Shown one piece after another: positions 1-64,000 of a stretch of 64,000 nt of DNA. The translations under genes were made by a program, and so were the position numbers. Location of the stretch: positions 1,056,001-1,120,000 of the forward strand of contig OY969564.1 in assembly GCA_963701095.1 (NCBI GenBank), in the 5' to 3' direction. How positions within the stretch are numbered: the first letter of the stretch is position 1; the number at the start of each line of letters is the position of its first letter. Source of the stretch: an uncultured Methanoregulaceae archaeon (GTDB lineage Archaea; Halobacteriota; Methanomicrobia; Methanomicrobiales; Methanospirillaceae). The notes below the pieces were generated by a model. It was not told the DNA's origin, did no database searches, and saw only the letters and a list, made by a program, of their open reading frames with translations.

Positions 1-187
1 GATGCTCATCGGCAAAGGAATGATCGGAGAATATATCCTTCTTGTCCTCATCAATACGAGCGGTAAACTGCGTCCCTGTTGAAACAGACTCACACTCAAA
101 TTCAAACGGCCCGATCTGGCGATCAATGGTAATGTAATCTCCTAAATACATACAGCAGATTCCGCATTGCCGGCAGGTAAACGTCAC
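1..187 (-). CDS. YkgJ-family cysteine-cluster (CxxCxxCC) protein, 5' part only (runs off window)
   Basis: Manual translation from GTG at 187: VTFTCRQCGICCMYLGDYI... open to window edge. Confidence 0.65.
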   Translation of the reverse strand, partial: MTFTCRQCGICCMYLGDYITIDRQIGPFEFECESVSTGTQFTARIDEDKKDIFSDHSFADEH

Positions 188-284
188 CGGATTCTCTCCG
201 TATTTGTGTAGAAAAAACAAGGTATACCGGGACATGTAATGAAAAAAGTGTTTACATTCATATCGATCTTCCTATCTTCGACAT

Positions 285-917
285 TTAATGAATCTTTGCT
301 GCCGCAGTTTGGGCAAGTTCTTTTAATGTTTCAAAATCCGTTGTGGTACCAGTCATGGTCAATTGTTCGTAAACATCATTTTTGATAAAGATAATCGAAT
401 ATGTCGTTAAAAGGGGATTTTGGGAGTCCGTTTCACGATAGGCATAGGTCTGTTGACCCATATTCGGGCAGGGGATCTGGTAGATCTGGATTGTGCCGGT
501 ATTCTGTGACGTGATTGTATTCTCGCTTATAGTAAATACATCATTCATGTTGGCCAAAGGATAGAGATCGATGATCTGGCTGATTTCGGTTGTTTCGTAT
601 TGCTGCGGGTTTAACTGGTAATATGTAACGGAATACCCGGCTTTCCAACCCAGATTCTGCGACATCTGATCCATTTCCAGGTAGCTGATATCAGATCTGT
701 CCTTGAGAATATACCCCGATGGCATATCTGAAGGCTGCAGTGCCATCTGCGACACCGGTACGGTGGGTACCGGACTTTCGGTAGTCGGCACAGGAGTAAC
801 AGAAGACGTCTGGACCGGCGCAGGAGTCGACGGATAGGGAAAAATAGCCGAAAGGCAGCCCGCACTGACCAGCACTGCTACAAGCACAACCCCAAGGATA
901 GCTGATGCAGTATGCAT
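285..917 (-). CDS. Secreted/lipoprotein-like hypothetical protein
   Basis: Hydrophobic N-terminus with SAGC lipobox-like motif followed by Pro/Thr-rich linker. Confidence 0.65.
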   Translation of the reverse strand: MHTASAILGVVLVAVLVSAGCLSAIFPYPSTPAPVQTSSVTPVPTTESPVPTVPVSQMALQPSDMPSGYILKDRSDISYLEMDQMSQNLGWKAGYSVTYYQLNPQQYETTEISQIIDLYPLANMNDVFTISENTITSQNTGTIQIYQIPCPNMGQQTYAYRETDSQNPLLTTYSIIFIKNDVYEQLTMTGTTTDFETLKELAQTAAAKIH

Positions 918-1049
918 GAAATACGATTGACCATGCCAGATGAAATGCTTGTTGAGCGTGACAAAATTATTCGAAAAATAAACCTTCCAAGAATTTCAGG
1001 GAAAAGACAAATATCTTTTTCTTGGCAAACATCCCACGGTTGAAAGATA

Positions 1050-2546
1050 ATGGGAGGGCAAAGAGTGGACGATCCAGAACTTCGTGGTGATGAACAGATA
1101 CTGATGCGAACCCAGGGGATTCATGTAAAATCAATCTCCTTTGAGGCGATTCTCACCAACAAACGAATTATCCTCGTTGACAGAATAAAAAACCTCCTGC
1201 CACCAAAAGAGATTCCTCTTGTTACTATCCAGTCCATTGAATCCGGGGAAAACGCGATCCGTGATCTTGTTATCAGGCTGGGCGTTATCACTAAATCCGG
1301 TGGAACGCGACAGATGGTACTCACCTTCGCCCGCGAGGGTGGAGGAAACCGTGTCAAAGAACGGGATGAATGGGTCAACCAGATCCGGGTTCATACTACT
1401 CCTTCCTTCGAGCAGGTGATGAAAAAGGTGATTCCCGGTATTGATCTCGCAAACCAGGAAAAACCAACCTCTCAGGTCTTTAATCCCCCGGTTCCTTCGG
1501 TACAGTCCCCTGAATTTACCCGGACTCTAAAAAAGATCGTGGAGACTGTTCCAGGATCCACTCAGCAGCCGGAAAAAGTGAAGGAAACCATTCTTGGCAC
1601 GTACTGCACCCGGTGTGGCACGAGGGTACCGGACACGTCTGATTTCTGTACGAAATGTGGCGCACGTATTTTGGCCCTTCCTGTAGGTACTCAGGAACCG
1701 GCTGCTGCACCAGTCTCGTCTATGCCAGAACCAGCAATCCTCGATGAGAGTCCTATCGAAAATGCAACCAGATCCCTCGAGCAGCTTGTCACAAAAGCAC
1801 AGGTTGCTCAACCTCAGGACAAACCATCCGGAGCGATACCAAGACCGGCAGTGTATACTCCTGAAACCGGTGTACCTCCATCTTCGGAGCCTGAATTGAT
1901 GTTTCCGCCAAATGTAGCCTCAGAGTCTTCGAAGGCTCCTCTGGCAGAGAAACGGTTCATGCCAAAACTTTTCTCACCAAAGGATCTCTCACCCACACCG
2001 CTCGTTCCTTCATCCATGCCAAATGCCGTCAGTCCCCCGCCAAAAAAACCTTCAAACAGGAAAAAAATTGTATTGGCGGGTATTATTATCGTCATCATAA
2101 TCATCGCCGCAATTGCTTTTGTTGTTCTGCCAAAGGTGACATCGTTGGGAGCTCATAGTTCCTCCGGGTCAACCGTTACAGTACCTACAACTATCATCCC
2201 GGTAACAACATCTGCAACAGTGAGCAGTTCTGATACCCCGGTAGTAATTGCCACACATGCACCCGTGACCGTTCCGACAACGGGGGTGTATGTCACGGTC
2301 GATTATATCGGCGGTTTCAACGGCTCATACAGTTTCGGCGGGGTTACAACCAATATAACGCCAAACTCGGGGGCGCAGTCATACCTCATTGACAACGCAA
2401 CTGGCACAGTCACGGCAGTCTTCCAGAAGACTGACGACACTACCACCCATCCGCTTACAGTGGGTATCTATAAGAACGGCAATCAGCTTGCATCGAATAC
2501 AACAAGTGCAGCATTCGGGAAGATTACTGTATCAGCGGGCGTATAA
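1050..2546 (+). CDS. Membrane protein with N-terminal PH-like domain, zinc ribbon, one TM helix and Thr-rich extracellular domain
   Basis: LTNKRIILVD (PH-like), CTRC...CTKC zinc ribbon, TM IVLAGIIIVIIIIAAIAFVVL. Confidence 0.7.
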   Translation: MGGQRVDDPELRGDEQILMRTQGIHVKSISFEAILTNKRIILVDRIKNLLPPKEIPLVTIQSIESGENAIRDLVIRLGVITKSGGTRQMVLTFAREGGGNRVKERDEWVNQIRVHTTPSFEQVMKKVIPGIDLANQEKPTSQVFNPPVPSVQSPEFTRTLKKIVETVPGSTQQPEKVKETILGTYCTRCGTRVPDTSDFCTKCGARILALPVGTQEPAAAPVSSMPEPAILDESPIENATRSLEQLVTKAQVAQPQDKPSGAIPRPAVYTPETGVPPSSEPELMFPPNVASESSKAPLAEKRFMPKLFSPKDLSPTPLVPSSMPNAVSPPPKKPSNRKKIVLAGIIIVIIIIAAIAFVVLPKVTSLGAHSSSGSTVTVPTTIIPVTTSATVSSSDTPVVIATHAPVTVPTTGVYVTVDYIGGFNGSYSFGGVTTNITPNSGAQSYLIDNATGTVTAVFQKTDDTTTHPLTVGIYKNGNQLASNTTSAAFGKITVSAGV

Positions 2547-2706
2547 CCAAGTCAATCTTTTCTTTTCACCATAAAAACGTGGGTCTGGTTCTCATCACGT
2601 CCATCAAACTGAACAGGACTTTGAATCCTCGTTTACTAAAATGAGTTCTTTTTAAGATATCTTTTTTTAATATTTGCACGATCATAGTAGTCAATGAGGC
2701 TACACA

Positions 2707-3312
2707 ATGACTGATACACATACGCCACCCCCGGTGCCGGAAGGGGCAGAGGATCTTGAAACCAAGGGCATTGACGTCCTGATCCAAACGCTGCATACCA
2801 GCTCCGAACCGGCTGTCAGAGAATATGCCGCATACCTGTTAGGTAAAACAAAGAGCTCTCATGGGATCAGACCTCTGGTAGAAGCGCTTGCTGACATTGA
2901 CAAATCCGTGCGGGAACAGGCAATGCTTGCCCTTGTTGCAACCGGTAAAGCTGCGATAGAGCCGTTGACGGATGCTATGAAGGATCCCAAATGGGAGACA
3001 CGGTACCGTGCAGCAGAAGCGCTCGGAAAACTTGCTGACGAGAAAGCACTCAAACCGCTTATCCAGGGGCTTCGGGACAGCCGCGATCATGTACGATACA
3101 TGGCTGCAAAAGGGTTAACAGGACTGGGGGACACATCAGCCGTTGATCCCTTGATAATTCTCTTAAAGGACGAAAATCCGGTCGTGAGGAAAATGTCGGC
3201 AAAAGCACTCTCTGCAATAGGAGGGGAAAAAGTAGAGAAAGCCCTGAGGGATGCAGTCAACGGGGAGACAGACGAAAGTGTCAGGGAAGTGATGAATGCG
3301 GGATTAAAATAA
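2707..3312 (+). CDS. HEAT-repeat (PBS lyase-like) protein
   Basis: Repeated VRxxAAxALG / PLIxxLxD units. Confidence 0.85.
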   Translation: MTDTHTPPPVPEGAEDLETKGIDVLIQTLHTSSEPAVREYAAYLLGKTKSSHGIRPLVEALADIDKSVREQAMLALVATGKAAIEPLTDAMKDPKWETRYRAAEALGKLADEKALKPLIQGLRDSRDHVRYMAAKGLTGLGDTSAVDPLIILLKDENPVVRKMSAKALSAIGGEKVEKALRDAVNGETDESVREVMNAGLK

Positions 3313-3507
3313 TTACCCTTGTGATATCTTCCCATTGCTCAACCACGAAACTGATGAAATTGTGCAGTAAAAAGTTTTACTTTTATATTAATTTTTTATT
3401 CCGATATGGCAGAAATATCAATTAAGTATCTTTATCTTATCTTATGAGGGATTCTCTTGTGAGTTCAAGTAAGAGCACCAGCGTACAAAAATGCCGAGTG
3501 ATGCCAC

Positions 3508-5676
3508 GTGAGACCAAGCAATTCAGTTTCCGGAAAAAGCCATTCTTTCTCCCAAACGCTGCTGATCTCCATGATTATTCTCGTCATGTTTATTGTCGGA
3601 TTCATGACAATATACGATTACGTTAATCTCAAAAGCAGCATTGACTCCGAATTCACCAGTTTTCAGAACCAGTCGGAAACCAGTATTGCTGAGGCCTTAC
3701 GACAGGACGATCTGGCAACTACCATTTTAGATGATCAACTCAACTGGCAGATGGAAAGAGGCTTTGATCCTCTTTTCGCTGAATACAACCGTTCCGGAAA
3801 GAACCCTGCGAATATGGACCTTTCCGGAGTGAAAAAGTCTCTTGGAAATGAATATGATATTTATATTATCAATGAATCCGGCGTTATTGTTTATACCACT
3901 TATTCCCCGGAACAAGGAGAGGATTTTCGAAGCATCCCCTATTTTTTCACGTACCTGACCAGGATCCGGTTGTCCCAAGGGTTTTTTGCCGATCGTGTAG
4001 TCCGGGATATTTCCACCGGAAATTTAGAGAAGTTTGCCTATGAACCGACACCAGATCACCAGTATATTATGGAACTTGGCTATATACCGCCTGATCTGAC
4101 TCCACTTACCTTGTACTCAATGATAAAAACGACATCGAAAAATTTGTTTCGATTAATCCCTTTATCGTGCAGTTCCAGATATTCGATACACTGGGTCATA
4201 ATACAGTGGATAATAGCCTACCGGATAATGCCACGGAAGCAGTTCTCACACAGGTAAGTGGCAACCGTGAGACTATGGAAACAGAAAACATAGCCAACCA
4301 CACAGAAACACGGTACCTCTTCATTAATCTGAGTAATCCCCAGTATGGTTCCGATATGAGCAGGATTGTCGTACTCACGTACAACACGGGTCTTGTCCAG
4401 GATGACCTCAACCATCTCGTCTTCGTTCATCTCCTGTTCGGCGGATTTGCTGTTGGGGTTGGTTGTTTTATTGCCTTTTTATTCTCGCGAAGAATTATCC
4501 GTCCGATAGAAGACATAGCACATGATGCAGATCTTATTTCAAACGGGAATTTTGACCACCGCATTGGAACGACTGATGAAAGGGAATTCCGCATCCTTGA
4601 GAAAAGTATCAATACGATGGTGGATTCGCTTAATTCGGCAACAAAGAAGCTCAACGATGAGGAAATCTTCCATCGGGATCTTATAGATCAAATGCCGGTC
4701 GGCATTTTCTTGAAGAAATCAGATACAGGAACATACATTTTCTGGAACCGGGCAAGTGAGGAAATTTTTGAACGGTCTGCAAAGGACGTAATCGGAAAAA
4801 CTGACGAAGAGATTTTTTCTCCTTCAATAGCTGCCCAGATAAAAAAAGGAGGAGGGGGAGGCACTTGCATCACGGTTAGAGATAAAGTATAAGAAAATCA
4901 CATCGAAATCAGGCGCGGAACTTGTCATTCATATGATTATTCTGCCAATCTATGACTCGAAGAGATCCGTGCGATACATGCTAGATATTGCACAGGATGT
5001 AACCGATGAAGCTACTTCCCTGAAAAGGGACCTGATATTCAGCATCACCCGGAGTGATATCCTCGATCAGCTCGCTATCATCATGACCCACCTCGAAAGG
5101 GCCCAGCTTAAAACGACTCACGAGGAGATGCAAATGTTTTTCGATAAGACTATCGGGTCAGTAGAATCCATAAAGAACCGGATCGCGTATGAACGGGCTC
5201 TTCAGAATTCCGAAGTCATTTCACCGAGATGGCAATCGGTAAACCAGGCATTTGCCGAAGCTATCCAGATGCTTCCGGAAAACACGGTTGATATCAATAC
5301 CGGAGTCGGTGAGATTGAGATTTTTGCCGATCCCCTCCTCCCCAGAATATTTTTCAGCCTCCTATCATTATCTTTCCGCCGCGGCGGATCGGCGCTCTCT
5401 TCGATCCGGATGACGGGCATAAGGAACGATAATAAGTTTACATTAATCTATGAGGACGACGGTGTAGGTCTTCCGGCAGAAGAGAAAGAACTAATCTTCG
5501 ATTTCGGATACAGCCAGGAAAATATTGTCAGCCTCTTTTTGATCCGTGAGCTGCTCGGCTTCACCGGCATTTCAATCATCGAGACCGGAGAATCCGGACA
5601 TGGTGTGCGGTTTGAACTCTCCGTACCAAAAGGGCGGTTCAGGGAAAGAAAACAATCAGGACCGGTGTCTTCTTAA
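3508..5676 (+). CDS. Membrane sensor, HAMP-PAS-histidine-kinase-like protein, split by ~2 frameshifts
   Basis: Consecutive ORFs 3508-4257, 4167-4892 and 4933-5676 give TM/extracellular domain, HAMP, PAS and HATPase-like (YEDDGVGLP) parts in order. Confidence 0.75.
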
Positions 5677-5702
5677 TATACCCTGAAGTAACTTTAAAAA
5701 AA

Positions 5703-7690
5703 TTAACGAATCTTCGTACCCGGATCAACAGGTTTTTCCGGTGCCAGAAGCGATGCTGTATCACCGGCCGCAAGGATCATGCCATTGCTTTCTACGCCAA
5801 AAATTTTTGCCGGTGCAAGGTTTGTAAGAACAACAACATTTTTCCCGACAAGTTCTTCGGGTTTGTAGAACTGCGCAATGCCGCTCACAATCTGACGGAT
5901 CTCTCCACCGGTGTCAACCTTAAGTTTCAGGAGCTTGCTCGATTTTGGGATTCCTTCGGCAGCAAGCACTATTCCGGTTTTCATCTCGATTTTACTGAAA
6001 TCCTCGATTGAGATCGACGGTACCTTTTCCATTTTTTTATTCGCCTCCATAACACGATGCTGGAGCACAGCATCCAGCTCTGCAATCTGATTTTCCTCGA
6101 TCCTGCTAAACAGAGGGATTGGTGCCATAAGCTGCCTTTCTGGGACAAGGATAGCCGCCTCATCAATCATATGGGTTGCCACCCCGTCGGAATATCCCAA
6201 CTGAGCCCAGCATTCCTGTGCCTTTGCGGGTATTACCGGCTCGATCAGAAGGGCAAGCGCTTTTACAATCTGAATGCAGTTCTTTATTATCCGTGCAGCA
6301 GCGTCACGGTCAGTTTTTATTAATTTCCACGGCGCATTGGTCTGGATATACGTATTCCCGAAAGCGGCAAGCCCCATTATAGTATCAACTGCTCCTTTGA
6401 ACTCGTATTCCTTCATCTGGGCGTCAACACCAGTCAGGCACTTCTCGATTTCAGCAATGATAGCCGGATCGGTTGTTCCCGGAGGGACACCGCCGAACTC
6501 CTTGTGTGCGAAAAAGAGCGTACGATACACGAAGTTTCCGAAAATATTGACAACCTCGTTGTTTATCCGTTCGCCAAAAACTTTCCACGAGAAGTTGAGT
6601 TCTTTTGTATGGCTTGTATAGGCCAGCAGGTAGTAACGAAGGTAATCCGGGGAAAGACCTTTGTCAAGATAATCCTCGTTTGTCCAAACTACATAACCGC
6701 GGGATTTCGAAAATTTATGATCATCCACCTTTACCATCCCGCTCGCTACAACAGCATGAGGCTCTCCGTAACCGGCCCCTTTGAGGAGGGCAGGCCAGAA
6801 TATACAGTGGTGATAGATAATATCCCCGCCGATGAAATGGGTTACCCGGGTACTACCGCACCAGAATCGCTTCCAGTCTTTATTTATATCAGCCGCCCAC
6901 TCCTCGGTGAATGCAATGTACCCTATTGGTGCATCAACCCAAACATATACGACAAGATCGTCGCGGCCGGGGAATTTCACGCCCCAGTCAAGCGTGCGGG
7001 TAATACACCAGTCATGCAATTCATCCCGGATCCAGCCGATAGCATAGTTCTTTGCATTACTGGTTCCCCGGAGCCGATCAAGAAATGGCAGGAGATAATC
7101 CCTGAATGCGGAGAGCCTGAAGAAAAAATGTTCCTGATCCCGGAACTCCGCCTTTGTCCCACAGACTTTGCAAAACGGATCCTGGATCTCGCCTGGTTCG
7201 AGATGTTTGCCACACCCCTGGTCGCACTCATCCCCCCGGGCCTGCTTTCCACAGTAAGGACAGGTTCCCTCGACATATCTGTCCGGGAGAAACCGTCTGC
7301 ATTTCGGGCAGTACGCCTGGTGAACAATCTGTTTATAGATATATCCGTTTTTTTCCAACCGGCTCATGATCTCCCGGGTACGGTGATGATTGACCGGATC
7401 ATCAGTCATGCCAAAATGATCGAAATTAACGCCGATTCGTTTAAACGTTTCATCAAAATGCCGGTGGAACTGTTCGGAAAGCCCCGGGGCGAGATTCCCC
7501 GCTCTTCTGCTGACACAACAATAGGGGTCCCGTGGTTGTCAGAACCTGATATAAAAAGGACCTCTTCGCCAGTCCGCCGCATATAGCGGACGTAACAGTC
7601 TGCAGGGACGTACGTGCGCAAGTGACCGAGGTGGCAGGGCCCATTTGTATAAGGAAGCCCGCAGGTAACCAGCAGAGGGGGTTGAGACAT
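5703..7690 (-). CDS. metG: Methionyl-tRNA synthetase with C-terminal tRNA-binding domain (one frameshift near 7490)
   Basis: HLGH (HIGH) motif in 7406-7708 ORF; Zn knuckles, KFSKS (KMSKS) and OB-fold in 5703-7409 ORF. Confidence 0.95.
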
Positions 7691-7732
7691 TACGGTACTT
7701 TTTAGCATGTGATAGGTAATAATTTATATACC

Positions 7733-8530
7733 ATGCCTAAGGAGATTCCCCTTCCTACAAGGGCGCTCGGCACCGAATCTGTCAACCCGGATCTTTCCTC
7801 ACTTGCCAGGTGGATTTCCAAACACCGGGGAACCAAGGCTGATCTTATGGCATACCGGTTCGACGCATCGCTGTCACCGGAACTCGCTGCAGGCATTTCT
7901 TTTCCCTGCGCAGGAGGTCTGTTTTACCATGAACGAATCCGCGAATGTCTCACTGGTTTAAACGCCAGAGAGAACACAGCAACCGGCGAAATCCATGTGG
8001 ATGGCAATGCATTGGTTGAAGATTCAATCCTCGCGACTGCCCAAAAAAAAGAGGTATGGTGCGCACTCCCTTCACCGCACACCCTCGGAATAACGGATAA
8101 ATACTACAATGACGATGAAGAGTGGAGCCAGGCTATCACAGTGGCGTACCGCATTATAATGCGGACGATGCGGGATGCAGGTATCGGTGGGCATGTCCTT
8201 ATCGGTAATACGCTGGATGAACGGGAGATATCAGTACTTGCAGGAAAAAAGGTCTTCTTTTTTTCACCTTCACCCGGGGAGGAGGACCTTGAACTCATCA
8301 TGGAATACCAGCGCCAGGTGGCCATCAGCACGAGGATGCTTGATATGGCATTCGATCTTGCAACAGGATACGAAATTAACCGATGGATCCTTTTGGATCC
8401 GGATGAAGAAGGAATCCGCCGTATACTATCGCACGTCGATACCGACCAGGTTATCGCCGGGGGATATTGTATTGGTGAATCCGACACCTACTGGAAAAAC
8501 CTCATAGACTGTGCGGTATATATGAAGTAA
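7733..8530 (+). CDS. Conserved hypothetical protein, weak resemblance to MetE-like barrel
   Basis: Long ORF divergent from metG; segment ALPSPHTL...DKYYNDDEE...MRDAG. Confidence 0.55.
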   Translation: MPKEIPLPTRALGTESVNPDLSSLARWISKHRGTKADLMAYRFDASLSPELAAGISFPCAGGLFYHERIRECLTGLNARENTATGEIHVDGNALVEDSILATAQKKEVWCALPSPHTLGITDKYYNDDEEWSQAITVAYRIIMRTMRDAGIGGHVLIGNTLDEREISVLAGKKVFFFSPSPGEEDLELIMEYQRQVAISTRMLDMAFDLATGYEINRWILLDPDEEGIRRILSHVDTDQVIAGGYCIGESDTYWKNLIDCAVYMK

Positions 8531-8741
8531 TGTATCAACAAATTTACCAAACTCATATTGAGCATCAGGTAACCTTTCATCGTTTCTCCTGATATTTCGG
8601 AAGTTTTGGAAAAACCAACGATATATGCTGGAAGGTTATTCCAAAGAAACAAGCATTAATAACAAAGGATAAAAGCATTGTTATAGTGGAAGGAGAGGGT
8701 GAATGCATCTCACTCCCGAAAACAGCTTTGGATGATACTCC

Positions 8742-10325
8742 ATGAAAGTAAAAACTGTGGTCTGGTTATTGGTTATTCTTATATCAAGTATATTTCTCAT
8801 AAGTCCGGTTCTTGGTGATGTACCTGTTGCAAACTTTATATCGAATACTACTTCAGGAACCGTCCCGCTCACTGTACAGTTTGTGGACTCTTCGCAGAAT
8901 ACGCCCACGTCATGGACATGGTTATTTGGTGACGGAGGAATGTCTACAGACCAGAATCCGACACATACCTATTTGACCGCCGGCACGTATACCGTTACCC
9001 TTATCGCAAAAAACTTCTACGGTAGCAACACCGTAACCGAGAACGGGTATATTACAGCATCAAAGGCAGCAGCTGTTCCTGTTGTCTCATTTGTTACCAA
9101 CATTACTTCAGGCAATGCACCTCTCAGCGTTCAGTTCCTCGATTCTTCTACCAACTCCCCGAGTTCATGGGTCTGGTCGTTTGGGGACGGAGGAACAGCA
9201 ACAAGTTACGACCCCATACATACATACACAACAGCAGGCCAGTACACGGTAACTCTTACCGCCACCAACTCCGCCGGCAGTAATACGACATCGCTGAACA
9301 ATTACATCGACGTAACCCAGGTTACCGCTGCTCCCACGGCCCTGTTCAAGGCGACTGTAACACAGGGATATGAACCATTGACCGTTCAATTCGTCGATGT
9401 TTCAACGAACTCCCCGAATTCGTGGGTATGGTCGTTCGGTGACGGGGGAACTTCTACGCTCGAGAACCCGGTGCATACCTATACTGCATCCGGAACCTTT
9501 GAAGTCACGCTCACTGCATCCAACGCCATTGGCAGCAGTACAGAGACCGAGCCGGGTTTTGTGGTAGTGAATGCCGCAACGCCGGCTGCCTCGTTTAGTG
9601 CAAACGTGACATCGGGGACCTATCCCCTGACGGTTCAGTTCACCGACACATCCAATGACACCCCGACCGGATGGTACTGGACATTTGGCGACGGAGGAAC
9701 TTCCACAACGGAAAACCCGGTGCATACCTACACGGCAAACGGGGCCTATACCGTTTCCCTGGGAGCATCGAATACAGCAGGTAGCAATACGAGCACCATG
9801 CCTGCATATATTAACGTCTCAAATGCCATATCACCGCCGGTAAGCTCCTTTTTCTCAAATACTCAGTCAGGACCGGTTCCCCTGTCTGTGATGTTCCATG
9901 ACACGTCGAGCAATTCACCCAATTACTGGCAATGGTCGTTTGGTGACGGCGCCCTCAGCAGCGAACAGAACCCGGTTCATACCTATACCCAGAGCGGTTC
10001 CTATACGGTGACTCTGACAACGCAAAATGACGGCGGCAGCAACACCACAACGATACAAGGCGATATTATCGTGTCTCCACAGGGAGCAACGGCTGTTGAG
10101 ACAACGACGTTACCGATAACGACACTGGCAGCAGTGACACAACAACCTACCGCGATGCAAACCACAGTTGTGACGACGACAGTCCCAGGATCTGCCGGGA
10201 CATCCCCTTCATGGACACTGCCCCTGATTGTCGTTGTTATCCTGGTACTTGTTGTGATTGCTCTTGTTCTTCGCCGCGGCGGGCAATCCGGTGGCAGGAG
10301 AAGGTATCGGCGCGGGGACCTGTAA
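8742..10325 (+). CDS. PKD-repeat cell-surface protein (5 PKD domains, signal peptide, C-terminal TM anchor)
   Basis: Five W.W.FGDG..S...NP.HTY repeats. Confidence 0.93.
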   Translation: MKVKTVVWLLVILISSIFLISPVLGDVPVANFISNTTSGTVPLTVQFVDSSQNTPTSWTWLFGDGGMSTDQNPTHTYLTAGTYTVTLIAKNFYGSNTVTENGYITASKAAAVPVVSFVTNITSGNAPLSVQFLDSSTNSPSSWVWSFGDGGTATSYDPIHTYTTAGQYTVTLTATNSAGSNTTSLNNYIDVTQVTAAPTALFKATVTQGYEPLTVQFVDVSTNSPNSWVWSFGDGGTSTLENPVHTYTASGTFEVTLTASNAIGSSTETEPGFVVVNAATPAASFSANVTSGTYPLTVQFTDTSNDTPTGWYWTFGDGGTSTTENPVHTYTANGAYTVSLGASNTAGSNTSTMPAYINVSNAISPPVSSFFSNTQSGPVPLSVMFHDTSSNSPNYWQWSFGDGALSSEQNPVHTYTQSGSYTVTLTTQNDGGSNTTTIQGDIIVSPQGATAVETTTLPITTLAAVTQQPTAMQTTVVTTTVPGSAGTSPSWTLPLIVVVILVLVVIALVLRRGGQSGGRRRYRRGDL

Positions 10326-10403
10326 AAAATAAACCTGGTTCCTTCTCTTTTTATTAAAAAAATGTGTGAGAGATTTTAGAGCCGAAAGGAAAGCATGTGG
10401 GGA

Positions 10404-11895
10404 TTAGACCATTTTTTCTCTGCTGACACACTCAAAATCAATAAAGCCATTATACGGATCGGTTTTTAAAAGTCTGACCCGGACTTTCTGGCCTACCAAA
10501 AGACCATGCTCACCTTTTACAACCCGTCCTTCGGCGGGCGGTGTAAGAAGCCGGACATACGTTCCTTTATCAGCGGCTCCGGTCACCAGTGCATCGAATG
10601 TTTTACCAATACTGTCCTCGAGCAGTATGGCAGCAACCGATTTTCTCATAAACCTTTTGACTTTCTTTGATGCTTTCTCGCGGTCAGTGAGCCATTGTGC
10701 CCGGTCCTGAAGGTCCGACGATGAATACGGACCGGGGCTCCTGTAAGAATAGCTTTAATCTGGCGCTGGTTGATGATATCCACGTAGCGCCGGTTTGGTG
10801 CGGTTGCATGAGTGTAATCGACAACTGCAAGGGCAAAATGACCGGTCGGTGTCGCCCCGGGTTCAAGCATCGTATATTCGCCAGGTCCCATCAGTTTAAT
10901 GATGGCAAGAGAAAGGTCCGGGAAATGGAGGGGGTCGGCAGCTTTTTCTTTCAATAAAAACGCTGCAAGTGCTTTTGCATCCGGCTCCCCTGGCAAAGTT
11001 TCCCCTACAGCTGAAGCAGTGAGCATGATACCGGCCCAGTTTTTTGGCGTTTTTACTATCCGCTGAATTATCGGGACTCCTGCTATCCCCAGACGAGCAA
11101 CCATAGTCCCATTGGCCGCGACCATGAATTCCTCAATAAGCGATTTGGCCAGATTTGGCGTATTCGCAACCAGACCCTGCACCTCACCATTTTCCATAAC
11201 AACTTCCGGCTCCAGAGTGTCAAACTCAAGCGCACCCTGTGCACGACGGTATTTCCGAAGCAGTTGCGCCGCCTCATTCTGGAGACGAACCTGTGCTTCA
11301 AGCCCCGGAACCCCCTGTATACCCGGTGGCAGGGGGGCCGTACCCTCAAGCCACGCTCCCACACTCTCGTATACCAGTTTCGCCTTATTCCGTACCAGTG
11401 CCCGGTATATTTCAGCCGGAGTAAAATTGCCGTCGGAATTTATCAAAAACTCAATAATTACCGCCAGGCGATCCTTACCCTGTAAAAGAGACGTGATTCC
11501 ATACGAGAGCCGTTCGGGAAGCATGGGAAACGTGATTATACCTGTATACACTGAGGTCCCATTATGGGCTGCAAATTCATCGGTGGGAGAGTGTTTTGGC
11601 ACATAGGAATCAACATCGGCTATCGCAACAAGCACCCGGATCTTTCCCTCCGGTAAACGCTCGCAGTATTCAATCTGGTCGAGATCCTGTGAGTCGACAT
11701 TATCTATTGAAGACCACAGGAGCGCCCGGAGGTCGCGTAAATCTTTTGGTATATTGGAAAAGGCTTGCTCCTGCATTTTATTGACCTCGTCCATTACCCG
11801 GGGGGAAACCGGGTTACAAAACCATATTTTTCCATCGCATGCCACGCGATGGTCCTGAGATCGGCATCATGGAACTGCGGCCGTTGTTTTTTCAT
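10404..11895 (-). CDS. RNB-domain exoribonuclease (RNase II/R family), 2 frameshifts
   Basis: SIDNVDSQDLDQ, VAIADV, YTHATAPNRRYVD motifs; S1-like C-terminus in 10404-10649; ATG at 11895. Confidence 0.88.
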
Positions 11896-12131
11896 ATCTA
11901 TCGCGTGTAATTCTCACGTTAAGACATAAAAAACTCTTGAAGTGACCGGCTGATATCTTTACAGCTGGTGGCACCGGATAGCGTATATGCAATTATCCCA
12001 TGCAGGTACTGTTTTTTAGTTCTAGTGACTTGTAGAGAGGTTCTGTCAGGTCTTCGAGGGGCAAGTTTTGATGTACTCCGAAAATAAATGCATCACCCTC
12101 ACATAACCCGATGGGACCCTTGCAAGACCCA

Positions 12132-12509
12132 TTACGATCTAGCCGGGAACATCCTTTTTAATATCCAGGTTTTTAATAAGGTGAATCTCGATTCACTGCG
12201 GTCCGGGTTTATTTTTTCCCGTTGAGGATTTCTTGTATCGTACTCGGTCTCACAGCAGAACTCCCTGAATATGGTTTCCATATCAGAATCTTTAACAACG
12301 CACACGAATTGTTGTGTTTTTCTGATGGCCTCACTTGCGATCTGATATTTCTGGCGATCAGGGGGGCGTGATATTTTAACGCCGGGAGAGGGTTCCCGGT
12401 TTTTAAAAACAGTTTCCCTGTTCAACGAAATGGTACCTGGATGAATATATCCTTCAAGCACGGGTATTTCTTTTTGACAATGAGGACAGATAATCGTTTC
12501 ACCAGACAT
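12132..12509 (-). CDS. Hypothetical protein with N-terminal CPHC
   Basis: 125-aa ORF with no competing overlap. Confidence 0.45.
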   Translation of the reverse strand: MSGETIICPHCQKEIPVLEGYIHPGTISLNRETVFKNREPSPGVKISRPPDRQKYQIASEAIRKTQQFVCVVKDSDMETIFREFCCETEYDTRNPQREKINPDRSESRFTLLKTWILKRMFPARS

Positions 12510-12825
12510 AAATTCATCCCTCTTATATCACTTCATTTATTTCTGCAGGAATTTTTCTGTGGTTCTTCCGGCTGGAATCGTGAATCGTGATGTAGATATA
12601 CAACTATAATCGTTTCAAATTAATATACATTTTTGTTAATTGTGATTTATACTTAACTATAATCAATTATTGAGATAAACAAGGAACCAATAGAAAAAAG
12701 CCTCAAATTATACCCGTATTGGTCAGACCGGGTTCTATTTTACCAGATCGGGAACAGAATCGTCCCGGGAGTTATTAGGATCCGATAGAAGGAGCGAAAT
12801 GTATCATCTCTGGGTTACTCTTGCA

Positions 12826-13128
12826 TTACTTTGGATCGATCTTCTGACTGGATAACATTTCCAGCATCACATCTTTCATCAGGATTCTCGTGAGATCACG
12901 CCCCTCCTCAGATGACATGTAGTCTTTAAACTGTTCTTTGAACTGTTCCCTGTCAGGGTGATCATCGACGAAGGATGCTAAAGCTTGAGTGATGCAGTCG
13001 GAGATCGTTGTAAATTTTTTTTCCTCATAAACGAGTTTATGAATCTTTTTATAAATACTAGGGGGCATTTTGTAGGAGATTGACACACGCTCTCCACGAC
13101 TTCCGGGTTCCTTTTCCACCATTACCAT
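12826..13128 (-). CDS. CopG/ribbon-helix-helix transcriptional regulator
   Basis: VSISYKMPPSIYKKIHKLV...TISDCITQAL RHH pattern. Confidence 0.7.
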   Translation of the reverse strand: MVMVEKEPGSRGERVSISYKMPPSIYKKIHKLVYEEKKFTTISDCITQALASFVDDHPDREQFKEQFKDYMSSEEGRDLTRILMKDVMLEMLSSQKIDPK

Positions 13129-13229
13129 AGTTTTTGTTTAATTAATATAAAAATGCAATTAATAACAATAAATAATCTTTAAGTATTACAATAGTATTAT
13201 TTATATTTTAAAAAAAAAAGACTTTTTCT

Positions 13230-13907
13230 TTAAAGGTTTGGATTCACGTCGATACTTTCATCGGGCTTGAGGATTTTTACGGTGAGATCTGTTGTTCTTT
13301 CAAGAGCGGTCTTAAAAGCCACAGGATCTGCTGCGATCTTATCCCAGGTATTGTAGTGAACCGGTACCACAATCTTTGCCCCAACAAACTGTGCTGCGAT
13401 CATGGCTTCGTCGGGACCCATGGTATATCTCCCGCCTATAGGAAGAAAAGCGACATCAGGATGGTAGAGATCGCCGATGAGTTTCATATCGGAGAAAAGG
13501 GCAGTATCTCCTGCATGATACACGCATATCCCATCCATCCGCACAACAAAACCTGCTGCCGTACCCGGGTTTGCTGTTGTGCCTGCATCATCAATCCTCG
13601 ATGAATGGATTGCCGGGGTCATAGTGATAGTGACGCCATTGACTGTGATCGTCCCACCGATATTCATGCCTTCGGCTGGGACGCCTTTTGCCGTGAGGTA
13701 CTGGGCTATTTCCCCGGTGGTAACGGTCATTTTTTTAAGCGCAACCGTTTCACCCAGATGGTCAGCGTGGCCGTGAGTGACAAGAATAAGATCGGGATCA
13801 CTCGAGGAAACACTTCCGTCTGGAATAAAAGGATCGATCAGGACTTTTTGGGTTCCGGTGAGAAGAACGCAGGCATGGCCAAGCCAGGTAAGGTGCATAG
13901 TAACCAT
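13230..13907 (-). CDS. UPF0173 metal-dependent hydrolase (metallo-beta-lactamase fold)
   Basis: WLGHA, THGHADH, YHAGDT, PVHYNTW motifs. Confidence 0.9.
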   Translation of the reverse strand: MVTMHLTWLGHACVLLTGTQKVLIDPFIPDGSVSSSDPDLILVTHGHADHLGETVALKKMTVTTGEIAQYLTAKGVPAEGMNIGGTITVNGVTITMTPAIHSSRIDDAGTTANPGTAAGFVVRMDGICVYHAGDTALFSDMKLIGDLYHPDVAFLPIGGRYTMGPDEAMIAAQFVGAKIVVPVHYNTWDKIAADPVAFKTALERTTDLTVKILKPDESIDVNPNL

Positions 13908-13941
13908 CCATTCTGTCAGGTCTTATAAGGAATGCCAGTCA

Positions 13942-14190
13942 TTAGGGGAAGAACCGCGAGAGGAAGATCAACACCGGAGAACAGACAACGATATGATGGT
14001 TGAGTACATCGATGAACTGCTGGTAGTAGAACAGATATTCCCGTGTGTTCTGGGATTCTTCAAGTTTTTTGATCAGCTGGAGCAGGTCTTTTTTCCGTTC
14101 GCCATCCGGAATTTCTTCACCAATCAAATGGGATGCTCCGGAAAAATCATTGATCGTCACTTTCTTATCGCCACGAGTACCGGGAACCAT
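13942..14190 (-). CDS. Small hypothetical protein
   Basis: 82-aa ORF co-oriented with downstream hydrolase. Confidence 0.4.
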   Translation of the reverse strand: MVPGTRGDKKVTINDFSGASHLIGEEIPDGERKKDLLQLIKKLEESQNTREYLFYYQQFIDVLNHHIVVCSPVLIFLSRFFP

Positions 14191-14260
14191 GATTTTACTG
14201 AAACCGAATCCTATTAATTTCTTATCAAAAAATCCGAATAAAGTCTCAGCGAGAAACAGA

Positions 14261-14344
14261 TGCGAAGGATGGGATTCGAACTCAGGAACTCCTGCTGGAT
14301 TGGGCCCTCAACCTAACGTCTTTGATCTGGCTTAGCCACCATTT
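14261..14344 (-). pseudogene. Decayed tRNA-Leu(GAG)
   Basis: Reverse complement reads ..TGGTGGCTAAGCCAGATCAAAGACGTTAGG-TTGAGGG-CCCAATCCAGCAGGAGTTCCTGAGTTCGAATCCCATCCTTCGCA: long variable arm, GTTCGAATCC T-loop, Leu-type 3' end; 5' acceptor strand lost and stems mismatched. Confidence 0.75.
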
Positions 14345-14443
14345 TTTTTCTTACCGGAATATAGCCTGCAAACCTTGATCAAGACCCCAAAAATGCAATA
14401 AAATAACTCCCTCGTTGGTTTGGCAGAATGGGTGAAGAAACAA

Positions 14444-14830
14444 TTATAGCATATATTCACGGCCTGTATCTGTCAATGAGTAATAGATCCAGTTCCCCCG
14501 GTACTCTCCCTCGATAAGGCCCCCTTCCTTGAGAACCGCGAGATGATATGAAAGCTTAGAATCGGCAATCTGCATAAAACGGTTAATGACGCAGACGCAA
14601 AGTGGCTGGTCCTGGAGAAGATAGAGAATCTTAAGGCGGAGTGGATCGGAAAGGGCATGGTATCTCCGGCTCTTTTCAACAAGTTTCTCTTTGTCCGGAA
14701 TCTTTCTGGAGAGAACGTCCATACCCCCCAGGTTTTCAATAGCTTCAAGTCCCACATCAGGTTTTGTCACCGCCATGTTTCCGGATCCGGGTTGTAACAC
14801 ATTGCAACAGGAACGTTTGGATGATGTCAT
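14444..14830 (-). CDS. arsR: ArsR/SmtB-family regulator, divergent from hgcA
   Basis: ALSDPLRLKIL...LCVC...LSYHLAVLKEGGLI...WIYYSLT. Confidence 0.9.
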   Translation of the reverse strand: MTSSKRSCCNVLQPGSGNMAVTKPDVGLEAIENLGGMDVLSRKIPDKEKLVEKSRRYHALSDPLRLKILYLLQDQPLCVCVINRFMQIADSKLSYHLAVLKEGGLIEGEYRGNWIYYSLTDTGREYML

Positions 14831-14849
14831 TTCAAAATATTATGAAATG
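14828..14849. promoter_or_regulatory. Palindromic operator 1, CATTTCA-N8-TGAAATG
   Basis: Perfect 7-bp inverted repeat overlapping the arsR start. Confidence 0.65.
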
Positions 14850-14881
14850 CCAAAGTATATACGCTTCTCCTGCGGATAATG

Positions 14882-14901
14882 TTTCAACAAAAATTGAAAT
14901 G
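14882..14901. promoter_or_regulatory. Palindromic operator 2, TTTCAA-N6-TTGAAA(TG)
   Basis: Second copy of the same motif between a TATA-like box (AAGTATATA ~14853-14861) and the hgcA start. Confidence 0.65.
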
Positions 14902-14917
14902 CTATTGAGAAACGATA

Positions 14918-15994
14918 ATGACAGACGCAACATCCCCAGAAAATACCCGGCAATCCTGCTGTGAGGGGGACAGGAAAAAGTCCTCTTGCCGTTGTTTTGT
15001 AAATACAGATTCTGAAGCGATCATCCGCACCACTACGGATTTTATTACCTTCGAAAACCGGTGGGATCATTTCCTCGCCCGGTGCGGCATAAACCGATCA
15101 GGCCATATCGTTGCCCCGGGCTTGTACCGTCTTGGTAATCCGACCACAGATTCACCGGTCTTCGCATCCGCGAACTACACACTGAGTTTTGATGCTCTTC
15201 GGGAAGCGATTGCCGGCATCGATGCGTATATTCTTGTGCTGGACACGAAAGGTATTAACGTCTGGTGTGCCGCGGGGAAGGGCACGTTCGGAACCGATGA
15301 ACTAATCCACCGCATTGGGGTTACCGGGCTTTCCAAGATCGTTTCACATCGCAAGATTATTCTTCCCCAGCTCGGCGCCCCCGGAATCTCTGCACATGAG
15401 GTATCAGGACAGTCCGGTTTTATGGTTGAGTACGGTCCGGTTCGTGCTAAAGACGTGCCAGCGTACCTTGCCACGCATGTGGCAACCCGGGATATGCGAA
15501 CGGTTAGATTCACCCTTGCCGACCGGCTCGTTCTCACACCAGTAGAACTGGCACACGTGCTCCTTCCTTTGATAGCAGCTACGGTAGCGCTCTATTTCCT
15601 TGCCGGTTTCGTGGCTTCGCTGGGTGCGGTAACCGCAGTCCTTGCAGGAACAGTCCTCTTCCCGGCGCTCCTTCCCATAATCCCAACCAGGGATTTTTCT
15701 ACAAAAGGATTCATCCTTGGCATAATTGTCGCACTTCCGTTCTCGGTATTCTTTGCTCTTGTCAAAGGAATGTCCGGTGTCGCACAGATATTCACAGGAC
15801 TTATACCACTCCTTATCATCCCGCCAGTAACTGCTTACCTTGCCCTTAACTTTACGGGATCGTCCACGTTTACATCACGTACTGGCGTGAAAAAGGAGAT
15901 CTTCCGGTACGTGCCGGTTATGGTACTCATGATAAGCATGGGAATAGTCCTTGCAATTGCGCTTGGTATGTTCCGTGTCCTCGGAGGGGTCTGA
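14918..15994 (+). CDS. hgcA: Mercury methylation corrinoid protein HgcA
   Basis: Diagnostic cap-helix motif NVWCAAGK, plus ANYTLSFD and C-terminal TM helices with LNFTGSSTFTS. Confidence 0.96.
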   Translation: MTDATSPENTRQSCCEGDRKKSSCRCFVNTDSEAIIRTTTDFITFENRWDHFLARCGINRSGHIVAPGLYRLGNPTTDSPVFASANYTLSFDALREAIAGIDAYILVLDTKGINVWCAAGKGTFGTDELIHRIGVTGLSKIVSHRKIILPQLGAPGISAHEVSGQSGFMVEYGPVRAKDVPAYLATHVATRDMRTVRFTLADRLVLTPVELAHVLLPLIAATVALYFLAGFVASLGAVTAVLAGTVLFPALLPIIPTRDFSTKGFILGIIVALPFSVFFALVKGMSGVAQIFTGLIPLLIIPPVTAYLALNFTGSSTFTSRTGVKKEIFRYVPVMVLMISMGIVLAIALGMFRVLGGV

Positions 15995-16332
15995 TGTTTG
16001 ACTCTTATCTGGAGAATACGCTCCGTTATTTCCCGGAAAAATGTATCAATTGCCGGCGATGTACTCAGGTTTGCCCTCATGGCGTGTTTGCCGAAGGAAA
16101 AGACCGGGCGAAACTTGTCCGGCTTTCGGGATGCATGGAATGCGGTGCGTGTGCAGGAAACTGCCCGGTACAGGCCATCGAGGTACAGAGCGGCGTTGGG
16201 TGCGCCTGGGCTATGATCAATGCAGCCCTCCGGGGAAAGGATATGGATAGTTGTGAATGCAGCTGCGGAGGATCTGAGAGTTCCTGTTGTGGTGGTGAGA
16301 CGAAAGAAGATCCGTATTCAAAGGGCCCGTAA
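15994..16332 (+). CDS. hgcB: Mercury methylation ferredoxin HgcB
   Basis: Two CxxCxxCxxxCP motifs including CMECGAC, GVGCA, C-terminal CC; TGATG stop/start overlap with hgcA. Confidence 0.95.
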   Translation: MFDSYLENTLRYFPEKCINCRRCTQVCPHGVFAEGKDRAKLVRLSGCMECGACAGNCPVQAIEVQSGVGCAWAMINAALRGKDMDSCECSCGGSESSCCGGETKEDPYSKGP

Positions 16333-16424
16333 ACGTAAACATTGTGGCTGAAAACGAAATGGTACAACGGAAACAGTGATAATGCATGCAGCCCATCGCT
16401 GCGATAGAGAGTACAGGTGGCACA

Positions 16425-17281
16425 ATGAAAAAGAAGATCCTGTTTATCTGCACCCATAACGCCATCCGGTCCCAGATGGCAGAAGGGTATATGAGAGCAA
16501 AATACGGTGACCGCTACGAGGTATTCAGTGGCGGGGTAGAAAAAGGACAGGTTCATCCGAAGGCAATAGCCGTTATGAAAGAGATCGGGATCGATATCTC
16601 CGGCCAACGGTCAAAACTCATTGATGAGTTCTATGGGACAGGAATTGATACGGTTGTCACCGTCTGCGACTCTGCAAAGGCTGCCTGTCCGTTCTTCCCG
16701 GGGCAAAAGAAGAGATTCACCAGGGTTTTTCGGACCCTTCTGCATTCACCGGAACGGAGGAGGAAATCTGGGCCGGGTTCCGCCGCGTAAGAGATGAGAT
16801 CATCCGGTGGATCGATTCGACCTTCGGCAATGCTCCGGAATTAGTGAAGACAGAGTTGTCACAGCAGGAGAGTGCAAATGCACCGCACGTCCAGGATCTT
16901 TTGGTTGAACTAACGGAAGCCACGTGGGAGGATACTGTTGAAAAACAAACGAAGCCTGTCGCAGTTATGTTCTATTCTCCAACGTGTCCTTTCTGCCGGC
17001 AGATTGAGCCATACGTCGTAACCTATGCCAAAGAATTTCATGAGACGATTCTGTTCGGTCATCTGAATGTTTTAACAAATGCATCGATTATCGAGCGATA
17101 TGGGATCAGGCAGACACCGACATTTAAATTTTTTTGCGGGGGAAAACCTGTCATTGAAATGGTCGGTGCCATCTATCCAGCTATGCTTAAGAAAATGCTC
17201 GAAGCAGTACGGGATCATCGCAACGAATGCACCTCAAATTCTACGGCAATTGAGTTCGAGAAACTGGTTACTGGCACATGA
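16425..17281 (+). CDS. arsC: Thioredoxin-coupled (LMW-PTP-type) arsenate reductase, apparently fused to a thioredoxin domain (frameshift at ~16700)
   Basis: CTHNAIRS P-loop and VCDSAKAACP; after a +1 correction in the G run the frame continues DPSAFTG...FRRVRDEI into the CPFC thioredoxin ORF without a stop. Confidence 0.8.
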
Positions 17282-17421
17282 ACAGAACAAACAAGAAAAA
17301 TGCGAGGGATCAGATTCGCTCATCGAAGAGCCAGCCACTCTCATGCATGTACTGATACCCGAAAATAGACACGGTCACATATACCAATCGAAAAAATAGA
17401 TCTTCTTAATGATACGTTCTT

Positions 17422-18042
17422 TTATGTTACATCTATCATTTCGGCTTCGGTTATATCGATGGATTCACCCAGGTTATCTGCCGTTGCACTCCGGGTCATC
17501 TGCTCGGAGAGGTCACGGTCTTCCATTACATCCCTGATACGGGTAATATAGGGGTCGATGGTGGGATCTTCCTGTTCCTCGATTACATGCCGGTATTCCC
17601 GCAGTGTGGAAGGACTGACTCCTAATACATCAGAAACTTCCTTCATGGTCTTTCCTGACGCAACCAGTTCTTCCATTTTCGTTTTATCAAACGGCATCCT
17701 GAAATCAAGGTCGCGGAAAAGCTTGAGCCTGACGCGTGCCCGGGCAACGGTCTTGCTGAGTTTCTCATCGCCGAGCTCGCGGGCGATCTCCGTATCGTTT
17801 TTCCCTGCGTAAAACGAAGTGACCAGTTTTGCCAGCTGGATCGGTTTAAGCGACGTCTTGAAAATTCCCTGTTCAATAATCTCCCGCATTACCAGTGCAA
17901 CTTCACGTTCAATCGCATCGCTATCCCTGAGGGTGCCATGAATGTTTTTCATCGGTTCGACAATCTTTGTCTTACCCGACATGGTGCTGAAAAGTTCCAG
18001 CAGCTGTGTTTTTCGTTTGTCTTCCGTCATTGCATACCCCAT
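17422..18042 (-). CDS. Conserved archaeal double-HTH protein (resembles haloarchaeal conditioned-medium-induced protein 4)
   Basis: FYAGKNDTEIARELG...TVARAR and LGVSPSTLREYR HTH motifs. Confidence 0.65.
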   Translation of the reverse strand: MGYAMTEDKRKTQLLELFSTMSGKTKIVEPMKNIHGTLRDSDAIEREVALVMREIIEQGIFKTSLKPIQLAKLVTSFYAGKNDTEIARELGDEKLSKTVARARVRLKLFRDLDFRMPFDKTKMEELVASGKTMKEVSDVLGVSPSTLREYRHVIEEQEDPTIDPYITRIRDVMEDRDLSEQMTRSATADNLGESIDITEAEMIDVT

Positions 18043-18298
18043 CTTGGGATTAGGATATACAATACGTCGTCAACTATTTAATCCTATCTTTACACTTCTT
18101 TTGACCAGAAGCCTTTTATTTAAGGCTGGATCGGATTTGCAAACCTTATAAAACAATGCAAAAAATGTTACCAGCAGTAATATCCAACCCTCATGGTTTT
18201 CCCTGCCCGGAGTTAGGACATACAACAATAGAACCGGACGCGAGCCTTTTTGTCGGGAGTCGTGTAACTGTATAAGAGACAAGTACCAGGGATCCTGC

Positions 18299-20016
18299 AT
18301 GAGTGACGTTTTTGAAAATGTGATGGATCTGGCCAAACGCCGGGGTTTTATCTGGCCCACATCCGAATGTTACGGTGCGGTGGCCGGTTTTATTGATTAC
18401 GGTCCGCTTGGCGCGATGATGAAGCGGAGGATCGAGAATATCTGGCGGCATTTTTACGTTGTCCAGGAAGGTTATTACGAAATTGAGTGCCCGACGATAG
18501 CGCAGGAAGCCGTTTTTATCGCTTCCGGGCATGTAAAAGGGTTCTCCGACAAGATGTGCCAGTGCCCTCACTGCAAAGAGTACCCTGAGAGCCGATCACG
18601 TGGCTGACGGTGGGGGCGTGAGCGGGGCTGCGACCATGGACAATGCGACGCTCGCCGCCGCAATTGCAGGATGTAAATGTCCTGCCTGCGACGAAGTGCT
18701 TGGTTGTGTCGACGTCTACAACTTCAACCTGATGTTTTCGACTACGATTGGCCCCGGTTCCCAGAGAGTCGGTTACCTGCGTCCCGAGACTGCCCAGGGA
18801 ATGTTTGTGGACTTTTCCCGGTTACTCAGATTTTACCGGGATAAGCTCCCCTTTGGTGCAGTGCAGATAGGAAAATCCTACCGGAACGAGATTTCACCCC
18901 GGCAGGGTATGATCCGGCTTCGTGAATTCACCCAGGCAGAAGCCGAGATTTTCGTCCACCCTCTCGAGAAAAACCATCACCCGGCATTTGCAAGATACGC
19001 GAATTACCGTATGCCTCTCCTGACCTACACGCACCAGCACAAATGCGAACCGGCCGTAGAAATGACCATGCGGGAAGCGGTAGATGCCAATGTGATCGCA
19101 AACGAATATGTTGCCTACTACGTCGCTCTCACCCACGAACTGCTCGTTACGGTCGGTATCCGGCAACGGCTCCGGTTCCGCCAGCACCTCCCTGATGAAC
19201 GGGCACACTATGCAACTGACTGCTGGGACGCTGAGGTATATTCGGAACGATTTGGCTGGGTCGAGACCGTAGGGATTGCCGACCGGACTGATTATGATCT
19301 GAATGCCCATGCAGCACAAAGCAAAACGTCAATGAGCGTTTTCATCCAGTACGATACCCCCAAGAAAGTCCAGCGCCGGAGAATCATCCCGAACATGGGC
19401 GTGCTTGGTAAACAGTACCGGCAGAAAGCTAAAGCTTATCTTTACCGCCCTTGAAACCGCGACACCGACCGCAGAAGGTGCGGACGTAACCGTCGATGGC
19501 GAGACAATTCATATCCCGGCGGACCTCTTTGAAGTCCGTGATGAGGTTGTCGACGTCAGGGGCGAGGAGATTGTCCCTCACGTGATCGAGCCCTCGTATG
19601 GTATCGACCGGATGTGCTATGCCGTGCTCGAGCAGGCCTACGCTGAGGATACAGCCGACGGCGAGAAACGCGTCGTACTCAGGCTCACGCCCAAGGTCGC
19701 ACCCGTCCAGGTAGCCGTATTCCCGCTAATGGCACGCGATGGTCTTGATACCCTGTCCGGGGAAATCACCTCCAACCTCCAGAAACAGGGTATCCTCGCA
19801 GAATATGACGATTCCGGGGCGATTGGCCGCCGCTACCGCCGGCAGGATGAGATCGGCACACCGTTTGCGGTTACGGTAGATTACGAGACCAAAGAAACAG
19901 GCACTGTAACCCTGAGGGACCGGGACAGTATGAAACAGGTGAGACTGAACACCGGTGACCTCCAGCAGATTATCCCTGCACTTATTGAAGGAAGCATGCA
20001 CTTTGCGGCCCTGTAA
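18299..20016 (+). CDS. glyS: Glycyl-tRNA synthetase (alpha2 type), 2 frameshifts
   Basis: DYGPLG, YLRPETAQG, RNEISPRQGMIRLREFTQAE, VIEPSYGIDR, IGRRYRRQDEIGTP across three ORFs. Confidence 0.95.
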
Positions 20017-20031
20017 CCGGATACATAATCC

Positions 20032-22263
20032 ATGAAAAACATCAACCATCCCCTCATCCGCCCTGAAAGCATCGAGTCGCGGGAATACCAGCTTGCAATA
20101 GCGATGAAGGCGCTCGACGCAAACACGATGGTTATCCTTCCGACAGGGCTTGGGAAAACCGCCATCGCCCTTCTGGTCGCTGCATCCCGGCTCTATAACG
20201 AAGGGGGCCGGATACTGATGCTTGCCCCGACAAAGCCGCTGGTGGAACAGCATCTCCGTTTTTTCGAAAAGTTCCTGGTTGCACAAAGTCCCCGGGAACC
20301 GGATTTACCGCCGTTTGCCATGTTCACCGGCGATGCCCCGCCAGCTGAACGCACTGCTGACTGGGAACGATCGCAGGTCATTTTTGCAACCCCACAGGTC
20401 GTGAAAAATGACCTCATTGCGGGCCGCTATACCTTAAAAGATGTCACCCTCCTCATTGTCGATGAATGCCACCGGGCAACCGGCAATTATGCCTACGTTT
20501 TTCTTGCCCGGCGGTATCATGACACAGCCGATAAACCCCTGGTTCTCGCCATGACCGCATCACCGGGAGGTTCACCGGAGAAAGTCGAGGAAGTGTGCCA
20601 AAACCTCGGGATTGCCCATGTAGAAAACAGGATGGAAAGTGACCCTGATGTCAGCCCGTACGTCCACGAACGGGATATTGAAATCATCCAGATCGATCTT
20701 CCGGTCGAACTCAAAAAAGTCATCCACGCAATCCAGAACCTGATTGACGACCGGCTGGCACTCCTTACCTCGCTTGGCTTTGTTGTCCCGAAACGGGACC
20801 GGCTATCGATGAAGGAACTCACTGGCATCAATGCCCAGATCCAGCAGAAGATCCAGAGCCGTGATCCTCATGGTTATGCAGCAGCCTCGGTCTATGCAGA
20901 ATGCATGAAACTCAAACATGCCATAACACTCGCCGAATCACAGGGGAGCGAAGTATTCCGGGGCTATATCGCAAAGCTGGTCGCGGAGGGACAGGGACCA
21001 GGAGGGAGTAAAGCCAGCCAGAGACTGTGCAATGATACGGCGTTTCGCGAGATTTATATCCAGACAAAAACCTGGTCCGGGGAAATCCACCCGAAACCTT
21101 CGGTCATTCTTGGTATTGTCAGGGACCAGCTCGCATCCCATCCCGACAGCCGCATTATCATCTTTGCAACATTCCGGGACACTGTGCAGCTGCTTGTAGA
21201 TTACCTCACCGCAAACGGGATCTCGTGTGAACGCTTTGTGGGACAGGCTACAAAAGACGCAGAGAAAGGTCTTTCCCAGAAAAAGCAGATCGCTGCACTG
21301 TCCCGGTTCAGGGATGGGGAGTTTAAAGTCCTGATCGCAACGTCTGTCGGGGAAGAGGGCCTTGATGTACCTTCCACCGACCTTGTGATCTTTTATGAGC
21401 CCGTCCCTTCAGAAATCCGGTCCATCCAGCGTAAAGGAAGAACAGGCCGGTCTGCCGCGGGAAAGGTTGTGGTCCTTGCAACAAAAGGCACTTCAGACGA
21501 TGTTTTCCGGTTCGTGAGTCAGTCCAAGGAAAAAAGGATGCAGAAGAACATGCAGGCATTGAGCAGGACTGCACTCCCCCAGCAGGTTCCCGAAGGCCAG
21601 GCACTCATCGAAGCATTCACCCCGCAGGGCCCGGCAATCCGGATCGATGACCGCGAAACGTCCTCGAAGGTTGTCGAGGAACTCTCTTCGATGGGAGCGG
21701 CAATCAGGCTCGAACGCCTGCCCCAGGGAGACTACGCAATCGGGGACCGGATCCTGGTGGAACGGAAAACTGCCCGTGATTTTGTCGATACCCTCATCAA
21801 CCGGGACCTTCTTGGCCAGGCTAAGGCACTTGCCGAAGCCGTTCCCCGTCCGGTCATGGTAATCGAAGGCGGCGATATCTATACAGAAAGAAACATCGAA
21901 CCAAACGCTCTCCGCGGTGTGCTTTCGGCACTGGCTATCGACATGGGCATTTCAGTCCTCTTTACCCGGGATGAACAGGAGACCGCCCGGATGCTCTTTG
22001 TTATTGCCCGACGGGAAGAAGGAGAACGCGGTGAACGGAAATTCCATCCCCGTAAATCCTTTAAATCCATAAAAGACGAGCAGGAGTATATCGTCTCCGC
22101 TTTCCCGGATATTGGCATGAAAAATGCCCGGGTTCTCCTGGCACATTTTGGTTCGGTTCAGGCTGTTGCAAATGCCGGTCTTGAAGATCTTGCATCCGTG
22201 AAAGGTATCGGGGAGAAAACAGCGCAAAAAGTGTTTGAGATCTGCCGCCGGCCTTACAGCTGA
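20032..22263 (+). CDS. hef: Hef/FANCM-like SF2 helicase - ERCC4 nuclease
   Basis: PTGLGKT, DECH, QRKGRTGR, GDY...VERK nuclease motif, HhH tail. Confidence 0.93.
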   Translation: MKNINHPLIRPESIESREYQLAIAMKALDANTMVILPTGLGKTAIALLVAASRLYNEGGRILMLAPTKPLVEQHLRFFEKFLVAQSPREPDLPPFAMFTGDAPPAERTADWERSQVIFATPQVVKNDLIAGRYTLKDVTLLIVDECHRATGNYAYVFLARRYHDTADKPLVLAMTASPGGSPEKVEEVCQNLGIAHVENRMESDPDVSPYVHERDIEIIQIDLPVELKKVIHAIQNLIDDRLALLTSLGFVVPKRDRLSMKELTGINAQIQQKIQSRDPHGYAAASVYAECMKLKHAITLAESQGSEVFRGYIAKLVAEGQGPGGSKASQRLCNDTAFREIYIQTKTWSGEIHPKPSVILGIVRDQLASHPDSRIIIFATFRDTVQLLVDYLTANGISCERFVGQATKDAEKGLSQKKQIAALSRFRDGEFKVLIATSVGEEGLDVPSTDLVIFYEPVPSEIRSIQRKGRTGRSAAGKVVVLATKGTSDDVFRFVSQSKEKRMQKNMQALSRTALPQQVPEGQALIEAFTPQGPAIRIDDRETSSKVVEELSSMGAAIRLERLPQGDYAIGDRILVERKTARDFVDTLINRDLLGQAKALAEAVPRPVMVIEGGDIYTERNIEPNALRGVLSALAIDMGISVLFTRDEQETARMLFVIARREEGERGERKFHPRKSFKSIKDEQEYIVSAFPDIGMKNARVLLAHFGSVQAVANAGLEDLASVKGIGEKTAQKVFEICRRPYS

Positions 22264-22648
22264 CGCAGATTCAGAAGCGCTTCCGTACCGATCTTTACGG
22301 CATCCATAAACGCAAGACAATTATCAGGATCGCCGTCGTTTTTAATCCGTTGGCACAGGACAACAATCGTGCCGGACAGTTCTTTGGACAGCATCTCCGC
22401 TTCCGGCGTGAGCGAGGTAGACCGGTGTGCGGCTTCTTCTGCTACCGGTGAAGCCTTCTTTGCCGGGGCAGCTGCCGGGGGAAGAGGCGCTGTCTCGATA
22501 CCGGTTTTTTTTCGGCACAGACAACACAGAAGGTTTTTTTCTTGTATTCAAAAAGCGGGCAGCCGCAGGTGGGACAGGCCTTATCAAGCATTTTCCCGCC
22601 TTTGAGGAGGTACTCAGCCATTATCTCGTCGTCTTTTCTTTCGGGCAT
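22254..22648 (-). CDS. UPF0148 (Sjogren/scleroderma autoantigen-1 family) zinc-finger protein, one frameshift
   Basis: [20 protein letters not shown]...CVVC; frame shifts in a T run near 22505. Confidence 0.8.
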
Positions 22649-22725
22649 ATGTCACCGTCTGGTTAATATTCAAACTATATATGCGAGTTCTACGTATTAA
22701 CTACAGGTACGCGGTAGGTGATACC

Positions 22726-22989
22726 ATGCCAAATCCCGAAAAAACAATGGAAAACTGTATCTTGATGCTGCAGCACATTCAGGAGGACAGCACCATCCCA
22801 AGGAACATCCGGCGCGTAGCCGATGAGACCCGGGCCCTGCTCTCCAACAATACGAAGGCTATGGGCCTGCGCGCTGCGGAAGCAATCTCAAAAATCGACG
22901 AAATCTCAAACGATCCCAACATGCCCATCCATGCACGGACCCGGATATGGGAACTGGTATCCCAGCTCGAGACCATACCGCTTGATTAA
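22726..22989 (+). CDS. UPF0147 family protein
   Basis: [10 protein letters not shown]...[18 protein letters not shown]. Confidence 0.9.
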
Positions 22990-23140
22990 ACCGGCACCTG
23001 TTTTCTTCTTTATTCTCTTTTTTCACGGTTTGCGGCTTTTCGTAGACTATCAATGATTGGCTCTGATGTAAGGTCACATAAAGAGCGGTCTGGCATTCAG
23101 GTGTTTTTACCAGAAGAAAAAGGGTTGAGGAAAAGAAAAA

Positions 23141-23698
23141 TCAGGCAGTGGAACAGGCGCGAATTGAATAACCAAGAACAATCCCGGCAATGCCGTACAA
23201 GGCCAGTATTGCCCCGACCCAGATAACAACTAAGGCTACCCCGAACAGGGGGAAGACAGAAATCAATAACCCAATGATAATGGCAAGGACACCCTGCAGG
23301 GCAAAGAGACCCCGGTGAACGATATGCGGTTCACTAAAGGCGAGTACGATGCCGATAAGACCTCCCAGAAAGAGGGAAATGCCCACGATCATAACGATTA
23401 CCTGGCCCATGATGATGGGATGGATGACCGTTGCAATACCAAAGAAGAAACCAAGGATCCCGAGGATGGCAAGAAGCACAGACTCTTTCCAGCCACCCGG
23501 GGCAAGTGCCGAGAACACGAGCGCGGAAAAGGCGGTAAGGATGATCAGGATCCCGATAAGTTCAACCAGTACCGCTGCTGACACCAGCGGGAACAGGATG
23601 ATAAGGAGTCCAAATATCAGCGAGACTACACCAAGGAGGACAAGTGCTCCCCACTTGACCATGGTGACATTTTCAACAGGAAGTGCATTTTCAGCCAT
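23141..23698 (-). CDS. HdeD/DUF308 membrane protein
   Basis: Six TM helices with repeated G..(S)LI.GL.....P units. Confidence 0.8.
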   Translation of the reverse strand: MAENALPVENVTMVKWGALVLLGVVSLIFGLLIILFPLVSAAVLVELIGILIILTAFSALVFSALAPGGWKESVLLAILGILGFFFGIATVIHPIIMGQVIVMIVGISLFLGGLIGIVLAFSEPHIVHRGLFALQGVLAIIIGLLISVFPLFGVALVVIWVGAILALYGIAGIVLGYSIRACSTA

Positions 23699-23796
23699 AT
23701 GTAACAATAATCGTGTTCCGCCGTATGGGCGGATAAAGGTTATTAAATGCGTTTCTCCGGAAAATTTATTATAATTAAACACGACATCCCCCTAGT

Positions 23797-24039
23797 ATGA
23801 TGACTACAGAGGAGAGGGATGCAAAAATCGATAAACTCATCAGGAAACTCAAAGAGAATAAAAACTACACGTTTAAGCCCGGTATTCTTAAGGCCATTGA
23901 GAGGCTGAAGAAAGAGCCACGCTACAATCACGATCCGAATTTTGTTCCTATGATCAAAGATATGCTCCTGGAGGGATACCCGCCGGACTTTGCTGAAGGA
24001 AGCGAACTTGTCGAATATATTGATGAGGGGGAAGAATAG
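23797..24039 (+). CDS. Small hypothetical protein
   Basis: 80-aa charged ORF downstream of a TATA-like AT tract. Confidence 0.5.
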   Translation: MMTTEERDAKIDKLIRKLKENKNYTFKPGILKAIERLKKEPRYNHDPNFVPMIKDMLLEGYPPDFAEGSELVEYIDEGEE

Positions 24040-24134
24040 GGAATACCGCGATCCGGTTTATCGGAATAATCATATAATAAAAGGATGAAAATGCCTGTCG
24101 TTGATAATCCCCTCCTGAACAGGAAAGATATACT

Positions 24135-24647
24135 ATGACAAAAGAGGTTCCTCTTACAGATATACCATCTCAGATAGATAACGAAATAACAGAAATATCC
24201 CAGAGAATCATGGTGGAGCTCGAGACTGCGAGTTCCAAGGATTTATCGGAAGTCAGGTATGCAAAAAAGATATTACAATTATCAGATCTTAATTATACAA
24301 AAAACATATTTTACGAGATAGAGAGTGTTCCGACCGGTGCAGAACGCGTTATCGAAAAAAGAGCGGTAATCAAGGCATTGTTGCTTTCCACGTGGTTGCA
24401 GAGACTCTATTTTATAATCAGGTCCGCTCTTATGTCGCTTCTGGCAATGTTTGTTACATTCATTTACGTGTCGTTTTTTGGCCAGATAGGCGTCCTTCTG
24501 GCAGTTGTCATGGGCGTGCTGATTTTTATCATCGGGTTGATGGTAACACGATTATTTGATCCACAAATCGTCCAGGTAACAAAATATATTGTAAAACGCC
24601 TGGCTGAACATAAAGATATCAGGGATTTTATCATGAATCACCTCTAG
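24135..24647 (+). CDS. Hypothetical membrane protein (2 TM)
   Basis: C-terminal hydrophobic hairpin. Confidence 0.6.
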   Translation: MTKEVPLTDIPSQIDNEITEISQRIMVELETASSKDLSEVRYAKKILQLSDLNYTKNIFYEIESVPTGAERVIEKRAVIKALLLSTWLQRLYFIIRSALMSLLAMFVTFIYVSFFGQIGVLLAVVMGVLIFIIGLMVTRLFDPQIVQVTKYIVKRLAEHKDIRDFIMNHL

Positions 24648-24706
24648 GGATCCCCGACATTTTATTCGGCGGTACTATATAAACAAATCAGGTAAATGTC
24701 AAAGAG

Positions 24707-25252
24707 ATGCATTTTCATCAATTATTTCAACAAATTTCTCCGGAAGAGATAGGCGACAATGTATTTACGTTGGTAGGAAAAGTTTTTCCGGTTATTACTG
24801 CAGGAAAGAAAGATCATTATAATTCCATGACAGCCAGCGGAGGTGGTCTGGGACTTCTCTTCAGGAAACCCACTACGTGGTGTATCCTTCGGGCAGACCG
24901 TTATACGCTTGAACTGATCCAAAAAGAGCAGATCTATACGATGTCTTACTTCCCGGATGAATACAAGAAACAGGTACTCTTTTTGGGTAGTAAATCGGGG
25001 AGAGACAGCCAGAAAATGAAAGAAGTTGCATTGACCGGTATCCAGACTCCTTCCGGAGATATGACGTTCAAAGAAGCCAGACTCATTTTCGAATGTACAT
25101 TAACGCAAATTACTACCCCCGGTCCCCAGGATTTTTACACACAGGAAGCCCGGGACTACATAAACGAAGCATACAACGAAGCACACGAGTATCGCAAATA
25201 TGTGTTTGGGGAAATCACCCATGTCTGGGTGACAGCGGCGGATCTCCCGTAA
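24707..25252 (+). CDS. Flavin reductase-like FMN-binding protein
   Basis: ITAG...NSMTAS.GG.G, RYTLE, LGSKSGRD..K, FGEI. Confidence 0.8.
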   Translation: MHFHQLFQQISPEEIGDNVFTLVGKVFPVITAGKKDHYNSMTASGGGLGLLFRKPTTWCILRADRYTLELIQKEQIYTMSYFPDEYKKQVLFLGSKSGRDSQKMKEVALTGIQTPSGDMTFKEARLIFECTLTQITTPGPQDFYTQEARDYINEAYNEAHEYRKYVFGEITHVWVTAADLP

Positions 25253-25299
25253 AATTCAGGAAAGGTGTTTGATATAAGGGCATCCCAAAAACACGATTT

Positions 25300-25686
25300 T
25301 TAGTCAATCCTGATTTTTATGATATCATGATCGACGGAAACCTCATATGTCCTGAGATCATGGGTTTTGACCATATCCATAATCCCGCCACTCTTTGTTG
25401 TAGACATCACTGCATGAGCAACTCCGCCAAGATGGCCTTCTTTGAGCGTCTTTCCCGTAGTGACGTCGAATCTGGCGTGATGAAGGGGACATTCGACAAC
25501 GGTACCCTGTAATGTACCCATCGAGAGGGGACCATTCATATGTCCACACCGGTTATCCGTGGCATAGATTTTACCCTCCACATTTACGAGGAGAATTTCC
25601 CGGCCCTGAACCTCTACGTACTTCATGGAGCCCGGTGGCACATCTGATATTTGAGCTGCATCTGCAAACGGCATGGTATCGCTCAC
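25300..25686 (-). CDS. Rieske [2Fe-2S] ferredoxin
   Basis: CGH...CPLH ligand motifs, FDVTTG. Confidence 0.88.
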   Translation of the reverse strand: MSDTMPFADAAQISDVPPGSMKYVEVQGREILLVNVEGKIYATDNRCGHMNGPLSMGTLQGTVVECPLHHARFDVTTGKTLKEGHLGGVAHAVMSTTKSGGIMDMVKTHDLRTYEVSVDHDIIKIRID

Positions 25687-25746
25687 AGGGGATAGTCATC
25701 GGTACAGGGATATAAGGTTTGACGTATGTACCACGAAAATAATCTC

Positions 25747-26190
25747 CTATCCTTTCACGACAAGCACGTTCCCGTGTGCGGCCCGCACTACTTCGTCGGC
25801 GACACTGCCAAGAAGAAGGCGTTCGAACCCCCCTTTCCCCCGGGAACCAATCACGATAAGGTCTGCTTTTTTTTCAGTCGCGAACCGTATGATTTCAGGT
25901 GCCGGTTTCCCTTCGCGGACCACAATGGTAACCGGGACATCACCTGCTATGGCCCGGACGCGATCAGAAGCCTGCTTCGCCTCATCGTCGAGATCCATGA
26001 TGACATCAGGTATTCCCGGGCCGGCTAAAGCCGTGCTGTACTGGATTGGCGAGGACAGGCCCGTATCGATGACATAGATTGCCCAGACTTTTGATCCGTA
26101 TGCACGGGCGATATTCAGTCCCACTTCAATGGCTTCCTTGTTCTTCGCCGAGCCATCCGTGGCGATCAGGATCGATTCAAATAGTTTCAT
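25747..26190 (-). CDS. Universal stress protein
   Basis: ILIATDGS...ADLIVIGSRG...LLGSVADEVVR. Confidence 0.92.
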   Translation of the reverse strand: MKLFESILIATDGSAKNKEAIEVGLNIARAYGSKVWAIYVIDTGLSSPIQYSTALAGPGIPDVIMDLDDEAKQASDRVRAIAGDVPVTIVVREGKPAPEIIRFATEKKADLIVIGSRGKGGFERLLLGSVADEVVRAAHGNVLVVKG

Positions 26191-26230
26191 GATATCATCT
26201 CCCATTTCCTCCTTCATGCTGACAGTATCT

Positions 26231-28012
26231 TTACCCCTGTTTTTTGTTCTCCGGTCCTGCTGAACCGGTCACCGGAAGATCTGCTCTTTTGATCTCGTTT
26301 GACTCATGCACGTACCGGGGCCCCCGAAGTGCCGAGAGAAGTGCTGCGACAGCCGCGAGTGCCGCGCCGACGTAGAACGAGAACCGCAGTGACGACATAA
26401 ACACCTGGGCGAGCGTTGTCGGGAACCAGGTAGTGCCGGTCAGTGTCGTGATAGTCTGCACCGGAACAGTCGCAACGACCGCCGGCGCTAACCCTGTAAG
26501 GACGCTCTGTACCGGGTTTATCCCGAGAAACGCGGCAAAAAGCATACCGGTCGGGGGGATTGCCGACATGGCGGCGACCAGCCCACCGGCTCCGGCGGTT
26601 GTCAGTGCTGTGGCAAGGACTGGCGGAAAATCCCGGGTGAGGTTTACCACAACGATGGTAAAGAACATCCCCATACTCATGACAAAACCGGTATTCATAA
26701 GAGTCGAAACCATCCCGGATGCGACCCCGCGGTCTTCCCGGGGTACAGAGTTCATAATTGCCGTCGTATTGGGCGCAGCAAACATGCCGTTACCGCATCC
26801 CATAATAAAGAGTGCGACACCGAGGACCGGGTAATCAAAGTTGTATGGCAGTGAAGCTAGGATCAAAAACGCGATCACGATCAGGATCATCCCGATGGTA
26901 CTAATCCAGCGGGCACCGTACTTGTCCGAGAGCCAGCCGGAAAAAGGTCCAAAGATCACAAAACCAACCGTGAGCGGGAGCATGAAGACCCCTGCCCAGA
27001 ACGGTGTCGACTCAAAACTGTAGCCATGGAGCGGCAGCCAGATCCCCTGGAGGAGTATGATGAGTAAAAGCATCACGCCACCCCGTGCAATTGAGCTCAG
27101 GAACCCGGCAGTGTTCCCGTAGACAAACATACGGATTTTAAAAAGGCCCATGTTAAACATCGGATCTTTTACCCGGCTCTCAATAACAGGAAACACTGCA
27201 AGGAGGAAGAGGCCGATGACAATGGTGGTAATCACAAACGGGTCGCGCCACCCCATCGGATCGTTCCCATACGGGATCAATGCGTAGGTAATCCCGATAA
27301 GCAAAAGGGTGAGCCCGCCGGTGAAAGTGATGTTTCCCAGCAGATCAATCTTTGCAACCTTTTTTACCGTCGCAGTCTCCCGCAGTTTTGCAAAGGACCA
27401 GATGGTCCCGAAAACCCCGAACGGGACGCTGATCAAAAAGACATACCGCCAGTTGAAGATCGCAAGAATTCCGCCGATTAAGAGGCCGATGAACTGCCCC
27501 GAGAGACCTGCTATCTGGTTGATACCGAGCGCTTTTCCCCGCTCGTCCACCGGAAAGGCATCCGTGATGATAGCAGCACTGTTGGAGAAGATGAACGCCG
27601 CGCCGACCCCCTGGATAAGCCGGAAGAAAATCAATTCAAGAGCACCAGCACTGCCCGTGCTCGGCGTGAGGAAAAGGAGGATGGACCCGACCGTGAATAT
27701 CGCAAACCCGATGTTGTATAACCGCACCCGGCCGAACATGTCGGAGAGACGCCCACATGTCAGTAAAAGGGTTGCCGTGACGACCCCGTAGATCATCAAA
27801 ACCCAGAGAAGGTACTGGAACGACGTGAGCGGGTCGATGTGGATCCCGTTGAATATGGCAGGCAGCGAGATCAGGATGATACTCTCGTTTACCATGGCCA
27901 TAAACATGGCAATCGTTGTATTCGAAAGGGCTACCCATTTGTAGTGAGGATCCTGGACCGGAGTATTTACAACAGCAGGGTTGTGTTGCGGGGTCGTTTC
28001 CATAGGGTGCAT
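26231..28012 (-). CDS. MFS transporter (DHA2/EmrB-like)
   Basis: GRLSDMFGR motif A, ~14 TM helices. Confidence 0.9.
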
Positions 28013-28185
28013 AAGTGTTTTGTCCGGAATATAAAATGGATTGGGGTTGATCGTTTTTTGTCTCTCCCAAAAAAAGAGTTCCTCACCTATCTGACCTTGT
28101 CTGTTTTTCTCTGCAGATCACATTTCGCTGGTAAAGCAGGATTTGTTTTTAAAGGGGATTGATTTATAGTGATGCAGGGAATGCA

Positions 28186-29042
28186 ATGGAGATTACACCG
28201 CACATTCATGCTGTCATGGTCCCGTTGGGACCGACGCCGGACCATTTTGTGTATGTTTACCTTGTCTATGGAGAACACATCACGCTGATCGATACCGGGT
28301 TCAACGGATCTGAGAATCTTATCTATGAATATATTCGGTCTACAGACAGGAATCCCGCCGATATTGAACTGTTAATCCTGACCCATTCGCACCCGGACCA
28401 TATCGGGGCTGCACAGGCGATCCGCGACCTGACCAGCTGCGAGGTAGCCGCACACTTCCTGGATGTCCCGGCGATCGAGCATATTGATCCGATGCTGCAA
28501 AAAAGCCCGGCGCCGGGGTTCCGCCGATGGTAGGCGGGCCGGTCCCGATCGGGCGGCACCTTCAGGACGGGAACACCATAATTCTCGGTACAGGACTCAC
28601 GTTCGAGGTTATTCATACACCCGGCCATACACCAGGATCCATTTCCCTGCTCCTCCGGGAGGAAATGGCCCTTTTCACCGGGGACACGGTCCAGTCTCCA
28701 AAACGTGTACCCATCTACACAGACCCGGTCGCACTGGTGCGGTCGCTCCGGAGGCTGGACGCAATCCAGGGAGTCACGTACTACCTTCCCTCTCATGACA
28801 TACCCTCCAGTGGCGACCTGACGCACTTTTGTATCGCAGATTCACTCAACTATATCCGTCGCGTCCACGCCGCTGTAGAAAAAGCAGCGTCAGCATACCC
28901 GGTGAGCCCGGACCCAAAGGTTCTTGCCGGTCAGGTTCTTGCCGAGCTTGGGATCCCCACTACGGCCCTGCCGTTCATAACCAGGACCATCCACGCCGAC
29001 ATAACAGCTGATCGTCTCGATGAAGTACTGGATGAGGAATAA
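28186..29042 (+). CDS. Metallo-beta-lactamase-fold hydrolase, one frameshift (~28525)
   Basis: LIDTG, THSHPDHIG, HTPGHTPG, FTGD, PSH across two ORFs. Confidence 0.85.
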
Positions 29043-29170
29043 CCGGGGATCACCATTTCAAACCGTTGCCTGACGCCATCGTCGTCGAGCCGGCGGAATA
29101 ATCCTTTTTTCAGGGGATACTAAAAAAAGAGGTTTTTTGGCTGTTCTCTTCCGCGCAGGGAATACCGGGA

Positions 29171-29668
29171 TTACGAGATTGCGTGGGAGACGGAGGGGAT
29201 GTCGATCTGGTTATAGTAGGTGGCCTGGTAGCCGTCAGGGAATACAATGGTCGTTGTCTGGGGAGCAAAATTTGCTGAGATAAGCGAGGCATACCACTGG
29301 TTCTGTATATCTTTCTGGGCGTTCGCAAACGAGAACGACGGTGTAGTTATAGTGGTTGCTTTCCCGGATTGTGCGGTGGAGGCAAAGGAAGAGATGATCA
29401 CATCTGCCGAGGACGTGTCAGCGCTGACTACGGTTACCGGCCGGTTAAGGTTTCCCTGAAGCGCATTCTGGAGATCCGTGCCGGGGTTTGTGACATGGAC
29501 ATAGATCGCTGCCTGTTCGATAAACGAGAGGTCATATTGCATAACCGCTTCTGCATCCCCGTTATTGTTCAAGGTAATGGTAAGGGTCTTTGCAGTGAAT
29601 GCCTGCACCGGCATGACTGCTAACAAGACGATGAGGAGGCAGCCTAAGATAAGTAAACTTGATTTCAT
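29171..29668 (-). CDS. Secreted hypothetical protein
   Basis: Signal peptide ending VQA. Confidence 0.7.
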   Translation of the reverse strand: MKSSLLILGCLLIVLLAVMPVQAFTAKTLTITLNNNGDAEAVMQYDLSFIEQAAIYVHVTNPGTDLQNALQGNLNRPVTVVSADTSSADVIISSFASTAQSGKATTITTPSFSFANAQKDIQNQWYASLISANFAPQTTTIVFPDGYQATYYNQIDIPSVSHAIS

Positions 29669-29754
29669 AATATGTCAAGTAAACATTACATTTGCAGGTA
29701 TAAAGGGTTGTTGAACCGGGCGGTTAGATCAATGAGCCTGTTAAACCGCCGTAG

Positions 29755-30719
29755 TTATAACGATTCGGCGATCTTTACCAGCTCGTCAAAGTGCCGGCTC
29801 TTCTTGAAAAGCCACCAGGTAAACCGCTCGACAACAGTAAACGAGAAACTTCCTCCCGCCGCATTGGGGTGACCGCCGCCGCCAAACGACCGGGCGATTA
29901 CATGGCTGATGGGGGGACCGACCGGATCGAGAACTTGCCGTCTTTTGATATAATGACCTCGATGTCGGTCTTCTTGGTGTTTCGGATAAAATGCGCAGTT
30001 TCGCTGGGGTACCCGTACAGCGGGGCAAAAACGATACGGTACTTGGTTCCCCGGAAGGTGGCGTGGGAAAGGCTTTTTTCCATCATGGCACCCATTTCCG
30101 CTTTTATCTCTGCATATTCGGTTTCGATGAGATTATCGGAAAAGATCCCTTCAATGAGGCAGTCCCGGACATGATCCCGGTTTTTCTTTCTCTGGAGTAC
30201 CAGGCCAAGGACTGCCGAACGCGGATCGGCATGTTTCCAGAGATCGTAATCGCAGACAACGCGGGCGACCTCGGTTGCGACCGGGTTTTCCGGCGCGAGG
30301 TCCCGTGCGACTATACCAGTTGCGCAGACACTGGTATCAATGTGGAGGAGGGAGACTTCGTTTTGGATCTCTGCGACTTCTTCATCCCGCCACCGGTGAT
30401 GGTCCCGCCATTCGATGACCCAGCCGTTGGACTTTGCCTTCTTTACAACGGCTTTGATATCCCGCTGATGTCCGAGATCAGAAATCGAAAGAAGGTCACC
30501 TTTCCCGGGGCATGACGCGATAGCGGCGAAAAGACGCGTGAATTTTCCCACGGAACTCCAGACGGTAAATACACCGTCTTTTCCAAACTTCATCCGGTGG
30601 ATAGCGTCTGCGCCGACTGCATCGAGATCATTATGCGTCAGGTGGACGACATGGGCTGTCCGCGAGGCTACAGCACGGGAAAGACCGGTATCTTCATCTG
30701 ACGCAGGGGGGCGTGTCAT
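29755..30719 (-). CDS. DHH/DHHA1 phosphoesterase, one frameshift (~29900)
   Basis: THNDLDA, DHH, and in the shifted frame GGGHPNAAGG. Confidence 0.88.
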
Positions 30720-30824
30720 TTTGTAGTACTGGCATTGCGGGACATAAATAGGAGATGTCAGGGTACCGTTCCCTCTGCTTATGCGTATTATTTATTAATC
30801 CCCAGTGCCAACAATTGTACTCCT

Positions 30825-30898
30825 GCCCTAGTAGCTCAGACTGGGAGAGCGCCAGACTGAAGATCTGGTTGTCCCCGGTTCAAATCCGGGCTGGGGCA
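30825..30898 (+). tRNA. tRNA-Phe(GAA)
   Basis: GCCCTAG acceptor / CTGGGGC-A; anticodon arm CCAGA-CTGAAGA-TCTGG; T-arm GGTTCAAATCC. Confidence 0.97.
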
Positions 30899-30900
30899 TT
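30887..30900 (+). repeat. attL core CGGGCTGGGGCATT
   Basis: 3' end of tRNA-Phe, identical to 43057-43070. Confidence 0.88.
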
Positions 30901-31354
30901 CGGACAAAGGGTTACATTCTAATTCTAATTTCGGGCTTAATTTGCCCGTATTTTCCCTTTGGCTTTTACGCATAAAAACTGATCTCTGATATTCCGCTCA
31001 TCGTCGAGCGGGTCATTTTCCTATGATGAGTGCGAAAGATCCTATATGCCTCAAAACAGGGGTTCTTTTCATACGCCACATACTTTTACCCATCGATGGG
31101 AACTTTTGCCAATAGAACGCGATGGCGAACCTTCTCTCTATATTCCATGGGTATCCTGATGGCACGGGCCTAATGGTTTGCCGGAACAGCCGGTCCCCGC
31201 GTGGTTGGTGTTCCGGGAGGGTTTGCTGTATACGGACTGAACGGTCTAAACAGTGTGAACAACCGTTTTCAGAAGTGAACGAATCGGAAAATAGGCCGGG
31301 CTGGATACCTTTATTGGCTCGGAAAAATAATTGCCCCATAACGAAGATGAGAGA

Positions 31355-31591
31355 ATGAGCCTTGTTTCCTTTTGCGGGAAGGTAGCGGCGGGAGTCTCTG
31401 TTCTAATTGTGCTCGCAGTTATTGGCCTACTGGTCCTTGCCGTGGTCCTGATAGGTGTTGGAGCTTATGAATCGGCAACAAACCCTCACATCACCCAGCA
31501 GACAGCGCAGGAGTACCAGCAATTACAGGAGAATATCAGCCATGCGCGGGCAGGGATCTCCGGTGCTGTGGGTAATGTGACGGGGGGTTGA
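31355..31591 (+). CDS. Small single-TM protein
   Basis: Hydrophobic N-terminal helix, 78 aa. Confidence 0.55.
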   Translation: MSLVSFCGKVAAGVSVLIVLAVIGLLVLAVVLIGVGAYESATNPHITQQTAQEYQQLQENISHARAGISGAVGNVTGG

Positions 31592-31706
31592 ATCGGTTCA
31601 CGATTCTAATAAGTTGATGGTTAGTATGGAATTGTTAATGTTGTAAAAAATCGGTTACCAAACGCTTTCTTATCAGACTCGTATATTTCAAAAACATCGC
31701 GATCAT

Positions 31707-33866
31707 TTAAAACGGTGAAAGATGAGTGTCGATATATTTTTTGGCAAATTCGGCAACCAACAGGTTTCTCGACAAATAACGATCATATTTCTCATTGGAA
31801 ATATTCTGAATCTTCGCTGCAATCTCTTCGGCGGAGGGACAATTTTCAAGAAGCGAGTGATAGATATCCTGAATTTGTGAGGGGGATACCCCCTTGAATT
31901 TTAATGCGATCTCTAGATCCTCTACATCCAATCCGCCGAATGCTTTCCCAAGAATATAGAGGGACCGGTGTTTTGCAGATCCGGTCCAGGTAAACCAGTA
32001 CGTATTGGGCCCATCGATCACAAATGAACCTGTTGCAAGTCCCGCCTCCAGAGCGGCAGCCTGTGCCTCTTTCAGTATCAGTTTTGCATTTTCGTCAAGA
32101 TACTCAGGGATATAATTGGATGTGAGCAGCTCTCGCATTTTCTCTCGTACCCTTGGGTGAATATCAGAACCAAGCCCCCCCGAATAATGGGAAGTTTTCC
32201 CCCCCTTCGAGGGTATGACATACATTTTCTCTTTTTTCAGATTTAGTTCAATAATTTCCCACCGTTTTCCAGCTAAAATCAGGAATTGACGAGTTTCAAG
32301 GTCTGGAACGAATTGGACACTCCCAATTTTTCGTCCCGCAGATATGACATCAAGTTCAATTGCCGAAACAAATGCCGAATAAAAATCAAAATTTTTAACA
32401 ATTTTTTCCCCTTTTAATCCCAGAATCACAAGTCCGGAGGAATCCTGATCAACCAGATCGGCAATTTTGAGCCCGTGTAATATCTGAATAAAATCCTCCT
32501 GAGTGACATTATGGAACGCACCATCACTAACAAGCGTATCAAAGAGATCCTGAACCGTTGCTCCTCCTCGTTCTTTGATAACGCTCAAAATCTGTTGAAT
32601 CAATGTGGAAAAATGAAAAAGATCCGTTTGTGGTGGTTCGCACCACTTCTGAAACAAAAGTTCGGACATCGCCAGAGCCCGAAGAAATTCGGGATATAAT
32701 CTGTCAACAATATTCTCCGTTTTCTCGGGTTGAGAAATAAACATTATGAGGATTGAAGGATCACCCTCTTTACGTCCGCTTCTTCCCAGACGTTGGGCTA
32801 ATGAGTTCACCGACCAGGGAGCACCAATCTGTCCGATTCGGGATACTTTCCCGATATCAATTCCCATTTCCAATGCACTTGAACAAAATACAGAGATGTG
32901 TGGATTTGATTTCAGGGAATTTTCCACAGTTTCACGTTCGGTTATTGAGAGTGAACCATGAAAAATTTTAATGTTTTCAGGGTTTCCATATCTTTTTTCC
33001 ACGGTTCTTTTAACTGCATCTGTATAGTATTCCAGCATTTGACGACTATTGATGAAGATTAGGGAATTTCCTTTATTTTGCTCATCAAAGTAATAGATAA
33101 TATCTTCAATTAAAGAGGGATTTCGAGTTTTCTCATCTGCGCTGTCAGCATCCGGCTCATTATCTGGGAAATATCCTCGGATCAAATAACAGATATCCTT
33201 TTGTTCAATCGGATCTGTGATAAGCGAGACAGAGGAAGGATCTCGTGGGATTAACCACTGTTTTGCCAGTTCGGGATCGCCTATTGTTGCAGAAAGACCT
33301 ACAATCCTCACATCTCCTTTACTTTTATGCATCGCCCTAGACAGCAGACTTTTGAGATGGGCTCCTCTTTCTGTTCCAATAAAGGAATGCATCTCGTCAA
33401 TAACAATAAATGAGAGAGATTTAAAAAGATTTGAAAGATCATCCGAGTGATTGATAAACAATGATTCGATGGATTCAGGCGTGATAAGAAGAACTCCTGA
33501 CGGATTCTTCAGGAACTTCTTTTTTGGATCGGATCCAACATCACCGTGCCATTTGAAAACGGGGATTTCTGCGGTTTTGCATAATACTTCCAGACGTTCA
33601 AACTGATCATTGATCAAAGCTTTTAAGGGACCAACGTATATGGCAGAGATACCTCCATCATTTCTATCCACTATTTGCGAAAGGATAGGTAGAAATGCGG
33701 CTTCAGTTTTTCCTGATGCAGTTTGTGCAGATATAATCAGATTCTTGTTCGTGTTAAAAATTTCATGGATTGCATCTACCTGAATGGGCCTTAAGTCCAC
33801 CCAACCCATTTTGTATAGGATATATTTCAACTTTGGATGAAGTTGTTCGGAAGCAGATTTTTCCAT
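31707..33866 (-). CDS. Lhr-like DEAD/DEAH helicase (Shango SngC-like)
   Basis: QTASGKT, PLKALINDQ, DEMH, SAT, QRLGRSGR, FYSAF; follows a DUF2791-type ATPase. Confidence 0.85.
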   Translation of the reverse strand: MEKSASEQLHPKLKYILYKMGWVDLRPIQVDAIHEIFNTNKNLIISAQTASGKTEAAFLPILSQIVDRNDGGISAIYVGPLKALINDQFERLEVLCKTAEIPVFKWHGDVGSDPKKKFLKNPSGVLLITPESIESLFINHSDDLSNLFKSLSFIVIDEMHSFIGTERGAHLKSLLSRAMHKSKGDVRIVGLSATIGDPELAKQWLIPRDPSSVSLITDPIEQKDICYLIRGYFPDNEPDADSADEKTRNPSLIEDIIYYFDEQNKGNSLIFINSRQMLEYYTDAVKRTVEKRYGNPENIKIFHGSLSITERETVENSLKSNPHISVFCSSALEMGIDIGKVSRIGQIGAPWSVNSLAQRLGRSGRKEGDPSILIMFISQPEKTENIVDRLYPEFLRALAMSELLFQKWCEPPQTDLFHFSTLIQQILSVIKERGGATVQDLFDTLVSDGAFHNVTQEDFIQILHGLKIADLVDQDSSGLVILGLKGEKIVKNFDFYSAFVSAIELDVISAGRKIGSVQFVPDLETRQFLILAGKRWEIIELNLKKEKMYVIPSKGGKTSHYSGGLGSDIHPRVREKMRELLTSNYIPEYLDENAKLILKEAQAAALEAGLATGSFVIDGPNTYWFTWTGSAKHRSLYILGKAFGGLDVEDLEIALKFKGVSPSQIQDIYHSLLENCPSAEEIAAKIQNISNEKYDRYLSRNLLVAEFAKKYIDTHLSPF

Positions 33867-33882
33867 TTTTTTATCCTTTTAT

Positions 33883-35178
33883 TCATAATTTCAAATTTGC
33901 TAAGTCTCCGGTCGGATTTTTCTTGATTATTGAACTATCCTGCTTGAGTATGTCTTTCCATGACCTATCTGGGTGTGTTTCGAGAAGGGAGAGAAACTTC
34001 ACAAAACTTTTTACAGTTTCGCGCGGGTTCATATAGAAATCAGATCCCAAAATTTTCGAGCACTTAGTCAGAAATGCCTTCATTCCTTCATCAGTAACTA
34101 AATATTTTTCCGTGTCTCCATTGGCAAATACATCTCGGATATTTTCAAGGAGAAGATATGTGTCCTCTGGTGATAGGTTCCCCAATTTGATAACAGGACT
34201 ACGGGAATTTTTCAAATCCGGTGCGATCATCTTTTCAAGAGGGTTTTCTCGCAGTTTATAGTCAAGCGCGGGATAACTCGCAACACCATGATGGCTGTCA
34301 TCTAAAAAATCATCTGTGCCAGCAAAAATAAATCCTATACCACTGGTACTTCCCTGTATACAATCATTAAGTATGTCCAGTATTGTTTTGTAGTTCGAGT
34401 TCCTTGACTGGGCAACGTTCAAATGGTGGGATATGGCTCCCATCTCATCAAGAGTTACGAGAAAACCGGAATATCCTGCTTTCCGTACAAATCGTGCCCA
34501 TAATTTCAGATAATTATAGTAATTACTATCGTCGATAATTGTTCGAACTTTTAAATCCCGTTGTGCATCGGTCTTTGTTGGGTATTCTCCATAGAGCCAT
34601 CGAAGAGAAGCATCCATTAATTCGTCGTTGCCAGATTCAAATCCTTCGAAGTATTTAGTTAGAACCAATTCAAAATCATAACCATTGACATAATTCTGAA
34701 GATCTTCCTTGAGGTCATTGTGAATCTGGGATAAGATCTGTTTGTTGTCTTTTCCCTCGCTTCGTAGTTTATAATCAACATCAGAAATATATCGTTCAAT
34801 GATGCTTTTGAGAGCACCACCATCAGGTCTTGCTTTTACCGACAAATTATGCATCAATTCCGAGTACAATGCCCGTGCCTTGCCTTGGGTTGAATATAAG
34901 AGATGTCCTTGGCTGATATCCGCATGAGCGACTACAAATTTTCTATCGAGTGCTACAATACGGGAAAGGGTAAGAAAGAAACTTTTTCCGGACCCATAAC
35001 GCCCAATAATGAACCGGATAGCTGTCCCGTCATCTTTAATTCTTTCCAAATCGGTTACGATGGCAGCAATTTCATCATCTCTTCCGACTTGTATGTGTTG
35101 TAGGCCGATTTTTGGAACGAGGCCCACAGAAAGAGACATGAGTATTGCATCCCTTTCCTTTGGTTTAATTTTCCCCAT
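33883..35178 (-). CDS. DUF2791/BrxD-like P-loop ATPase (Shango SngB-like)
   Basis: GLVPKIGLQHIQVGR, GRYGSGKS Walker A, GYSGFLVTLDE Walker B. Confidence 0.85.
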   Translation of the reverse strand: MGKIKPKERDAILMSLSVGLVPKIGLQHIQVGRDDEIAAIVTDLERIKDDGTAIRFIIGRYGSGKSFFLTLSRIVALDRKFVVAHADISQGHLLYSTQGKARALYSELMHNLSVKARPDGGALKSIIERYISDVDYKLRSEGKDNKQILSQIHNDLKEDLQNYVNGYDFELVLTKYFEGFESGNDELMDASLRWLYGEYPTKTDAQRDLKVRTIIDDSNYYNYLKLWARFVRKAGYSGFLVTLDEMGAISHHLNVAQSRNSNYKTILDILNDCIQGSTSGIGFIFAGTDDFLDDSHHGVASYPALDYKLRENPLEKMIAPDLKNSRSPVIKLGNLSPEDTYLLLENIRDVFANGDTEKYLVTDEGMKAFLTKCSKILGSDFYMNPRETVKSFVKFLSLLETHPDRSWKDILKQDSSIIKKNPTGDLANLKL

Positions 35179-35207
35179 AATACCAACTGAACTTTCAGAA
35201 ATATATG

Positions 35208-36743
35208 TTATCTCATATTGATTCGGATAGTGTTTTCCTGCATCTCAAGCAAGGGATTATCGAATTTCAATACTTCTTCTGCCCATTCGTTAATATCGTC
35301 AAATGTCGAAGTTAGGCTGATTGCCCCCAGGTTACATTGTATGAGGATTTTCGTAAAATTTTCTGTAGATATCTCTGTTAATCCTTCAATATTTTTTAAA
35401 ACGGGATAATACCTTGAATCAAGACGATTCAAAGTATCCAGCGGGAATTGTAGATCATATCCTTGATTTTGGTTAACCGCAGGTTTTTCTGTCAGCTGAG
35501 AACTGGTTAATTCGGTTTCATCAGAAGAAACACCATCTTTCGAACCGAGTATTGTATCCATTTTGTCTTTGTTTTTATTGTGTTTTATCCGTTTTTCTTC
35601 GATCTCTACCAAATTTAACGAAATATAAGTTGGATCAGGATGTAATGTCTCTTCGCTCTCTTGAGTGATGGAGAAATCAATATCCTTTATTGAGGATGCT
35701 GTATTGTCAGGCCCAACACTCGGGAATTTAACGAGAGATTCACCCGTGAGAGAACGATCATTATCCGGTTCTTGATCCGTTGTTGTATCAACAAAGGGAA
35801 TAGATATTTGATTTGGTAAATTATCTTTATCGAAATCGTCGTTATTCTGAACGGACTCTTGATCTTTGAGAGGTTTTACGTCTTCAAAAAAATCGTCCAA
35901 TTTTTTTAGAGACTTTGCGGCATCACTGTAATCAATAAGATCAGAATCTTGTATCTGCTCATTAGGAATTGATTCATCTTGTAACGGAATGCTCTCTCCA
36001 CGGTTTGAAGGACCTGATTTTATTATTAGGACTGGATGCGGCCGAACCAATGTTCTCGCTACTTCTTCCGGTGTTGTTTTCATTGCTGAAACAGAACGAT
36101 TTGTAGGAGTTTCATAAGGTATTTTTGAGGATACATTCTGTTCTTTTTTGATGAGCACGTTTGGTACGACGTTCACCCTTGTGAAAGGTGGGTTCGATGG
36201 CTTTTCTGTAGGCTCTGATTGTGTGGACTTCCGGTTGTCGATAGTTTTTTGTTGGTTTTGAGTGTCGATCAATACGGGTGAAATTTCATTTTTTATTTTT
36301 GCACCGCAATGAGGACAATATTTTGCAGTGTCGTCAGTAATCAGCATGTAACATTTTGAACACCGAATTGGGTTTTCACTTCTAATTGTTTTTTTATAAG
36401 CGGAATGCATACGGGCACTAATAATAAGAAAATAAATGAATGAGATCAGGGTGAGTATGCCAAAAAAACTGAATATGCATTTTATCAAGCATAACTGATA
36501 ATTTATATTTCTTGGATCTTTTCTTTCATAATTGAGGAAAATGCCGTCCAAAATCAGATTTATCAACAAAATGAGTCCTAATAACATCGCAATAGGACTA
36601 TGATAATTTGGAGAATCAATCTCAAAAAATAAAGAGAGAAACGCCAATCCAAATAAACCGGATATAACGATATCCAATCCGATAACGCAGTGGAAAATTA
36701 TCGAATACCTGAAAGATAGATACTGGGTTTTGGCCCCATCCAT
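35208..36743 (-). CDS. Membrane protein with zinc ribbon and C-terminal TerB-C-like domain (SngA-like)
   Basis: ~3 N-terminal TM helices, CSKC...CPHC, long acidic linker, C-terminal FDDINEWAEEVL..PLLE. Confidence 0.65.
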   Translation of the reverse strand: MDGAKTQYLSFRYSIIFHCVIGLDIVISGLFGLAFLSLFFEIDSPNYHSPIAMLLGLILLINLILDGIFLNYERKDPRNINYQLCLIKCIFSFFGILTLISFIYFLIISARMHSAYKKTIRSENPIRCSKCYMLITDDTAKYCPHCGAKIKNEISPVLIDTQNQQKTIDNRKSTQSEPTEKPSNPPFTRVNVVPNVLIKKEQNVSSKIPYETPTNRSVSAMKTTPEEVARTLVRPHPVLIIKSGPSNRGESIPLQDESIPNEQIQDSDLIDYSDAAKSLKKLDDFFEDVKPLKDQESVQNNDDFDKDNLPNQISIPFVDTTTDQEPDNDRSLTGESLVKFPSVGPDNTASSIKDIDFSITQESEETLHPDPTYISLNLVEIEEKRIKHNKNKDKMDTILGSKDGVSSDETELTSSQLTEKPAVNQNQGYDLQFPLDTLNRLDSRYYPVLKNIEGLTEISTENFTKILIQCNLGAISLTSTFDDINEWAEEVLKFDNPLLEMQENTIRINMR

Positions 36744-36932
36744 GTTGAAGAATATATTGTGGGGGGACGTTATATTTTCCCTAGGTCTGATATCGATCTA
36801 ACAATGATGAAAATACGGCAAATTGTTTTTGAAAAACGCTCAAAATCCGGATTTTTGTAAGAAGGGTCAGGCCGGGATCCGGATCGAAAATTCAGATGTG
36901 AGTCTGGAATGAGTGTGAGGAGTAATAGGCGT

Positions 36933-37535
36933 TTATATCCCGCGCCTCTTCCGGGCTCGATAGAGGGTCATTACAGGGACATTGAAATGCTGTGCGATGT
37001 CTTCCCAGTTATCCCCCGCTGCTCTCATCTGTTCAACCACTGCAAAGTCTATATCCGCGCGGGGACGGCCAAGAGTCTTTCCCTCATCACGCGCGCGGTC
37101 CAGTCCCAATTTTGTTCTCTCGACAAGGTTATCCCGCTCCCGCTGTGCAACCCAGGAGAGGACCATTAAGAGGAGCTGCCGGATGTTCTTATCTTCCGAG
37201 TGAGTAAAGGCCTCGTTTGGTGACAGACTCCATACAAGAACGCCAAGACCTTCGATCTCCTCTATGATGTTGATAGTCTCCAGAGTCGTACGGCCGAGGC
37301 GGGAGATCTCATACACATAGAGGTATTTTACCGTCTCCCTGTGCTCTTGGATAAATGATAACAGACGGGAAAAGGCGGGTCTCTCATGGGGCTTCTTGGT
37401 CCCGGAGACACCCTTGTCTATAAAGATACAGTCCCGCACCACACCGGCTTTGATAAGCTCCCGGCACTGGTTATCCGGGTCCTGTTCCATCGTTGAAACC
37501 CGGACATATCCAACTTTCTCACATTTGAATGACAT
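36933..37535 (-). CDS. Serine recombinase (resolvase/invertase) with C-terminal HTH
   Basis: GYVRVST catalytic Ser, DKGVSG, SRLGR, ERTKLGL..AR..G..LGRP. Confidence 0.92.
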   Translation of the reverse strand: MSFKCEKVGYVRVSTMEQDPDNQCRELIKAGVVRDCIFIDKGVSGTKKPHERPAFSRLLSFIQEHRETVKYLYVYEISRLGRTTLETINIIEEIEGLGVLVWSLSPNEAFTHSEDKNIRQLLLMVLSWVAQRERDNLVERTKLGLDRARDEGKTLGRPRADIDFAVVEQMRAAGDNWEDIAQHFNVPVMTLYRARKRRGI

Positions 37536-37846
37536 AACAATAACCTATTAACTTAATTGCATATAACAATATCGTTCTTTTTTGTTATATCTCCCCTTAG
37601 CAGTACATTAGAATTTATTACGAAATATTTTGTTTTGAGATAAATTATTCAAGAAAATTTTCATAATTGTGTGTACGTAAGGGTAGGCCAGCACCTCGGT
37701 GGGGAGCCTCCCTTGCCCACATAGTTTAGACACTAATATAAAAATATTCTGTTTTGTTCGCGGTCAATCCACTACATGAAAGGTTAGTAATGCGTGACGG
37801 TTCGTAAAGTTAGAAAATGAATCTACTCTGACCTTGTAAGATATTG

Positions 37847-38326
37847 TTACCCGGATAAATTACTTTTTATCACTTTCTTAAATTCTTCTAACTTCATTGT
37901 CTCTGGTTTAGAAAAACCCGCGTCTTGTAATTTTGATGGAATCCGGTACTTAATCAGGTTCTTATCTGAAGTTAAAAAATAGTTATCAGAATATGCAATT
38001 GCATAAGCCAGATGTGTCCGATCTGTGGGTTCACGAATCATCCGTGTATCAATCTCATCTTCTCCCATCTGAAAGCAGAGGATACGCACACCATCATTAG
38101 GAAAATGAACCGCGATGTTCCAATCATCAAGGAAGCCGTTTAATGCAAAAATATAATCCATTCCGTTTTCTTTTTCGTGCATCTGGGTAAACGCTTCACC
38201 CAAAACCGAAATCGATGTACAAATATTATAACCAGCGTTTAACGCATGTTCCAAAGTTGTTTTTAGCTGCGGTTTCTCAAAACACTGAAAAAAAATAGGT
38301 GTATCTAAAAAGAGGGAGTGATTCAT
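37847..38326 (-). CDS. PIN-domain (VapC-like) ribonuclease toxin
   Basis: FLDT, VLGE, DRTHLAYA, FLTSDKNL acidic tetrad pattern. Confidence 0.8.
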   Translation of the reverse strand: MNHSLFLDTPIFFQCFEKPQLKTTLEHALNAGYNICTSISVLGEAFTQMHEKENGMDYIFALNGFLDDWNIAVHFPNDGVRILCFQMGEDEIDTRMIREPTDRTHLAYAIAYSDNYFLTSDKNLIKYRIPSKLQDAGFSKPETMKLEEFKKVIKSNLSG

Positions 38327-38481
38327 GCGAGGATCGCTTTAAGACGTTTCATCATAGCACGGTATTCATCTTCACCAATGGCAGATGATATCTTTCCCTT
38401 GGTCACCGAGCCCCCATAGGGAAGCATCCCACGTTGGTAAGGTTTACCAATTACTTCATCCGGATTGAACTTTTTAGTCAT
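38323..38481 (-). CDS. Putative 52-aa antitoxin
   Basis: RBS GGTGGAGG before ATG at 38481; ATGA overlap with the PIN gene. Confidence 0.6.
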   Translation of the reverse strand: MTKKFNPDEVIGKPYQRGMLPYGGSVTKGKISSAIGEDEYRAMMKRLKAILA

Positions 38482-38686
38482 ATCCAGCCTCCACCCTTCG
38501 TTCTGAATATCATGTATGCACATACATGATATTAAATCCTCACATGTTTCATGACACATTTCGTTCCATAGCGTCGATGAAAACTTGATATCATTATACT
38601 ATCTCTTTCGTTTTTAAGCTTAGAAAAGTATCTATTCAGAGGATTAATGATCCTGGTTTCAAAGTCCCCTCAAAGCCACGGGTAAC

Positions 38687-38796
38687 ACTCAAAGTACTCC
38701 CACTTTTTAGAGATATACCTCTCGTATATATTTTGTATTTGTTCTTTTATTTTCTATTAGACTGATTTGAGAAAAAAAAGGAGGAGTACTTGGAGT
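38687..38796. repeat. 22-bp inverted repeats (19/22 match) flanking an AT-rich core; candidate replication origin
   Basis: ACTCAAAGTACTCCCACTTTTT (38687-38708) versus reverse complement of 38775-38796, ACTCCAAGTACTCCTCCTTTTT. Confidence 0.6.
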
Positions 38797-38808
38797 CAGA
38801 AAAGAATG

Positions 38809-40542
38809 TTAAATCAGGCTTTCCGGCTCTGGTTTTACCTCGTTGAAATTTCCATTCCAAGAGTAAGGGCCCTGGTAAACGGGGATGTTGCACTTCCTGT
38901 CACCAATTCGTAAAGAGGTCTTAGTAGGGGTGAGCTTGTATGCTTGCAGGTCCCGGGTAAATTTGTTTAGTGAGGGCATCCTTTTTCTCGGATCTATATG
39001 TTCGAGATCACAAAACTTTTGGTACTGTTCAAAGAATTTCTTACGGTCGAACATGCAGATGTCGGATGCCCTAGCATTCTCTGTCATCTTATCTTTGATG
39101 AACTGGCAGAGCGGATCCGCTGCCATGCTCCAACGTTCCATCACCCCTTCCGCATCCCTGTTTATGGTAAGCTTACCCTTTTTCCTGATGGATCCGATTG
39201 CCTCGATTACGAGGTTCAGGAAGCTCGTGTACATCTGATTAGTGAACATCCGGGCCGTGAAGGTATCATCTACTTCGTAAGAGTATGGAAAACGGACATA
39301 CTCCCATCGTTCCCAAAATGCAGGGTCATACTTCACGTCATCGGGATATTTCGGCGGATGATTACAGGTGAATACGTGCGGACAGGTTATAGTACCCTTG
39401 TAGGACTGTCGGCCCTTCCGTTCGATATTATGACGGCAGGACCCGGTAAACGTTTTGAACTTCCCCACATTTTTCAGCGGTATCTCCGAGAGGTCATCGT
39501 AGATATTGAGTATCTTACCTTCGAGGTCCCCGGCCACAAAACGATCTTCGCATATTGATTGGAGAGAGCGGGCGGATATTTGATCATTCCCGAAAAACCC
39601 GGTTAAAAACTCAATGTACGTACTCTTGCCGGCGTTTGGTTCGCCTTGGGCGATATAGTTCTTCTTGTAAGTCGTCTGGAGCTGTGCCTGGAGGATTGCC
39701 TGTGCTGCGATCTGAATCAAGAGCGGAACATCTTCGGGCTCTACCCACGAAAGCAGAAGGTTCCGAGCCGCATCTCCCTTGATACTGGCGTCATAGGTAA
39801 CGGGAATACGATAGGTGAATAGGTGCTGCGGTCCAGGCGGCAGGAGTTTGCCGGCTCTGGTCTTATCATCGAGTTTCAGGATACCATTTTCTAACGGGAT
39901 AAGATCCTTTACCTGATTAAATGGGTACTCGCACTGGGGATTTGTGGCAAGAAGATAAGCGAGGATATCCCGGATGTCTCGTGTGATACTACACTTTGCC
40001 CCGGTCACTTCAATGATGATGCGGATCGCCTGCTCCAAATCTCCCGCATTTTCCCGATAAATGCCGCTTTCTTTGTCGTAAACAAAGAGTGTTTTGTTAA
40101 AGCTCATCGTGTTAAATTGCTCGTGCAGGTGTATTGCTATCGCTGGATGCTCAAGTACGACCGTGCCCCTACTGCTTGTCCTGGTGAAACTGTCTAAAAG
40201 TGCGTGCTGCCGCTGTGCCTCCCGGTCCCGCTGCATGATCTCATATCGCTCGCGGACCTTCGGATCTTGTGCTGCCTGAGTAAGAGTCTCTCGGAGGGTA
40301 TCCGTGTTCATCAAGTCGAACCCTTTTGGCAGGCGCTGGAGTTTATCAAGTGCGGCGCATAGTGCCGGGTGGTCCATGCTGGCGATCTTCGCATCAGGAT
40401 AATCTGGGTGCTGCCATACTGCCGGGGCTGGTGCCAGTTGCTCGGCTGCGGGTTCTGAGATGGATCGGTTCATGGTGGCGATCAGAAATTCTTGGGTCTT
40501 TGCGTCTACGAGTGCTGCCCTGGTTGGTACGGTTTCAATCAA
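38809..40542 (-). CDS. SF3 (D5/P4-family) replicative helicase
   Basis: IPLENGIL and FTYRIPVTYD (D5_N-like), GEPNAGKS Walker A, NIYDD Walker B, FTCNHPP motif C, AFWERW. Confidence 0.85.
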   Translation of the reverse strand: MIETVPTRAALVDAKTQEFLIATMNRSISEPAAEQLAPAPAVWQHPDYPDAKIASMDHPALCAALDKLQRLPKGFDLMNTDTLRETLTQAAQDPKVRERYEIMQRDREAQRQHALLDSFTRTSSRGTVVLEHPAIAIHLHEQFNTMSFNKTLFVYDKESGIYRENAGDLEQAIRIIIEVTGAKCSITRDIRDILAYLLATNPQCEYPFNQVKDLIPLENGILKLDDKTRAGKLLPPGPQHLFTYRIPVTYDASIKGDAARNLLLSWVEPEDVPLLIQIAAQAILQAQLQTTYKKNYIAQGEPNAGKSTYIEFLTGFFGNDQISARSLQSICEDRFVAGDLEGKILNIYDDLSEIPLKNVGKFKTFTGSCRHNIERKGRQSYKGTITCPHVFTCNHPPKYPDDVKYDPAFWERWEYVRFPYSYEVDDTFTARMFTNQMYTSFLNLVIEAIGSIRKKGKLTINRDAEGVMERWSMAADPLCQFIKDKMTENARASDICMFDRKKFFEQYQKFCDLEHIDPRKRMPSLNKFTRDLQAYKLTPTKTSLRIGDRKCNIPVYQGPYSWNGNFNEVKPEPESLI

Positions 40543-40560
40543 TCCAGCGCACCCCCACCT

Positions 40561-40740
40561 TTATCCCTCATTAAAATTGTCTATCAGTCTCCATCTGCCA
40601 TCTTTGAGACATGCGACAGCAACCAGATAATGAAGTGGGCTGGTTGCTTTCAGGTGCTCCAGAGTCTCCTGGTCGATGGTGAAGCCCGGGATGGGCCGGG
40701 GTTGCGGCAAGGTTGAAGTACCGGAACAAAGAGAGCTCAT
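40561..40740 (-). CDS. Small hypothetical protein (59 aa, not in the ORF track)
   Basis: MSSLCSGTSTLPQPRPIPGFTIDQETLEHLKATSPLHYLVAVACLKDGRWRLIDNFNEG; ATGA overlap with the upstream gene. Confidence 0.55.
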   Translation of the reverse strand: MSSLCSGTSTLPQPRPIPGFTIDQETLEHLKATSPLHYLVAVACLKDGRWRLIDNFNEG

Positions 40741-40970
40741 ACGTCCACCTGCTTGTCAGTGCTGGATAGGGATGTCGGGGCCTTGGTGTTGGTAGCATTA
40801 TCGGCCCCTGCATTGCCTTCTTTCATTTTCCTTTCAAGTGCCAAGCGTAATTCCTTCGATAACGAAATTTCCTGTTCTTTTGCGAAATCTCGAAGATGAC
40901 GAGGTATGGTCACATTTGTATGAATTAATTCCTCGCCATCTGATCGAATTGTCAGTGTTACCATTTTCAC
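40737..40970 (-). CDS. CcdA-like ribbon-helix-helix DNA-binding protein
   Basis: TNVTIPRHLRDFAKEQEISLSKELRLALE. Confidence 0.7.
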   Translation of the reverse strand: MKMVTLTIRSDGEELIHTNVTIPRHLRDFAKEQEISLSKELRLALERKMKEGNAGADNATNTKAPTSLSSTDKQVDV

Positions 40971-40973
40971 TTC

Positions 40974-40996
40974 CTGTGGCGTGATTCACACCACAG
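40974..40996. promoter_or_regulatory. 23-bp palindromic operator in a divergent promoter
   Basis: CTGTGGCGTGA-T-TCACACCACAG (10/11 arms). Confidence 0.65.
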
Positions 40997-41054
40997 TTAT
41001 GTATATCGGTTCTGGGGTCAACATCCCTTTTAAATACAATTCAAATGTGACATT

Positions 41055-41750
41055 ATGCCTCCAACAAAAGGGCTTGCCGGAAGGAAAGCAAAATTTCTGG
41101 TAAAAAAAGGACAATTGACTCCTCTCCGAGAATCAAAGCCTCTCAGAATAGAGCTTTATAAGATGTACCTTGAAGCACGGATTGGAAAAGGGAGAGAAGA
41201 GCTACCCACTATTTTAAAATTCATAATTGAAAGAGGGAAAGAATCCCCAGATGGATGGGTTCCATATCCTGAAATTTTGACGCATATGAAAGAAGAGAAG
41301 TTTGACTTGTCTCGGTCTAGAATGAACCAAATCATGATAGATCTGGAAAAGCATAGGATTACAATCAGACAGAAGAGGAAAAACCTAGTTTTTTACAAAA
41401 TTTCAGGAGAGGCATTGACTCCAGTTTTAACAGATTATGGAGTTAGAATAGAATATTTACGTCTAAAAAGGGCGAACAACGAACTCTCAAATAAACTAGT
41501 AATTGCAGAGTCTATCCTCAGTGAACACGATTTAATGGATAATTACGAATCTGAACTTCAAAGAATACATGATGAAAATGAGAGAAAGAAAGCGCGCCGG
41601 AGACGAATGAGCAAAGATGAAATTTTAAGGGATATTTTACAGTTAACTCCAGATGAAATGACTATTAGAAATAAATCTATTGAATCTAGTCAAGCGGTAA
41701 TTCTGTTAGATGATCTGAAAAAATTAAAACAGACTAAAAATGATAGTTAG
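41055..41750 (+). CDS. Putative winged-helix regulator with coiled coil
   Basis: LSRSRMNQIMIDLEKHRITIRQKRKNLVFYKI wHTH-like segment. Confidence 0.55.
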   Translation: MPPTKGLAGRKAKFLVKKGQLTPLRESKPLRIELYKMYLEARIGKGREELPTILKFIIERGKESPDGWVPYPEILTHMKEEKFDLSRSRMNQIMIDLEKHRITIRQKRKNLVFYKISGEALTPVLTDYGVRIEYLRLKRANNELSNKLVIAESILSEHDLMDNYESELQRIHDENERKKARRRRMSKDEILRDILQLTPDEMTIRNKSIESSQAVILLDDLKKLKQTKNDS

Positions 41751-42991
41751 GCTTGATTTTTTGCCTGCACCTGTAAAAGTTCCATTTTAAACTTATCGAG
41801 TATGGCCTGATATTCCGGCTGAAGTTCTGCCTGCTCTTTCGATTTTTTTACCTTATCCATTGCTTCTTCGGTTAGCTCAAGGCCACAATTTCCACAGAAC
41901 GACAAGGTTGGACCATTGACTGTGAAACACCGGGGGCATTGTCGGGGTTCCAACGCTTCAGACTTCTTCTTTTTATCAGGTGCAATGACCCCATTCATAC
42001 GGGCTATCTCATTTTCGGTGTCAGTGTCGGTGAGATGGGCATACGTTGCAAATTGCTTTGTGATGATGTTGCCCCACATCATTTTCTTAATAATGCTCTC
42101 GCTGCATCCCTGTTGGATGAGATGAGTTATCCGCGAATGACGGAAGATATGTGGCGTTATATGCTTCTCTATTCCCGCTCTATGAGCTATCTTCGATAAT
42201 TGTTTTGCTACTCCCCGGTACTGGAGTGATTGATGCTTCCCGTTTGTCAAAAAAACAAACCCTTCATCGGTGATCTCACCGGGGTAATCGTTCTTCCATT
42301 GTGCAAGGTATGACCGGGCCATGACAAGGGGGATAAAACGGGGCCTCTCCGTCTTGTCATTGACATTTATTACAACATTCCAGTCAGTAAATTTTACTTG
42401 TTTCCAGGTAAGTTTGCCGAGCTCGCCAACGCGGAATCCGCCTTCATACAGACAGGCAATTAGGGCACGGTCCCGGGATATCTGACATGCTTGAATCATT
42501 GCCTTGATCTGATCCTCGCTAAGGATCTGTTCAGCTGTCTTGGTCATAGTATCGTACCCGGGGGTATGAATTTTGGACAGTTTCTTTTCATCAATGGTCG
42601 AGTAGTGGTTCTCTACAAGCCACAGATGAAACCGTTTTAGAAAGCGGATAAAATCCCCTATAGTGTTTTTCTTGTACCGGAGTGAGCCATCAGGATTTTT
42701 TGCATTTTTAATAGTATCTATAGCTGAATAGACATCAGATATGGTGTTTGTACGGTAAGGACCTACAAACTCCCTCAGTTGGGTGAGAACTACATGCAGT
42801 TTAAACGCCCGGCTGTTGCTGATCTGGGATATTGCTCTTGCTTCCGCGACAAATTCACGGATGAGCGCGGCGTCATCTTCCGTGATCATTCCACTCTTGA
42901 TCTTTTTTTCAAGAGTGTTGTTCGAGTATTCCACGTACTTTGCATCACTAGCATGGAAACGTGATGTTTGGATGGTGCTGGTAGCTGCCAT
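41747..42991 (-). CDS. Tyrosine recombinase/integrase with C-terminal zinc ribbon
   Basis: RDRA...GFRVGEL, DKT, HIFRHSR, MWG, Y(AHL); CPRC...CGNC; intact gene next to attR. Confidence 0.93.
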   Translation of the reverse strand: MAATSTIQTSRFHASDAKYVEYSNNTLEKKIKSGMITEDDAALIREFVAEARAISQISNSRAFKLHVVLTQLREFVGPYRTNTISDVYSAIDTIKNAKNPDGSLRYKKNTIGDFIRFLKRFHLWLVENHYSTIDEKKLSKIHTPGYDTMTKTAEQILSEDQIKAMIQACQISRDRALIACLYEGGFRVGELGKLTWKQVKFTDWNVVINVNDKTERPRFIPLVMARSYLAQWKNDYPGEITDEGFVFLTNGKHQSLQYRGVAKQLSKIAHRAGIEKHITPHIFRHSRITHLIQQGCSESIIKKMMWGNIITKQFATYAHLTDTDTENEIARMNGVIAPDKKKKSEALEPRQCPRCFTVNGPTLSFCGNCGLELTEEAMDKVKKSKEQAELQPEYQAILDKFKMELLQVQAKNQA

Positions 42992-43056
42992 AACAGTGAA
43001 TCAGCATCAAAAGTATATAAAGAAACTGCTTGGAATGTAACCTTATATGTATGTGT

Positions 43057-43070
43057 CGGGCTGGGGCATT
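43057..43070 (+). repeat. attR core CGGGCTGGGGCATT
   Basis: Identical to the tRNA-Phe 3' end 30887-30900. Confidence 0.88.
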
Positions 43071-43226
43071 GGAACTCATTTTAAATTTTAAATCCGGGCT
43101 GTATTTTCCCGCATTTTCGTTTCCTTGTTGTTCCCCTAATCCTTTGGAGGGATTGCCCATAGAAACCCTGATTCAGAGCACACAATAACGGAATATTCAA
43201 GCAGGGTCACCACAAACAAGAGGATA

Positions 43227-43594
43227 ATGCCTGAGTCCCCTTTGACTTCTGCTAAGCTCATCGAAATTCATAATGATATCATCCAGGATTATGGCGGGGC
43301 CTGGGGAGTCAGAGATGAAGCCACACTTGACCACCTGATCTACTTGGTTAATCGTACGAAGTCCAGCACACGTAAGGCAGCGATCATCCTTCACGGTATT
43401 GCAAGCGATCACCCATTTATTGATGGCAACAACGAACTGCATTCGTTGCCGCCGAAAATATCCTGAAAAACTGCGGACATCGTATCATGGCAACGGATGA
43501 TGAAATGGTCAGTTTTATGCTTGAGGTGGCATCATATATCCACACCCGGGATTCCGTAGAAACTTGGATAAAAGAGAAATTAGAGCTGGCTTAA
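43227..43594 (+). CDS. Fic/Doc (death-on-curing) toxin, one frameshift in the active-site motif
   Basis: GVRDEATL, HPFIDGN(K)RTA restored by adding one A at ~43432; continues to TAA at 43594. Confidence 0.8.
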
Positions 43595-43702
43595 CCGCTG
43601 AAGTCCTTTATGGTATTGCTTTTTTGTCTCGATAAGGTTCTTCCGCTCCTTCTCGGTCAGTCCCTTCTCGGGGGTTTTGGCTTTCTTGGCCGTTTCAACC
43701 AT
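43580..43702 (-). CDS. 40-aa peptide, possible Doc antitoxin (convergent)
   Basis: MVETAKKAKTPEKGLTEKERKNLIETKKQYHKGLQRLSQL. Confidence 0.4.
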   Translation of the reverse strand: MVETAKKAKTPEKGLTEKERKNLIETKKQYHKGLQRLSQL

Positions 43703-43827
43703 GAGTAGTATTTGGTCATCAGGGAAATAACGATTTTCCCTTTCAATCACAGCATGACATCCCTCTCAACATCAGCCGGACCGGCCGGTTCCGCCGGAGG
43801 GATTCCCGGTATGGAAAAAAGTCACGG

Positions 43828-43911
43828 GCGAGGGTAGCCAAGCCAGGTCAAAGGTGTCAGGTTAAGGACCTGATCTCATTGATGTACGAATGTTACCGGA
43901 GGAATCCTGCC
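43828..43911 (+). pseudogene. Decayed tRNA-Leu
   Basis: GCGAGGGTAGCCAAGCCAGGTCAAAGG 5' half, anticodon arm TCAGG-TTAAGGA-CCTGA; 3' half eroded, with residual GAATCCTGCC. Confidence 0.7.
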
Positions 43912-44043
43912 AATTTCATCTTTTTTTGCATCCATGGTAAACTCTTCAGCTGTAGTAATTCCCATGAAGTCTTGATCGGCACCAATCTGCGACGTTCGTT
44001 TTCTCCTGACAATAGCCAAACACGTGGCTCATATCGGAAAAAG

Positions 44044-44244
44044 TCATGGTTTTGCCGTTCTCTTTCCCACGACATAATAGGCTATGGCGCCCGTCACCCA
44101 GGCGATTAACAAGCCAATTCCCACTCCCCGGAAGTATATGTTTCCGGTAAGATACCCCACGAAAATGAATATCACGCTTAAAACCAGCTCGAATACGACG
44201 AGTATCGGTACCAATTGTTCCCTATTAATTTTTTTTACATCCAT
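44044..44244 (-). CDS. Small 2-TM membrane protein
   Basis: Hydrophobic hairpin. Confidence 0.6.
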   Translation of the reverse strand: MDVKKINREQLVPILVVFELVLSVIFIFVGYLTGNIYFRGVGIGLLIAWVTGAIAYYVVGKRTAKP

Positions 44245-44284
44245 GATAATTCCTCCCGTTGTAGTAATTCCCATAAAGTCCTGG

Positions 44285-44884
44285 TTACCGGGACAATTCC
44301 CTTTTCATCCGTGCATGGACCTCTTCAAGGTTCAGCGGGTTGAGCGGTTTACAGAGGATCTCATGGACACGGAGATTTTTGAGATGCTGTGAGGAAGCCG
44401 CCTGCATGACCAGCGCCGTATCAGATCCTCTTCCTGTGCCGGCTATAGCGATGATCTTCTCACCGCTTTTTATGTGACCACCATCGGTGGCCATGAGCAC
44501 AATTTCAAAACAGACCTTGAACCCCTGGCAGAAGCAGCGCAGCAGGTTTGCCATGACTACTGGTGTTGTCGATTCATAGAGGTCGCCGGTGTGAAAAAGC
44601 ATCGTGCCAAAATGAACTACATGTCCTGCTTCCCTCAATGTCTTTGCCAAATCCTGGGGAAACGCATTGGTCTCGCGGTGAAAGTCCCATTGATGGGGAA
44701 TGACAATCAGCTGTACACCGTCGTTTTTGAAATACTCCATCGCTTTCTTTGCCGTGGCACCACTGGTAGACGCTATGACGATCTTTTTGATGTTGAGCGT
44801 GTGAGCACGGTCGCGTGCTAACCGGAACGTGATATCCGTGTTCCCCGGGTCGAGCGTTTCAAAATAGGTTATCGGCTGTTCCAT
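44285..44884 (-). CDS. Pyruvate-kinase C-terminal (alpha/beta) domain protein
   Basis: YFETLDPGNT, IVIASTSGATA, QGFKVCFEIVLMATDGG, GTGRGSDTA, EILCKP. Confidence 0.8.
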   Translation of the reverse strand: MEQPITYFETLDPGNTDITFRLARDRAHTLNIKKIVIASTSGATAKKAMEYFKNDGVQLIVIPHQWDFHRETNAFPQDLAKTLREAGHVVHFGTMLFHTGDLYESTTPVVMANLLRCFCQGFKVCFEIVLMATDGGHIKSGEKIIAIAGTGRGSDTALVMQAASSQHLKNLRVHEILCKPLNPLNLEEVHARMKRELSR

Positions 44885-45107
44885 GATCGGCATTATGGTA
44901 GGATGTGCAGATAAGGAATGTGATCGGGCACAATACGGTTCTGTTAGCATTTTCGGTTGGTGTTCCCGGGATCTTCTCCCCCAGAATAGCGGAAACATGA
45001 GAAAACTTTTCCGTCAACTTTCCCAGGGTATCGTGATAGGATTAAGGTGAGGAGCATCCAACTTCTGTTAAAATAAAAGCGGTTCAATACGCATTGACGC
45101 TGAACTC

Positions 45108-45768
45108 ATGATGTTTGCAGAAGATATCATAAATCCGGTTATCCGGAAATATCCCTGTAGCGGAGCCTGGACAATCCCCATTTCGTCGCTCGATAAGCGG
45201 GAACGGGAATATTTTCCCCGGTTCTCACCGGCTGCCAGAACAGCAGTCGTACTTGGCTATCATATTGTAACAAAATATGAATGGACATGGTTTGAAAAGG
45301 AAAATGGGCTGCATCACTGCCACGCAGATGATCACAGCAAAAAAATCTATAACGACATCGCAGATGCGTTTGGCGTTCATGGATTCCGGACGGCTATGGT
45401 TCCCTATCCCTGGGAGAGTGGCATACAATTCAGATCTGTTGCACAATCCGCTGGAGCTGGCGAGATCGGGATGAATACGTTTTTATTGCATCCTCTCTGG
45501 GGCCCGTGGATTCAGCTGAGCCTCCTCGCAACGGATGCACTTTCAAAGGACACCCCGGTATATCACAAATCCGTCTGCACCCGATGCGGCGAGTGTGTTT
45601 TAGCATGCCCGGCGGGAGCAATCCGGCAGGATTCATTTGACGGGCTCCGCTGCCGCAGCTACCGTACAGAAAAAGGGGAATATATCCCATTCGGGCCGAA
45701 GAAGGAATTCAGGGTACTGCACGACATGTGCCGATGTCTGCCCGGTTGGCCAGAAACCCCGGAATTAG
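45108..45768 (+). CDS. QueG-like (epoxyqueuosine reductase family) 4Fe-4S protein, frameshift near the C-terminus
   Basis: AGAGEIGMNTFLLHPLWGPW, CTRCGECVLACP; second cluster CTTCADVCP in the shifted frame ending TAG at 45768. Confidence 0.75.
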
Positions 45769-45833
45769 ACGTAATAGAACTCTCTTCAAGTCTTAAACTA
45801 TTCCCAGTTAACAGTGTATTATAAAAAAAAAGA

Positions 45834-46604
45834 TTAACCCTGGACGGCACTCGTCGTTGTCACGGTGGGTGTTGCACGCAGGCTCTGGCGGTCCTTTTGC
45901 ACAATTTCCCGGAACTGGGTGGTCAGTATGGAGAGCTGCTGGTTTGCAGCTTTTACTTCCTGGGCGTTCTGGTCGTTAAACCCGGTCTGGAGGGCTTGAC
46001 CTTCCTGCTGGATCTGGCTCTCTACTGCCTGTGCGTTCGAGACGTCAATACCTTTACCGGACAGCTTTGTCAATATGTTGTTCCGGTTCTGGTCGTTGGT
46101 CGCAAACTCCGCCATACGGGCGGTCTCGCGGTCTGTCCATGCCGTGGATTTCAGGGTCGCAAGGGTTGTGGCCTGTGCCTCTACGGAAGCATTGACACTC
46201 TCGTGAAGAGCTTTTCCGGTACCGTTGTACTCTTTGAGTTCGTCTTTTGCGTCAGTCATAAACTCTTTTTTATCTGAAGACATCTGTGATGCTGCTTGTC
46301 TTATCTGGTCAGCGGAGGTCATGGACTCAACAGAGGTTACGACTCCGGAGAAATCTGTCTCAAGGGAGGTCAGCTCACTTGTCCCGGCACCGTTACTGAT
46401 GGAACCGATATAGCTGATCGCCCCGTTCATCTGGGCCTCGCCGTATGCCCCTGCATAGGCAACGGTTGCCTGCATTGCGGCGATATGGGAGGCATTGGTA
46501 TTCCATGAGTCCGGTGTGACGCCTGTAGCGCCTGCCGGCATGACTGCTGCCATAAGGCAGATCATACAGAAACTGCCTAACAACATTATTTTCGTGTGTT
46601 TCAT
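45834..46604 (-). CDS. Secreted helical hypothetical protein
   Basis: Signal peptide MKHTKIMLL...PAGA followed by coiled-coil-like repeats. Confidence 0.7.
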   Translation of the reverse strand: MKHTKIMLLGSFCMICLMAAVMPAGATGVTPDSWNTNASHIAAMQATVAYAGAYGEAQMNGAISYIGSISNGAGTSELTSLETDFSGVVTSVESMTSADQIRQAASQMSSDKKEFMTDAKDELKEYNGTGKALHESVNASVEAQATTLATLKSTAWTDRETARMAEFATNDQNRNNILTKLSGKGIDVSNAQAVESQIQQEGQALQTGFNDQNAQEVKAANQQLSILTTQFREIVQKDRQSLRATPTVTTTSAVQG

Positions 46605-46914
46605 CGTTGTCACCTTTTCCAGGATTGTCCCGCAATCCCTGCAGGACGCACCTGATTCCAACGTTGCCGGGTCGGGCGTATATATTTCCAAGATTGCCTG
46701 AGTTGCGTGATGTAACCTGAGGGGTACAACGTGGAACCCGATACCAGTGAGGTTTGAGCGAAAACAGGAAGATGGCATGTTTTTTCGCAGGGGGAACAAC
46801 GGGTACCTGAGGCGTCCCGCGACCCGCGTTCTTTCAAGATGATTCCGGGAAAGAAAACGACGAAAGGTACCAGAACCATTCCTTTTTAAGAACACCGGTT
46901 CTGGTGCCAGGAGG

Positions 46915-49900
46915 TCAGGACCGGAACGCCCTGCGGGGAACGTTCATCTCGAACCGTGCGCCGTTCCCGTGTTTCCCGGTTTCGGTAATAGTGATACCGG
47001 TTATCAAAAGGATCTCGCGGGAAAGGAAAAGTCCGAGTCCCGTGTTCTTCCCAAACCCTCTCGTAAAAATCAGACTCTTTGTTTTCGGGAGGAATACCGC
47101 ACCCGTCATCTTCGCAGATGATGATGTGTTCGCCGTTGCGTTCTTCAACCGAGAACCGGACAGACGTGACGTTCCCGCCGTGTTTTACCGCATTGTCTAT
47201 GAGGTTGTAAAAGACTTTGACAATCAAAGGATCGGCGAATACTTCTGTACCGGCAGGGAGATCATTTTTTACGGTACCTTTTCCCGGAGAGGCTTGTGTT
47301 CCTGCGGTTTCTACAAGGGTATGAATGTTCTGCCACACCGGTATATTGACCCCGATCGCATCGTATTCTTTTGAGAACTGGATCATGCCGGAGATACTTT
47401 CTGCGGCCTTTTCCGCCTTTTTAGAATACTCTTTGTATTGAGGAGCGAGCGGATCCTTTTCCAGGACGGCCAGGTACCCCCGTAGCATGGTCAGCTGGTT
47501 TTGGATGTCATGGCGGGTGATGGACGAGAGGAGTTTGAGTTGGTGGTTTACATTTTTTATTGCGTCTTCTGCATTCTTACGATAGGAAATGTCCCGGCAC
47601 AGCGTCAGGATGATCTGGGTGGTACCTGAAGTGACCAATGAAGCATTGATCTCTAACGGCTGGATGGAGCCATCCGGTTTTTGATAATCAATCTCCAGAC
47701 CCCGCACCTGTCCTTTCCGGAAACAGTTTTCAAGTTCGAGGGCATTTCTCTCGCGATCGTAGGATGCGGTCCATTCGATAACGGATTTTCCTTCGATTTC
47801 AGCACGGGACGAACGCCCGGTAAGACGGACATATTCTTCGTTTGCCGAAATGACCCGGCCGTCCCGGTCTAAAATAACATACCCGGTTCCGGTAGTTTCG
47901 ATGAGGCTCCGGTACCGGTCTTCGCTTTTCCGCAGTTCTTCTTCTGCCCGTTTCCGTTCCGTAATGTCAATGTTTGTCCCGATTATCCCTTTGATTTCAT
48001 TACCGGTACGGACCGGGGCAATAATCTCGTCATACGTCCGCACCCCGTCCCCGCGTGCTATTGACACCTCTCTCCGCACCACATTTCCTTCAAACGCCTT
48101 CCGGTTATTCTCCGTCCAGTGTTCGAACACGTCCGGAGGAAGCGGGATCTCGCCGGGATCTTTGCCGATACTCTTTCCCCAATGTCTGATCGAAGCCGGG
48201 TTCTGCAGTATGTATTTACCCGATTGATCCATAGCCCAGACGTCAAACGGGAGGTTGTCGACGAGTGTCTGGATCTGGGAAGTTTTCTCCTGCAGCGCAT
48301 CTTCCATCTGCTTGCGCCTGGTGATATCGTGGACTATGAACACCATGCCGGTGTGTTTCCCTTCCGCATCCCTGACAAAATCGGCGTTTGCAACAATAGA
48401 GAATATACTTCCATCTGCACGAAATGCACGGTATTCGCCAGGACCGGTGAAAATACCCTGATGCATCAGTGCAATATTTTCTCCGGCCCTCCCCTGGTCT
48501 TCCGGGACCAGGAACAGAACGATTGACTTGCCGAGGATCTCGTTTTCATGCCCAAAGCCAAAAATCTTCAGCACTGCGGGAGAGACAAGGTTGACGGTTC
48601 CCTGAAGATCCGTTAGTGCGACCCCGTCGGGAATTGCGGCAAGTATGGACTGATAATATGCTTCGCTCTTCCGGATCAGTCGCTCATTCTGTGCCAGCTC
48701 TTCATACTGGCTGCGAAGTTCTTCCGCACTTGCCGTAATCTGGCTGTGTGCCGTCCGTAGTTCTTCTTCTGCCCGTTTCCGTTGCGTAATATCATGAATA
48801 ACTCCCACGACGACATTTCGGACGGGATCGTATTCTGCCACAGAATGGAGGTCCAGGATAGTCTGATCAGATGGTCTCTTGATTCTGAACTCGATATTAT
48901 AGGGAGATTTTCCGGCAATAAGGTCCTTTAACGCAGTATCGAGAAGAGGACGGTACTCGGGAAGGGGAATTTTCTGGACTGCGTCTATGGTCCATGCCGA
49001 TTCTCCGATTCCATACAGGCGCCGTGCCCCCTCAGAAGCGTCAACGGTGTTTTCGTTCAGCCGGAACTCCCAGCTTCCGGACCTGCCGACCTCTTCTGCC
49101 CGTTTTAACTGGGTTTCATCTTTTCGGAGCAGCTTCTCACTTTCTCTGAGGGCCTGTTCCTTCCGGATCATTTCGTCTAAACTGGCACGGAGTTCCTCGT
49201 CTGCTGCCTCGATCTGTTCATAGGAGGCTTTGAGTTCCTCGGTTTTCCGGTCGCGTTCCACTTCTGCGAGTTTCCAGCTGGTGCTATCAAAAATTACGCC
49301 GTCGAAAACGAGCCGGTCGTGTTCCATCACCGGGTTTGATACCCCGGTGATCCAGATCTTTTTCCCGGAAGGTTTCACGTACCATCCGCTGTATTCCCAG
49401 AGTGTTTTCGTGCTGACAGCGTGCCGCATTGATGCGGTAAACCGTTCCCGGTCTTCTGCCACGATACCTTGCGTAAACCGGTCGAGAAAATGAGCCGTGT
49501 CCTGTTCAAGACCAAGGATTTGCAGGCTCCGCTTGCTGATATAATCAAACCCGTGGGTCCCGTCGGGATTCACGGAGATCCGGTAGATGACCCCGGGAAT
49601 ATTGGCTGCCATTGCTTTGAATTGACGTTCGCGCTTTCCCAGTGCCGCCTCCGCGTTCCTGCGCGTAATAGCATACCGGATCTTGTTTGAAAGTTCGGCA
49701 TACTGGCTTGCCGGATCCCCGCCTTTCTGGAGATAAAAGTCCGCACCTTCATTCAGTGCCTGTATGACAACCTGTTCACGTCCCCGCCCGGTGAAAAGGA
49801 TAAACGGGATGGTATTTCCTGAAGATCGTACTTTTTTCAAAAATTCGATGCCATCCATTTCGGGCATCTGGTAATCGGCGACAATGGCATCGTATTTTTG

Positions 49901-50032
49901 TTTATTCATCAAATCCATTGCAGCAGAGGCAGCGGTAACCGTGTCAACACTGAACTCTCCGCCCTGCTCAAGGAAGAGTTTGCCAACCTCGAGCAGCCCG
50001 GGTTCATCATCGACGTAGAGAATGGGATACAT
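46915..50032 (-). CDS. Hybrid REC - multi-PAS - histidine kinase (frameshift in HATPase C-terminus)
   Basis: ILYVDDE...DYQMP, several PAS/PAC, ITRHDIQNQL, NLIDNA, GFGKNTGLGL in the shifted frame. Confidence 0.9.
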
Positions 50033-50293
50033 AAGAAAACGAAATATTTGTTTGTTATTTATTGACCGTCGAATTATATGTTATCTTTGGGGCATATGAA
50101 AAAAAAGCCCCTGGTGAGACAAAGACCAGGTTGTCTCAAACGCTGGACGGATAGGATCCACGACCCGGCCTGCGAGGACGCGGCCAGGAGATTGATCCAT
50201 ACGGGGAAAAGACGTGGCAAAGAGGTAGGACTGGATAGCATTGCAGTCGCCCGGTAGTGTGCCGGGCGACAGGTTCATGATTTTTGCTTCTTT

Positions 50294-50899
50294 TTAGGGA
50301 ATCCATTTGAGGATGACGTCGGCATTACGCTTCGGTGCCGGAAGGGCGCCTTTTGCCGGGTAGCCGAATATTAACGTTGCGACAAGCTTGTGATCTTTTG
50401 GCACACCTGCTTCCTTGAGGAATGCCTCATCAGTACCAAGGCCGGCGGCAAGCCCGATCCAGCAGCTGCCGATCCCCAGCGAATGTGCTGCAAGCATCAT
50501 GTTCTCTGCGGCGAGGGCGCAGTCGTGTTCGTTCATCGCATCCGGGGAGGTAAAGACGAGAATGAAAACCGGCGCTTCGTACAGGATCCGGACTTCCGGT
50601 TTTGCGAGGTTTTTTGCATAGACAGCCAGCTCCGGGATGGTCGAGTCCTTGAACATACTAACGAAGATCTTCTTTGCTTTCTCGTCTAATTCATCGATGA
50701 GTTTCCGGTTCTTGATAACAACGAACCGCCATGGCTGTTTATTGACGGCGGTCGGGGCATAGGTGCCGGCCCTTATTATCTCCCGGATGATCTCGTCGGA
50801 GACGTCTTTGTCGGCATACTTCCGTACGGATCTTCTTCCATAGATAGTATCCAGGGTCGGGTTTGCAAGCTGGTTGTCGGGTTTTTTGGATGGAGCCAT
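50294..50899 (-). CDS. Nitroreductase family protein
   Basis: RRSVRKY, APTAVNKQPWRF, NMMLAAHSLGIGSCWIG. Confidence 0.92.
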   Translation of the reverse strand: MAPSKKPDNQLANPTLDTIYGRRSVRKYADKDVSDEIIREIIRAGTYAPTAVNKQPWRFVVIKNRKLIDELDEKAKKIFVSMFKDSTIPELAVYAKNLAKPEVRILYEAPVFILVFTSPDAMNEHDCALAAENMMLAAHSLGIGSCWIGLAAGLGTDEAFLKEAGVPKDHKLVATLIFGYPAKGALPAPKRNADVILKWIP

Positions 50900-50966
50900 T
50901 GTTTCACCGGTACTGCATCATTCCTTGACAGATATAACCATTTCACTAGAACAATGAAAACAAAAG

Positions 50967-52415
50967 TCAGGTACGTATCAGTAATTCGGAGAGCTTTTCG
51001 TGCACCCTTACCATGGCAAGGGTATCGAGTTTACAGTATGCCAGTAATTCCGCCTTTTTTTGTTCAATCTCTTCCGGGCTCATCATTCCCTGTGCCATCA
51101 TTGCAAAAACCACCATGGCACTACCTCCGTTGGCAATGGCAAGGCCATCATAAGAAAGATCAGTGACGAGGGCCGGGAGGACTACTTTTATGGAAGTTCT
51201 CCCGGCAAACTGGGGATGACGGACACATTTCACGGATTTTTCCAGATCCACAATTCTTTCGATCAATGCCTGGAGCGGTTGTTCAAGATCCGGAAATGCC
51301 TCGCAGAGTGCTTTGATCATTGTTCTTTCATAATTACTGTAGGTTATAATCGAACCTTTCTTATCGAGGTCAGCAATCAAACGCTGTGCAAGTTCTTTCC
51401 TGCAGTCTGAGTGGGGATTTGCAATATATTCACGGTGTGCGGTGATATTTCCAAGCCGGTCACAGATATGGATGGAATACTGTGTCGGGAATATATCATA
51501 GGGGCCGAGTTCGGGATAGAGCGGAATTACTGTTTGTGATGTTTCAAAATCAAGATAATATGCAGGCCAGACGACTTCATCCAGTTTCTCTTTCATTACG
51601 GGATCGATATCGACTTCCCCGCTTTTTATACATTGAACGACCTGCCTCTGAAGAGGAGTCAATGTAAAAGATTCAGGGATATCGCATATTGATAGTATCC
51701 CTGCTGATGAGAGTGCGGTAAACGCCTTTTCACTCAGTCGCGGTATCTGGAAGATATGATTTTCAATATCCTCACCGATGCATCGCTTAAATTCACTGCA
51801 TTTTTTGCAATTCATTGTTGATTCGGGCTTGGGTTCATCGGCGGCATGAACAAAATGATCGACTTTTGACAAGTATGGTGAGAATTCCTTGACCTTTTCG
51901 AGGACATCGCCGGTACAATTAATTCGAACAAAGAGATTTTCCAGGGGCATCCCAAGCCGATATTCTTTGTTTATTAACTGAAGGATGATATTTGATGTTT
52001 TGAAACCGGATTTTTGGGCAATCAATGTCGTATAGGCCATATCTGCGATATGATCCTCTTTTACATTCAGACCTGACTTAACTTCAACGACATCCCACGA
52101 TGTGCCTTTCCGTGTGAGGATATCGGCTTTTGCAACATAATTTCCCGTGATGAAAGTGCCTTCGAATATTGTATGTACCTTCGCATCTGCGGTAAGTTCA
52201 CGGGTCAACGTTGCGGCAGACTCATTATCAGGTGCATTGACAAACACCCCATCGGGATACAATTCTCGTGCTAGTTTTCCGATATATTTCCCCTGGTTCA
52301 TCCAATATTGTGTCTCAGGGGACCGGTCTTCTGGTATTTTATCGTTTTTCAGCCGCCAGCCGAACGTAGGACATGCAATGGTATTAAGGAAGATATTCTT
52401 CGTGAGGGACGCCAT
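50967..52415 (-). CDS. DUF2779-type protein: PD-(D/E)XK (Cas4-like) nuclease plus RNase H-like domain
   Basis: ADIL...VEVKS...D.AY, CKKC..FKRC, YYLDFET, YCKLDTLAM. Confidence 0.75.
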   Translation of the reverse strand: MASLTKNIFLNTIACPTFGWRLKNDKIPEDRSPETQYWMNQGKYIGKLARELYPDGVFVNAPDNESAATLTRELTADAKVHTIFEGTFITGNYVAKADILTRKGTSWDVVEVKSGLNVKEDHIADMAYTTLIAQKSGFKTSNIILQLINKEYRLGMPLENLFVRINCTGDVLEKVKEFSPYLSKVDHFVHAADEPKPESTMNCKKCSEFKRCIGEDIENHIFQIPRLSEKAFTALSSAGILSICDIPESFTLTPLQRQVVQCIKSGEVDIDPVMKEKLDEVVWPAYYLDFETSQTVIPLYPELGPYDIFPTQYSIHICDRLGNITAHREYIANPHSDCRKELAQRLIADLDKKGSIITYSNYERTMIKALCEAFPDLEQPLQALIERIVDLEKSVKCVRHPQFAGRTSIKVVLPALVTDLSYDGLAIANGGSAMVVFAMMAQGMMSPEEIEQKKAELLAYCKLDTLAMVRVHEKLSELLIRT

Positions 52416-52680
52416 CTGTTTAGGAATTATTGCTCGGTATGGATATAATGGGTGGCAATAAAGTCGTTAGTCACGAGGTTTCAGGGGAGTAAAGATCCGG
52501 CCATGAGTGAGTGAAAGTGAAGGGACGCAAAATATCTCTCGGGAGGTGTTAACCGAAGAATATCTATTATAATGTGACAAGTAATATCCCAATAATTATT
52601 TTCTCCCGAATTAACGAATGACAAGATTAATGCCAGTATGAAATATATAAAATAATAATTAAATTGGGTTGAGTGGGAGA

Positions 52681-55605
52681 ATGCACACATTAAAAGACGC
52701 CTTTAAGAAAAAGAAAATTGTTCCTTATGATGACATTCTGAAGAATAAAATATCGGAAAATTCCTTCGCAGTAGGATTTCATGCAGTCCTGAATGGGACC
52801 GCCGATGACATCTATAACGACCCAAAATTGTTTTTCGATCTTACTCACGTGACGAAAAACCTTGCAGGGATTTATGAAGACGTTCTCTCAAGGATGGCAC
52901 ATGGCGGAAGCCGACCTCTGCTCGTAATTGATACTACATTTGGTGGCGGAAAAACCCATACACTTGTCGCATTATATCATCTGTTTTCCCACCCTGATGT
53001 TGCAAAGAAAAATGCAGATCTGAAAAAAATTCTGACTTCTTTGAATCTCCCTGCCGTCCCTGATATCTCCCTCGTTGCCATAGATTGCCATAATATTTCC
53101 TCCGTGAAAATGCCCAAAAAGGCCCGGACAATATGGGGAGAAATCGGCCGTCAGCTTGATCAATATGAAATGGTTAAGACTTACGACCAGGAAATGCGCC
53201 GTCCGGATGCGGATACTCTGGCCAAACTAATAAATTCTACCGATAAGCCCGTCTTAATTCTGCTGGACGAACTGGTGAATTACCTGAAGGATGCCAAAGC
53301 CGAGGCTGTCGGCGAACAAAATCTCGCTGAAGTGACGGTCTCTTTCTTCCATACGCTCACGGACGTTATTGTCAACAGCAAGAATGCAATGCTAATCATC
53401 ACCCTTCCCGGGTCTGAATCCGCTTATAAGGAGGAATCAGAACTCCTCGAAAAATATAAAACCATGATCAAGGAAATCAGCGGGAGGGAAGGTTCTTTCA
53501 CCGTACCGATGGAACGTTCGGAAATCTATGATGTTATACGGAAACGCCTCTTCCGCACGGTCGATCACCAGTATGCCACGGATGTCGCCGAACATTTGCA
53601 GAAATTTTATGCAGAACATCAGGAATCATTTCCTGCCGATGTGATGACCCTGGACTACCGGACAAAAACCGCTAAATCCTATCCATTCCACCCGGCGCTT
53701 GTTGATCTTCTCTATGAAAGGGTAGCTACAATAGCAGAATTCCAGAAAACCCGGGGAGTTCTCCGGCTCCTTTCCCACATCCTGAAAAATATCTACCAGA
53801 ATATCGATACACTAGATTCTGATCCGATCATTACCCCGGGCATTGTCGATCTTAATGATATGAGTATTTTCCAGGAATTGACCAATAAAATAGCGAAAGG
53901 AGAGTTCCAGTCGGTCATCAATTCTGATATTGTCAATGATGAACAGACTGCCAAATGCCAGAAGATTGATAATAAACCCGCATACGGATCAAATGTCCGT
54001 GTCAGTACCGCAATCTATCTGTACAGTCTGATCGGTTCTAACAACGAGGCAAGTAAGGGATGTTCCCAGAATGATCTAGTACTTGCCACATCTGTCGAGG
54101 GGATAACCTACCCAAAAGATGTGCTGGTTGATGTGATCAATCTCGAAAATACCTTGTGGTACATTTACAACAAAACCGGTAAATTATATTTCTCCGTTGA
54201 AGTAAATCTCAACAAAGTCATCGCTGATGAAACCCAGAACGTGGACCAGACCCAATATGATCCGGAGATCAAGGGAAGGCTCCGGAAGATGCTTTCATCG
54301 GACTTTTTTGATGTTCATGTATGGGATGAGGATATCAGGAGTCCGCATAAACCAACGCTTGTAGTCCCGAATTTCCACACGGTTGCAGGGACTGAGACTT
54401 CAGTCCCTGGTCAGGTAAAAACAGTCATCGAGAAGGAAGGAACTTCATTCCGGTCAAGGAAAAATCTCATGTATGTGCTGGTTGCACGTGAAGATCGTTC
54501 TGGAAGAATGATAGAAGCCTCTCGCCGGTTCCTTGCGATCGAGGAACTCAAGGGGGCACGAAAGAATCGTCAGGATATCGGGGCGTACGGCCAGAAGATC
54601 GATGAACTTCTCAAGGAAGCGGATTCAACCCTGAATGGTACCCTCGAACGATGTTATTCCCTCATCTATTACCCGAAAGGGACCGAGATCAAATGCATCA
54701 CCGTCGCAGATGGCTATGAAGGAGCAAAAAATCTTCCGGATAAAGTTTGCAAAGCACTGACAAAAAGCGGTAAGATTGTTGCCACAATTAATCCTGAGTA
54801 TATTGTTGACCGGATCTTTGGTGATCGAACGGAAATGACAGTGCAGGATCTGGTAACAACCTTTGAAGAGGCACCGGTTCATTTTTTTCCGAAAAATAAG
54901 GATGTTGTGTATGATGCGATAAAACGGGGGGTTCAGGAAAATCAGTTTGCGATGTATTCCGGGGGGATCGGGGATATCCTTGCCATTGACAAAGAAAATT
55001 TCTCTTCAGTAGGCGAACGATTTTATTTCGGTCGCGCACCTGATTCAGGTGTGCGGGATGGTTATTATCTCCTTCCCAAAGAGCGGGCAAAACTCATAGA
55101 GGGGCAACTCAATGAAATAGCCGAACAAGCCGGACGATCGGCTAGTTCCCTGAATCCTGTAGGGCTCTATGTTGGGAAGAAGGGCAAACAAATTTCACTC
55201 ACTTCACCAGTGACTGACAAGACTCTTGATAACCCGGCGGAAATTGCTGAATACCAAGGATGGAATCTCCGGGAACTGGATATCCGTTTTACCAATGCCC
55301 GCCTTTTTAACCAGATTAAAAGTACATTTTCCATGCTGCTCCTTGGCCAGACAGGTGTTGTTTTCAATATATCCGTGCACAGTTCGCAATTTGATCTGGA
55401 AATTCATGACAGCGAAATCAAAGATATCAATGCAATCGTGGATCTGTTATCCAAGCTTGCGGTGCAATTCAACGATAATCTGAATGTATCAATTGCAATG
55501 AAATTCCGGCAGCCGGCGAAAGTTGATCAGGATCTCGCCGATTCCATCGATGAATTTAGTCCGATAAAGTCTGAACTTACTTTCGAAGCGCTTGTGGAGA
55601 AGTAA
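52681..55605 (+). CDS. DUF499 AAA+ ATPase (restriction-like system)
   Basis: TTFGGGKTHTLVALYH, LILLDEL, IRKRLF, SYPFHP, FQKTRGVLRLL. Confidence 0.88.
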   Translation: MHTLKDAFKKKKIVPYDDILKNKISENSFAVGFHAVLNGTADDIYNDPKLFFDLTHVTKNLAGIYEDVLSRMAHGGSRPLLVIDTTFGGGKTHTLVALYHLFSHPDVAKKNADLKKILTSLNLPAVPDISLVAIDCHNISSVKMPKKARTIWGEIGRQLDQYEMVKTYDQEMRRPDADTLAKLINSTDKPVLILLDELVNYLKDAKAEAVGEQNLAEVTVSFFHTLTDVIVNSKNAMLIITLPGSESAYKEESELLEKYKTMIKEISGREGSFTVPMERSEIYDVIRKRLFRTVDHQYATDVAEHLQKFYAEHQESFPADVMTLDYRTKTAKSYPFHPALVDLLYERVATIAEFQKTRGVLRLLSHILKNIYQNIDTLDSDPIITPGIVDLNDMSIFQELTNKIAKGEFQSVINSDIVNDEQTAKCQKIDNKPAYGSNVRVSTAIYLYSLIGSNNEASKGCSQNDLVLATSVEGITYPKDVLVDVINLENTLWYIYNKTGKLYFSVEVNLNKVIADETQNVDQTQYDPEIKGRLRKMLSSDFFDVHVWDEDIRSPHKPTLVVPNFHTVAGTETSVPGQVKTVIEKEGTSFRSRKNLMYVLVAREDRSGRMIEASRRFLAIEELKGARKNRQDIGAYGQKIDELLKEADSTLNGTLERCYSLIYYPKGTEIKCITVADGYEGAKNLPDKVCKALTKSGKIVATINPEYIVDRIFGDRTEMTVQDLVTTFEEAPVHFFPKNKDVVYDAIKRGVQENQFAMYSGGIGDILAIDKENFSSVGERFYFGRAPDSGVRDGYYLLPKERAKLIEGQLNEIAEQAGRSASSLNPVGLYVGKKGKQISLTSPVTDKTLDNPAEIAEYQGWNLRELDIRFTNARLFNQIKSTFSMLLLGQTGVVFNISVHSSQFDLEIHDSEIKDINAIVDLLSKLAVQFNDNLNVSIAMKFRQPAKVDQDLADSIDEFSPIKSELTFEALVEK

Positions 55606-55609
55606 CGGC

Positions 55610-56101
55610 ATGGAGATCAAGAATTATCTGAAAAAGGAGCGGATCCATTATACGGTTTCGCTCAAGGAAGGATCCGGCAAATCCATGCAGCTCTGGGAGC
55701 ACATCGACGGGATGAACCGGCATTACAAGAATCCCATTGGCTCCGTCTTTTCATGGCGGGCAGAGATCATAAGGGTTTTTCTCGACAAACTTATTGCAAA
55801 ATACCAGCATGATGTCAAAAGCACGATTCTGAAACGTCAGATGGTTCTCGATACGGATGGCGGAGGAATCGTTCACCTTGAAAAGAGCCAATGGAACAGC
55901 GATTACCGTCTTCCCGAAGAAATGGCGATGAAGATGCTCTTTGCGATGAAACTGGTGTCCAGCATGGAGCAGCGACCACGGATAGAAGAAGCACTGGAGA
56001 TTATTGGTTCGCTGACCGATGAGGAGATATCATTCTGGGCTTGGAAGGTTCTCTCGTTGAAAAATTCTGCGCTGAATGGTTTTAAGGCGATGTATCTTTG
56101 A
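55610..56101 (+). CDS. Small accessory protein in the DUF3780-like position
   Basis: Position between ATPase and methylase; C-terminal LTDEEISFWAWK. Confidence 0.55.
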   Translation: MEIKNYLKKERIHYTVSLKEGSGKSMQLWEHIDGMNRHYKNPIGSVFSWRAEIIRVFLDKLIAKYQHDVKSTILKRQMVLDTDGGGIVHLEKSQWNSDYRLPEEMAMKMLFAMKLVSSMEQRPRIEEALEIIGSLTDEEISFWAWKVLSLKNSALNGFKAMYL

Positions 56102-56110
56102 GATGATTTT

Positions 56111-58657
56111 GTGACTGAAGAAAAACGGACTTTAATTGAAACAATTTTACCGGTTGATGAAATTTCCGAAGAAGCGAAAATCGAAAAGTTAGGAAATGCA
56201 AAACCACCCACTTCAACAATGCACTATTGGTGGACGAGGAAGCCTCTCGTCGCAGCGCGGGCCGTGGTTTTAGCATCATTACTTCCATCAGATTTTGATA
56301 TTATTGAATTCAAAAAATTACTCGGTCTTGGTAGAGACAAACGGGCATATACTTATGATATTCCTAAAGACCGTATTGAACAACTAACGGAGGAATATAA
56401 AAAAGTCTGGGGAGAAGTTCCAACAATTCTTGATCCTTTTGCCGGCGGAGGTTCAATTCCCTTTGAAGCGATGCGGGTAGGTGCGGATACAATTGCTAAT
56501 GATTACAATGCAATGGCATATCTTATTCTCAAAGCTACACTTGAATATCCAAAAAAATACCGAGGAGTCCTTCTTAAGGACGTTGAGGCTGGGTTGGAAT
56601 GGGTTTTTCAGGAAACCAAAAAGGAGATGGAACAATATTATCCTAAACACGAAGGAAAGGAAGTCGCTGCATATATTTGGGCTTGGCAAGTGAAATGTCC
56701 ACAATGTGGATTCGAAAATCCAATAGTTGGACAGTGGTGGTTGGCACGTAAAAAAGGGAATAATTTTTATTTAGATTATAACAAGCCGCTGACCGCTAAA
56801 TCCCCACTTATTTTATCGATTCATAAGGGCATCTCACCGCAAGAAGGAAATTGTTCAGATGGGAAAGGGGTTTGTCTCAATTGTGGTGCACAAATCTCCA
56901 ATGAGCACATAATTAAAGATATAAACGAGCGGGAAAAAGAATATCCTCTTGCTGTCGTTGTGAATGGTCGAAAACGAAAAGAATACGAGTTATTTTCTCA
57001 AAGTGATAATGACGCATTTGATAAAGTCGACAAATATGTCAAACATAACCTTCAACGCTGGATATCTGAAGATATTGTTCCAGATGAGGATATCCCAGAA
57101 GACACTCGGGGATCTCTATCAGTAAGAATTTATCTACCAAAGTGGCGCCGATTGCTTAACTCGCGGCAACTCTTATTGTTTATCACTCTTGAGAAAAAAA
57201 TAAAAGAATACTGCCAAACTCAATTAAAATCGAATGATCTTGATTATAATTTCGCTGTTGCTACATATTTATCGTTCCTTCTCGGAAAACATTTTGATTA
57301 TAATTCACGTTCTACTGCATGGCATAGAGCAAATGAACAAATCGCTCATGTACTAACATATCGTGGAGTTGGCATGAATTGGGATCATGCCGAAGTCAAT
57401 CCTTTTGCTGATGGTTCGGGAACACTTCAGGGAATGATAAAAAATATAATAAAAGGGCTGGTCTTCTCACAAAATTCTCTCAATCTGCAAACAAACTGTC
57501 TTGTAAAAAATTTATCCGTCACCAATCTAGAAACACCCTCAAACCTAATAATTTCCGATCCTCCATATTTTGACGACGTGAGATATGCTGAGTTCAGCCA
57601 CTTCTTTTACACATGGGAGCATCGAGTTTTAAAATCAATACACGATCTTGGCGATATCCAATCTGCTGAAGAAATGTCGGTTGGAGGAGCAGGTCGGACA
57701 CCAGAATTTTTCTCTCGTTTATTTAATATCAGTATGAAAAAGATTTTTACACTTATATCTGATGATGGAATGGTTGTCTTATTTTTCGCGCATTCGTCTC
57801 CAGAAGCGTGGGGTTTCGTAATAAAATCAATGCAAAATGCAGGTTTTCGTATTACTGCGACATGGCCGGTCCATACTGAAAATGCAGTTAATCCTCTCGC
57901 TCGTGGAAATTCATCAATTATGTCATCTATTGTTATTGTCGCACGAAAACGAAAAACTGAAAAAACTGGTTATCTTGAAGAAATTCAGGATGATGTTCAG
58001 TCTCACTTAAGAAAACGTCTCGACGAATTTTGGAATTACGGCCTCCGTGGTGCAGATCTTACGGTATCTGCAATGGGTGCAACCCTTGATATCATCACTC
58101 AATATTCTGAAATTAAGAGTTACACTGGCGAGATGCAGATTAAGGACGTACTTGAACTTGTCCAAAAATATGTCGCCCAGTACGTTCTCGATCGGTACAT
58201 GAAGAACGCATCCGGTCTCGATGCACCAACATCATTCTATCTCTACACTCGGCTGTCACACCTCCAAGGGATGCCATTTGATACTGCAAACCTTATTGCA
58301 AAAAGCATGAATGTTGATCTCAAATTATTCGAGAAACAGGGACTCATTGAAACAAGCAAAAAAGGAAAAGCGCAGGGTGTTAAGATCCTTAATTTCTCCT
58401 CTAGGGAAACCAACCCCAAACAATCCCTTATCGACTGCGTCCAATTCGTAATTACAACTTTCGCGAGGGGTGGCTATACTGATGTTGAGCGGGAACTTGC
58501 AACCATTCCCTTCAGCAGAAGTGAAATCAAGGACGTTCTCGAAGCTCTTCTCTCATTACCAACAGAAGATTCCGAGCGACAGGTAGCGCAGAAGATACTC
58601 GAACGTATGGGACAATCATTCCCGAAACAGGGCCAGACCGGGCTGGATAATTTTTAA
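56111..58657 (+). CDS. DUF1156 adenine DNA methyltransferase with zinc ribbon
   Basis: HYWWTRKPL, DPFAGGGSIPFEA, CPQC...CLNC, DPPY. Confidence 0.9.
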   Translation: MTEEKRTLIETILPVDEISEEAKIEKLGNAKPPTSTMHYWWTRKPLVAARAVVLASLLPSDFDIIEFKKLLGLGRDKRAYTYDIPKDRIEQLTEEYKKVWGEVPTILDPFAGGGSIPFEAMRVGADTIANDYNAMAYLILKATLEYPKKYRGVLLKDVEAGLEWVFQETKKEMEQYYPKHEGKEVAAYIWAWQVKCPQCGFENPIVGQWWLARKKGNNFYLDYNKPLTAKSPLILSIHKGISPQEGNCSDGKGVCLNCGAQISNEHIIKDINEREKEYPLAVVVNGRKRKEYELFSQSDNDAFDKVDKYVKHNLQRWISEDIVPDEDIPEDTRGSLSVRIYLPKWRRLLNSRQLLLFITLEKKIKEYCQTQLKSNDLDYNFAVATYLSFLLGKHFDYNSRSTAWHRANEQIAHVLTYRGVGMNWDHAEVNPFADGSGTLQGMIKNIIKGLVFSQNSLNLQTNCLVKNLSVTNLETPSNLIISDPPYFDDVRYAEFSHFFYTWEHRVLKSIHDLGDIQSAEEMSVGGAGRTPEFFSRLFNISMKKIFTLISDDGMVVLFFAHSSPEAWGFVIKSMQNAGFRITATWPVHTENAVNPLARGNSSIMSSIVIVARKRKTEKTGYLEEIQDDVQSHLRKRLDEFWNYGLRGADLTVSAMGATLDIITQYSEIKSYTGEMQIKDVLELVQKYVAQYVLDRYMKNASGLDAPTSFYLYTRLSHLQGMPFDTANLIAKSMNVDLKLFEKQGLIETSKKGKAQGVKILNFSSRETNPKQSLIDCVQFVITTFARGGYTDVERELATIPFSRSEIKDVLEALLSLPTEDSERQVAQKILERMGQSFPKQGQTGLDNF

Positions 58658-58666
58658 GGTGCATGC

Positions 58667-61600
58667 ATGGCAATGACGTTAGCAGAATTCCACGAGCGGA
58701 TTAGAACACAGCAGTTCGATCCGCTGACCAATTTCAAGCTGAATGTCGATGCCTACCGTATTCACCTCAAGCACAAATACGATCCTGTTTCGGTCGTCTC
58801 CATCGGTAAGATCGATCCACTGCCCCATCAAGTCGAAGCGTTTGTCAAGATGATGGCGATGCTACGCCCGTCGAGCGGCATTTCCGGCAGGATCCGGATG
58901 CTGCTTGCCGATGATGTCGGGTTGGGAAAGACCATTATGGTCGGCCTCGTCATGAAAGAGCTCCTGCTCCGCCATAAAATACAACGTGTGCTTATCATAT
59001 GTCCATCGGGACTCCAGATCCAGTGGAAGGAAGAACTCAAGGAAAAATTTAACGAAGATTTCACCATCATCAAGGGACAAATTGAAGGAAATCCCTATGC
59101 AGAAAATGATAAGGTGATCCTCTCGGTCGATATCGGGAGAAATGAAGAAAAAACAAAGATGCTCCTCTCAACAAAATGGGACCTCATTGTCTTCGATGAA
59201 GCGCACAAACTCAAACCCGGAAATATGCGGTACAACCTTGCCGAAGAGATCAGCACAAAAACCGCCCATCTCATTCTCGCATCCGCTACGCCCCATGACG
59301 GTAAAGTTGAGAATTTCCTCGGGCTTGTTAAATTGATCGATGAAGAGATGGAGAATATAACCGACAGCGGAGAACTAAAACAGTATCTTGATCCGCTCAT
59401 GATCCGTCGACTCAAGGAAGATATTGTCAATTTCCGGGGAAAAAAGATCTTTCCTAAAAGATCGATACCGCAAACCCTTGAAATTCAATATTCTCCGGAA
59501 GAACTCGAATTCTATAATGGTGTTGAGGATTATGTCAGGACATATTACCAGAAAGCAGAGTCCGGCGGGTTGACCTCTGTTGTCCTCGCACTCTATATCC
59601 TCCACCGGCGGGTTAGCTCATCAATCCAGGCCGGTGTCATCTCACTCAGGAAACGCCGGCTCAATCTCCTCCGTCCCTACACAGAGATCACGGAAAAAAA
59701 CGAAACTGATTATCTCTGCTATCTTGAAGAAGGAAATGAGGAGAAACGGGAAAAGGCCGAAGAGGAAATTATCAGCGCCACAGCAGCACTGACACAGGAA
59801 GAGTTGCGGGTTGAATGCGAAGCCCTGGATAGGTTGATTGAACAAGGCCAGAACCTTCTTGACAGTCAGCAGGATCGGAAATTCCAGCAACTCAAAACAC
59901 TTGTCAATACTATCCGGACAGAACACCCCGGCGATAAGATTATTATTTTCACGGAATTTACTGACACACTTCGGTTCCTTGAAAAAAAGCTCATAGCGGA
60001 TAATTTCCTCATTGCGAAGATCACCGGGGGATTATCACCAGAAGAAAAGAAAGAGCAAGCACGACTGTTTGAAAAACGGTCCGATATCCTGCTTGGCACA
60101 GAGGCTGCCGGGGAGGGATTGAACCTCCAGTTCGCCAATATTGCGATCAACTACGAACTTCCCTGGAATCCAAACAGGCTTGAGCAGCGCATCGGGCGGG
60201 TGTACCGGTACGGACAGAAAAAGGAAGTTTATATCTATAATTTCAAAACAGCATTCCCCATCGATGACGCAGTTCTCACAAAAATTCTTGAAAAGATGGA
60301 GCATATCCGGGCCATCTATGGATCGAATACCATCGATGTGATCGGGTCGATGATATCAGAGAAAGATATCCTTGAAATTTTCCGCATCGCGCAGGGTAAA
60401 GGTTCTCCAGTTGACAAGGTGGATCAGCTCTTTACTGAAAAACTCGATGTCTTCAAAGACATTGACCAGTTCTTTATCAAGGACTCATTTAATCTCGTCA
60501 ACGTGACATCACTCACGCCCAATATTGACAGGTGCATCAACAATTTCGATATCGAACGCTTCTTCCTCACGTGGGCAGAGAATTCGCGGTCTGTGGATGT
60601 TCAACCCGCAGAGAAAGAGGCTGGCAAGTATCATATCCGGATCCCCTGCACTACGACTCCGGCTGAAGCGCTCTGCACGGATAGGGAATCCCAGAAATAT
60701 GATGACATAGTTGTAACCGGGGTATTCGATCCGGAAAAGAAAGGCACCTATCTCGCTCTTGGTCATCCGGTGATCAGCTGTGCGATTGATGATTCCCTAA
60801 CAAAACACACGTGTACAATCATAAAATGCCCGGAAAAAGGCATTATACTCACTTACATTCTCAAATTTTTCGATGGGCGTGGAAGAGAGATCTACGCAGA
60901 GCCCGTCCTGTTATATCAGACACAAAATGATTGTAAAGGACTGGATCCTCTCAATGTCTGGGAGTTTGAAGGATATGATCGGGATCAGGTGCTCAATGTT
61001 GATGGCGAATATTTTACCAAAGCTATCAGGGATCTTCTTGTCGACCCGGAATTTGCCTTAAAGGATTATATTTCCAAGACAGAAGTGTTTGTAAGAGAAA
61101 AACACGAAAAGGATCTCGAAAGAGAATTCAATTACGCGTATACAGAATACCAATGGAAAATTAAAAACCAGAATCTGAAACGGGAAAAATTTGAGGAGAC
61201 CGGACAGAAATACCTCATCGAGCCGGTTGATAACAAGATTCTCCAATTGAAGCTGGAACTCAAATCACTGAGGCAGGATAATCTGCAATCAAAAAATATA
61301 ACCTGGAAACTCTGTGGTCCGGTCGATCTTGCCCTGCTGCTCCCTCCATCCGATCAGAAAAACTGGGATCCCAAATCCGAGCAGGCACGCATCGATCTTG
61401 AAAAGTTGAAAAGGGAGATCGAACTTAAAGGAATGAAAATTGTATGCCAGTTTGAGAGAGAACACGGGAGGATCCCAGAAGATGTTTCGAAAGAAACCGT
61501 CAGGGGCTATGATATTCTCTCAAAATCTAAAAATGAAAAACGGCATATCGAAGTAAAATCATTTTCGACAACCAATCCTATACAGATCTCTTCGAACGAA

Positions 61601-61798
61601 TGGCGGGTGGCGTCTCAGTTACGGGAAGATTACTATCTCTATGTTGTGGAGAATATTTCCAAAGATCCAGAGACCCAACCGACGGTCATACCGGATCCAT
61701 ACTTGAATCTTGAGAAATATGTAAAAAAGGTCCCGATTGAGGATTACAAGATGGTATTGGAAAGAGTTCCAGAAGAGATGAGAAAACAAAAACAATAG
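58667..61798 (+). CDS. SNF2-family helicase with C-terminal DUF3883 nuclease
   Basis: LLADDVGLGKT, DEAH, SATPH, LPWNPNRLEQRIGRVYR; C-terminal GYDILS...IEVKS...ISSNEW...YYLYVV. Confidence 0.9.
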   Translation: MAMTLAEFHERIRTQQFDPLTNFKLNVDAYRIHLKHKYDPVSVVSIGKIDPLPHQVEAFVKMMAMLRPSSGISGRIRMLLADDVGLGKTIMVGLVMKELLLRHKIQRVLIICPSGLQIQWKEELKEKFNEDFTIIKGQIEGNPYAENDKVILSVDIGRNEEKTKMLLSTKWDLIVFDEAHKLKPGNMRYNLAEEISTKTAHLILASATPHDGKVENFLGLVKLIDEEMENITDSGELKQYLDPLMIRRLKEDIVNFRGKKIFPKRSIPQTLEIQYSPEELEFYNGVEDYVRTYYQKAESGGLTSVVLALYILHRRVSSSIQAGVISLRKRRLNLLRPYTEITEKNETDYLCYLEEGNEEKREKAEEEIISATAALTQEELRVECEALDRLIEQGQNLLDSQQDRKFQQLKTLVNTIRTEHPGDKIIIFTEFTDTLRFLEKKLIADNFLIAKITGGLSPEEKKEQARLFEKRSDILLGTEAAGEGLNLQFANIAINYELPWNPNRLEQRIGRVYRYGQKKEVYIYNFKTAFPIDDAVLTKILEKMEHIRAIYGSNTIDVIGSMISEKDILEIFRIAQGKGSPVDKVDQLFTEKLDVFKDIDQFFIKDSFNLVNVTSLTPNIDRCINNFDIERFFLTWAENSRSVDVQPAEKEAGKYHIRIPCTTTPAEALCTDRESQKYDDIVVTGVFDPEKKGTYLALGHPVISCAIDDSLTKHTCTIIKCPEKGIILTYILKFFDGRGREIYAEPVLLYQTQNDCKGLDPLNVWEFEGYDRDQVLNVDGEYFTKAIRDLLVDPEFALKDYISKTEVFVREKHEKDLEREFNYAYTEYQWKIKNQNLKREKFEETGQKYLIEPVDNKILQLKLELKSLRQDNLQSKNITWKLCGPVDLALLLPPSDQKNWDPKSEQARIDLEKLKREIELKGMKIVCQFEREHGRIPEDVSKETVRGYDILSKSKNEKRHIEVKSFSTTNPIQISSNEWRVASQLREDYYLYVVENISKDPETQPTVIPDPYLNLEKYVKKVPIEDYKMVLERVPEEMRKQKQ

Positions 61799-61802
61799 TT
61801 TT

Positions 61803-63449
61803 TCATCTCACTTTTATAAGGTCCATTAAATTGATGGGCTCCGTGAGTACCTGTAGTCCCTGAGGTGTTTTACCCGTTCTAAATATTGTTTCCCAATATG
61901 CATTGTTTTGTCTTCCGCCAAAAACAGTCAAGGATAATTCCTTGTTGACCCATATAGGTAGATTTCTAAAATTCTTGATAAAAACTCGTAGGGATGCCCA
62001 GAGCGGATCCGGGAATTTTTCCTGAAACAACTTCTTTTCATTGATGGGTTTTCCTTGCATAATGAAATAATTTTTAATGATCTGCTCAATGAATTTCAAC
62101 CAATTATACATTATTTCTTCTTTGCTCATACGGAATGCTACGAGATGATCTTCTGGGATAATTTCCCCTTTCCTTAAATTACTTTCAAGCATGGAAGTTC
62201 CAATTTCGGGATCGAATTTACCGAGATAAATTTCCTCGGCTATGATATTCATCAATTTTAAAAGCTGTTCCTTTTCATTTACTCGCGGGTTATTGTCTTC
62301 ATCAAGATGGAAATCAAGAGGTGTCTCTAAAACATCTTGGAAGATAAAAAAGGAATAAAATGTCTTTTCGAGAGTACTGTATGAAATAGGTTTTTCTTTT
62401 GCTCTTCCCCCAAAATCTATGAAATCTCTCAACTCATTGGTTGGTTCGTGGGTAATTCCATCACGAACCGCATCAACAATATAGCGTTTCATTTCCCGGG
62501 TTTCGCCCTTGAAATATTTGACCAAATCCATTTCAGAAAATGGAAAATCCTCTTCTTTTAGACCATTCTCTTGTTGATAACGGGCCACACGGTCACGATA
62601 GAGAGCAGTTCCCAAATGGCGTTGAACTGATTTATCAAATGCGACCTGTCTTAAGGTAGTCCCTGCGTTGGTGTTCGCGGTAAGTAGAACATCAAGATCC
62701 GGATCAATGAAAATCCTTATGGGTAAACGTCGAACGCTGAGGAAAATTTGGGCAGCTGCCTTATGCTGACCGTCAAAAACTTTGATTGGAGATTGATCTT
62801 CTTTTGTTACAATATATCCTAATGAAACATGAAGTTGAGGACGTCTCAAAAAGAATTCATGAACAAGTTTTGAGATGTTTTTTCCAATTGGTCGAGGATT
62901 TATTCTATCGTCATGAAATACATATTCAATTGGCACTAATGCAAAAAAATAGTGGAAATTGCTTAGTGGGTCCTGATAAACGGGAGATTGTAAAATTTCA
63001 TTCTCTCCGATCTTCCCAAAAGAATATCTTACAATATTTTTCTCAATTGAGAAATTTAATTCAAATTTCGATCCATCATAATTTAAAAGAATATCTCCAA
63101 GATTGGGTGGCGAATGTTTTTCTTCGAGAGTTTTTTGTTGCAGCTTTAGAAGGTGCGCAAGTATTCGGGCTATTCTTAAATCTGAAGCCTGTTTCGAGCG
63201 GTTACAGGATGCGTGAGTGAGAGCAAAATTTGAAGGATCATCTTTTCCTTCATTATTTAAAGGAATAATATGATCGATGTCAAGATCGTTCTTATGAAGT
63301 TTTAAATCAATTTCTTCCTCACATATAAAACAACGGTATCCTTGAGATTCTGCTAATTTTTTTTCTAACTCATCCCGTTCTCCTTGGGAAAGTCGACTTA
63401 AGTATTGTGAGCCCAAAATATCCCTCGATATGCAACTTAATGTTATCAA
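61803..63449 (-). CDS. HNH endonuclease fused to a ParB/DGQHR-like domain
   Basis: CFIC...IDHIIP...N...H..CN..K HNH; INPRPI...FDGQHKAAA. Confidence 0.75.
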   Translation of the reverse strand: MITLSCISRDILGSQYLSRLSQGERDELEKKLAESQGYRCFICEEEIDLKLHKNDLDIDHIIPLNNEGKDDPSNFALTHASCNRSKQASDLRIARILAHLLKLQQKTLEEKHSPPNLGDILLNYDGSKFELNFSIEKNIVRYSFGKIGENEILQSPVYQDPLSNFHYFFALVPIEYVFHDDRINPRPIGKNISKLVHEFFLRRPQLHVSLGYIVTKEDQSPIKVFDGQHKAAAQIFLSVRRLPIRIFIDPDLDVLLTANTNAGTTLRQVAFDKSVQRHLGTALYRDRVARYQQENGLKEEDFPFSEMDLVKYFKGETREMKRYIVDAVRDGITHEPTNELRDFIDFGGRAKEKPISYSTLEKTFYSFFIFQDVLETPLDFHLDEDNNPRVNEKEQLLKLMNIIAEEIYLGKFDPEIGTSMLESNLRKGEIIPEDHLVAFRMSKEEIMYNWLKFIEQIIKNYFIMQGKPINEKKLFQEKFPDPLWASLRVFIKNFRNLPIWVNKELSLTVFGGRQNNAYWETIFRTGKTPQGLQVLTEPINLMDLIKVR

Positions 63450-63609
63450 ATAAGACTTTTTATATATGCCGCTTAATTTCGGTCATAACAGCAAGATCCG
63501 GTAATTCGGCTAGTACCATCACGGGATTGATTGCCAGGCTTGCCTTCTTGCTGTCCATATATAATATGCAAATCTATTTCTCTGAATATGCCAAGAAATA
63601 TCCGCGACT

Positions 63610-64000
63610 ATGATCGAAGCTGCCTCTGTTTCATATGGCGAAATAGACCTAAAATTAAGACTTGCCCTAAGTGATTTAAGACAAAATGACCATCAACTCC
63701 TTGAAAGGGAAGCACATGAAATTGCAATAACACATCAAATAGCATGTTATTTTAAGAAATATTTTCACATATGGCATGTGGATTGCGAATATAATCGAAG
63801 AGGCAATGATGCAAAAACCAATTCTGCCGGGCAAGATATCAGGCCGGATATCATCATCCACGAAAGGCATGACCCCAAAAATCCCTCTAAAAAGAACAAT
63901 CTTCTTATTATAGAAGTTAAAAAAAACAAAACCGATTCTCAAAATGATAGGGATAAATTAATAGAATTAACGAAAAAAGATGGAGCTGACCATTACCAAT
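63610..64000 (+). CDS. PD-(D/E)XK-family nuclease-like protein, partial (runs off window)
   Basis: Manual translation: ...HE.AITHQIA.YF...VDCEYNR...RPDIIIH...NLLIIEVKK. Confidence 0.65.
   Translation, partial: MIEAASVSYGEIDLKLRLALSDLRQNDHQLLEREAHEIAITHQIACYFKKYFHIWHVDCEYNRRGNDAKTNSAGQDIRPDIIIHERHDPKNPSKKNNLLIIEVKKNKTDSQNDRDKLIELTKKDGADHYQ

Follow-up and report, generated by a model that had tools for sequence, protein, structure and literature searches.

Boundaries and gene content of the element

The locus holds a 12,184-bp integrative element at the 3' end of the tRNA-Phe(GAA) gene of an uncultured Methanoregulaceae archaeon, a methanogen of peat and soil, within the window analysed here (the whole stretch of 64,000 nucleotides). 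From the right end inward, the genes run from a tyrosine integrase through the divergent pair o231/o77, a small ORF, and a D5/P4-type superfamily-3 (SF3) helicase to an inverted repeat/AT-rich site, a PIN protein with a 78-aa ORF, a serine recombinase, and a three-gene operon. This confirms overall the gene order of the original prediction, apart from the small ORF, which is likelier the 59-aa frame than the 80-aa frame because mismatches show a third-position excess in the 59-aa frame. Features, in window coordinates:

30824–30899, plus strand: tRNA-Phe(GAA), the integration target (ARAGORN; Rfam tRNA, 65.8 bits)
30887–30900, plus strand: attL core CGGGCTGGGGCATT (exact repeat; identity to the genome G041 climbs from ~0.8 to 1.0 here)
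30901–31100, no strand: tRNA-proximal arm of the element (carries an inverted-repeat partner, GTATTTTCCC, and a conserved 40-bp block)
31013–31339, minus strand: 108-aa ORF, probably no gene (no family; translation composition; overlap with the conserved block)
31707–33866, minus strand: sngC, Lhr-like DEAD/DEAH helicase, 719 aa (PADLOC SngC, 3.1e-221)
33883–35178, minus strand: sngB, BrxC/BrxD-family ATPase, 431 aa (PADLOC SngB, 4e-142)
35208–36743, minus strand: atypical sngA, 511 aa (domain layout; weak TerB_C; complex model with SngB)
36933–37535, minus strand: serine recombinase (resolvase/invertase with HTH), 200 aa (Pfam Resolvase, 7.4e-33; PHROG DNA invertase, 3.4e-43)
37847–38326, minus strand: PIN-domain protein, putative VapC-like toxin, 159 aa (Pfam PIN, 1.2e-4)
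38323–38559, minus strand: 78-aa ORF, putative antitoxin (overlaps the PIN gene by 4 nt)
38687–38796, no strand: 22-nt inverted repeat (86% complementary) around an AT-rich stretch, candidate origin or terminator downstream of the helicase gene
38809–40542, minus strand: D5/P4-type SF3 helicase, replication protein, 577 aa (Pfam DUF5906, D5_N)
40561–40740, minus strand: 59-aa ORF, likelier frame of the small ORF (third-position excess of mismatches)
40737–40970, minus strand: o77, ribbon-helix-helix-like regulator, 77 aa (weak Pfam CcdA, 7.2e-4; sequence)
40974–40996, no strand: palindrome CTGTGGCGTGA/TCACACCACAG (11-nt), candidate operator between the divergent o231 and o77
41055–41750, plus strand: o231, probable winged-helix regulator, 231 aa (Atlas structure rows; three homologues)
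41747–42991, minus strand: tyrosine integrase, 414 aa, with a C-terminal Cys4 zinc ribbon (Pfam Phage_integrase, 7.7e-25)
43033–43042, no strand: GAATGTAACC, inverted partner of 30910–30919 (comparison of the ends)
43057–43070, plus strand: attR core (exact repeat; identity to G041 stops at 43069)
43071–43120, no strand: ~50 nt resembling the element's own tRNA-proximal arm, outside the element

The target is the sole tRNA found by ARAGORN in the window, an Rfam search of the window revealed nothing beyond it, and its last 13 nt come from the att core. The 14-mer CGGGCTGGGGCATT has two exact copies in the window and no further ones even at up to two mismatches. As a shuffle test of the 14-mer was weak (at least two matches at up to two mismatches in 6 of 100 shuffles), its reality as an att site was decided by comparative data. 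The core common to both hosts is 13 bp, with 1 bp more in the source genome, because the identity block shared with G041 begins and ends at the two repeats. Further inward, GGTTACATTC at 30910–30919 is the inverted partner of GAATGTAACC, and this 10-nt pair, once circularised, would flank the core, judging from the sequence of the ends. In the tRNA-proximal arm, GTATTTTCCC lies at 30947 and the 40-bp block 31047–31086 is kept in a related element (L053). The ORF at 31013–31339 looks spurious; it matched no family in four libraries (Pfam, PADLOC, NCBIfam, and PHROGs), and just its final ~22 codons overlap the conserved block.

The element makes up only the tRNA-proximal portion of a 48,379-bp variable region, and its GC content is 0.424, compared with 0.498 in the left flank and 0.481 genome-wide. 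For a far att site of the whole 48-kb region, the sole candidate 12-mer lay inside a coding frame and was taken as chance. The stretch immediately outside attR (43071–43120) is probably what remains of an earlier, related element.

In the integrase, residues R187, K213, H281, R284, and Y317 and the four Cys were invariant across 13 aligned relatives, and the ORF stays whole after integration, the core lying at the tRNA 3' end and 65 nt upstream of the gene. These catalytic residues (Arg, Lys, His-x-x-Arg, and Tyr), together with the intact gene and the rebuilt tRNA, are typical of classical (type II) archaeal integrases. Its score against NCBIfam XerA was 108.3 bits, under the equivalog cut-off of 220, indicating that it is not XerA itself. 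Three further integrases encoded in this genome, paralogues with 58%, 45%, and 32% identity, were excluded as copies of this family because they sit in other elements without this helicase. For regulation, o231 resembles ArsR/SmtB regulators in its Atlas structure rows (a lead only); three homologues of it were found, and it is missing from L053. The o77 protein is 59–67% identical in the relatives L042, L053, and L054, all of which also keep the 59-aa ORF.

The SF3 helicase scored 72.7 bits against TIGR01613 (P4-family primase C-terminal domain; cut-off 108.7), matched PHROG 'DNA primase' at 5.7e-40, and had a single PDB match, 7ola 'DNA primase' (4.2e-8); no primase domain was recognised in it. 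Downstream of its gene, the alignment with the relative L052 extends to 38693, into the inverted-repeat site. For maintenance, the PIN match of 23.1 bits falls just under the cut-off of 23.6, and the L054 homologue (43% identical) scores 41.2 bits, while its putative partner, the 78-aa ORF, matched no family in Pfam, PADLOC, NCBIfam, or PHROGs.

Distribution among genomes and metagenomes

Comparison with a second Methanoregulaceae genome, G041 (a metagenome assembly, like the source genome G000), revealed the same element at tRNA-Phe. The flanks of the two genomes are about 78–85% identical, whereas the element showed 1 mismatch in 4,315 nt and, in a second block, 99.987% identity over 7,877 nt. 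Identity per 200-nt window rose from 0.72–0.83 (29883–30880) to 0.995–1.0 (30881–35080), and the second block terminated at 43069, so near-identity begins and ends at the att cores. The 14-bp repeats that had been proposed to bound 12,184 bp at tRNA-Phe are thus borne out, being exact and matching the identity step. In G015, a third species, the site is empty, with both flanks contiguous and overlapping by the 13-nt core, which is the empty attB expected under the original prediction. Moreover, no element genes were found near tRNA-Phe in any of the 10 same-genus loci examined, and in 7 of these a ~665-aa gene directly follows the tRNA; the contrary outcome, in which all close relatives carry the genes and no empty site exists, did not occur. 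The proposal of a discrete integrative element with integrase, regulators, SF3 helicase, and cargo at tRNA-Phe is therefore upheld by cross-genome comparison.

Among metagenome contigs, the element was present in all four runs compared, with the G041-type right flank in three and a third flank in one. At least half of its sampled words were found in 14 rows from five studies, covering soil, bog, and sediment metagenomes; no RNA dataset was among the listed holders of these words. On sequence comparison, near-identical copies in two species with ~80%-identical flanks, together with the third flank context in a metagenome, show that the element moved recently between species. The empty site, the relatives at other tRNAs, and the metagenomes of five studies also support this, presenting an element with clean boundaries that was observed shortly after it crossed from one species to another. 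The assembled contigs of the four runs held neither an attP joint nor a skip joint and are uninformative on excision, since contigs drop rare forms. In run X9, the one run comparable, the flank-bearing contig had a depth of 20.9 and the other element contig 22.6, approximately 1:1.

Three bounded relatives of 9.9–12.1 kb were identified at tRNA-His, tRNA-Leu, and tRNA-Val, each with different cargo, and their SF3 helicases are 78–81% (tRNA-His, tRNA-Leu) and 28% (tRNA-Val) identical to that of the source element. In L053, the integrase is 65%, o77 67%, and SF3 78% identical, and the element, delimited by a 12-bp repeat with tRNA-His, measures 10.56 kb; in L052, SF3 is 81% identical, and the element spans 12.07 kb between the copies of a 44-bp repeat with tRNA-Leu. 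The att site lies 63–65 nt upstream of the integrase gene in the source element, L053, and L052. The expected homologous backbone with varied cargo was thus found, but at tRNA-His and tRNA-Leu rather than at tRNA-Phe. SF3 relatives were detected in 40 of 401 Methanomicrobiales genomes, and 4 of 5 contexts examined also had a tyrosine integrase within ~4 kb. A profile search of genome contigs with the helicase alignment revealed no backbone loci beyond the three already known. These integrase+SF3 elements are a new family.

Shango cargo and its atypical first protein

The cargo, previously claimed to be antiviral, proved to be a recognised defence system, Shango, identified from sequence through the PADLOC SngB and SngC matches. 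The SngC match spans profile positions 3–710 of 720, and the protein carries Pfam DEAD and Helicase_C and matches Lhr-type helicases in PDB (1e-30). The SngB match spans positions 5–420 of 439, with Pfam BrxC_BrxD at 2.1e-128 and no PDB match by sequence. As in the available descriptions of Shango (PMC10250203; 10.1101/2022.05.11.491447), the operon has the order first gene, ATPase, helicase, with strong SngB and SngC matches, and its first gene likewise has a TerB-C-like tail. The usual SngA, as far as it is described there (PMC10250203), has TerB, whereas here a transmembrane region and a zinc ribbon stand in its place.

The 511-aa SngA comprises an N-terminal hydrophobic region that is probably membrane-spanning, a zinc ribbon (residues 126–157), a long low-complexity linker, and a C-terminal TerB-C-like domain. 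TerB and TerB_N were absent from it at E <= 0.1, and it did not match the PADLOC SngA model; over the whole genome this model gave no match either, a search that is uninformative because the control was silent in every genome too. Pfam TerB_C scored 14.4–17.4 bits on SngA, below the cut-off of 26.3, and the sole TerB_C match in the whole genome was the C-terminus of this protein. Furthermore, the C-terminus aligns convincingly with canonical TerB-C domains, which matched it by tblastn in 6 of 19 cases (32–39% identity). Among 19 orthologous sngB loci, the order sngA-sngB-sngC and an upstream ORF with TerB_C were kept in all, and TerB was present in 17.

Structure modelling of SngB with the last 140 aa of SngA gave an ipSAE of 0.73, compared with 0.00 for the best of three controls; 116 of 157 solved complexes, compared with 2 of 215 mismatched pairs, attain the ipSAE mark, counts that hold only roughly since own alignments were used. 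The model runs had at least 84% of contacts in common and a partner pLDDT of at least 72. The TerB-C-like tail of SngA is thus predicted to dock on SngB. Only 3 of 1.84 billion cluster representatives matched SngA beyond its N-terminal membrane/zinc-ribbon part, C-terminal-only matches being excluded, namely the cluster of SngA itself, a fragment, and a third representative at 44% identity. The Shango variant carried here is new, a natural variant in which a predicted membrane anchor replaces the enigmatic TerB module. As such, it fits, and makes testable, the idea that the first Shango protein positions the ATPase-helicase pair at the membrane. Because TerB_C scored below its cut-off and the PADLOC SngA model was unmatched, the cargo may not work as Shango does.

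Nature of the element and relation to known mobile elements

Taken as a whole, the element is probably a site-specific integrative element of Methanoregulaceae, namely an archaeal cryptic integrated element of integrative-plasmid type. Direct repeats and an integrase delimit the insertion, relatives lack it, and no virion, Cas1, or conjugation genes were found in it. Its lambda-type tyrosine integrase would recombine the 13–14-bp core with the tRNA-Phe(GAA) 3' end and rebuild the tRNA. The divergent winged-helix unit and the ribbon-helix-helix/59-aa ORF/helicase unit may share the palindromic operator and probably set a switch between the integrated and free states. Replication of the excised circle would fall to the SF3 helicase, perhaps starting at the adjoining inverted-repeat/AT-rich site, while stable maintenance and the resolution of multimers would be the task of the putative PIN toxin-antitoxin pair and the serine recombinase. 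In addition, SngA, probably anchored in the membrane and with its tail docked on SngB as the model predicts, would hold the ATPase and helicase at the membrane.

It is unlikely that the element is instead a satellite of an archaeal virus, excised and replicated upon helper infection and packaged in helper particles, thereby spreading Shango. The original prediction had compared its layout to that of PICIs and P4-like satellites, and this holds for the 10–15 kb length, the order of integrase, divergent regulators, SF3 helicase, and cargo, and the lack of structural genes, but such a layout equally fits cryptic integrated elements and integrative plasmids. The labels 'satellite-like' and 'helper-dependent' found no backing, since no packaging, capsid-remodelling, hijack, or virion gene is present in the element: searches of four libraries gave no match to terS, ppi, cpm, sid, psu, delta, or capsid families, an absence that is no proof in an archaeon. 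The predicted lack of capsid, terminase, relaxase, and T4SS genes was likewise seen in library searches (Pfam, 15 ORFs; PADLOC, NCBIfam, and PHROGs, 12 proteins each), which gave no viral structural or conjugation family and no casposon Cas1, with small ORFans left without family. Streptococcus records made up 53 of the 89 nearest phage-database matches of the helicase (21–27% identity), those among the 15 matches listed being labelled satellite phages, and the only PDB match is a 'DNA primase' (7ola). However, helicases of this family are also used by true phages, by spindle-shaped viruses, and by plasmids. Near-identical copies in species ~20% apart would need an efficient vehicle, for which a helper virus is possible, though not indicated. 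A 41-kb insertion in G041 was considered as a helper provirus and rejected; an integrase-like gene comes first, followed by sensor, chemotaxis, SIR2-STAND, and metabolic genes, with no virion gene.

In two close relatives, the cargo slot is occupied by a tape-measure-like gene (L054, Pfam PhageMin_Tail, 4.7e-20; L052, PHROG tape-measure families down to 4.6e-14), which indicates some link to tailed viruses left unexplained by the plasmid-like reading. These genes could be partial virion modules of the kind found in known archaeal satellites as far as these are described (10.1101/2025.02.15.638363). A more specific version, that the ~10–12 kb integrase+SF3 elements of Methanoregulaceae are satellites of head-tailed archaeal viruses, some keeping a tape-measure-like gene that exploits helper tail assembly and the source element having swapped this slot for membrane-tethered Shango and spread in borrowed virions, is quite unlikely; if true, Archaea would gain their first satellite of tailed viruses and methanogens their first satellite. 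Against any satellite reading, the two tape-measure-like proteins have no similarity to each other, PhageMin_Tail, Phage_capsid (HK97-type), and TerL_ATPase had no match in G000 or G041, and IMG/VR held no relative by helicase, helicase alignment, or the L052 tape-measure-like protein. INPHARED gave no match for the L054 protein. Moreover, none of 71 ORFs in five more distant integrase+SF3 contexts matched capsid, terminase, portal, or tail families (E <= 1e-5).

The same tape-measure-like genes would also suit a decayed provirus, in which a former tailed or pleomorphic virus kept its integrase-replication end, had its structural genes replaced by defence, and can no longer leave the chromosome, as would the serine recombinase, already frameshifted in G041, and the position within a 48-kb accessory patchwork beside an apparent earlier-element remnant. 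This is very improbable, as a dead remnant would be neither near-identical in two species with flanks ~20% apart, ending exactly at the att cores, nor found with a third flank. In addition, intact genes encode the integrase, helicase, and regulators, no catalytic residue of the integrase varies among 13 relatives, the three bounded relatives are all 9.9–12.1 kb, and capsid, portal, terminase, and tail genes, as expected of a tailed provirus, were not found in the element. A fixed genomic island with a chance 14-bp repeat, for which only the weak shuffle result speaks, deserves practically no credence, being refuted by the identity step at the cores, the empty G015 site, and the same architecture at three other tRNAs.

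Methanomicrobiales, the order chiefly responsible for methane production in peat and wet soil, have mobile elements that are almost undescribed; the present element shows that defence systems travel between uncultured methanogens on small integrative elements. In the text available from a 2021 review of archaeal integrases (PMC8371274), neither Methanomicrobiales nor Methanoregula occurs. The closest likeness to the preferred reading of a cryptic integrated element is found in those of Thaumarchaeota as far as described by Krupovic et al. 2019 (PMC6563490), which have a median of 17 kb, integrate at tRNA genes by tyrosine integrases, and carry MGE-type replication proteins including SF3 helicases and defence cargo such as restriction-modification. 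The tRNA target, SF3 helicase, defence cargo, and lack of virion and conjugation genes are thus shared, whereas the present element differs in its Methanomicrobiales host, other protein families, a helicase without a recognised primase domain, Shango cargo, and a recent interspecies transfer that is directly visible.

P4-like satellites and PICIs, in the accounts available (PMC9122126; PMC10085698), are alike in their ~10–15 kb, terminal integrase, divergent regulators, D5/P4-type primase-helicase, variable defence slot, and lack of structural genes. The helicase here is just 21–27% identical to satellite primases. PICIs and P4 are defined by psu/sid/delta, terS, ppi, cpm, capsid homologues, and a cos or pac site; here no such gene and no cos or pac site was identified, the host is archaeal, and no helper is known. 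Among archaeal elements, pSSVi also integrates. According to the portion of the source available (10.1101/2025.02.15.638363), pSSVx, pSSVi, and SRCEs have a plasmid-type replication module, as here, but carry at least one morphogenesis gene (ATPase or capsid) of the spindle-shaped helper, of which the present element has none.

The integrative plasmids of Thermococcales and Methanococcales (pT26-2 and pTN3 families), as far as reviewed (PMC8371274), likewise sit at tRNA genes and switch tRNA targets within a family. No core genes were detected in common between these families and the present element. Many pT26-2/pTN3-type plasmids have 'suicidal' integrases that are split upon integration. Unlike these, the integrase described here stays intact, and together with its att sites it could become a genetic tool for Methanoregula-like archaea.

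Ends and gene content of the element

The original prediction placed a 12,184-bp element between 14-bp repeats at tRNA-Phe, and exact repeat copies bear this out. The 14-mer CGGGCTGGGGCATT at 30887-30900 consists of the last 13 nt of tRNA-Phe plus one base more and recurs exactly at 43057-43070, with no third copy in the window at up to two mismatches. Taken alone, the repeat is weak evidence, because 6 of 100 shuffles gave at least two matches. The att-bounded span had a GC content of 0.424, compared with 0.498 in the 20 kb to its left and 0.481 in the genome. In addition, the 10 bases GAATGTAACC (43033-43042) stand 14 nt to the left of the attR core and, once reverse-complemented, equal GGTTACATTC (30910-30919), which stands 9 nt to the right of the attL core; the pair would flank the core in a circular form, like core-type integrase sites. 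Approximately 50 nt beyond attR (43071-43120) are similar to the element's own tRNA-proximal arm, GTATTTTCCC included, suggesting that the site probably hosted a related element earlier, next to whose remnant the current one inserted (tandem integration).

The predicted gene order, from the integrase inward to the operon, was likewise recovered by ORF and family assignments.

Features of the element and its attachment site (window coordinates)
30824-30899, +: tRNA-Phe(GAA), the only tRNA in the window (Rfam, 65.8 bits)
41747-42991, -: tyrosine integrase
Divergent pair o231 (+) and o77 (-): regulator genes 84 nt apart, with an 11-nt palindrome in between
38809-40542: D5/P4-type superfamily-3 (SF3) helicase
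Intergenic, between the helicase and the 78-aa ORF/PIN genes: 22-nt inverted repeat enclosing an AT-rich stretch
Next inward after the inverted-repeat region: PIN protein and overlapping 78-aa ORF
Between the PIN pair and the three-gene operon: serine recombinase
Farthest from the integrase in right-end-inward order: three-gene operon (Shango)

The small ORF expected between o77 and the helicase is present, and its frame is more likely one of 59 aa than one of 80 aa: comparison of the element with three relatives revealed an excess of third-codon-position mismatches in a 59-aa frame (40561-40740), not in the 80-aa frame. A 108-aa ORF at the element's left end had no match and an implausible translation composition. 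In the integrase, residues R187, K213, H281, R284, and Y317 and four C-terminal cysteines were invariant in an alignment of 13 relatives. The integrase gene remains whole on integration, which is classical type II in the archaeal integrase scheme (PMC8371274).

The SF3 helicase harbored D5_N and DUF5906 domains; no primase domain was recognised in it, and the NCBIfam P4 primase family scored below the cut-off. Its sole PDB match was 7ola, annotated 'DNA primase' (4.2e-8), which we take to be a staphylococcal island primase-helicase. Against a phage collection, the helicase matched 89 records at 21-27% identity, 53 of them from Streptococcus. Among the 15 matches listed, those from Streptococcus bore the label of satellite phages; matches to true phages and to spindle-shaped viruses of archaea were obtained as well. 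As for the regulators, o77 reads as a ribbon-helix-helix protein, and the similarity of o231 to ArsR/SmtB winged-helix regulators in an Atlas model is a lead only.

Insertion and recent movement between species

The gene on the left flank (29898-30719) belongs to the core set, being present in 38 of 41 related genomes, and tRNA-Phe adjoins it in nine of ten same-genus loci. None of these ten loci carried element genes near tRNA-Phe (tblastn, within ~18 kb), and an empty site, as anticipated for relatives, was identified in a third species, G015. At its locus (L019), positions 1-1008 align with the left flank and tRNA of G041, a second Methanoregulaceae genome bearing the element, and positions 996-1543 align with G041 sequence from the attR core onward, so that the 13-nt core is the stretch that both alignments share. 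Flanks of G041 and of the host genome, G000, share 78-85% identity. Within the element, the two copies differ by one mismatch in 4,315 nt from the attL core to 35201 and are 99.987% identical over the 7,877 nt of 35193-43069, where one indel, the sole difference, puts the serine recombinase of the G041 copy out of frame. The identity stops one base short of the 14-mer end, and the core common to both hosts is thus 13 bp. These alignments indicate that the element is a real insertion and has moved recently.

A ~665-aa Na+/H+ exchanger gene with a TrkA domain directly follows tRNA-Phe in seven of the ten same-genus loci. In G000, 48,379 bp separate the tRNA from the downstream counterpart of this gene, so that the element makes up the tRNA-proximal portion of a wider variable region. 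This region (G000:C1:1086900-1135278; window 30900-64000 and beyond) comprises 48,379 bp of accessory DNA with a GC content of 0.45. The G000 exchanger gene (L020:17252-18894 = G000:C1:1135252-1136894) appears as two overlapping ORFs of 444 and 173 aa, possibly through a frameshift or an assembly error.

In G041, a 41,373-bp island (G041:C1:1271511-1312883; loci L032-L034), flanked by the 9-bp direct repeat TTTCAGAAA, separates the sngA-like gene from sngB, its insertion point corresponding to window 35193-35201. An integrase-like gene comes first in the island, which also harbored KaiC-like, PAS, MCP/CheW, SIR2-STAND, TBP, and metabolic genes. Metagenome contigs include interrupted as well as uninterrupted forms of this junction.

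At least half of the element's sampled words were found in 14 rows of public metagenomes from five studies (soil, bog, and freshwater sediment), and the element was present in contigs of all four runs compared. Its right flank was of the G041 type in three of these and different in the fourth, representing a third host context, and short contigs link the tRNA end to sequences resembling unoccupied sites. In X9, the one run allowing comparison, depth was 20.9 for the flank-bearing element contig and 22.6 for the other element contig. Excision and replication of the element remain inferences, as the metagenome evidence consists of assembled contigs only. Population variants were also observed: contigs of run X10 carried a 12-nt insertion in sngC (window 32103), and in those of run X11 another 22 nt were inserted immediately upstream of the sngA-like gene (window 36751).

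Related elements and the nature of the family

Using the helicase and the integrase as queries, we uncovered a family with a shared backbone.

Backbone relatives (identity to the element's proteins)
L053: integrase 65%, o77 67%, SF3 78%; 10.56 kb bounded by a 12-bp repeat with the tRNA-His 3' end
L052 (= L051 = L022 in sequence): SF3 81%, integrase only 29%; 12.07 kb bounded by a 44-bp repeat with tRNA-Leu(CAG)
L054: SF3 70%, o77 63%, PIN 43%; 8.8-kb contig
L042: integrase 61%, o77 59%

In the element, L053, and L052, 63-65 nt separate the integrase gene from the att site upstream of it. The element and L053 also have in common a 40-bp block at their tRNA-proximal ends; o231 is absent from L053. 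The cargo of L053 comprises zinc-ribbon membrane proteins and a PolB-like protein, and that of L052 and L054 ORFans and a tape-measure-like protein; PADLOC detected no system in the cargo of these three relatives. The note had suggested looking for the same backbone with different cargo at tRNA-Phe; such elements do exist (L053 and L052), at tRNA-His and tRNA-Leu. The tape-measure-like protein of L054 (L054:7553-8830) matched Pfam PhageMin_Tail (4.7e-20) and that of L052 (L052:14101-16086) PHROG tape-measure families (down to 4.6e-14), with no similarity between the two. These genes occupy the cargo slot of elements whose size, 12.07 kb for the bounded L052, falls short of that of a tailed virus.

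A profile search revealed relatives of the helicase in 40 of 401 Methanomicrobiales genomes. Five more distant contexts (SF3 identity 28-34%) were examined; a tyrosine integrase lay within ~4 kb in four of them, and none of their 71 ORFs matched capsid, terminase, portal, or tail families (E<=1e-5). In one of the five, G300 (L110:13766-15454; SF3 28%), a 31-bp repeat with tRNA-Val delimits a 9.9-kb element whose cargo includes GmrSD, a type IV restriction enzyme; it is another small defence-carrying element of this wider class.

Elsewhere in G000, two further integrase-bearing insertions were observed (G000:C1:347146-362243 and G000:C1:2535904-2543613), one with a 16-bp repeat of a tRNA-Gly 3' end ~15 kb away and the other with a 33-bp repeat of a tRNA-Leu ~7.6 kb away and a split integrase. 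A 58%-identical integrase (169705) lies 16.4 kb from another tRNA-Leu, where a repeat was looked for and not found.

The element was originally regarded as satellite-like, and it does resemble PICIs and P4-like satellites in its layout and in the family of its helicase. What defines a satellite is the hijack of a helper's virion machinery (10.1101/2025.02.15.638363), and for this the data offer no support: packaging and morphogenesis genes are absent from the element, neither host genome (G000 or G041) gave a match to PhageMin_Tail, Phage_capsid, or TerL_ATPase, and no relative was found in IMG/VR. For the family, the presence of tape-measure-like genes in L052 and L054 leaves some room for the satellite reading, which we consider improbable. 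A dead provirus remnant is also unlikely, because the element is near-identical across species with exact ends. Its features match the cryptic integrated elements described in Thaumarchaeota by Krupovic and colleagues (PMC6563490), which are integrase-bounded, mostly <20 kb, with MGE-type replication proteins and defence cargo and without virion and conjugation genes. The original observation is upheld and its interpretation upheld in part: the element is integrative and recently mobile and represents a new family of a known kind. As an example from a poorly studied group it is solid and useful, and it introduces no new principle.

A Shango variant as cargo

The proposed antiviral cargo was upheld by PADLOC matches to Shango (SngC, 3.1e-221; SngB, 4e-142), a system of a TerB-like protein, an ATPase, and a helicase that was shown to protect Pseudomonas and E. 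coli (PMC10250203; 10.1101/2022.05.11.491447). Orthologues of sngB (32-61% identity) occurred in 19 of 300 Methanomicrobiales genomes; in all 19 loci sngC follows sngB, and the ORF directly upstream encodes Pfam TerB_C (E 4e-7 to 6e-21), with TerB also present in 17.

The first-gene (sngA-like) product of the element is a 511-aa protein in which a hydrophobic N-terminal region (~15-115) is followed by a zinc ribbon (126-157), an extended low-complexity linker, and a domain at the C-terminus; TerB is absent from it. Its C-terminus is the genome's only TerB_C match, at 14.4-17.4 bits, below the cut-off of 26.3. By tblastn it matches six of the 19 canonical TerB_C domains (32-39% identity), and it can be aligned with every one of the 19, the alignment taking in the DDIN-W motif with its invariant Asn and near-invariant Trp. 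When SngB was modelled in complex with the final 140 residues, ipSAE was 0.73 (best of three controls, 0.00). Of 157 solved complexes, 116 attained the mark applied, as did 2 of 215 mismatched pairs; these counts hold only roughly here because custom alignments were used. Runs agreed in at least 84% of contacts, the partner pLDDT was at least 72, and the conserved DDIN-W motif sits in the predicted interface; the model supports binding of the C-terminus to SngB.

Among 1.84 billion cluster representatives, 36 matched the 511-aa protein, most of them confined to the N-terminal membrane part and four to the C-terminal domain. Three, namely its own cluster, a fragment, and one protein at 44% identity, extend past the N-terminal part and are not limited to the C-terminus, and a word-based search found six near relatives. 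The architecture is rare, and the cargo is a new variant of Shango, a known defence system.

A SngB/BrxD-type ATPase paralogue with ~26% identity (G000:C1:1985306-1986496) occurs in nearly all genomes of three Methanomicrobiales families and is apparently a core gene. Moreover, a probable second defence cluster was observed at window 50967-63449.

Probable second defence cluster (window coordinates)
50967-52415, -: DUF2779/Cas4-like protein
52669-55605: DUF499 ATPase
Between the DUF499 ATPase and DUF1156 genes: DUF7680 protein
56111-58657: DUF1156 DNA methyltransferase
58667-61798: SNF2-type helicase with NOV_C domain
61803-63449, -: HNH endonuclease

Follow-up and report, generated by a model that had tools for sequence, protein, structure and literature searches.

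The operon described here occupies positions 31,707 to 36,743 of the 64,000-nt stretch of DNA that was analysed (the window) and consists of three adjacent, co-oriented genes on the minus strand in the order A-B-C, which encode proteins of 511, 431 and 719 aa and are separated by gaps of 29 and 16 nt. Gene 1 (35208..36743, minus strand) encodes an SngA-like protein with three predicted transmembrane (TM) helices, a zinc ribbon, a disordered acidic linker and a TerB_C domain, gene 2 (33883..35178, minus strand) the BrxD-like P-loop ATPase SngB, and gene 3 (31707..33866, minus strand) SngC, an Lhr/BrxHI-like superfamily-2 DExH helicase. TerB-N/TerB-C proteins with the same ATPase-helicase pair were reportedly first described by Anantharaman, Iyer and Aravind in 2012. 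Gene 2 matches the Pfam family BrxC_BrxD (PF10923, formerly DUF2791) with an E-value of 2.1e-128 and the PADLOC SngB profile PDLC03959 with 4e-142 (residues 3-416 aligned to positions 5-420 of the 439 in the profile), and its Walker A motif GSGKS (residues 62-66) as well as the DE pair at residues 244-245 are invariant in the SngB alignment. Gene 3 contains DEAD and Helicase_C domains together with a sub-threshold WH_Lhr match in Pfam, and reaches 3.1e-221 against the PADLOC SngC profile PDLC03960 (residues 3-714 on positions 3-710 of 720). Both proteins are full length against their PADLOC profiles, while the PADLOC profiles for BREX score far weaker (BrxD 4.5e-47, BrxHI 5.7e-121). Judged by sequence, genes 2 and 3 are clear, ordinary and intact SngB and SngC. 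An earlier sequence-only reading, which had proposed a Shango-type operon of three tightly spaced, AT-rich genes including a DUF2791-type ATPase and an Lhr-like helicase, was correct in these respects, the GC content of the region being 0.38-0.41. No relatives of SngB were found in the PDB at E ≤ 0.01, and protein P0001 gave no PDB match better than E 0.3. Approximately 30 nt upstream of the SngA ATG, an A/T-rich TATA-like box read by eye (36770..36778, minus strand) may represent a candidate archaeal promoter for a near-leaderless mRNA.

The low GC content of 0.38-0.41 extends across 32-38 kb of the window and contrasts with higher values on either side (25-31 kb, 0.51-0.54; 45-50 kb, 0.51-0.52). 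A tRNA-Phe gene (GAA; 30824..30899, plus strand) is the probable integration target. Its 3' end (30887..30905, plus strand) forms the probable attL, and a partial copy of it (43057..43075, plus strand), located 66 nt from an integrase gene, the probable attR; the two constitute direct repeat D3, with 14 nt exact and 17/19 overall. Directly upstream of the operon lies a serine recombinase (resolvase; 36933..37535, minus strand; Pfam Resolvase 7.4e-33), followed by a weak PIN-domain protein (37847..38326, minus strand; Pfam PIN E 1.2e-4, 23.1 bits vs a cut-off of 23.6), a D5_N/DUF5906 primase-helicase-like replication protein (38809..40542, minus strand) and the tyrosine integrase itself (41747..42991, minus strand; Pfam Phage_integrase 7.7e-25). 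Based on the tRNA-Phe gene, the exact 14-nt copy from its 3' end next to the integrase, the resolvase, the primase-helicase and the low GC content, the operon is cargo of a ~12.2-kb integrative element, probably inserted at tRNA-Phe, in a Methanoregula genome. The archaeal origin already presumed in the sequence-only reading is supported by a Hef nuclease encoded in the window, which scores above the NCBIfam equivalog cut-off for Hef and shares 99% identity with a protein from Methanoregula sp. The glycyl-tRNA synthetase gene of the window is split over three frames, indicating that the assembly carries indels or errors.

In the N-terminal part of gene 1, a Kyte-Doolittle scan revealed three hydrophobic, TM-like segments (residues 13-114; 36402..36707, minus strand) at residues 13-44, 47-73 and 82-114, and AlphaFold2 places helices at residues 2-41, 50-75 and 82-119 with pLDDT values of 50-69. 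They are followed by a CxxC-x11-CxxC zinc ribbon (residues 128-146; 36306..36362, minus strand), which was detected by motif scan and by Pfam Zn_Ribbon_1, in the latter case under the cut-off (E 2e-4). Residues 151-430 are 72% polar and hold a predicted disordered, partly acidic linker of ~220-280 residues; residues 261-430 carry a net charge of -22 and are disordered according to AlphaFold2 (pLDDT mostly <35). Hence, the ~3 TM helices, the CxxC-CxxC ribbon and the long acidic linker that had been noticed earlier are all present (segments 13-114, 128-146 and 151-430). For the protein as a whole, AlphaFold2 gives a poor model (mean pLDDT 40.2, pTM 0.19). As the positive-inside count for three TM helices gives a near tie (6 vs 5 Lys/Arg), a cytoplasmic location of the C-terminus is an assumption. 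Comparison of the TM region with the TM regions of canonical SngA by hhalign yielded no similarity and gives common descent of the anchor no support.

The C-terminal part of gene 1 comprises a TerB_C-homologous region (residues 373-511; 35211..35627, minus strand) made up of a helix (residues 373-400) and a core (residues 431-511). Using a 74-sequence alignment, AlphaFold2 models residues 432-511 at pLDDT 89-96, and the predicted core appears winged-helix-like, going only by its topology and weak Foldseek matches; against the PDB, Foldseek gave 0 matches for the tail model at E ≤ 0.001 (best E 0.52). Pfam TerB_C (PF15615) aligns with residues 373-509 (profile positions 16-140 of 148) at 14.4 bits vs a gathering score of 26.3 (E 0.045). 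While the PADLOC search retrieved genes 2 and 3, full-length gene 1 gave no match at E ≤ 1. Residues 373-511 alone match the PADLOC SngA profile PDLC03958 with an E-value of 5.1e-5 (21.1 bits), though at positions 399-516 of 528 only, and canonical SngA proteins used as control score 1e-51 to 1e-55. Profile-profile comparison using hhalign afforded a clear TerB_C match, with a probability of 95.0 and an E-value of 3.6e-8 against 74 canonical SngA tails, and 95.5 and 1.5e-8 against 15 full-length SngA, of which the C-terminus alone matches. Additionally, an exhaustive phmmer search over 1.84 billion representatives gave eight matches, four of which (P0131-P0134, E 6e-5 to 2.7e-4) align via a region assigned to TerB_C by Pfam (2e-15 to 4e-20) and bridge the gene 1 tail to bona fide TerB_C. 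Another match, the Ig-repeat protein P0130 (2.4e-5), lacks TerB_C and looks spurious. BLASTP aligns 103 aa of the tail with the Methanoregula SngA at locus L001 (38% identity), and a second aligned segment covers the conserved linear motif RP.P.L..K...PS..GE..P..D (residues 234-256; 35976..36044, minus strand), which matches the motif P..V...GE.IP ahead of TerB_C in canonical SngA; the pattern G..[IVL]P occurs in 39/74 canonical SngA C-terminal fragments. The stretch DDINEWAEE..PLLE (residues 482-500) aligns with the canonical TerB_C signature INxWAxE..GDxLxE, including its sole invariant Asn. By these sequence relationships, the C-terminus of gene 1 is a genuine but divergent TerB_C. The earlier statement that only a TerB_C tail has been kept is accurate for the tail, but the SngA-homologous part is larger and starts from the motif at residues 234-256. 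TerB_N and TerB, likewise reported as not visible, are indeed missing: neither had a Pfam match in gene 1 even at E ≤ 1, and hhalign against full-length canonical SngA revealed no remnant of either.

The rarity of this architecture is apparent from a survey of other genomes, which covered 79 genes lying upstream of SngB and counted domains at E ≤ 1e-5. TerB_C, the constant module, is found in 78 of them, TerB in 69 and TerB_N in 61, and no judgeable case among the 79 lacks both TerB_N and TerB, which renders the architecture of gene 1 unusual. Six short or odd upstream ORFs were rechecked; five (L010, L016, L051, L061, L079) were rejected as reduced SngA, being split, frameshifted or displaced canonical SngA genes, and the sixth (L044), which encodes 235 aa with TerB_C only, is too close to a contig end (293 nt) to be a judgeable case. 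In 36/78 canonical SngA, hydrophobic segments precede TerB_N at the N-terminus, among them the archaeal Methanosphaerula SngA (L008) with three such segments, and an N-terminal CxxC..CxxC ribbon occurs in 6/79 of the upstream genes. Further N-terminal accessory domains of SngA vary widely (GYF_2, DUF4236, DUF805 in three proteins, PG_binding_1 in two). Hence, membrane anchoring is no novelty of gene 1, and its N-terminal parts are recurrent SngA accessories. The loci with the closest SngA tail (L001, L002, L021) also have the closest SngB (59-62% identity), and in a neighbour-joining tree (Biopython, no support values) the SngB of the window branches within a clade for which the known SngA are canonical. 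The simplest history of gene 1 is loss of the TerB_N-TerB core, and the protein looks more like a reduced SngA without TerB_N and TerB, which keeps the GE-x-IP motif, one helix and the TerB_C core, than like a new sensor.

Our preferred reading, to which a probability of roughly 0.6 is assigned, is that of a Shango-family operon on the ~12.2-kb element at tRNA-Phe, with ordinary SngB and SngC and a reduced SngA acting as membrane-anchored TerB_C module. Alternatively, gene 1 could be the non-working remnant of an SngA after a large internal deletion, leaving the operon inert or SngB and SngC to act alone. Such decay would agree with the loss of both domains that give SngA its name and with the predicted disorder of more than half of the protein, and other genomes commonly contain SngA genes that are frameshifted or split (L010, L016, L051, L061), while this assembly has frameshifts elsewhere, too. 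Yet the reading frame is open in 7/7 members of the gene 1 family (down to 45% identity) and the motif at residues 234-256 is invariant in all seven; within this family, the TerB_C core is 73-92% identical, while identity drops down to 31% in the linker and 13% in the TM region. Conservation of core and motif alongside a drifting linker is as expected from selection acting on these two segments, and with SngB and SngC also of full length, decay is considered unlikely. Family members differ in the N-terminal part: the zinc ribbon is absent from homologues P0008 and P0009 and, thus, dispensable in the family, and P0009 appears to lack both TM region and ribbon with the tail conserved, so that either the anchor may not be essential or the P0009 record may be truncated. 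P0009 and P0012, a 90% identical SngB, are each known from one contig only, which in both cases measures 5318 nt and has the same source, and the linkage of the gene 1 family to SngB/SngC outside the window rests on this one coincidence.

An equally improbable explanation is the one originally put forward, a swapped, membrane-anchored sensor whose TM helices and zinc ribbon were newly acquired from elsewhere and confer a new trigger specificity. The N-terminus of gene 1 shows no sequence similarity to canonical SngA N-termini, SngA accessories are variable as described above, and TerB_C proteins with foreign N-termini do exist, as P0133 and P0134 combine beta-propeller, TPR and TerB_C. Although the predicted TM segments of that proposal are present, such segments and ribbons already belong to the repertoire of canonical SngA, and both appear to be missing in P0009, or the ribbon alone in P0008, with the tail kept. 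Moreover, the N-terminus bears no mark of a ligand- or virus-binding domain, and the look-alikes returned by the ESM Atlas for residues 1-160 are only generic membrane proteins with zinc ribbons, whose scores of ≤0.85, below the 0.9 level, make them mere leads; swap and sensing are therefore not supported. That the ATPase-helicase pair and a membrane adaptor serve replication, partition or transfer of the element itself, as the neighbouring resolvase, primase-helicase and integrase inside the same mobile element could suggest, is very improbable, since genes 2 and 3 match the Shango-specific profiles far better than any others. Defence systems are common cargo of integrative elements. A homologous three-gene system reportedly guards E. 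coli and P. aeruginosa against phages, which likewise argues against a role outside immunity.

This protection by Shango (SngABC) was reported for E. coli and for strain PA14 of P. aeruginosa (Millman et al. 2022 preprint; Johnson et al. 2023, PMC10250203), and the published tests of protection deal with bacterial systems only. Archaeal Shango as such is already in print (PMC11291487). The operon resembles the E. coli/PA14 systems in its co-oriented adaptor, BrxD-like ATPase and Lhr-like helicase and in a first protein ending in TerB_C. In contrast to them, the first protein lacks TerB_N and TerB, even though TerB is part of the published Shango description, comprises 511 aa instead of the ~700-900 aa of canonical SngA and escapes the PADLOC SngA profile at full length, while the host is archaeal and the operon resides on an integrative element. 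Closest to it are the canonical archaeal systems of Methanoregula (L001), Methanosphaerula subterraneus (L008) and a Methanoregulaceae member (L021), which have the closest SngB (57-62% identity) and TerB_C tails. The L008 SngA starts with three hydrophobic segments as gene 1 does, but the SngA of all three loci carry TerB_N, TerB and TerB_C, and their GE-x-IP motif lies ~146 residues from the C-terminus compared with 263 in gene 1. Genes 2 and 3 are also homologous to the BrxD and BrxHI pair of BREX (PADLOC, Pfam BrxC_BrxD); unlike in BREX, gene 2 reaches 155.3 bits vs a cut-off of 350 for NCBIfam BrxD, no BREX methyltransferase or other Brx genes occur within the element, and the partner is a TerB_C protein. 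Two reports propose that the TerB proteins of both Shango and Bunzi associate with the membrane and carry out membrane surveillance, and the Bunzi TerB protein has predicted TM helices (10.1101/2022.05.11.491447; 10.1101/2025.09.30.679545). The proposed theme of membrane surveillance by a TerB-family protein would link gene 1 with Bunzi (BnzA) and Dionysus (DinB), which, however, are defined by the TerB domain itself and lack the SngB/SngC motor. A search of the accessible literature turned up neither a mechanistic study of Shango nor any account of an SngA without TerB.

Under the preferred reading of a reduced SngA, TerB_C, perhaps together with the GE-x-IP motif, would serve as the coupling module between SngA and the SngB/SngC motor. 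The membrane helices, presumably inserted with the C-terminus inside, would hold this module at the cell membrane, the entry site of viral DNA, with the long disordered linker serving as a leash. For TerB, the literature proposes a membrane association that is amphitropic and regulated; here, a permanent anchor would take its place, and invading nucleic acid would then, as in canonical Shango, become the target of the helicase-ATPase pair, giving the operon antiviral activity. The role of the Shango TerB protein has so far only been guessed at as membrane surveillance, and the part likeliest to contact the ATPase-helicase pair is indicated by a natural SngA without TerB_N and TerB that retains a strongly conserved TerB_C and a short linear motif. 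More speculatively, and rather doubtful at present, TerB_N and TerB could be dispensable for Shango immunity altogether, with membrane anchor, disordered leash, GE-x-IP motif and TerB_C being enough to arm SngB/SngC. If true, SngA would have TerB_C as its actual core, Shango would be a helicase system tethered to the membrane, and the Methanoregula lineage would offer a natural minimal Shango indicating the domain for mechanism work. Beyond the reduced SngA, the locus is ordinary defence cargo on an ordinary integrative element. As gene 1 is sub-threshold in PADLOC and Pfam, standard pipelines would probably not call a complete Shango here, and with the full-length protein escaping SngA and TerB_C models, HMM-based defence finders probably under-count Shango in archaea.

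The operon consists of three ORFs on the minus strand, which encode the 511-aa SngA-like protein P0001 (35208..36743), the 431-aa ATPase P0002 (33883..35178) and the 719-aa helicase P0003 (31707..33866), with spacers of 29 and 16 nt between them. GC content at 32-38 kb is 0.38-0.41, whereas it is 0.51-0.54 towards the tRNA and 0.51-0.52 past 45 kb, and an A/T-rich box seen by eye approximately 30 nt 5' of the P0001 ATG could be a candidate archaeal TATA box. P0002 matches Pfam PF10923 (BrxC_BrxD, formerly DUF2791) with an E-value of 2.1e-128 and the PADLOC profiles SngB and BrxD with 4e-142 and 4.5e-47, respectively; the SngB Walker A motif GSGKS (62-66) and a DE pair (244-245) are invariant in a 20-sequence alignment. 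P0003 carries the Pfam domains DEAD and Helicase_C plus a WH_Lhr match below threshold, and is recognized by the PADLOC profiles SngC (3.1e-221) and BrxHI (5.7e-121). Both proteins cover their PADLOC profiles from end to end. ORFs, GC content, and Pfam and PADLOC matches hence all agree with the sequence-only reading, which had described three co-oriented, tightly spaced, AT-rich genes including a DUF2791-type ATPase and an Lhr-like helicase, and the locus is very probably a Shango-family operon.

Hydropathy analysis predicts TM-like segments at residues 13-44, 47-73 and 82-114 of P0001 (positive-inside count around them 6 versus 5), followed by a CxxC-x11-CxxC ribbon at residues 128-146 and a region (151-430) with 72% polar residues, which bears a net charge of -22 within 261-430. 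An AlphaFold2 model built on the seven-member family alignment (mean pLDDT 40.2) starts with three long helices and a small ribbon of beta structure, is disordered at 152-376 and ends, after a helix at 378-400, in a tail that is modelled poorly. This architecture is independently confirmed by the homologue P0004, which likewise comprises 511 aa and is 86% identical. Full-length P0001 gives no PADLOC match at E<=1 and nothing meaningful in NCBIfam, and its Pfam matches are limited to zinc ribbons under threshold and to TerB_C at E 0.045 (14.4 bits, the gathering score being 26.3). The locus is an example likely to be missed by HMM-based finders.

Several lines of comparison nevertheless indicate that the C-terminal tail of P0001 is a TerB_C domain, as had been proposed from its sequence. 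In a profile comparison by hhalign, the P0001 family alignment matched 74 canonical SngA tails with a probability of 95.0 (E 3.6e-8, 122 columns), and against 15 full-length canonical SngA proteins (probability 95.5, E 1.5e-8) the C-terminus alone matched, in line with the earlier observation that no TerB_N or TerB could be seen in the first gene. The C-terminal fragment alone also matches PADLOC SngA (5.1e-5, model positions 399-516 of 528), with 1e-51 to 1e-55 for canonical SngA proteins run as controls. When residues 373-511 were searched exhaustively by phmmer against 1.84 billion representatives (cut-off E<=1e-3), eight matches were obtained, two of which belong to P0001's own family and one of which is a 43-aa fragment; another, the Ig-repeat protein P0130, lacks TerB_C and was regarded as spurious. 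The remaining P0131-P0134 were matched via their C-termini at 6e-5 to 2.7e-4, and these C-termini are Pfam TerB_C at 2.3e-15 to 3.5e-20, so that they bridge the P0001 tail to the domain. BLASTP aligns P0001 with the SngA of the Methanoregula locus L001 at 38% identity over 103 residues. In the joint alignment, LDSRYYPVL of P0001 falls on the canonical LD......L columns and DDINEWAEE..PLLE on IN.WA.E..GD.L.E, including the sole invariant residue, Asn. Modelled with the 74-sequence alignment, residues 432-511 reach a pLDDT of 89-96 and form a helix, a strand, two further helices and a beta-hairpin, a predicted topology that is winged-helix-like. Foldseek of this model against the PDB gave no match at E<=0.001 (best E 0.52); many of the weak top matches are what we take to be winged-helix domains.

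The claim that only the TerB_C tail is kept holds for TerB_C itself, but the retained part is larger. A second BLASTP segment pairs residues 237-255 of P0001 with 619-637 of the L001 protein and corresponds to a P..V...GE.IP motif located N-terminal to TerB_C in canonical proteins; of 74 canonical C-terminal fragments of 160 residues, 39 contain G..[IVL]P, with a median distance of 146 residues to the end. The motif is invariant across all seven members of the P0001 family and lies 262-285 residues from the C-terminal end, or 399 in P0006 owing to a large insertion. Since the motif is also kept, with a longer spacing to the end, the SngA-derived part of P0001 can be placed at approximately residues 234-511 with an expanded acidic insert; no SngA counterpart was detected for residues 1-233. 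P0001 would be useful as a natural minimal SngA.

How unusual this form is was assessed on SngB loci fetched with the 20-sequence SngB alignment, one genome per species, using the best 80 of at least 562 confirmed relatives. A co-oriented upstream ORF was picked in 79 of these 80 loci, with Pfam domains assigned at E<=1e-5. TerB_C was present in 78/79, combined with TerB_N and TerB in 54, with TerB in 15, with TerB_N in seven and with neither in two; one ORF lacked TerB_C. The 15 TerB plus TerB_C cases comprise six contig-end cuts, three frameshifted fragments and six full-length verrucomicrobial proteins of 735-852 aa (L018, L020, L027, L031, L035, L038), the latter without Pfam TerB_N at E<=1e-5 over their 400-550 N-terminal residues. 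Several apparently reduced SngA genes were rejected as such: L061 is instead a split canonical gene, in which ~850 bp (5940-6793) interrupt SngA between the TerB region and TerB_C, L079 possesses a canonical gene farther upstream, and those of L010, L016 and L051 are frameshifted. The L044 ORF (235 aa) lies 293 nt from a contig end and is not counted among the judgeable loci. In the Planctomycetota locus L010 (16-6980), several SngA-like segments stand in tandem upstream of SngB, with tblastn matches to the SngA of L005 at 16-1033, 1803-2540, 2817-3751, 3917-4681 and 4924-6980, which suggests duplicated or decayed SngA copies. At every judgeable locus among the best 80 (of at least 562 confirmed), TerB_N, TerB or both are present, so that the form in the window is rare by this sample; SngA was read at three archaeal loci (Methanoregula L001, Methanosphaerula L008, Methanoregulaceae L021) and is canonical at each. 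The sole support for linkage of P0001 homologues to SngB/SngC comes from P0009 and the SngB P0012 (90% identical), each on a contig of 5318 nt.

The first suggestion, that the N-terminus is a swapped, membrane-anchored sensor, has to be revised in view of what ordinary SngA proteins carry. TM-like segments and ribbon are indeed present in P0001, but both recur elsewhere: strongly hydrophobic 19-residue segments precede TerB_N or TerB in 36/78 TerB_C-bearing upstream proteins, and an N-terminal CxxC..CxxC ribbon occurs in 6/79, followed by hydrophobic segments in four planctomycete ones. On account of these counts, anchors and ribbons are recurrent accessories of ordinary SngA. DUF805 membrane domains (three proteins) and PG_binding_1 (two) were also found, and the SngA of L008 possesses three N-terminal hydrophobic segments. 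Within the P0001 family, P0008 has no ribbon (TerB_C core 92% identical) and P0009 neither ribbon nor TM region (73%). Within the best 80 (of at least 562) loci, those with the SngA tails nearest to that of P0001 (L001, L002, L021) also have the nearest SngB, and a neighbour-joining tree without support values places the window's SngB inside a clade in which SngA, where known, is canonical. The most economical history would be that an ancestor resembling L008, with anchor, TerB_N, TerB, motif and TerB_C, lost the middle part. Sequence similarity between the P0001 anchor and canonical SngA anchors was not apparent, hhalign included. A different N-terminal replacement on TerB_C is found in P0133 and P0134, which at ~890 aa combine a beta-propeller and numerous TPR repeats with a bona fide TerB_C tail, the tail alone matching PADLOC SngA. 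Anantharaman et al. reportedly described TerB_C proteins with variable N-termini in 2012.

Comparative data suggest that TerB_C, the only universal SngA part, couples SngA to the SngB/SngC motor, while N-terminal parts would position TerB_C at the membrane; in the window's lineage, a permanent anchor and a long leash may have replaced the TerB_N/TerB module. This tether-and-dock mechanism is itself tentative, at somewhat less than even odds; the overall explanation of a Shango-family operon with reduced SngA is given a probability of roughly 0.6. TerB proteins may survey the membrane, according to two reports (10.1101/2022.05.11.491447; 10.1101/2025.09.30.679545). The published accounts consulted describe Shango only as TerB protein, ATPase and helicase, the protection conferred in E. 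coli and P. aeruginosa being modest (Millman et al. 2022; Johnson et al. 2023), and archaeal Shango already appears in surveys (PMC11291487). No account of an SngA lacking both TerB and TerB_N was found in the literature searched.

The operon is probably cargo of a ~12.2-kb integrative element. Fourteen bases of the 3' end of tRNA-Phe (30824-30899) are repeated exactly at 43057-43070 (17/19 overall), with a tyrosine integrase gene (41747-42991) 66 nt away. As ~0.35 exact 14-mers are expected by chance in 13.8 kb by our own arithmetic, the repeat is credible because of its position, not its length. In addition to the Shango operon, the interval between the repeats encodes a resolvase, a weak PIN protein and a D5_N/DUF5906 primase-helicase. 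Apart from the main att repeat, 43087-43118 and 30933-30958 hold a second partial tRNA-Phe T-arm copy, TTTAAATCCGGGCTG, and a shared GTATTTTCCC stretch, which may be traces of earlier or nested integration.

A second, DISARM-like defence cluster occupies another low-GC stretch (50967-63449), with ORFs at 52669-55605, 56111-58657 and 58667-61798 matching the NCBIfam families anti-phage DUF499, anti-phage DUF1156 and DISARM SNF2-like helicase DrmD, all under equivalog cut-offs. Caution is deserved with the window's ORF calls: the glycyl-tRNA synthetase gene (18152-20016) extends over three reading frames (18152..18607, 18537..19454, 19336..20016), which for an essential gene points to assembly indel errors, and the methionyl-tRNA synthetase ORF (5703..7409) begins only at profile position 97. 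The Hef nuclease gene (20032-22263; 989 bits versus an equivalog cut-off of 610 in NCBIfam) is 99% identical to a Methanoregula sp. protein, and organisms named among its top matches are all Methanoregula/Methanoregulaceae. Since the mercury-methylation corrinoid protein HgcA (14918-15994) exceeds its NCBIfam equivalog cut-off (436 versus 275 bits), the Methanoregula host may be a mercury methylator.
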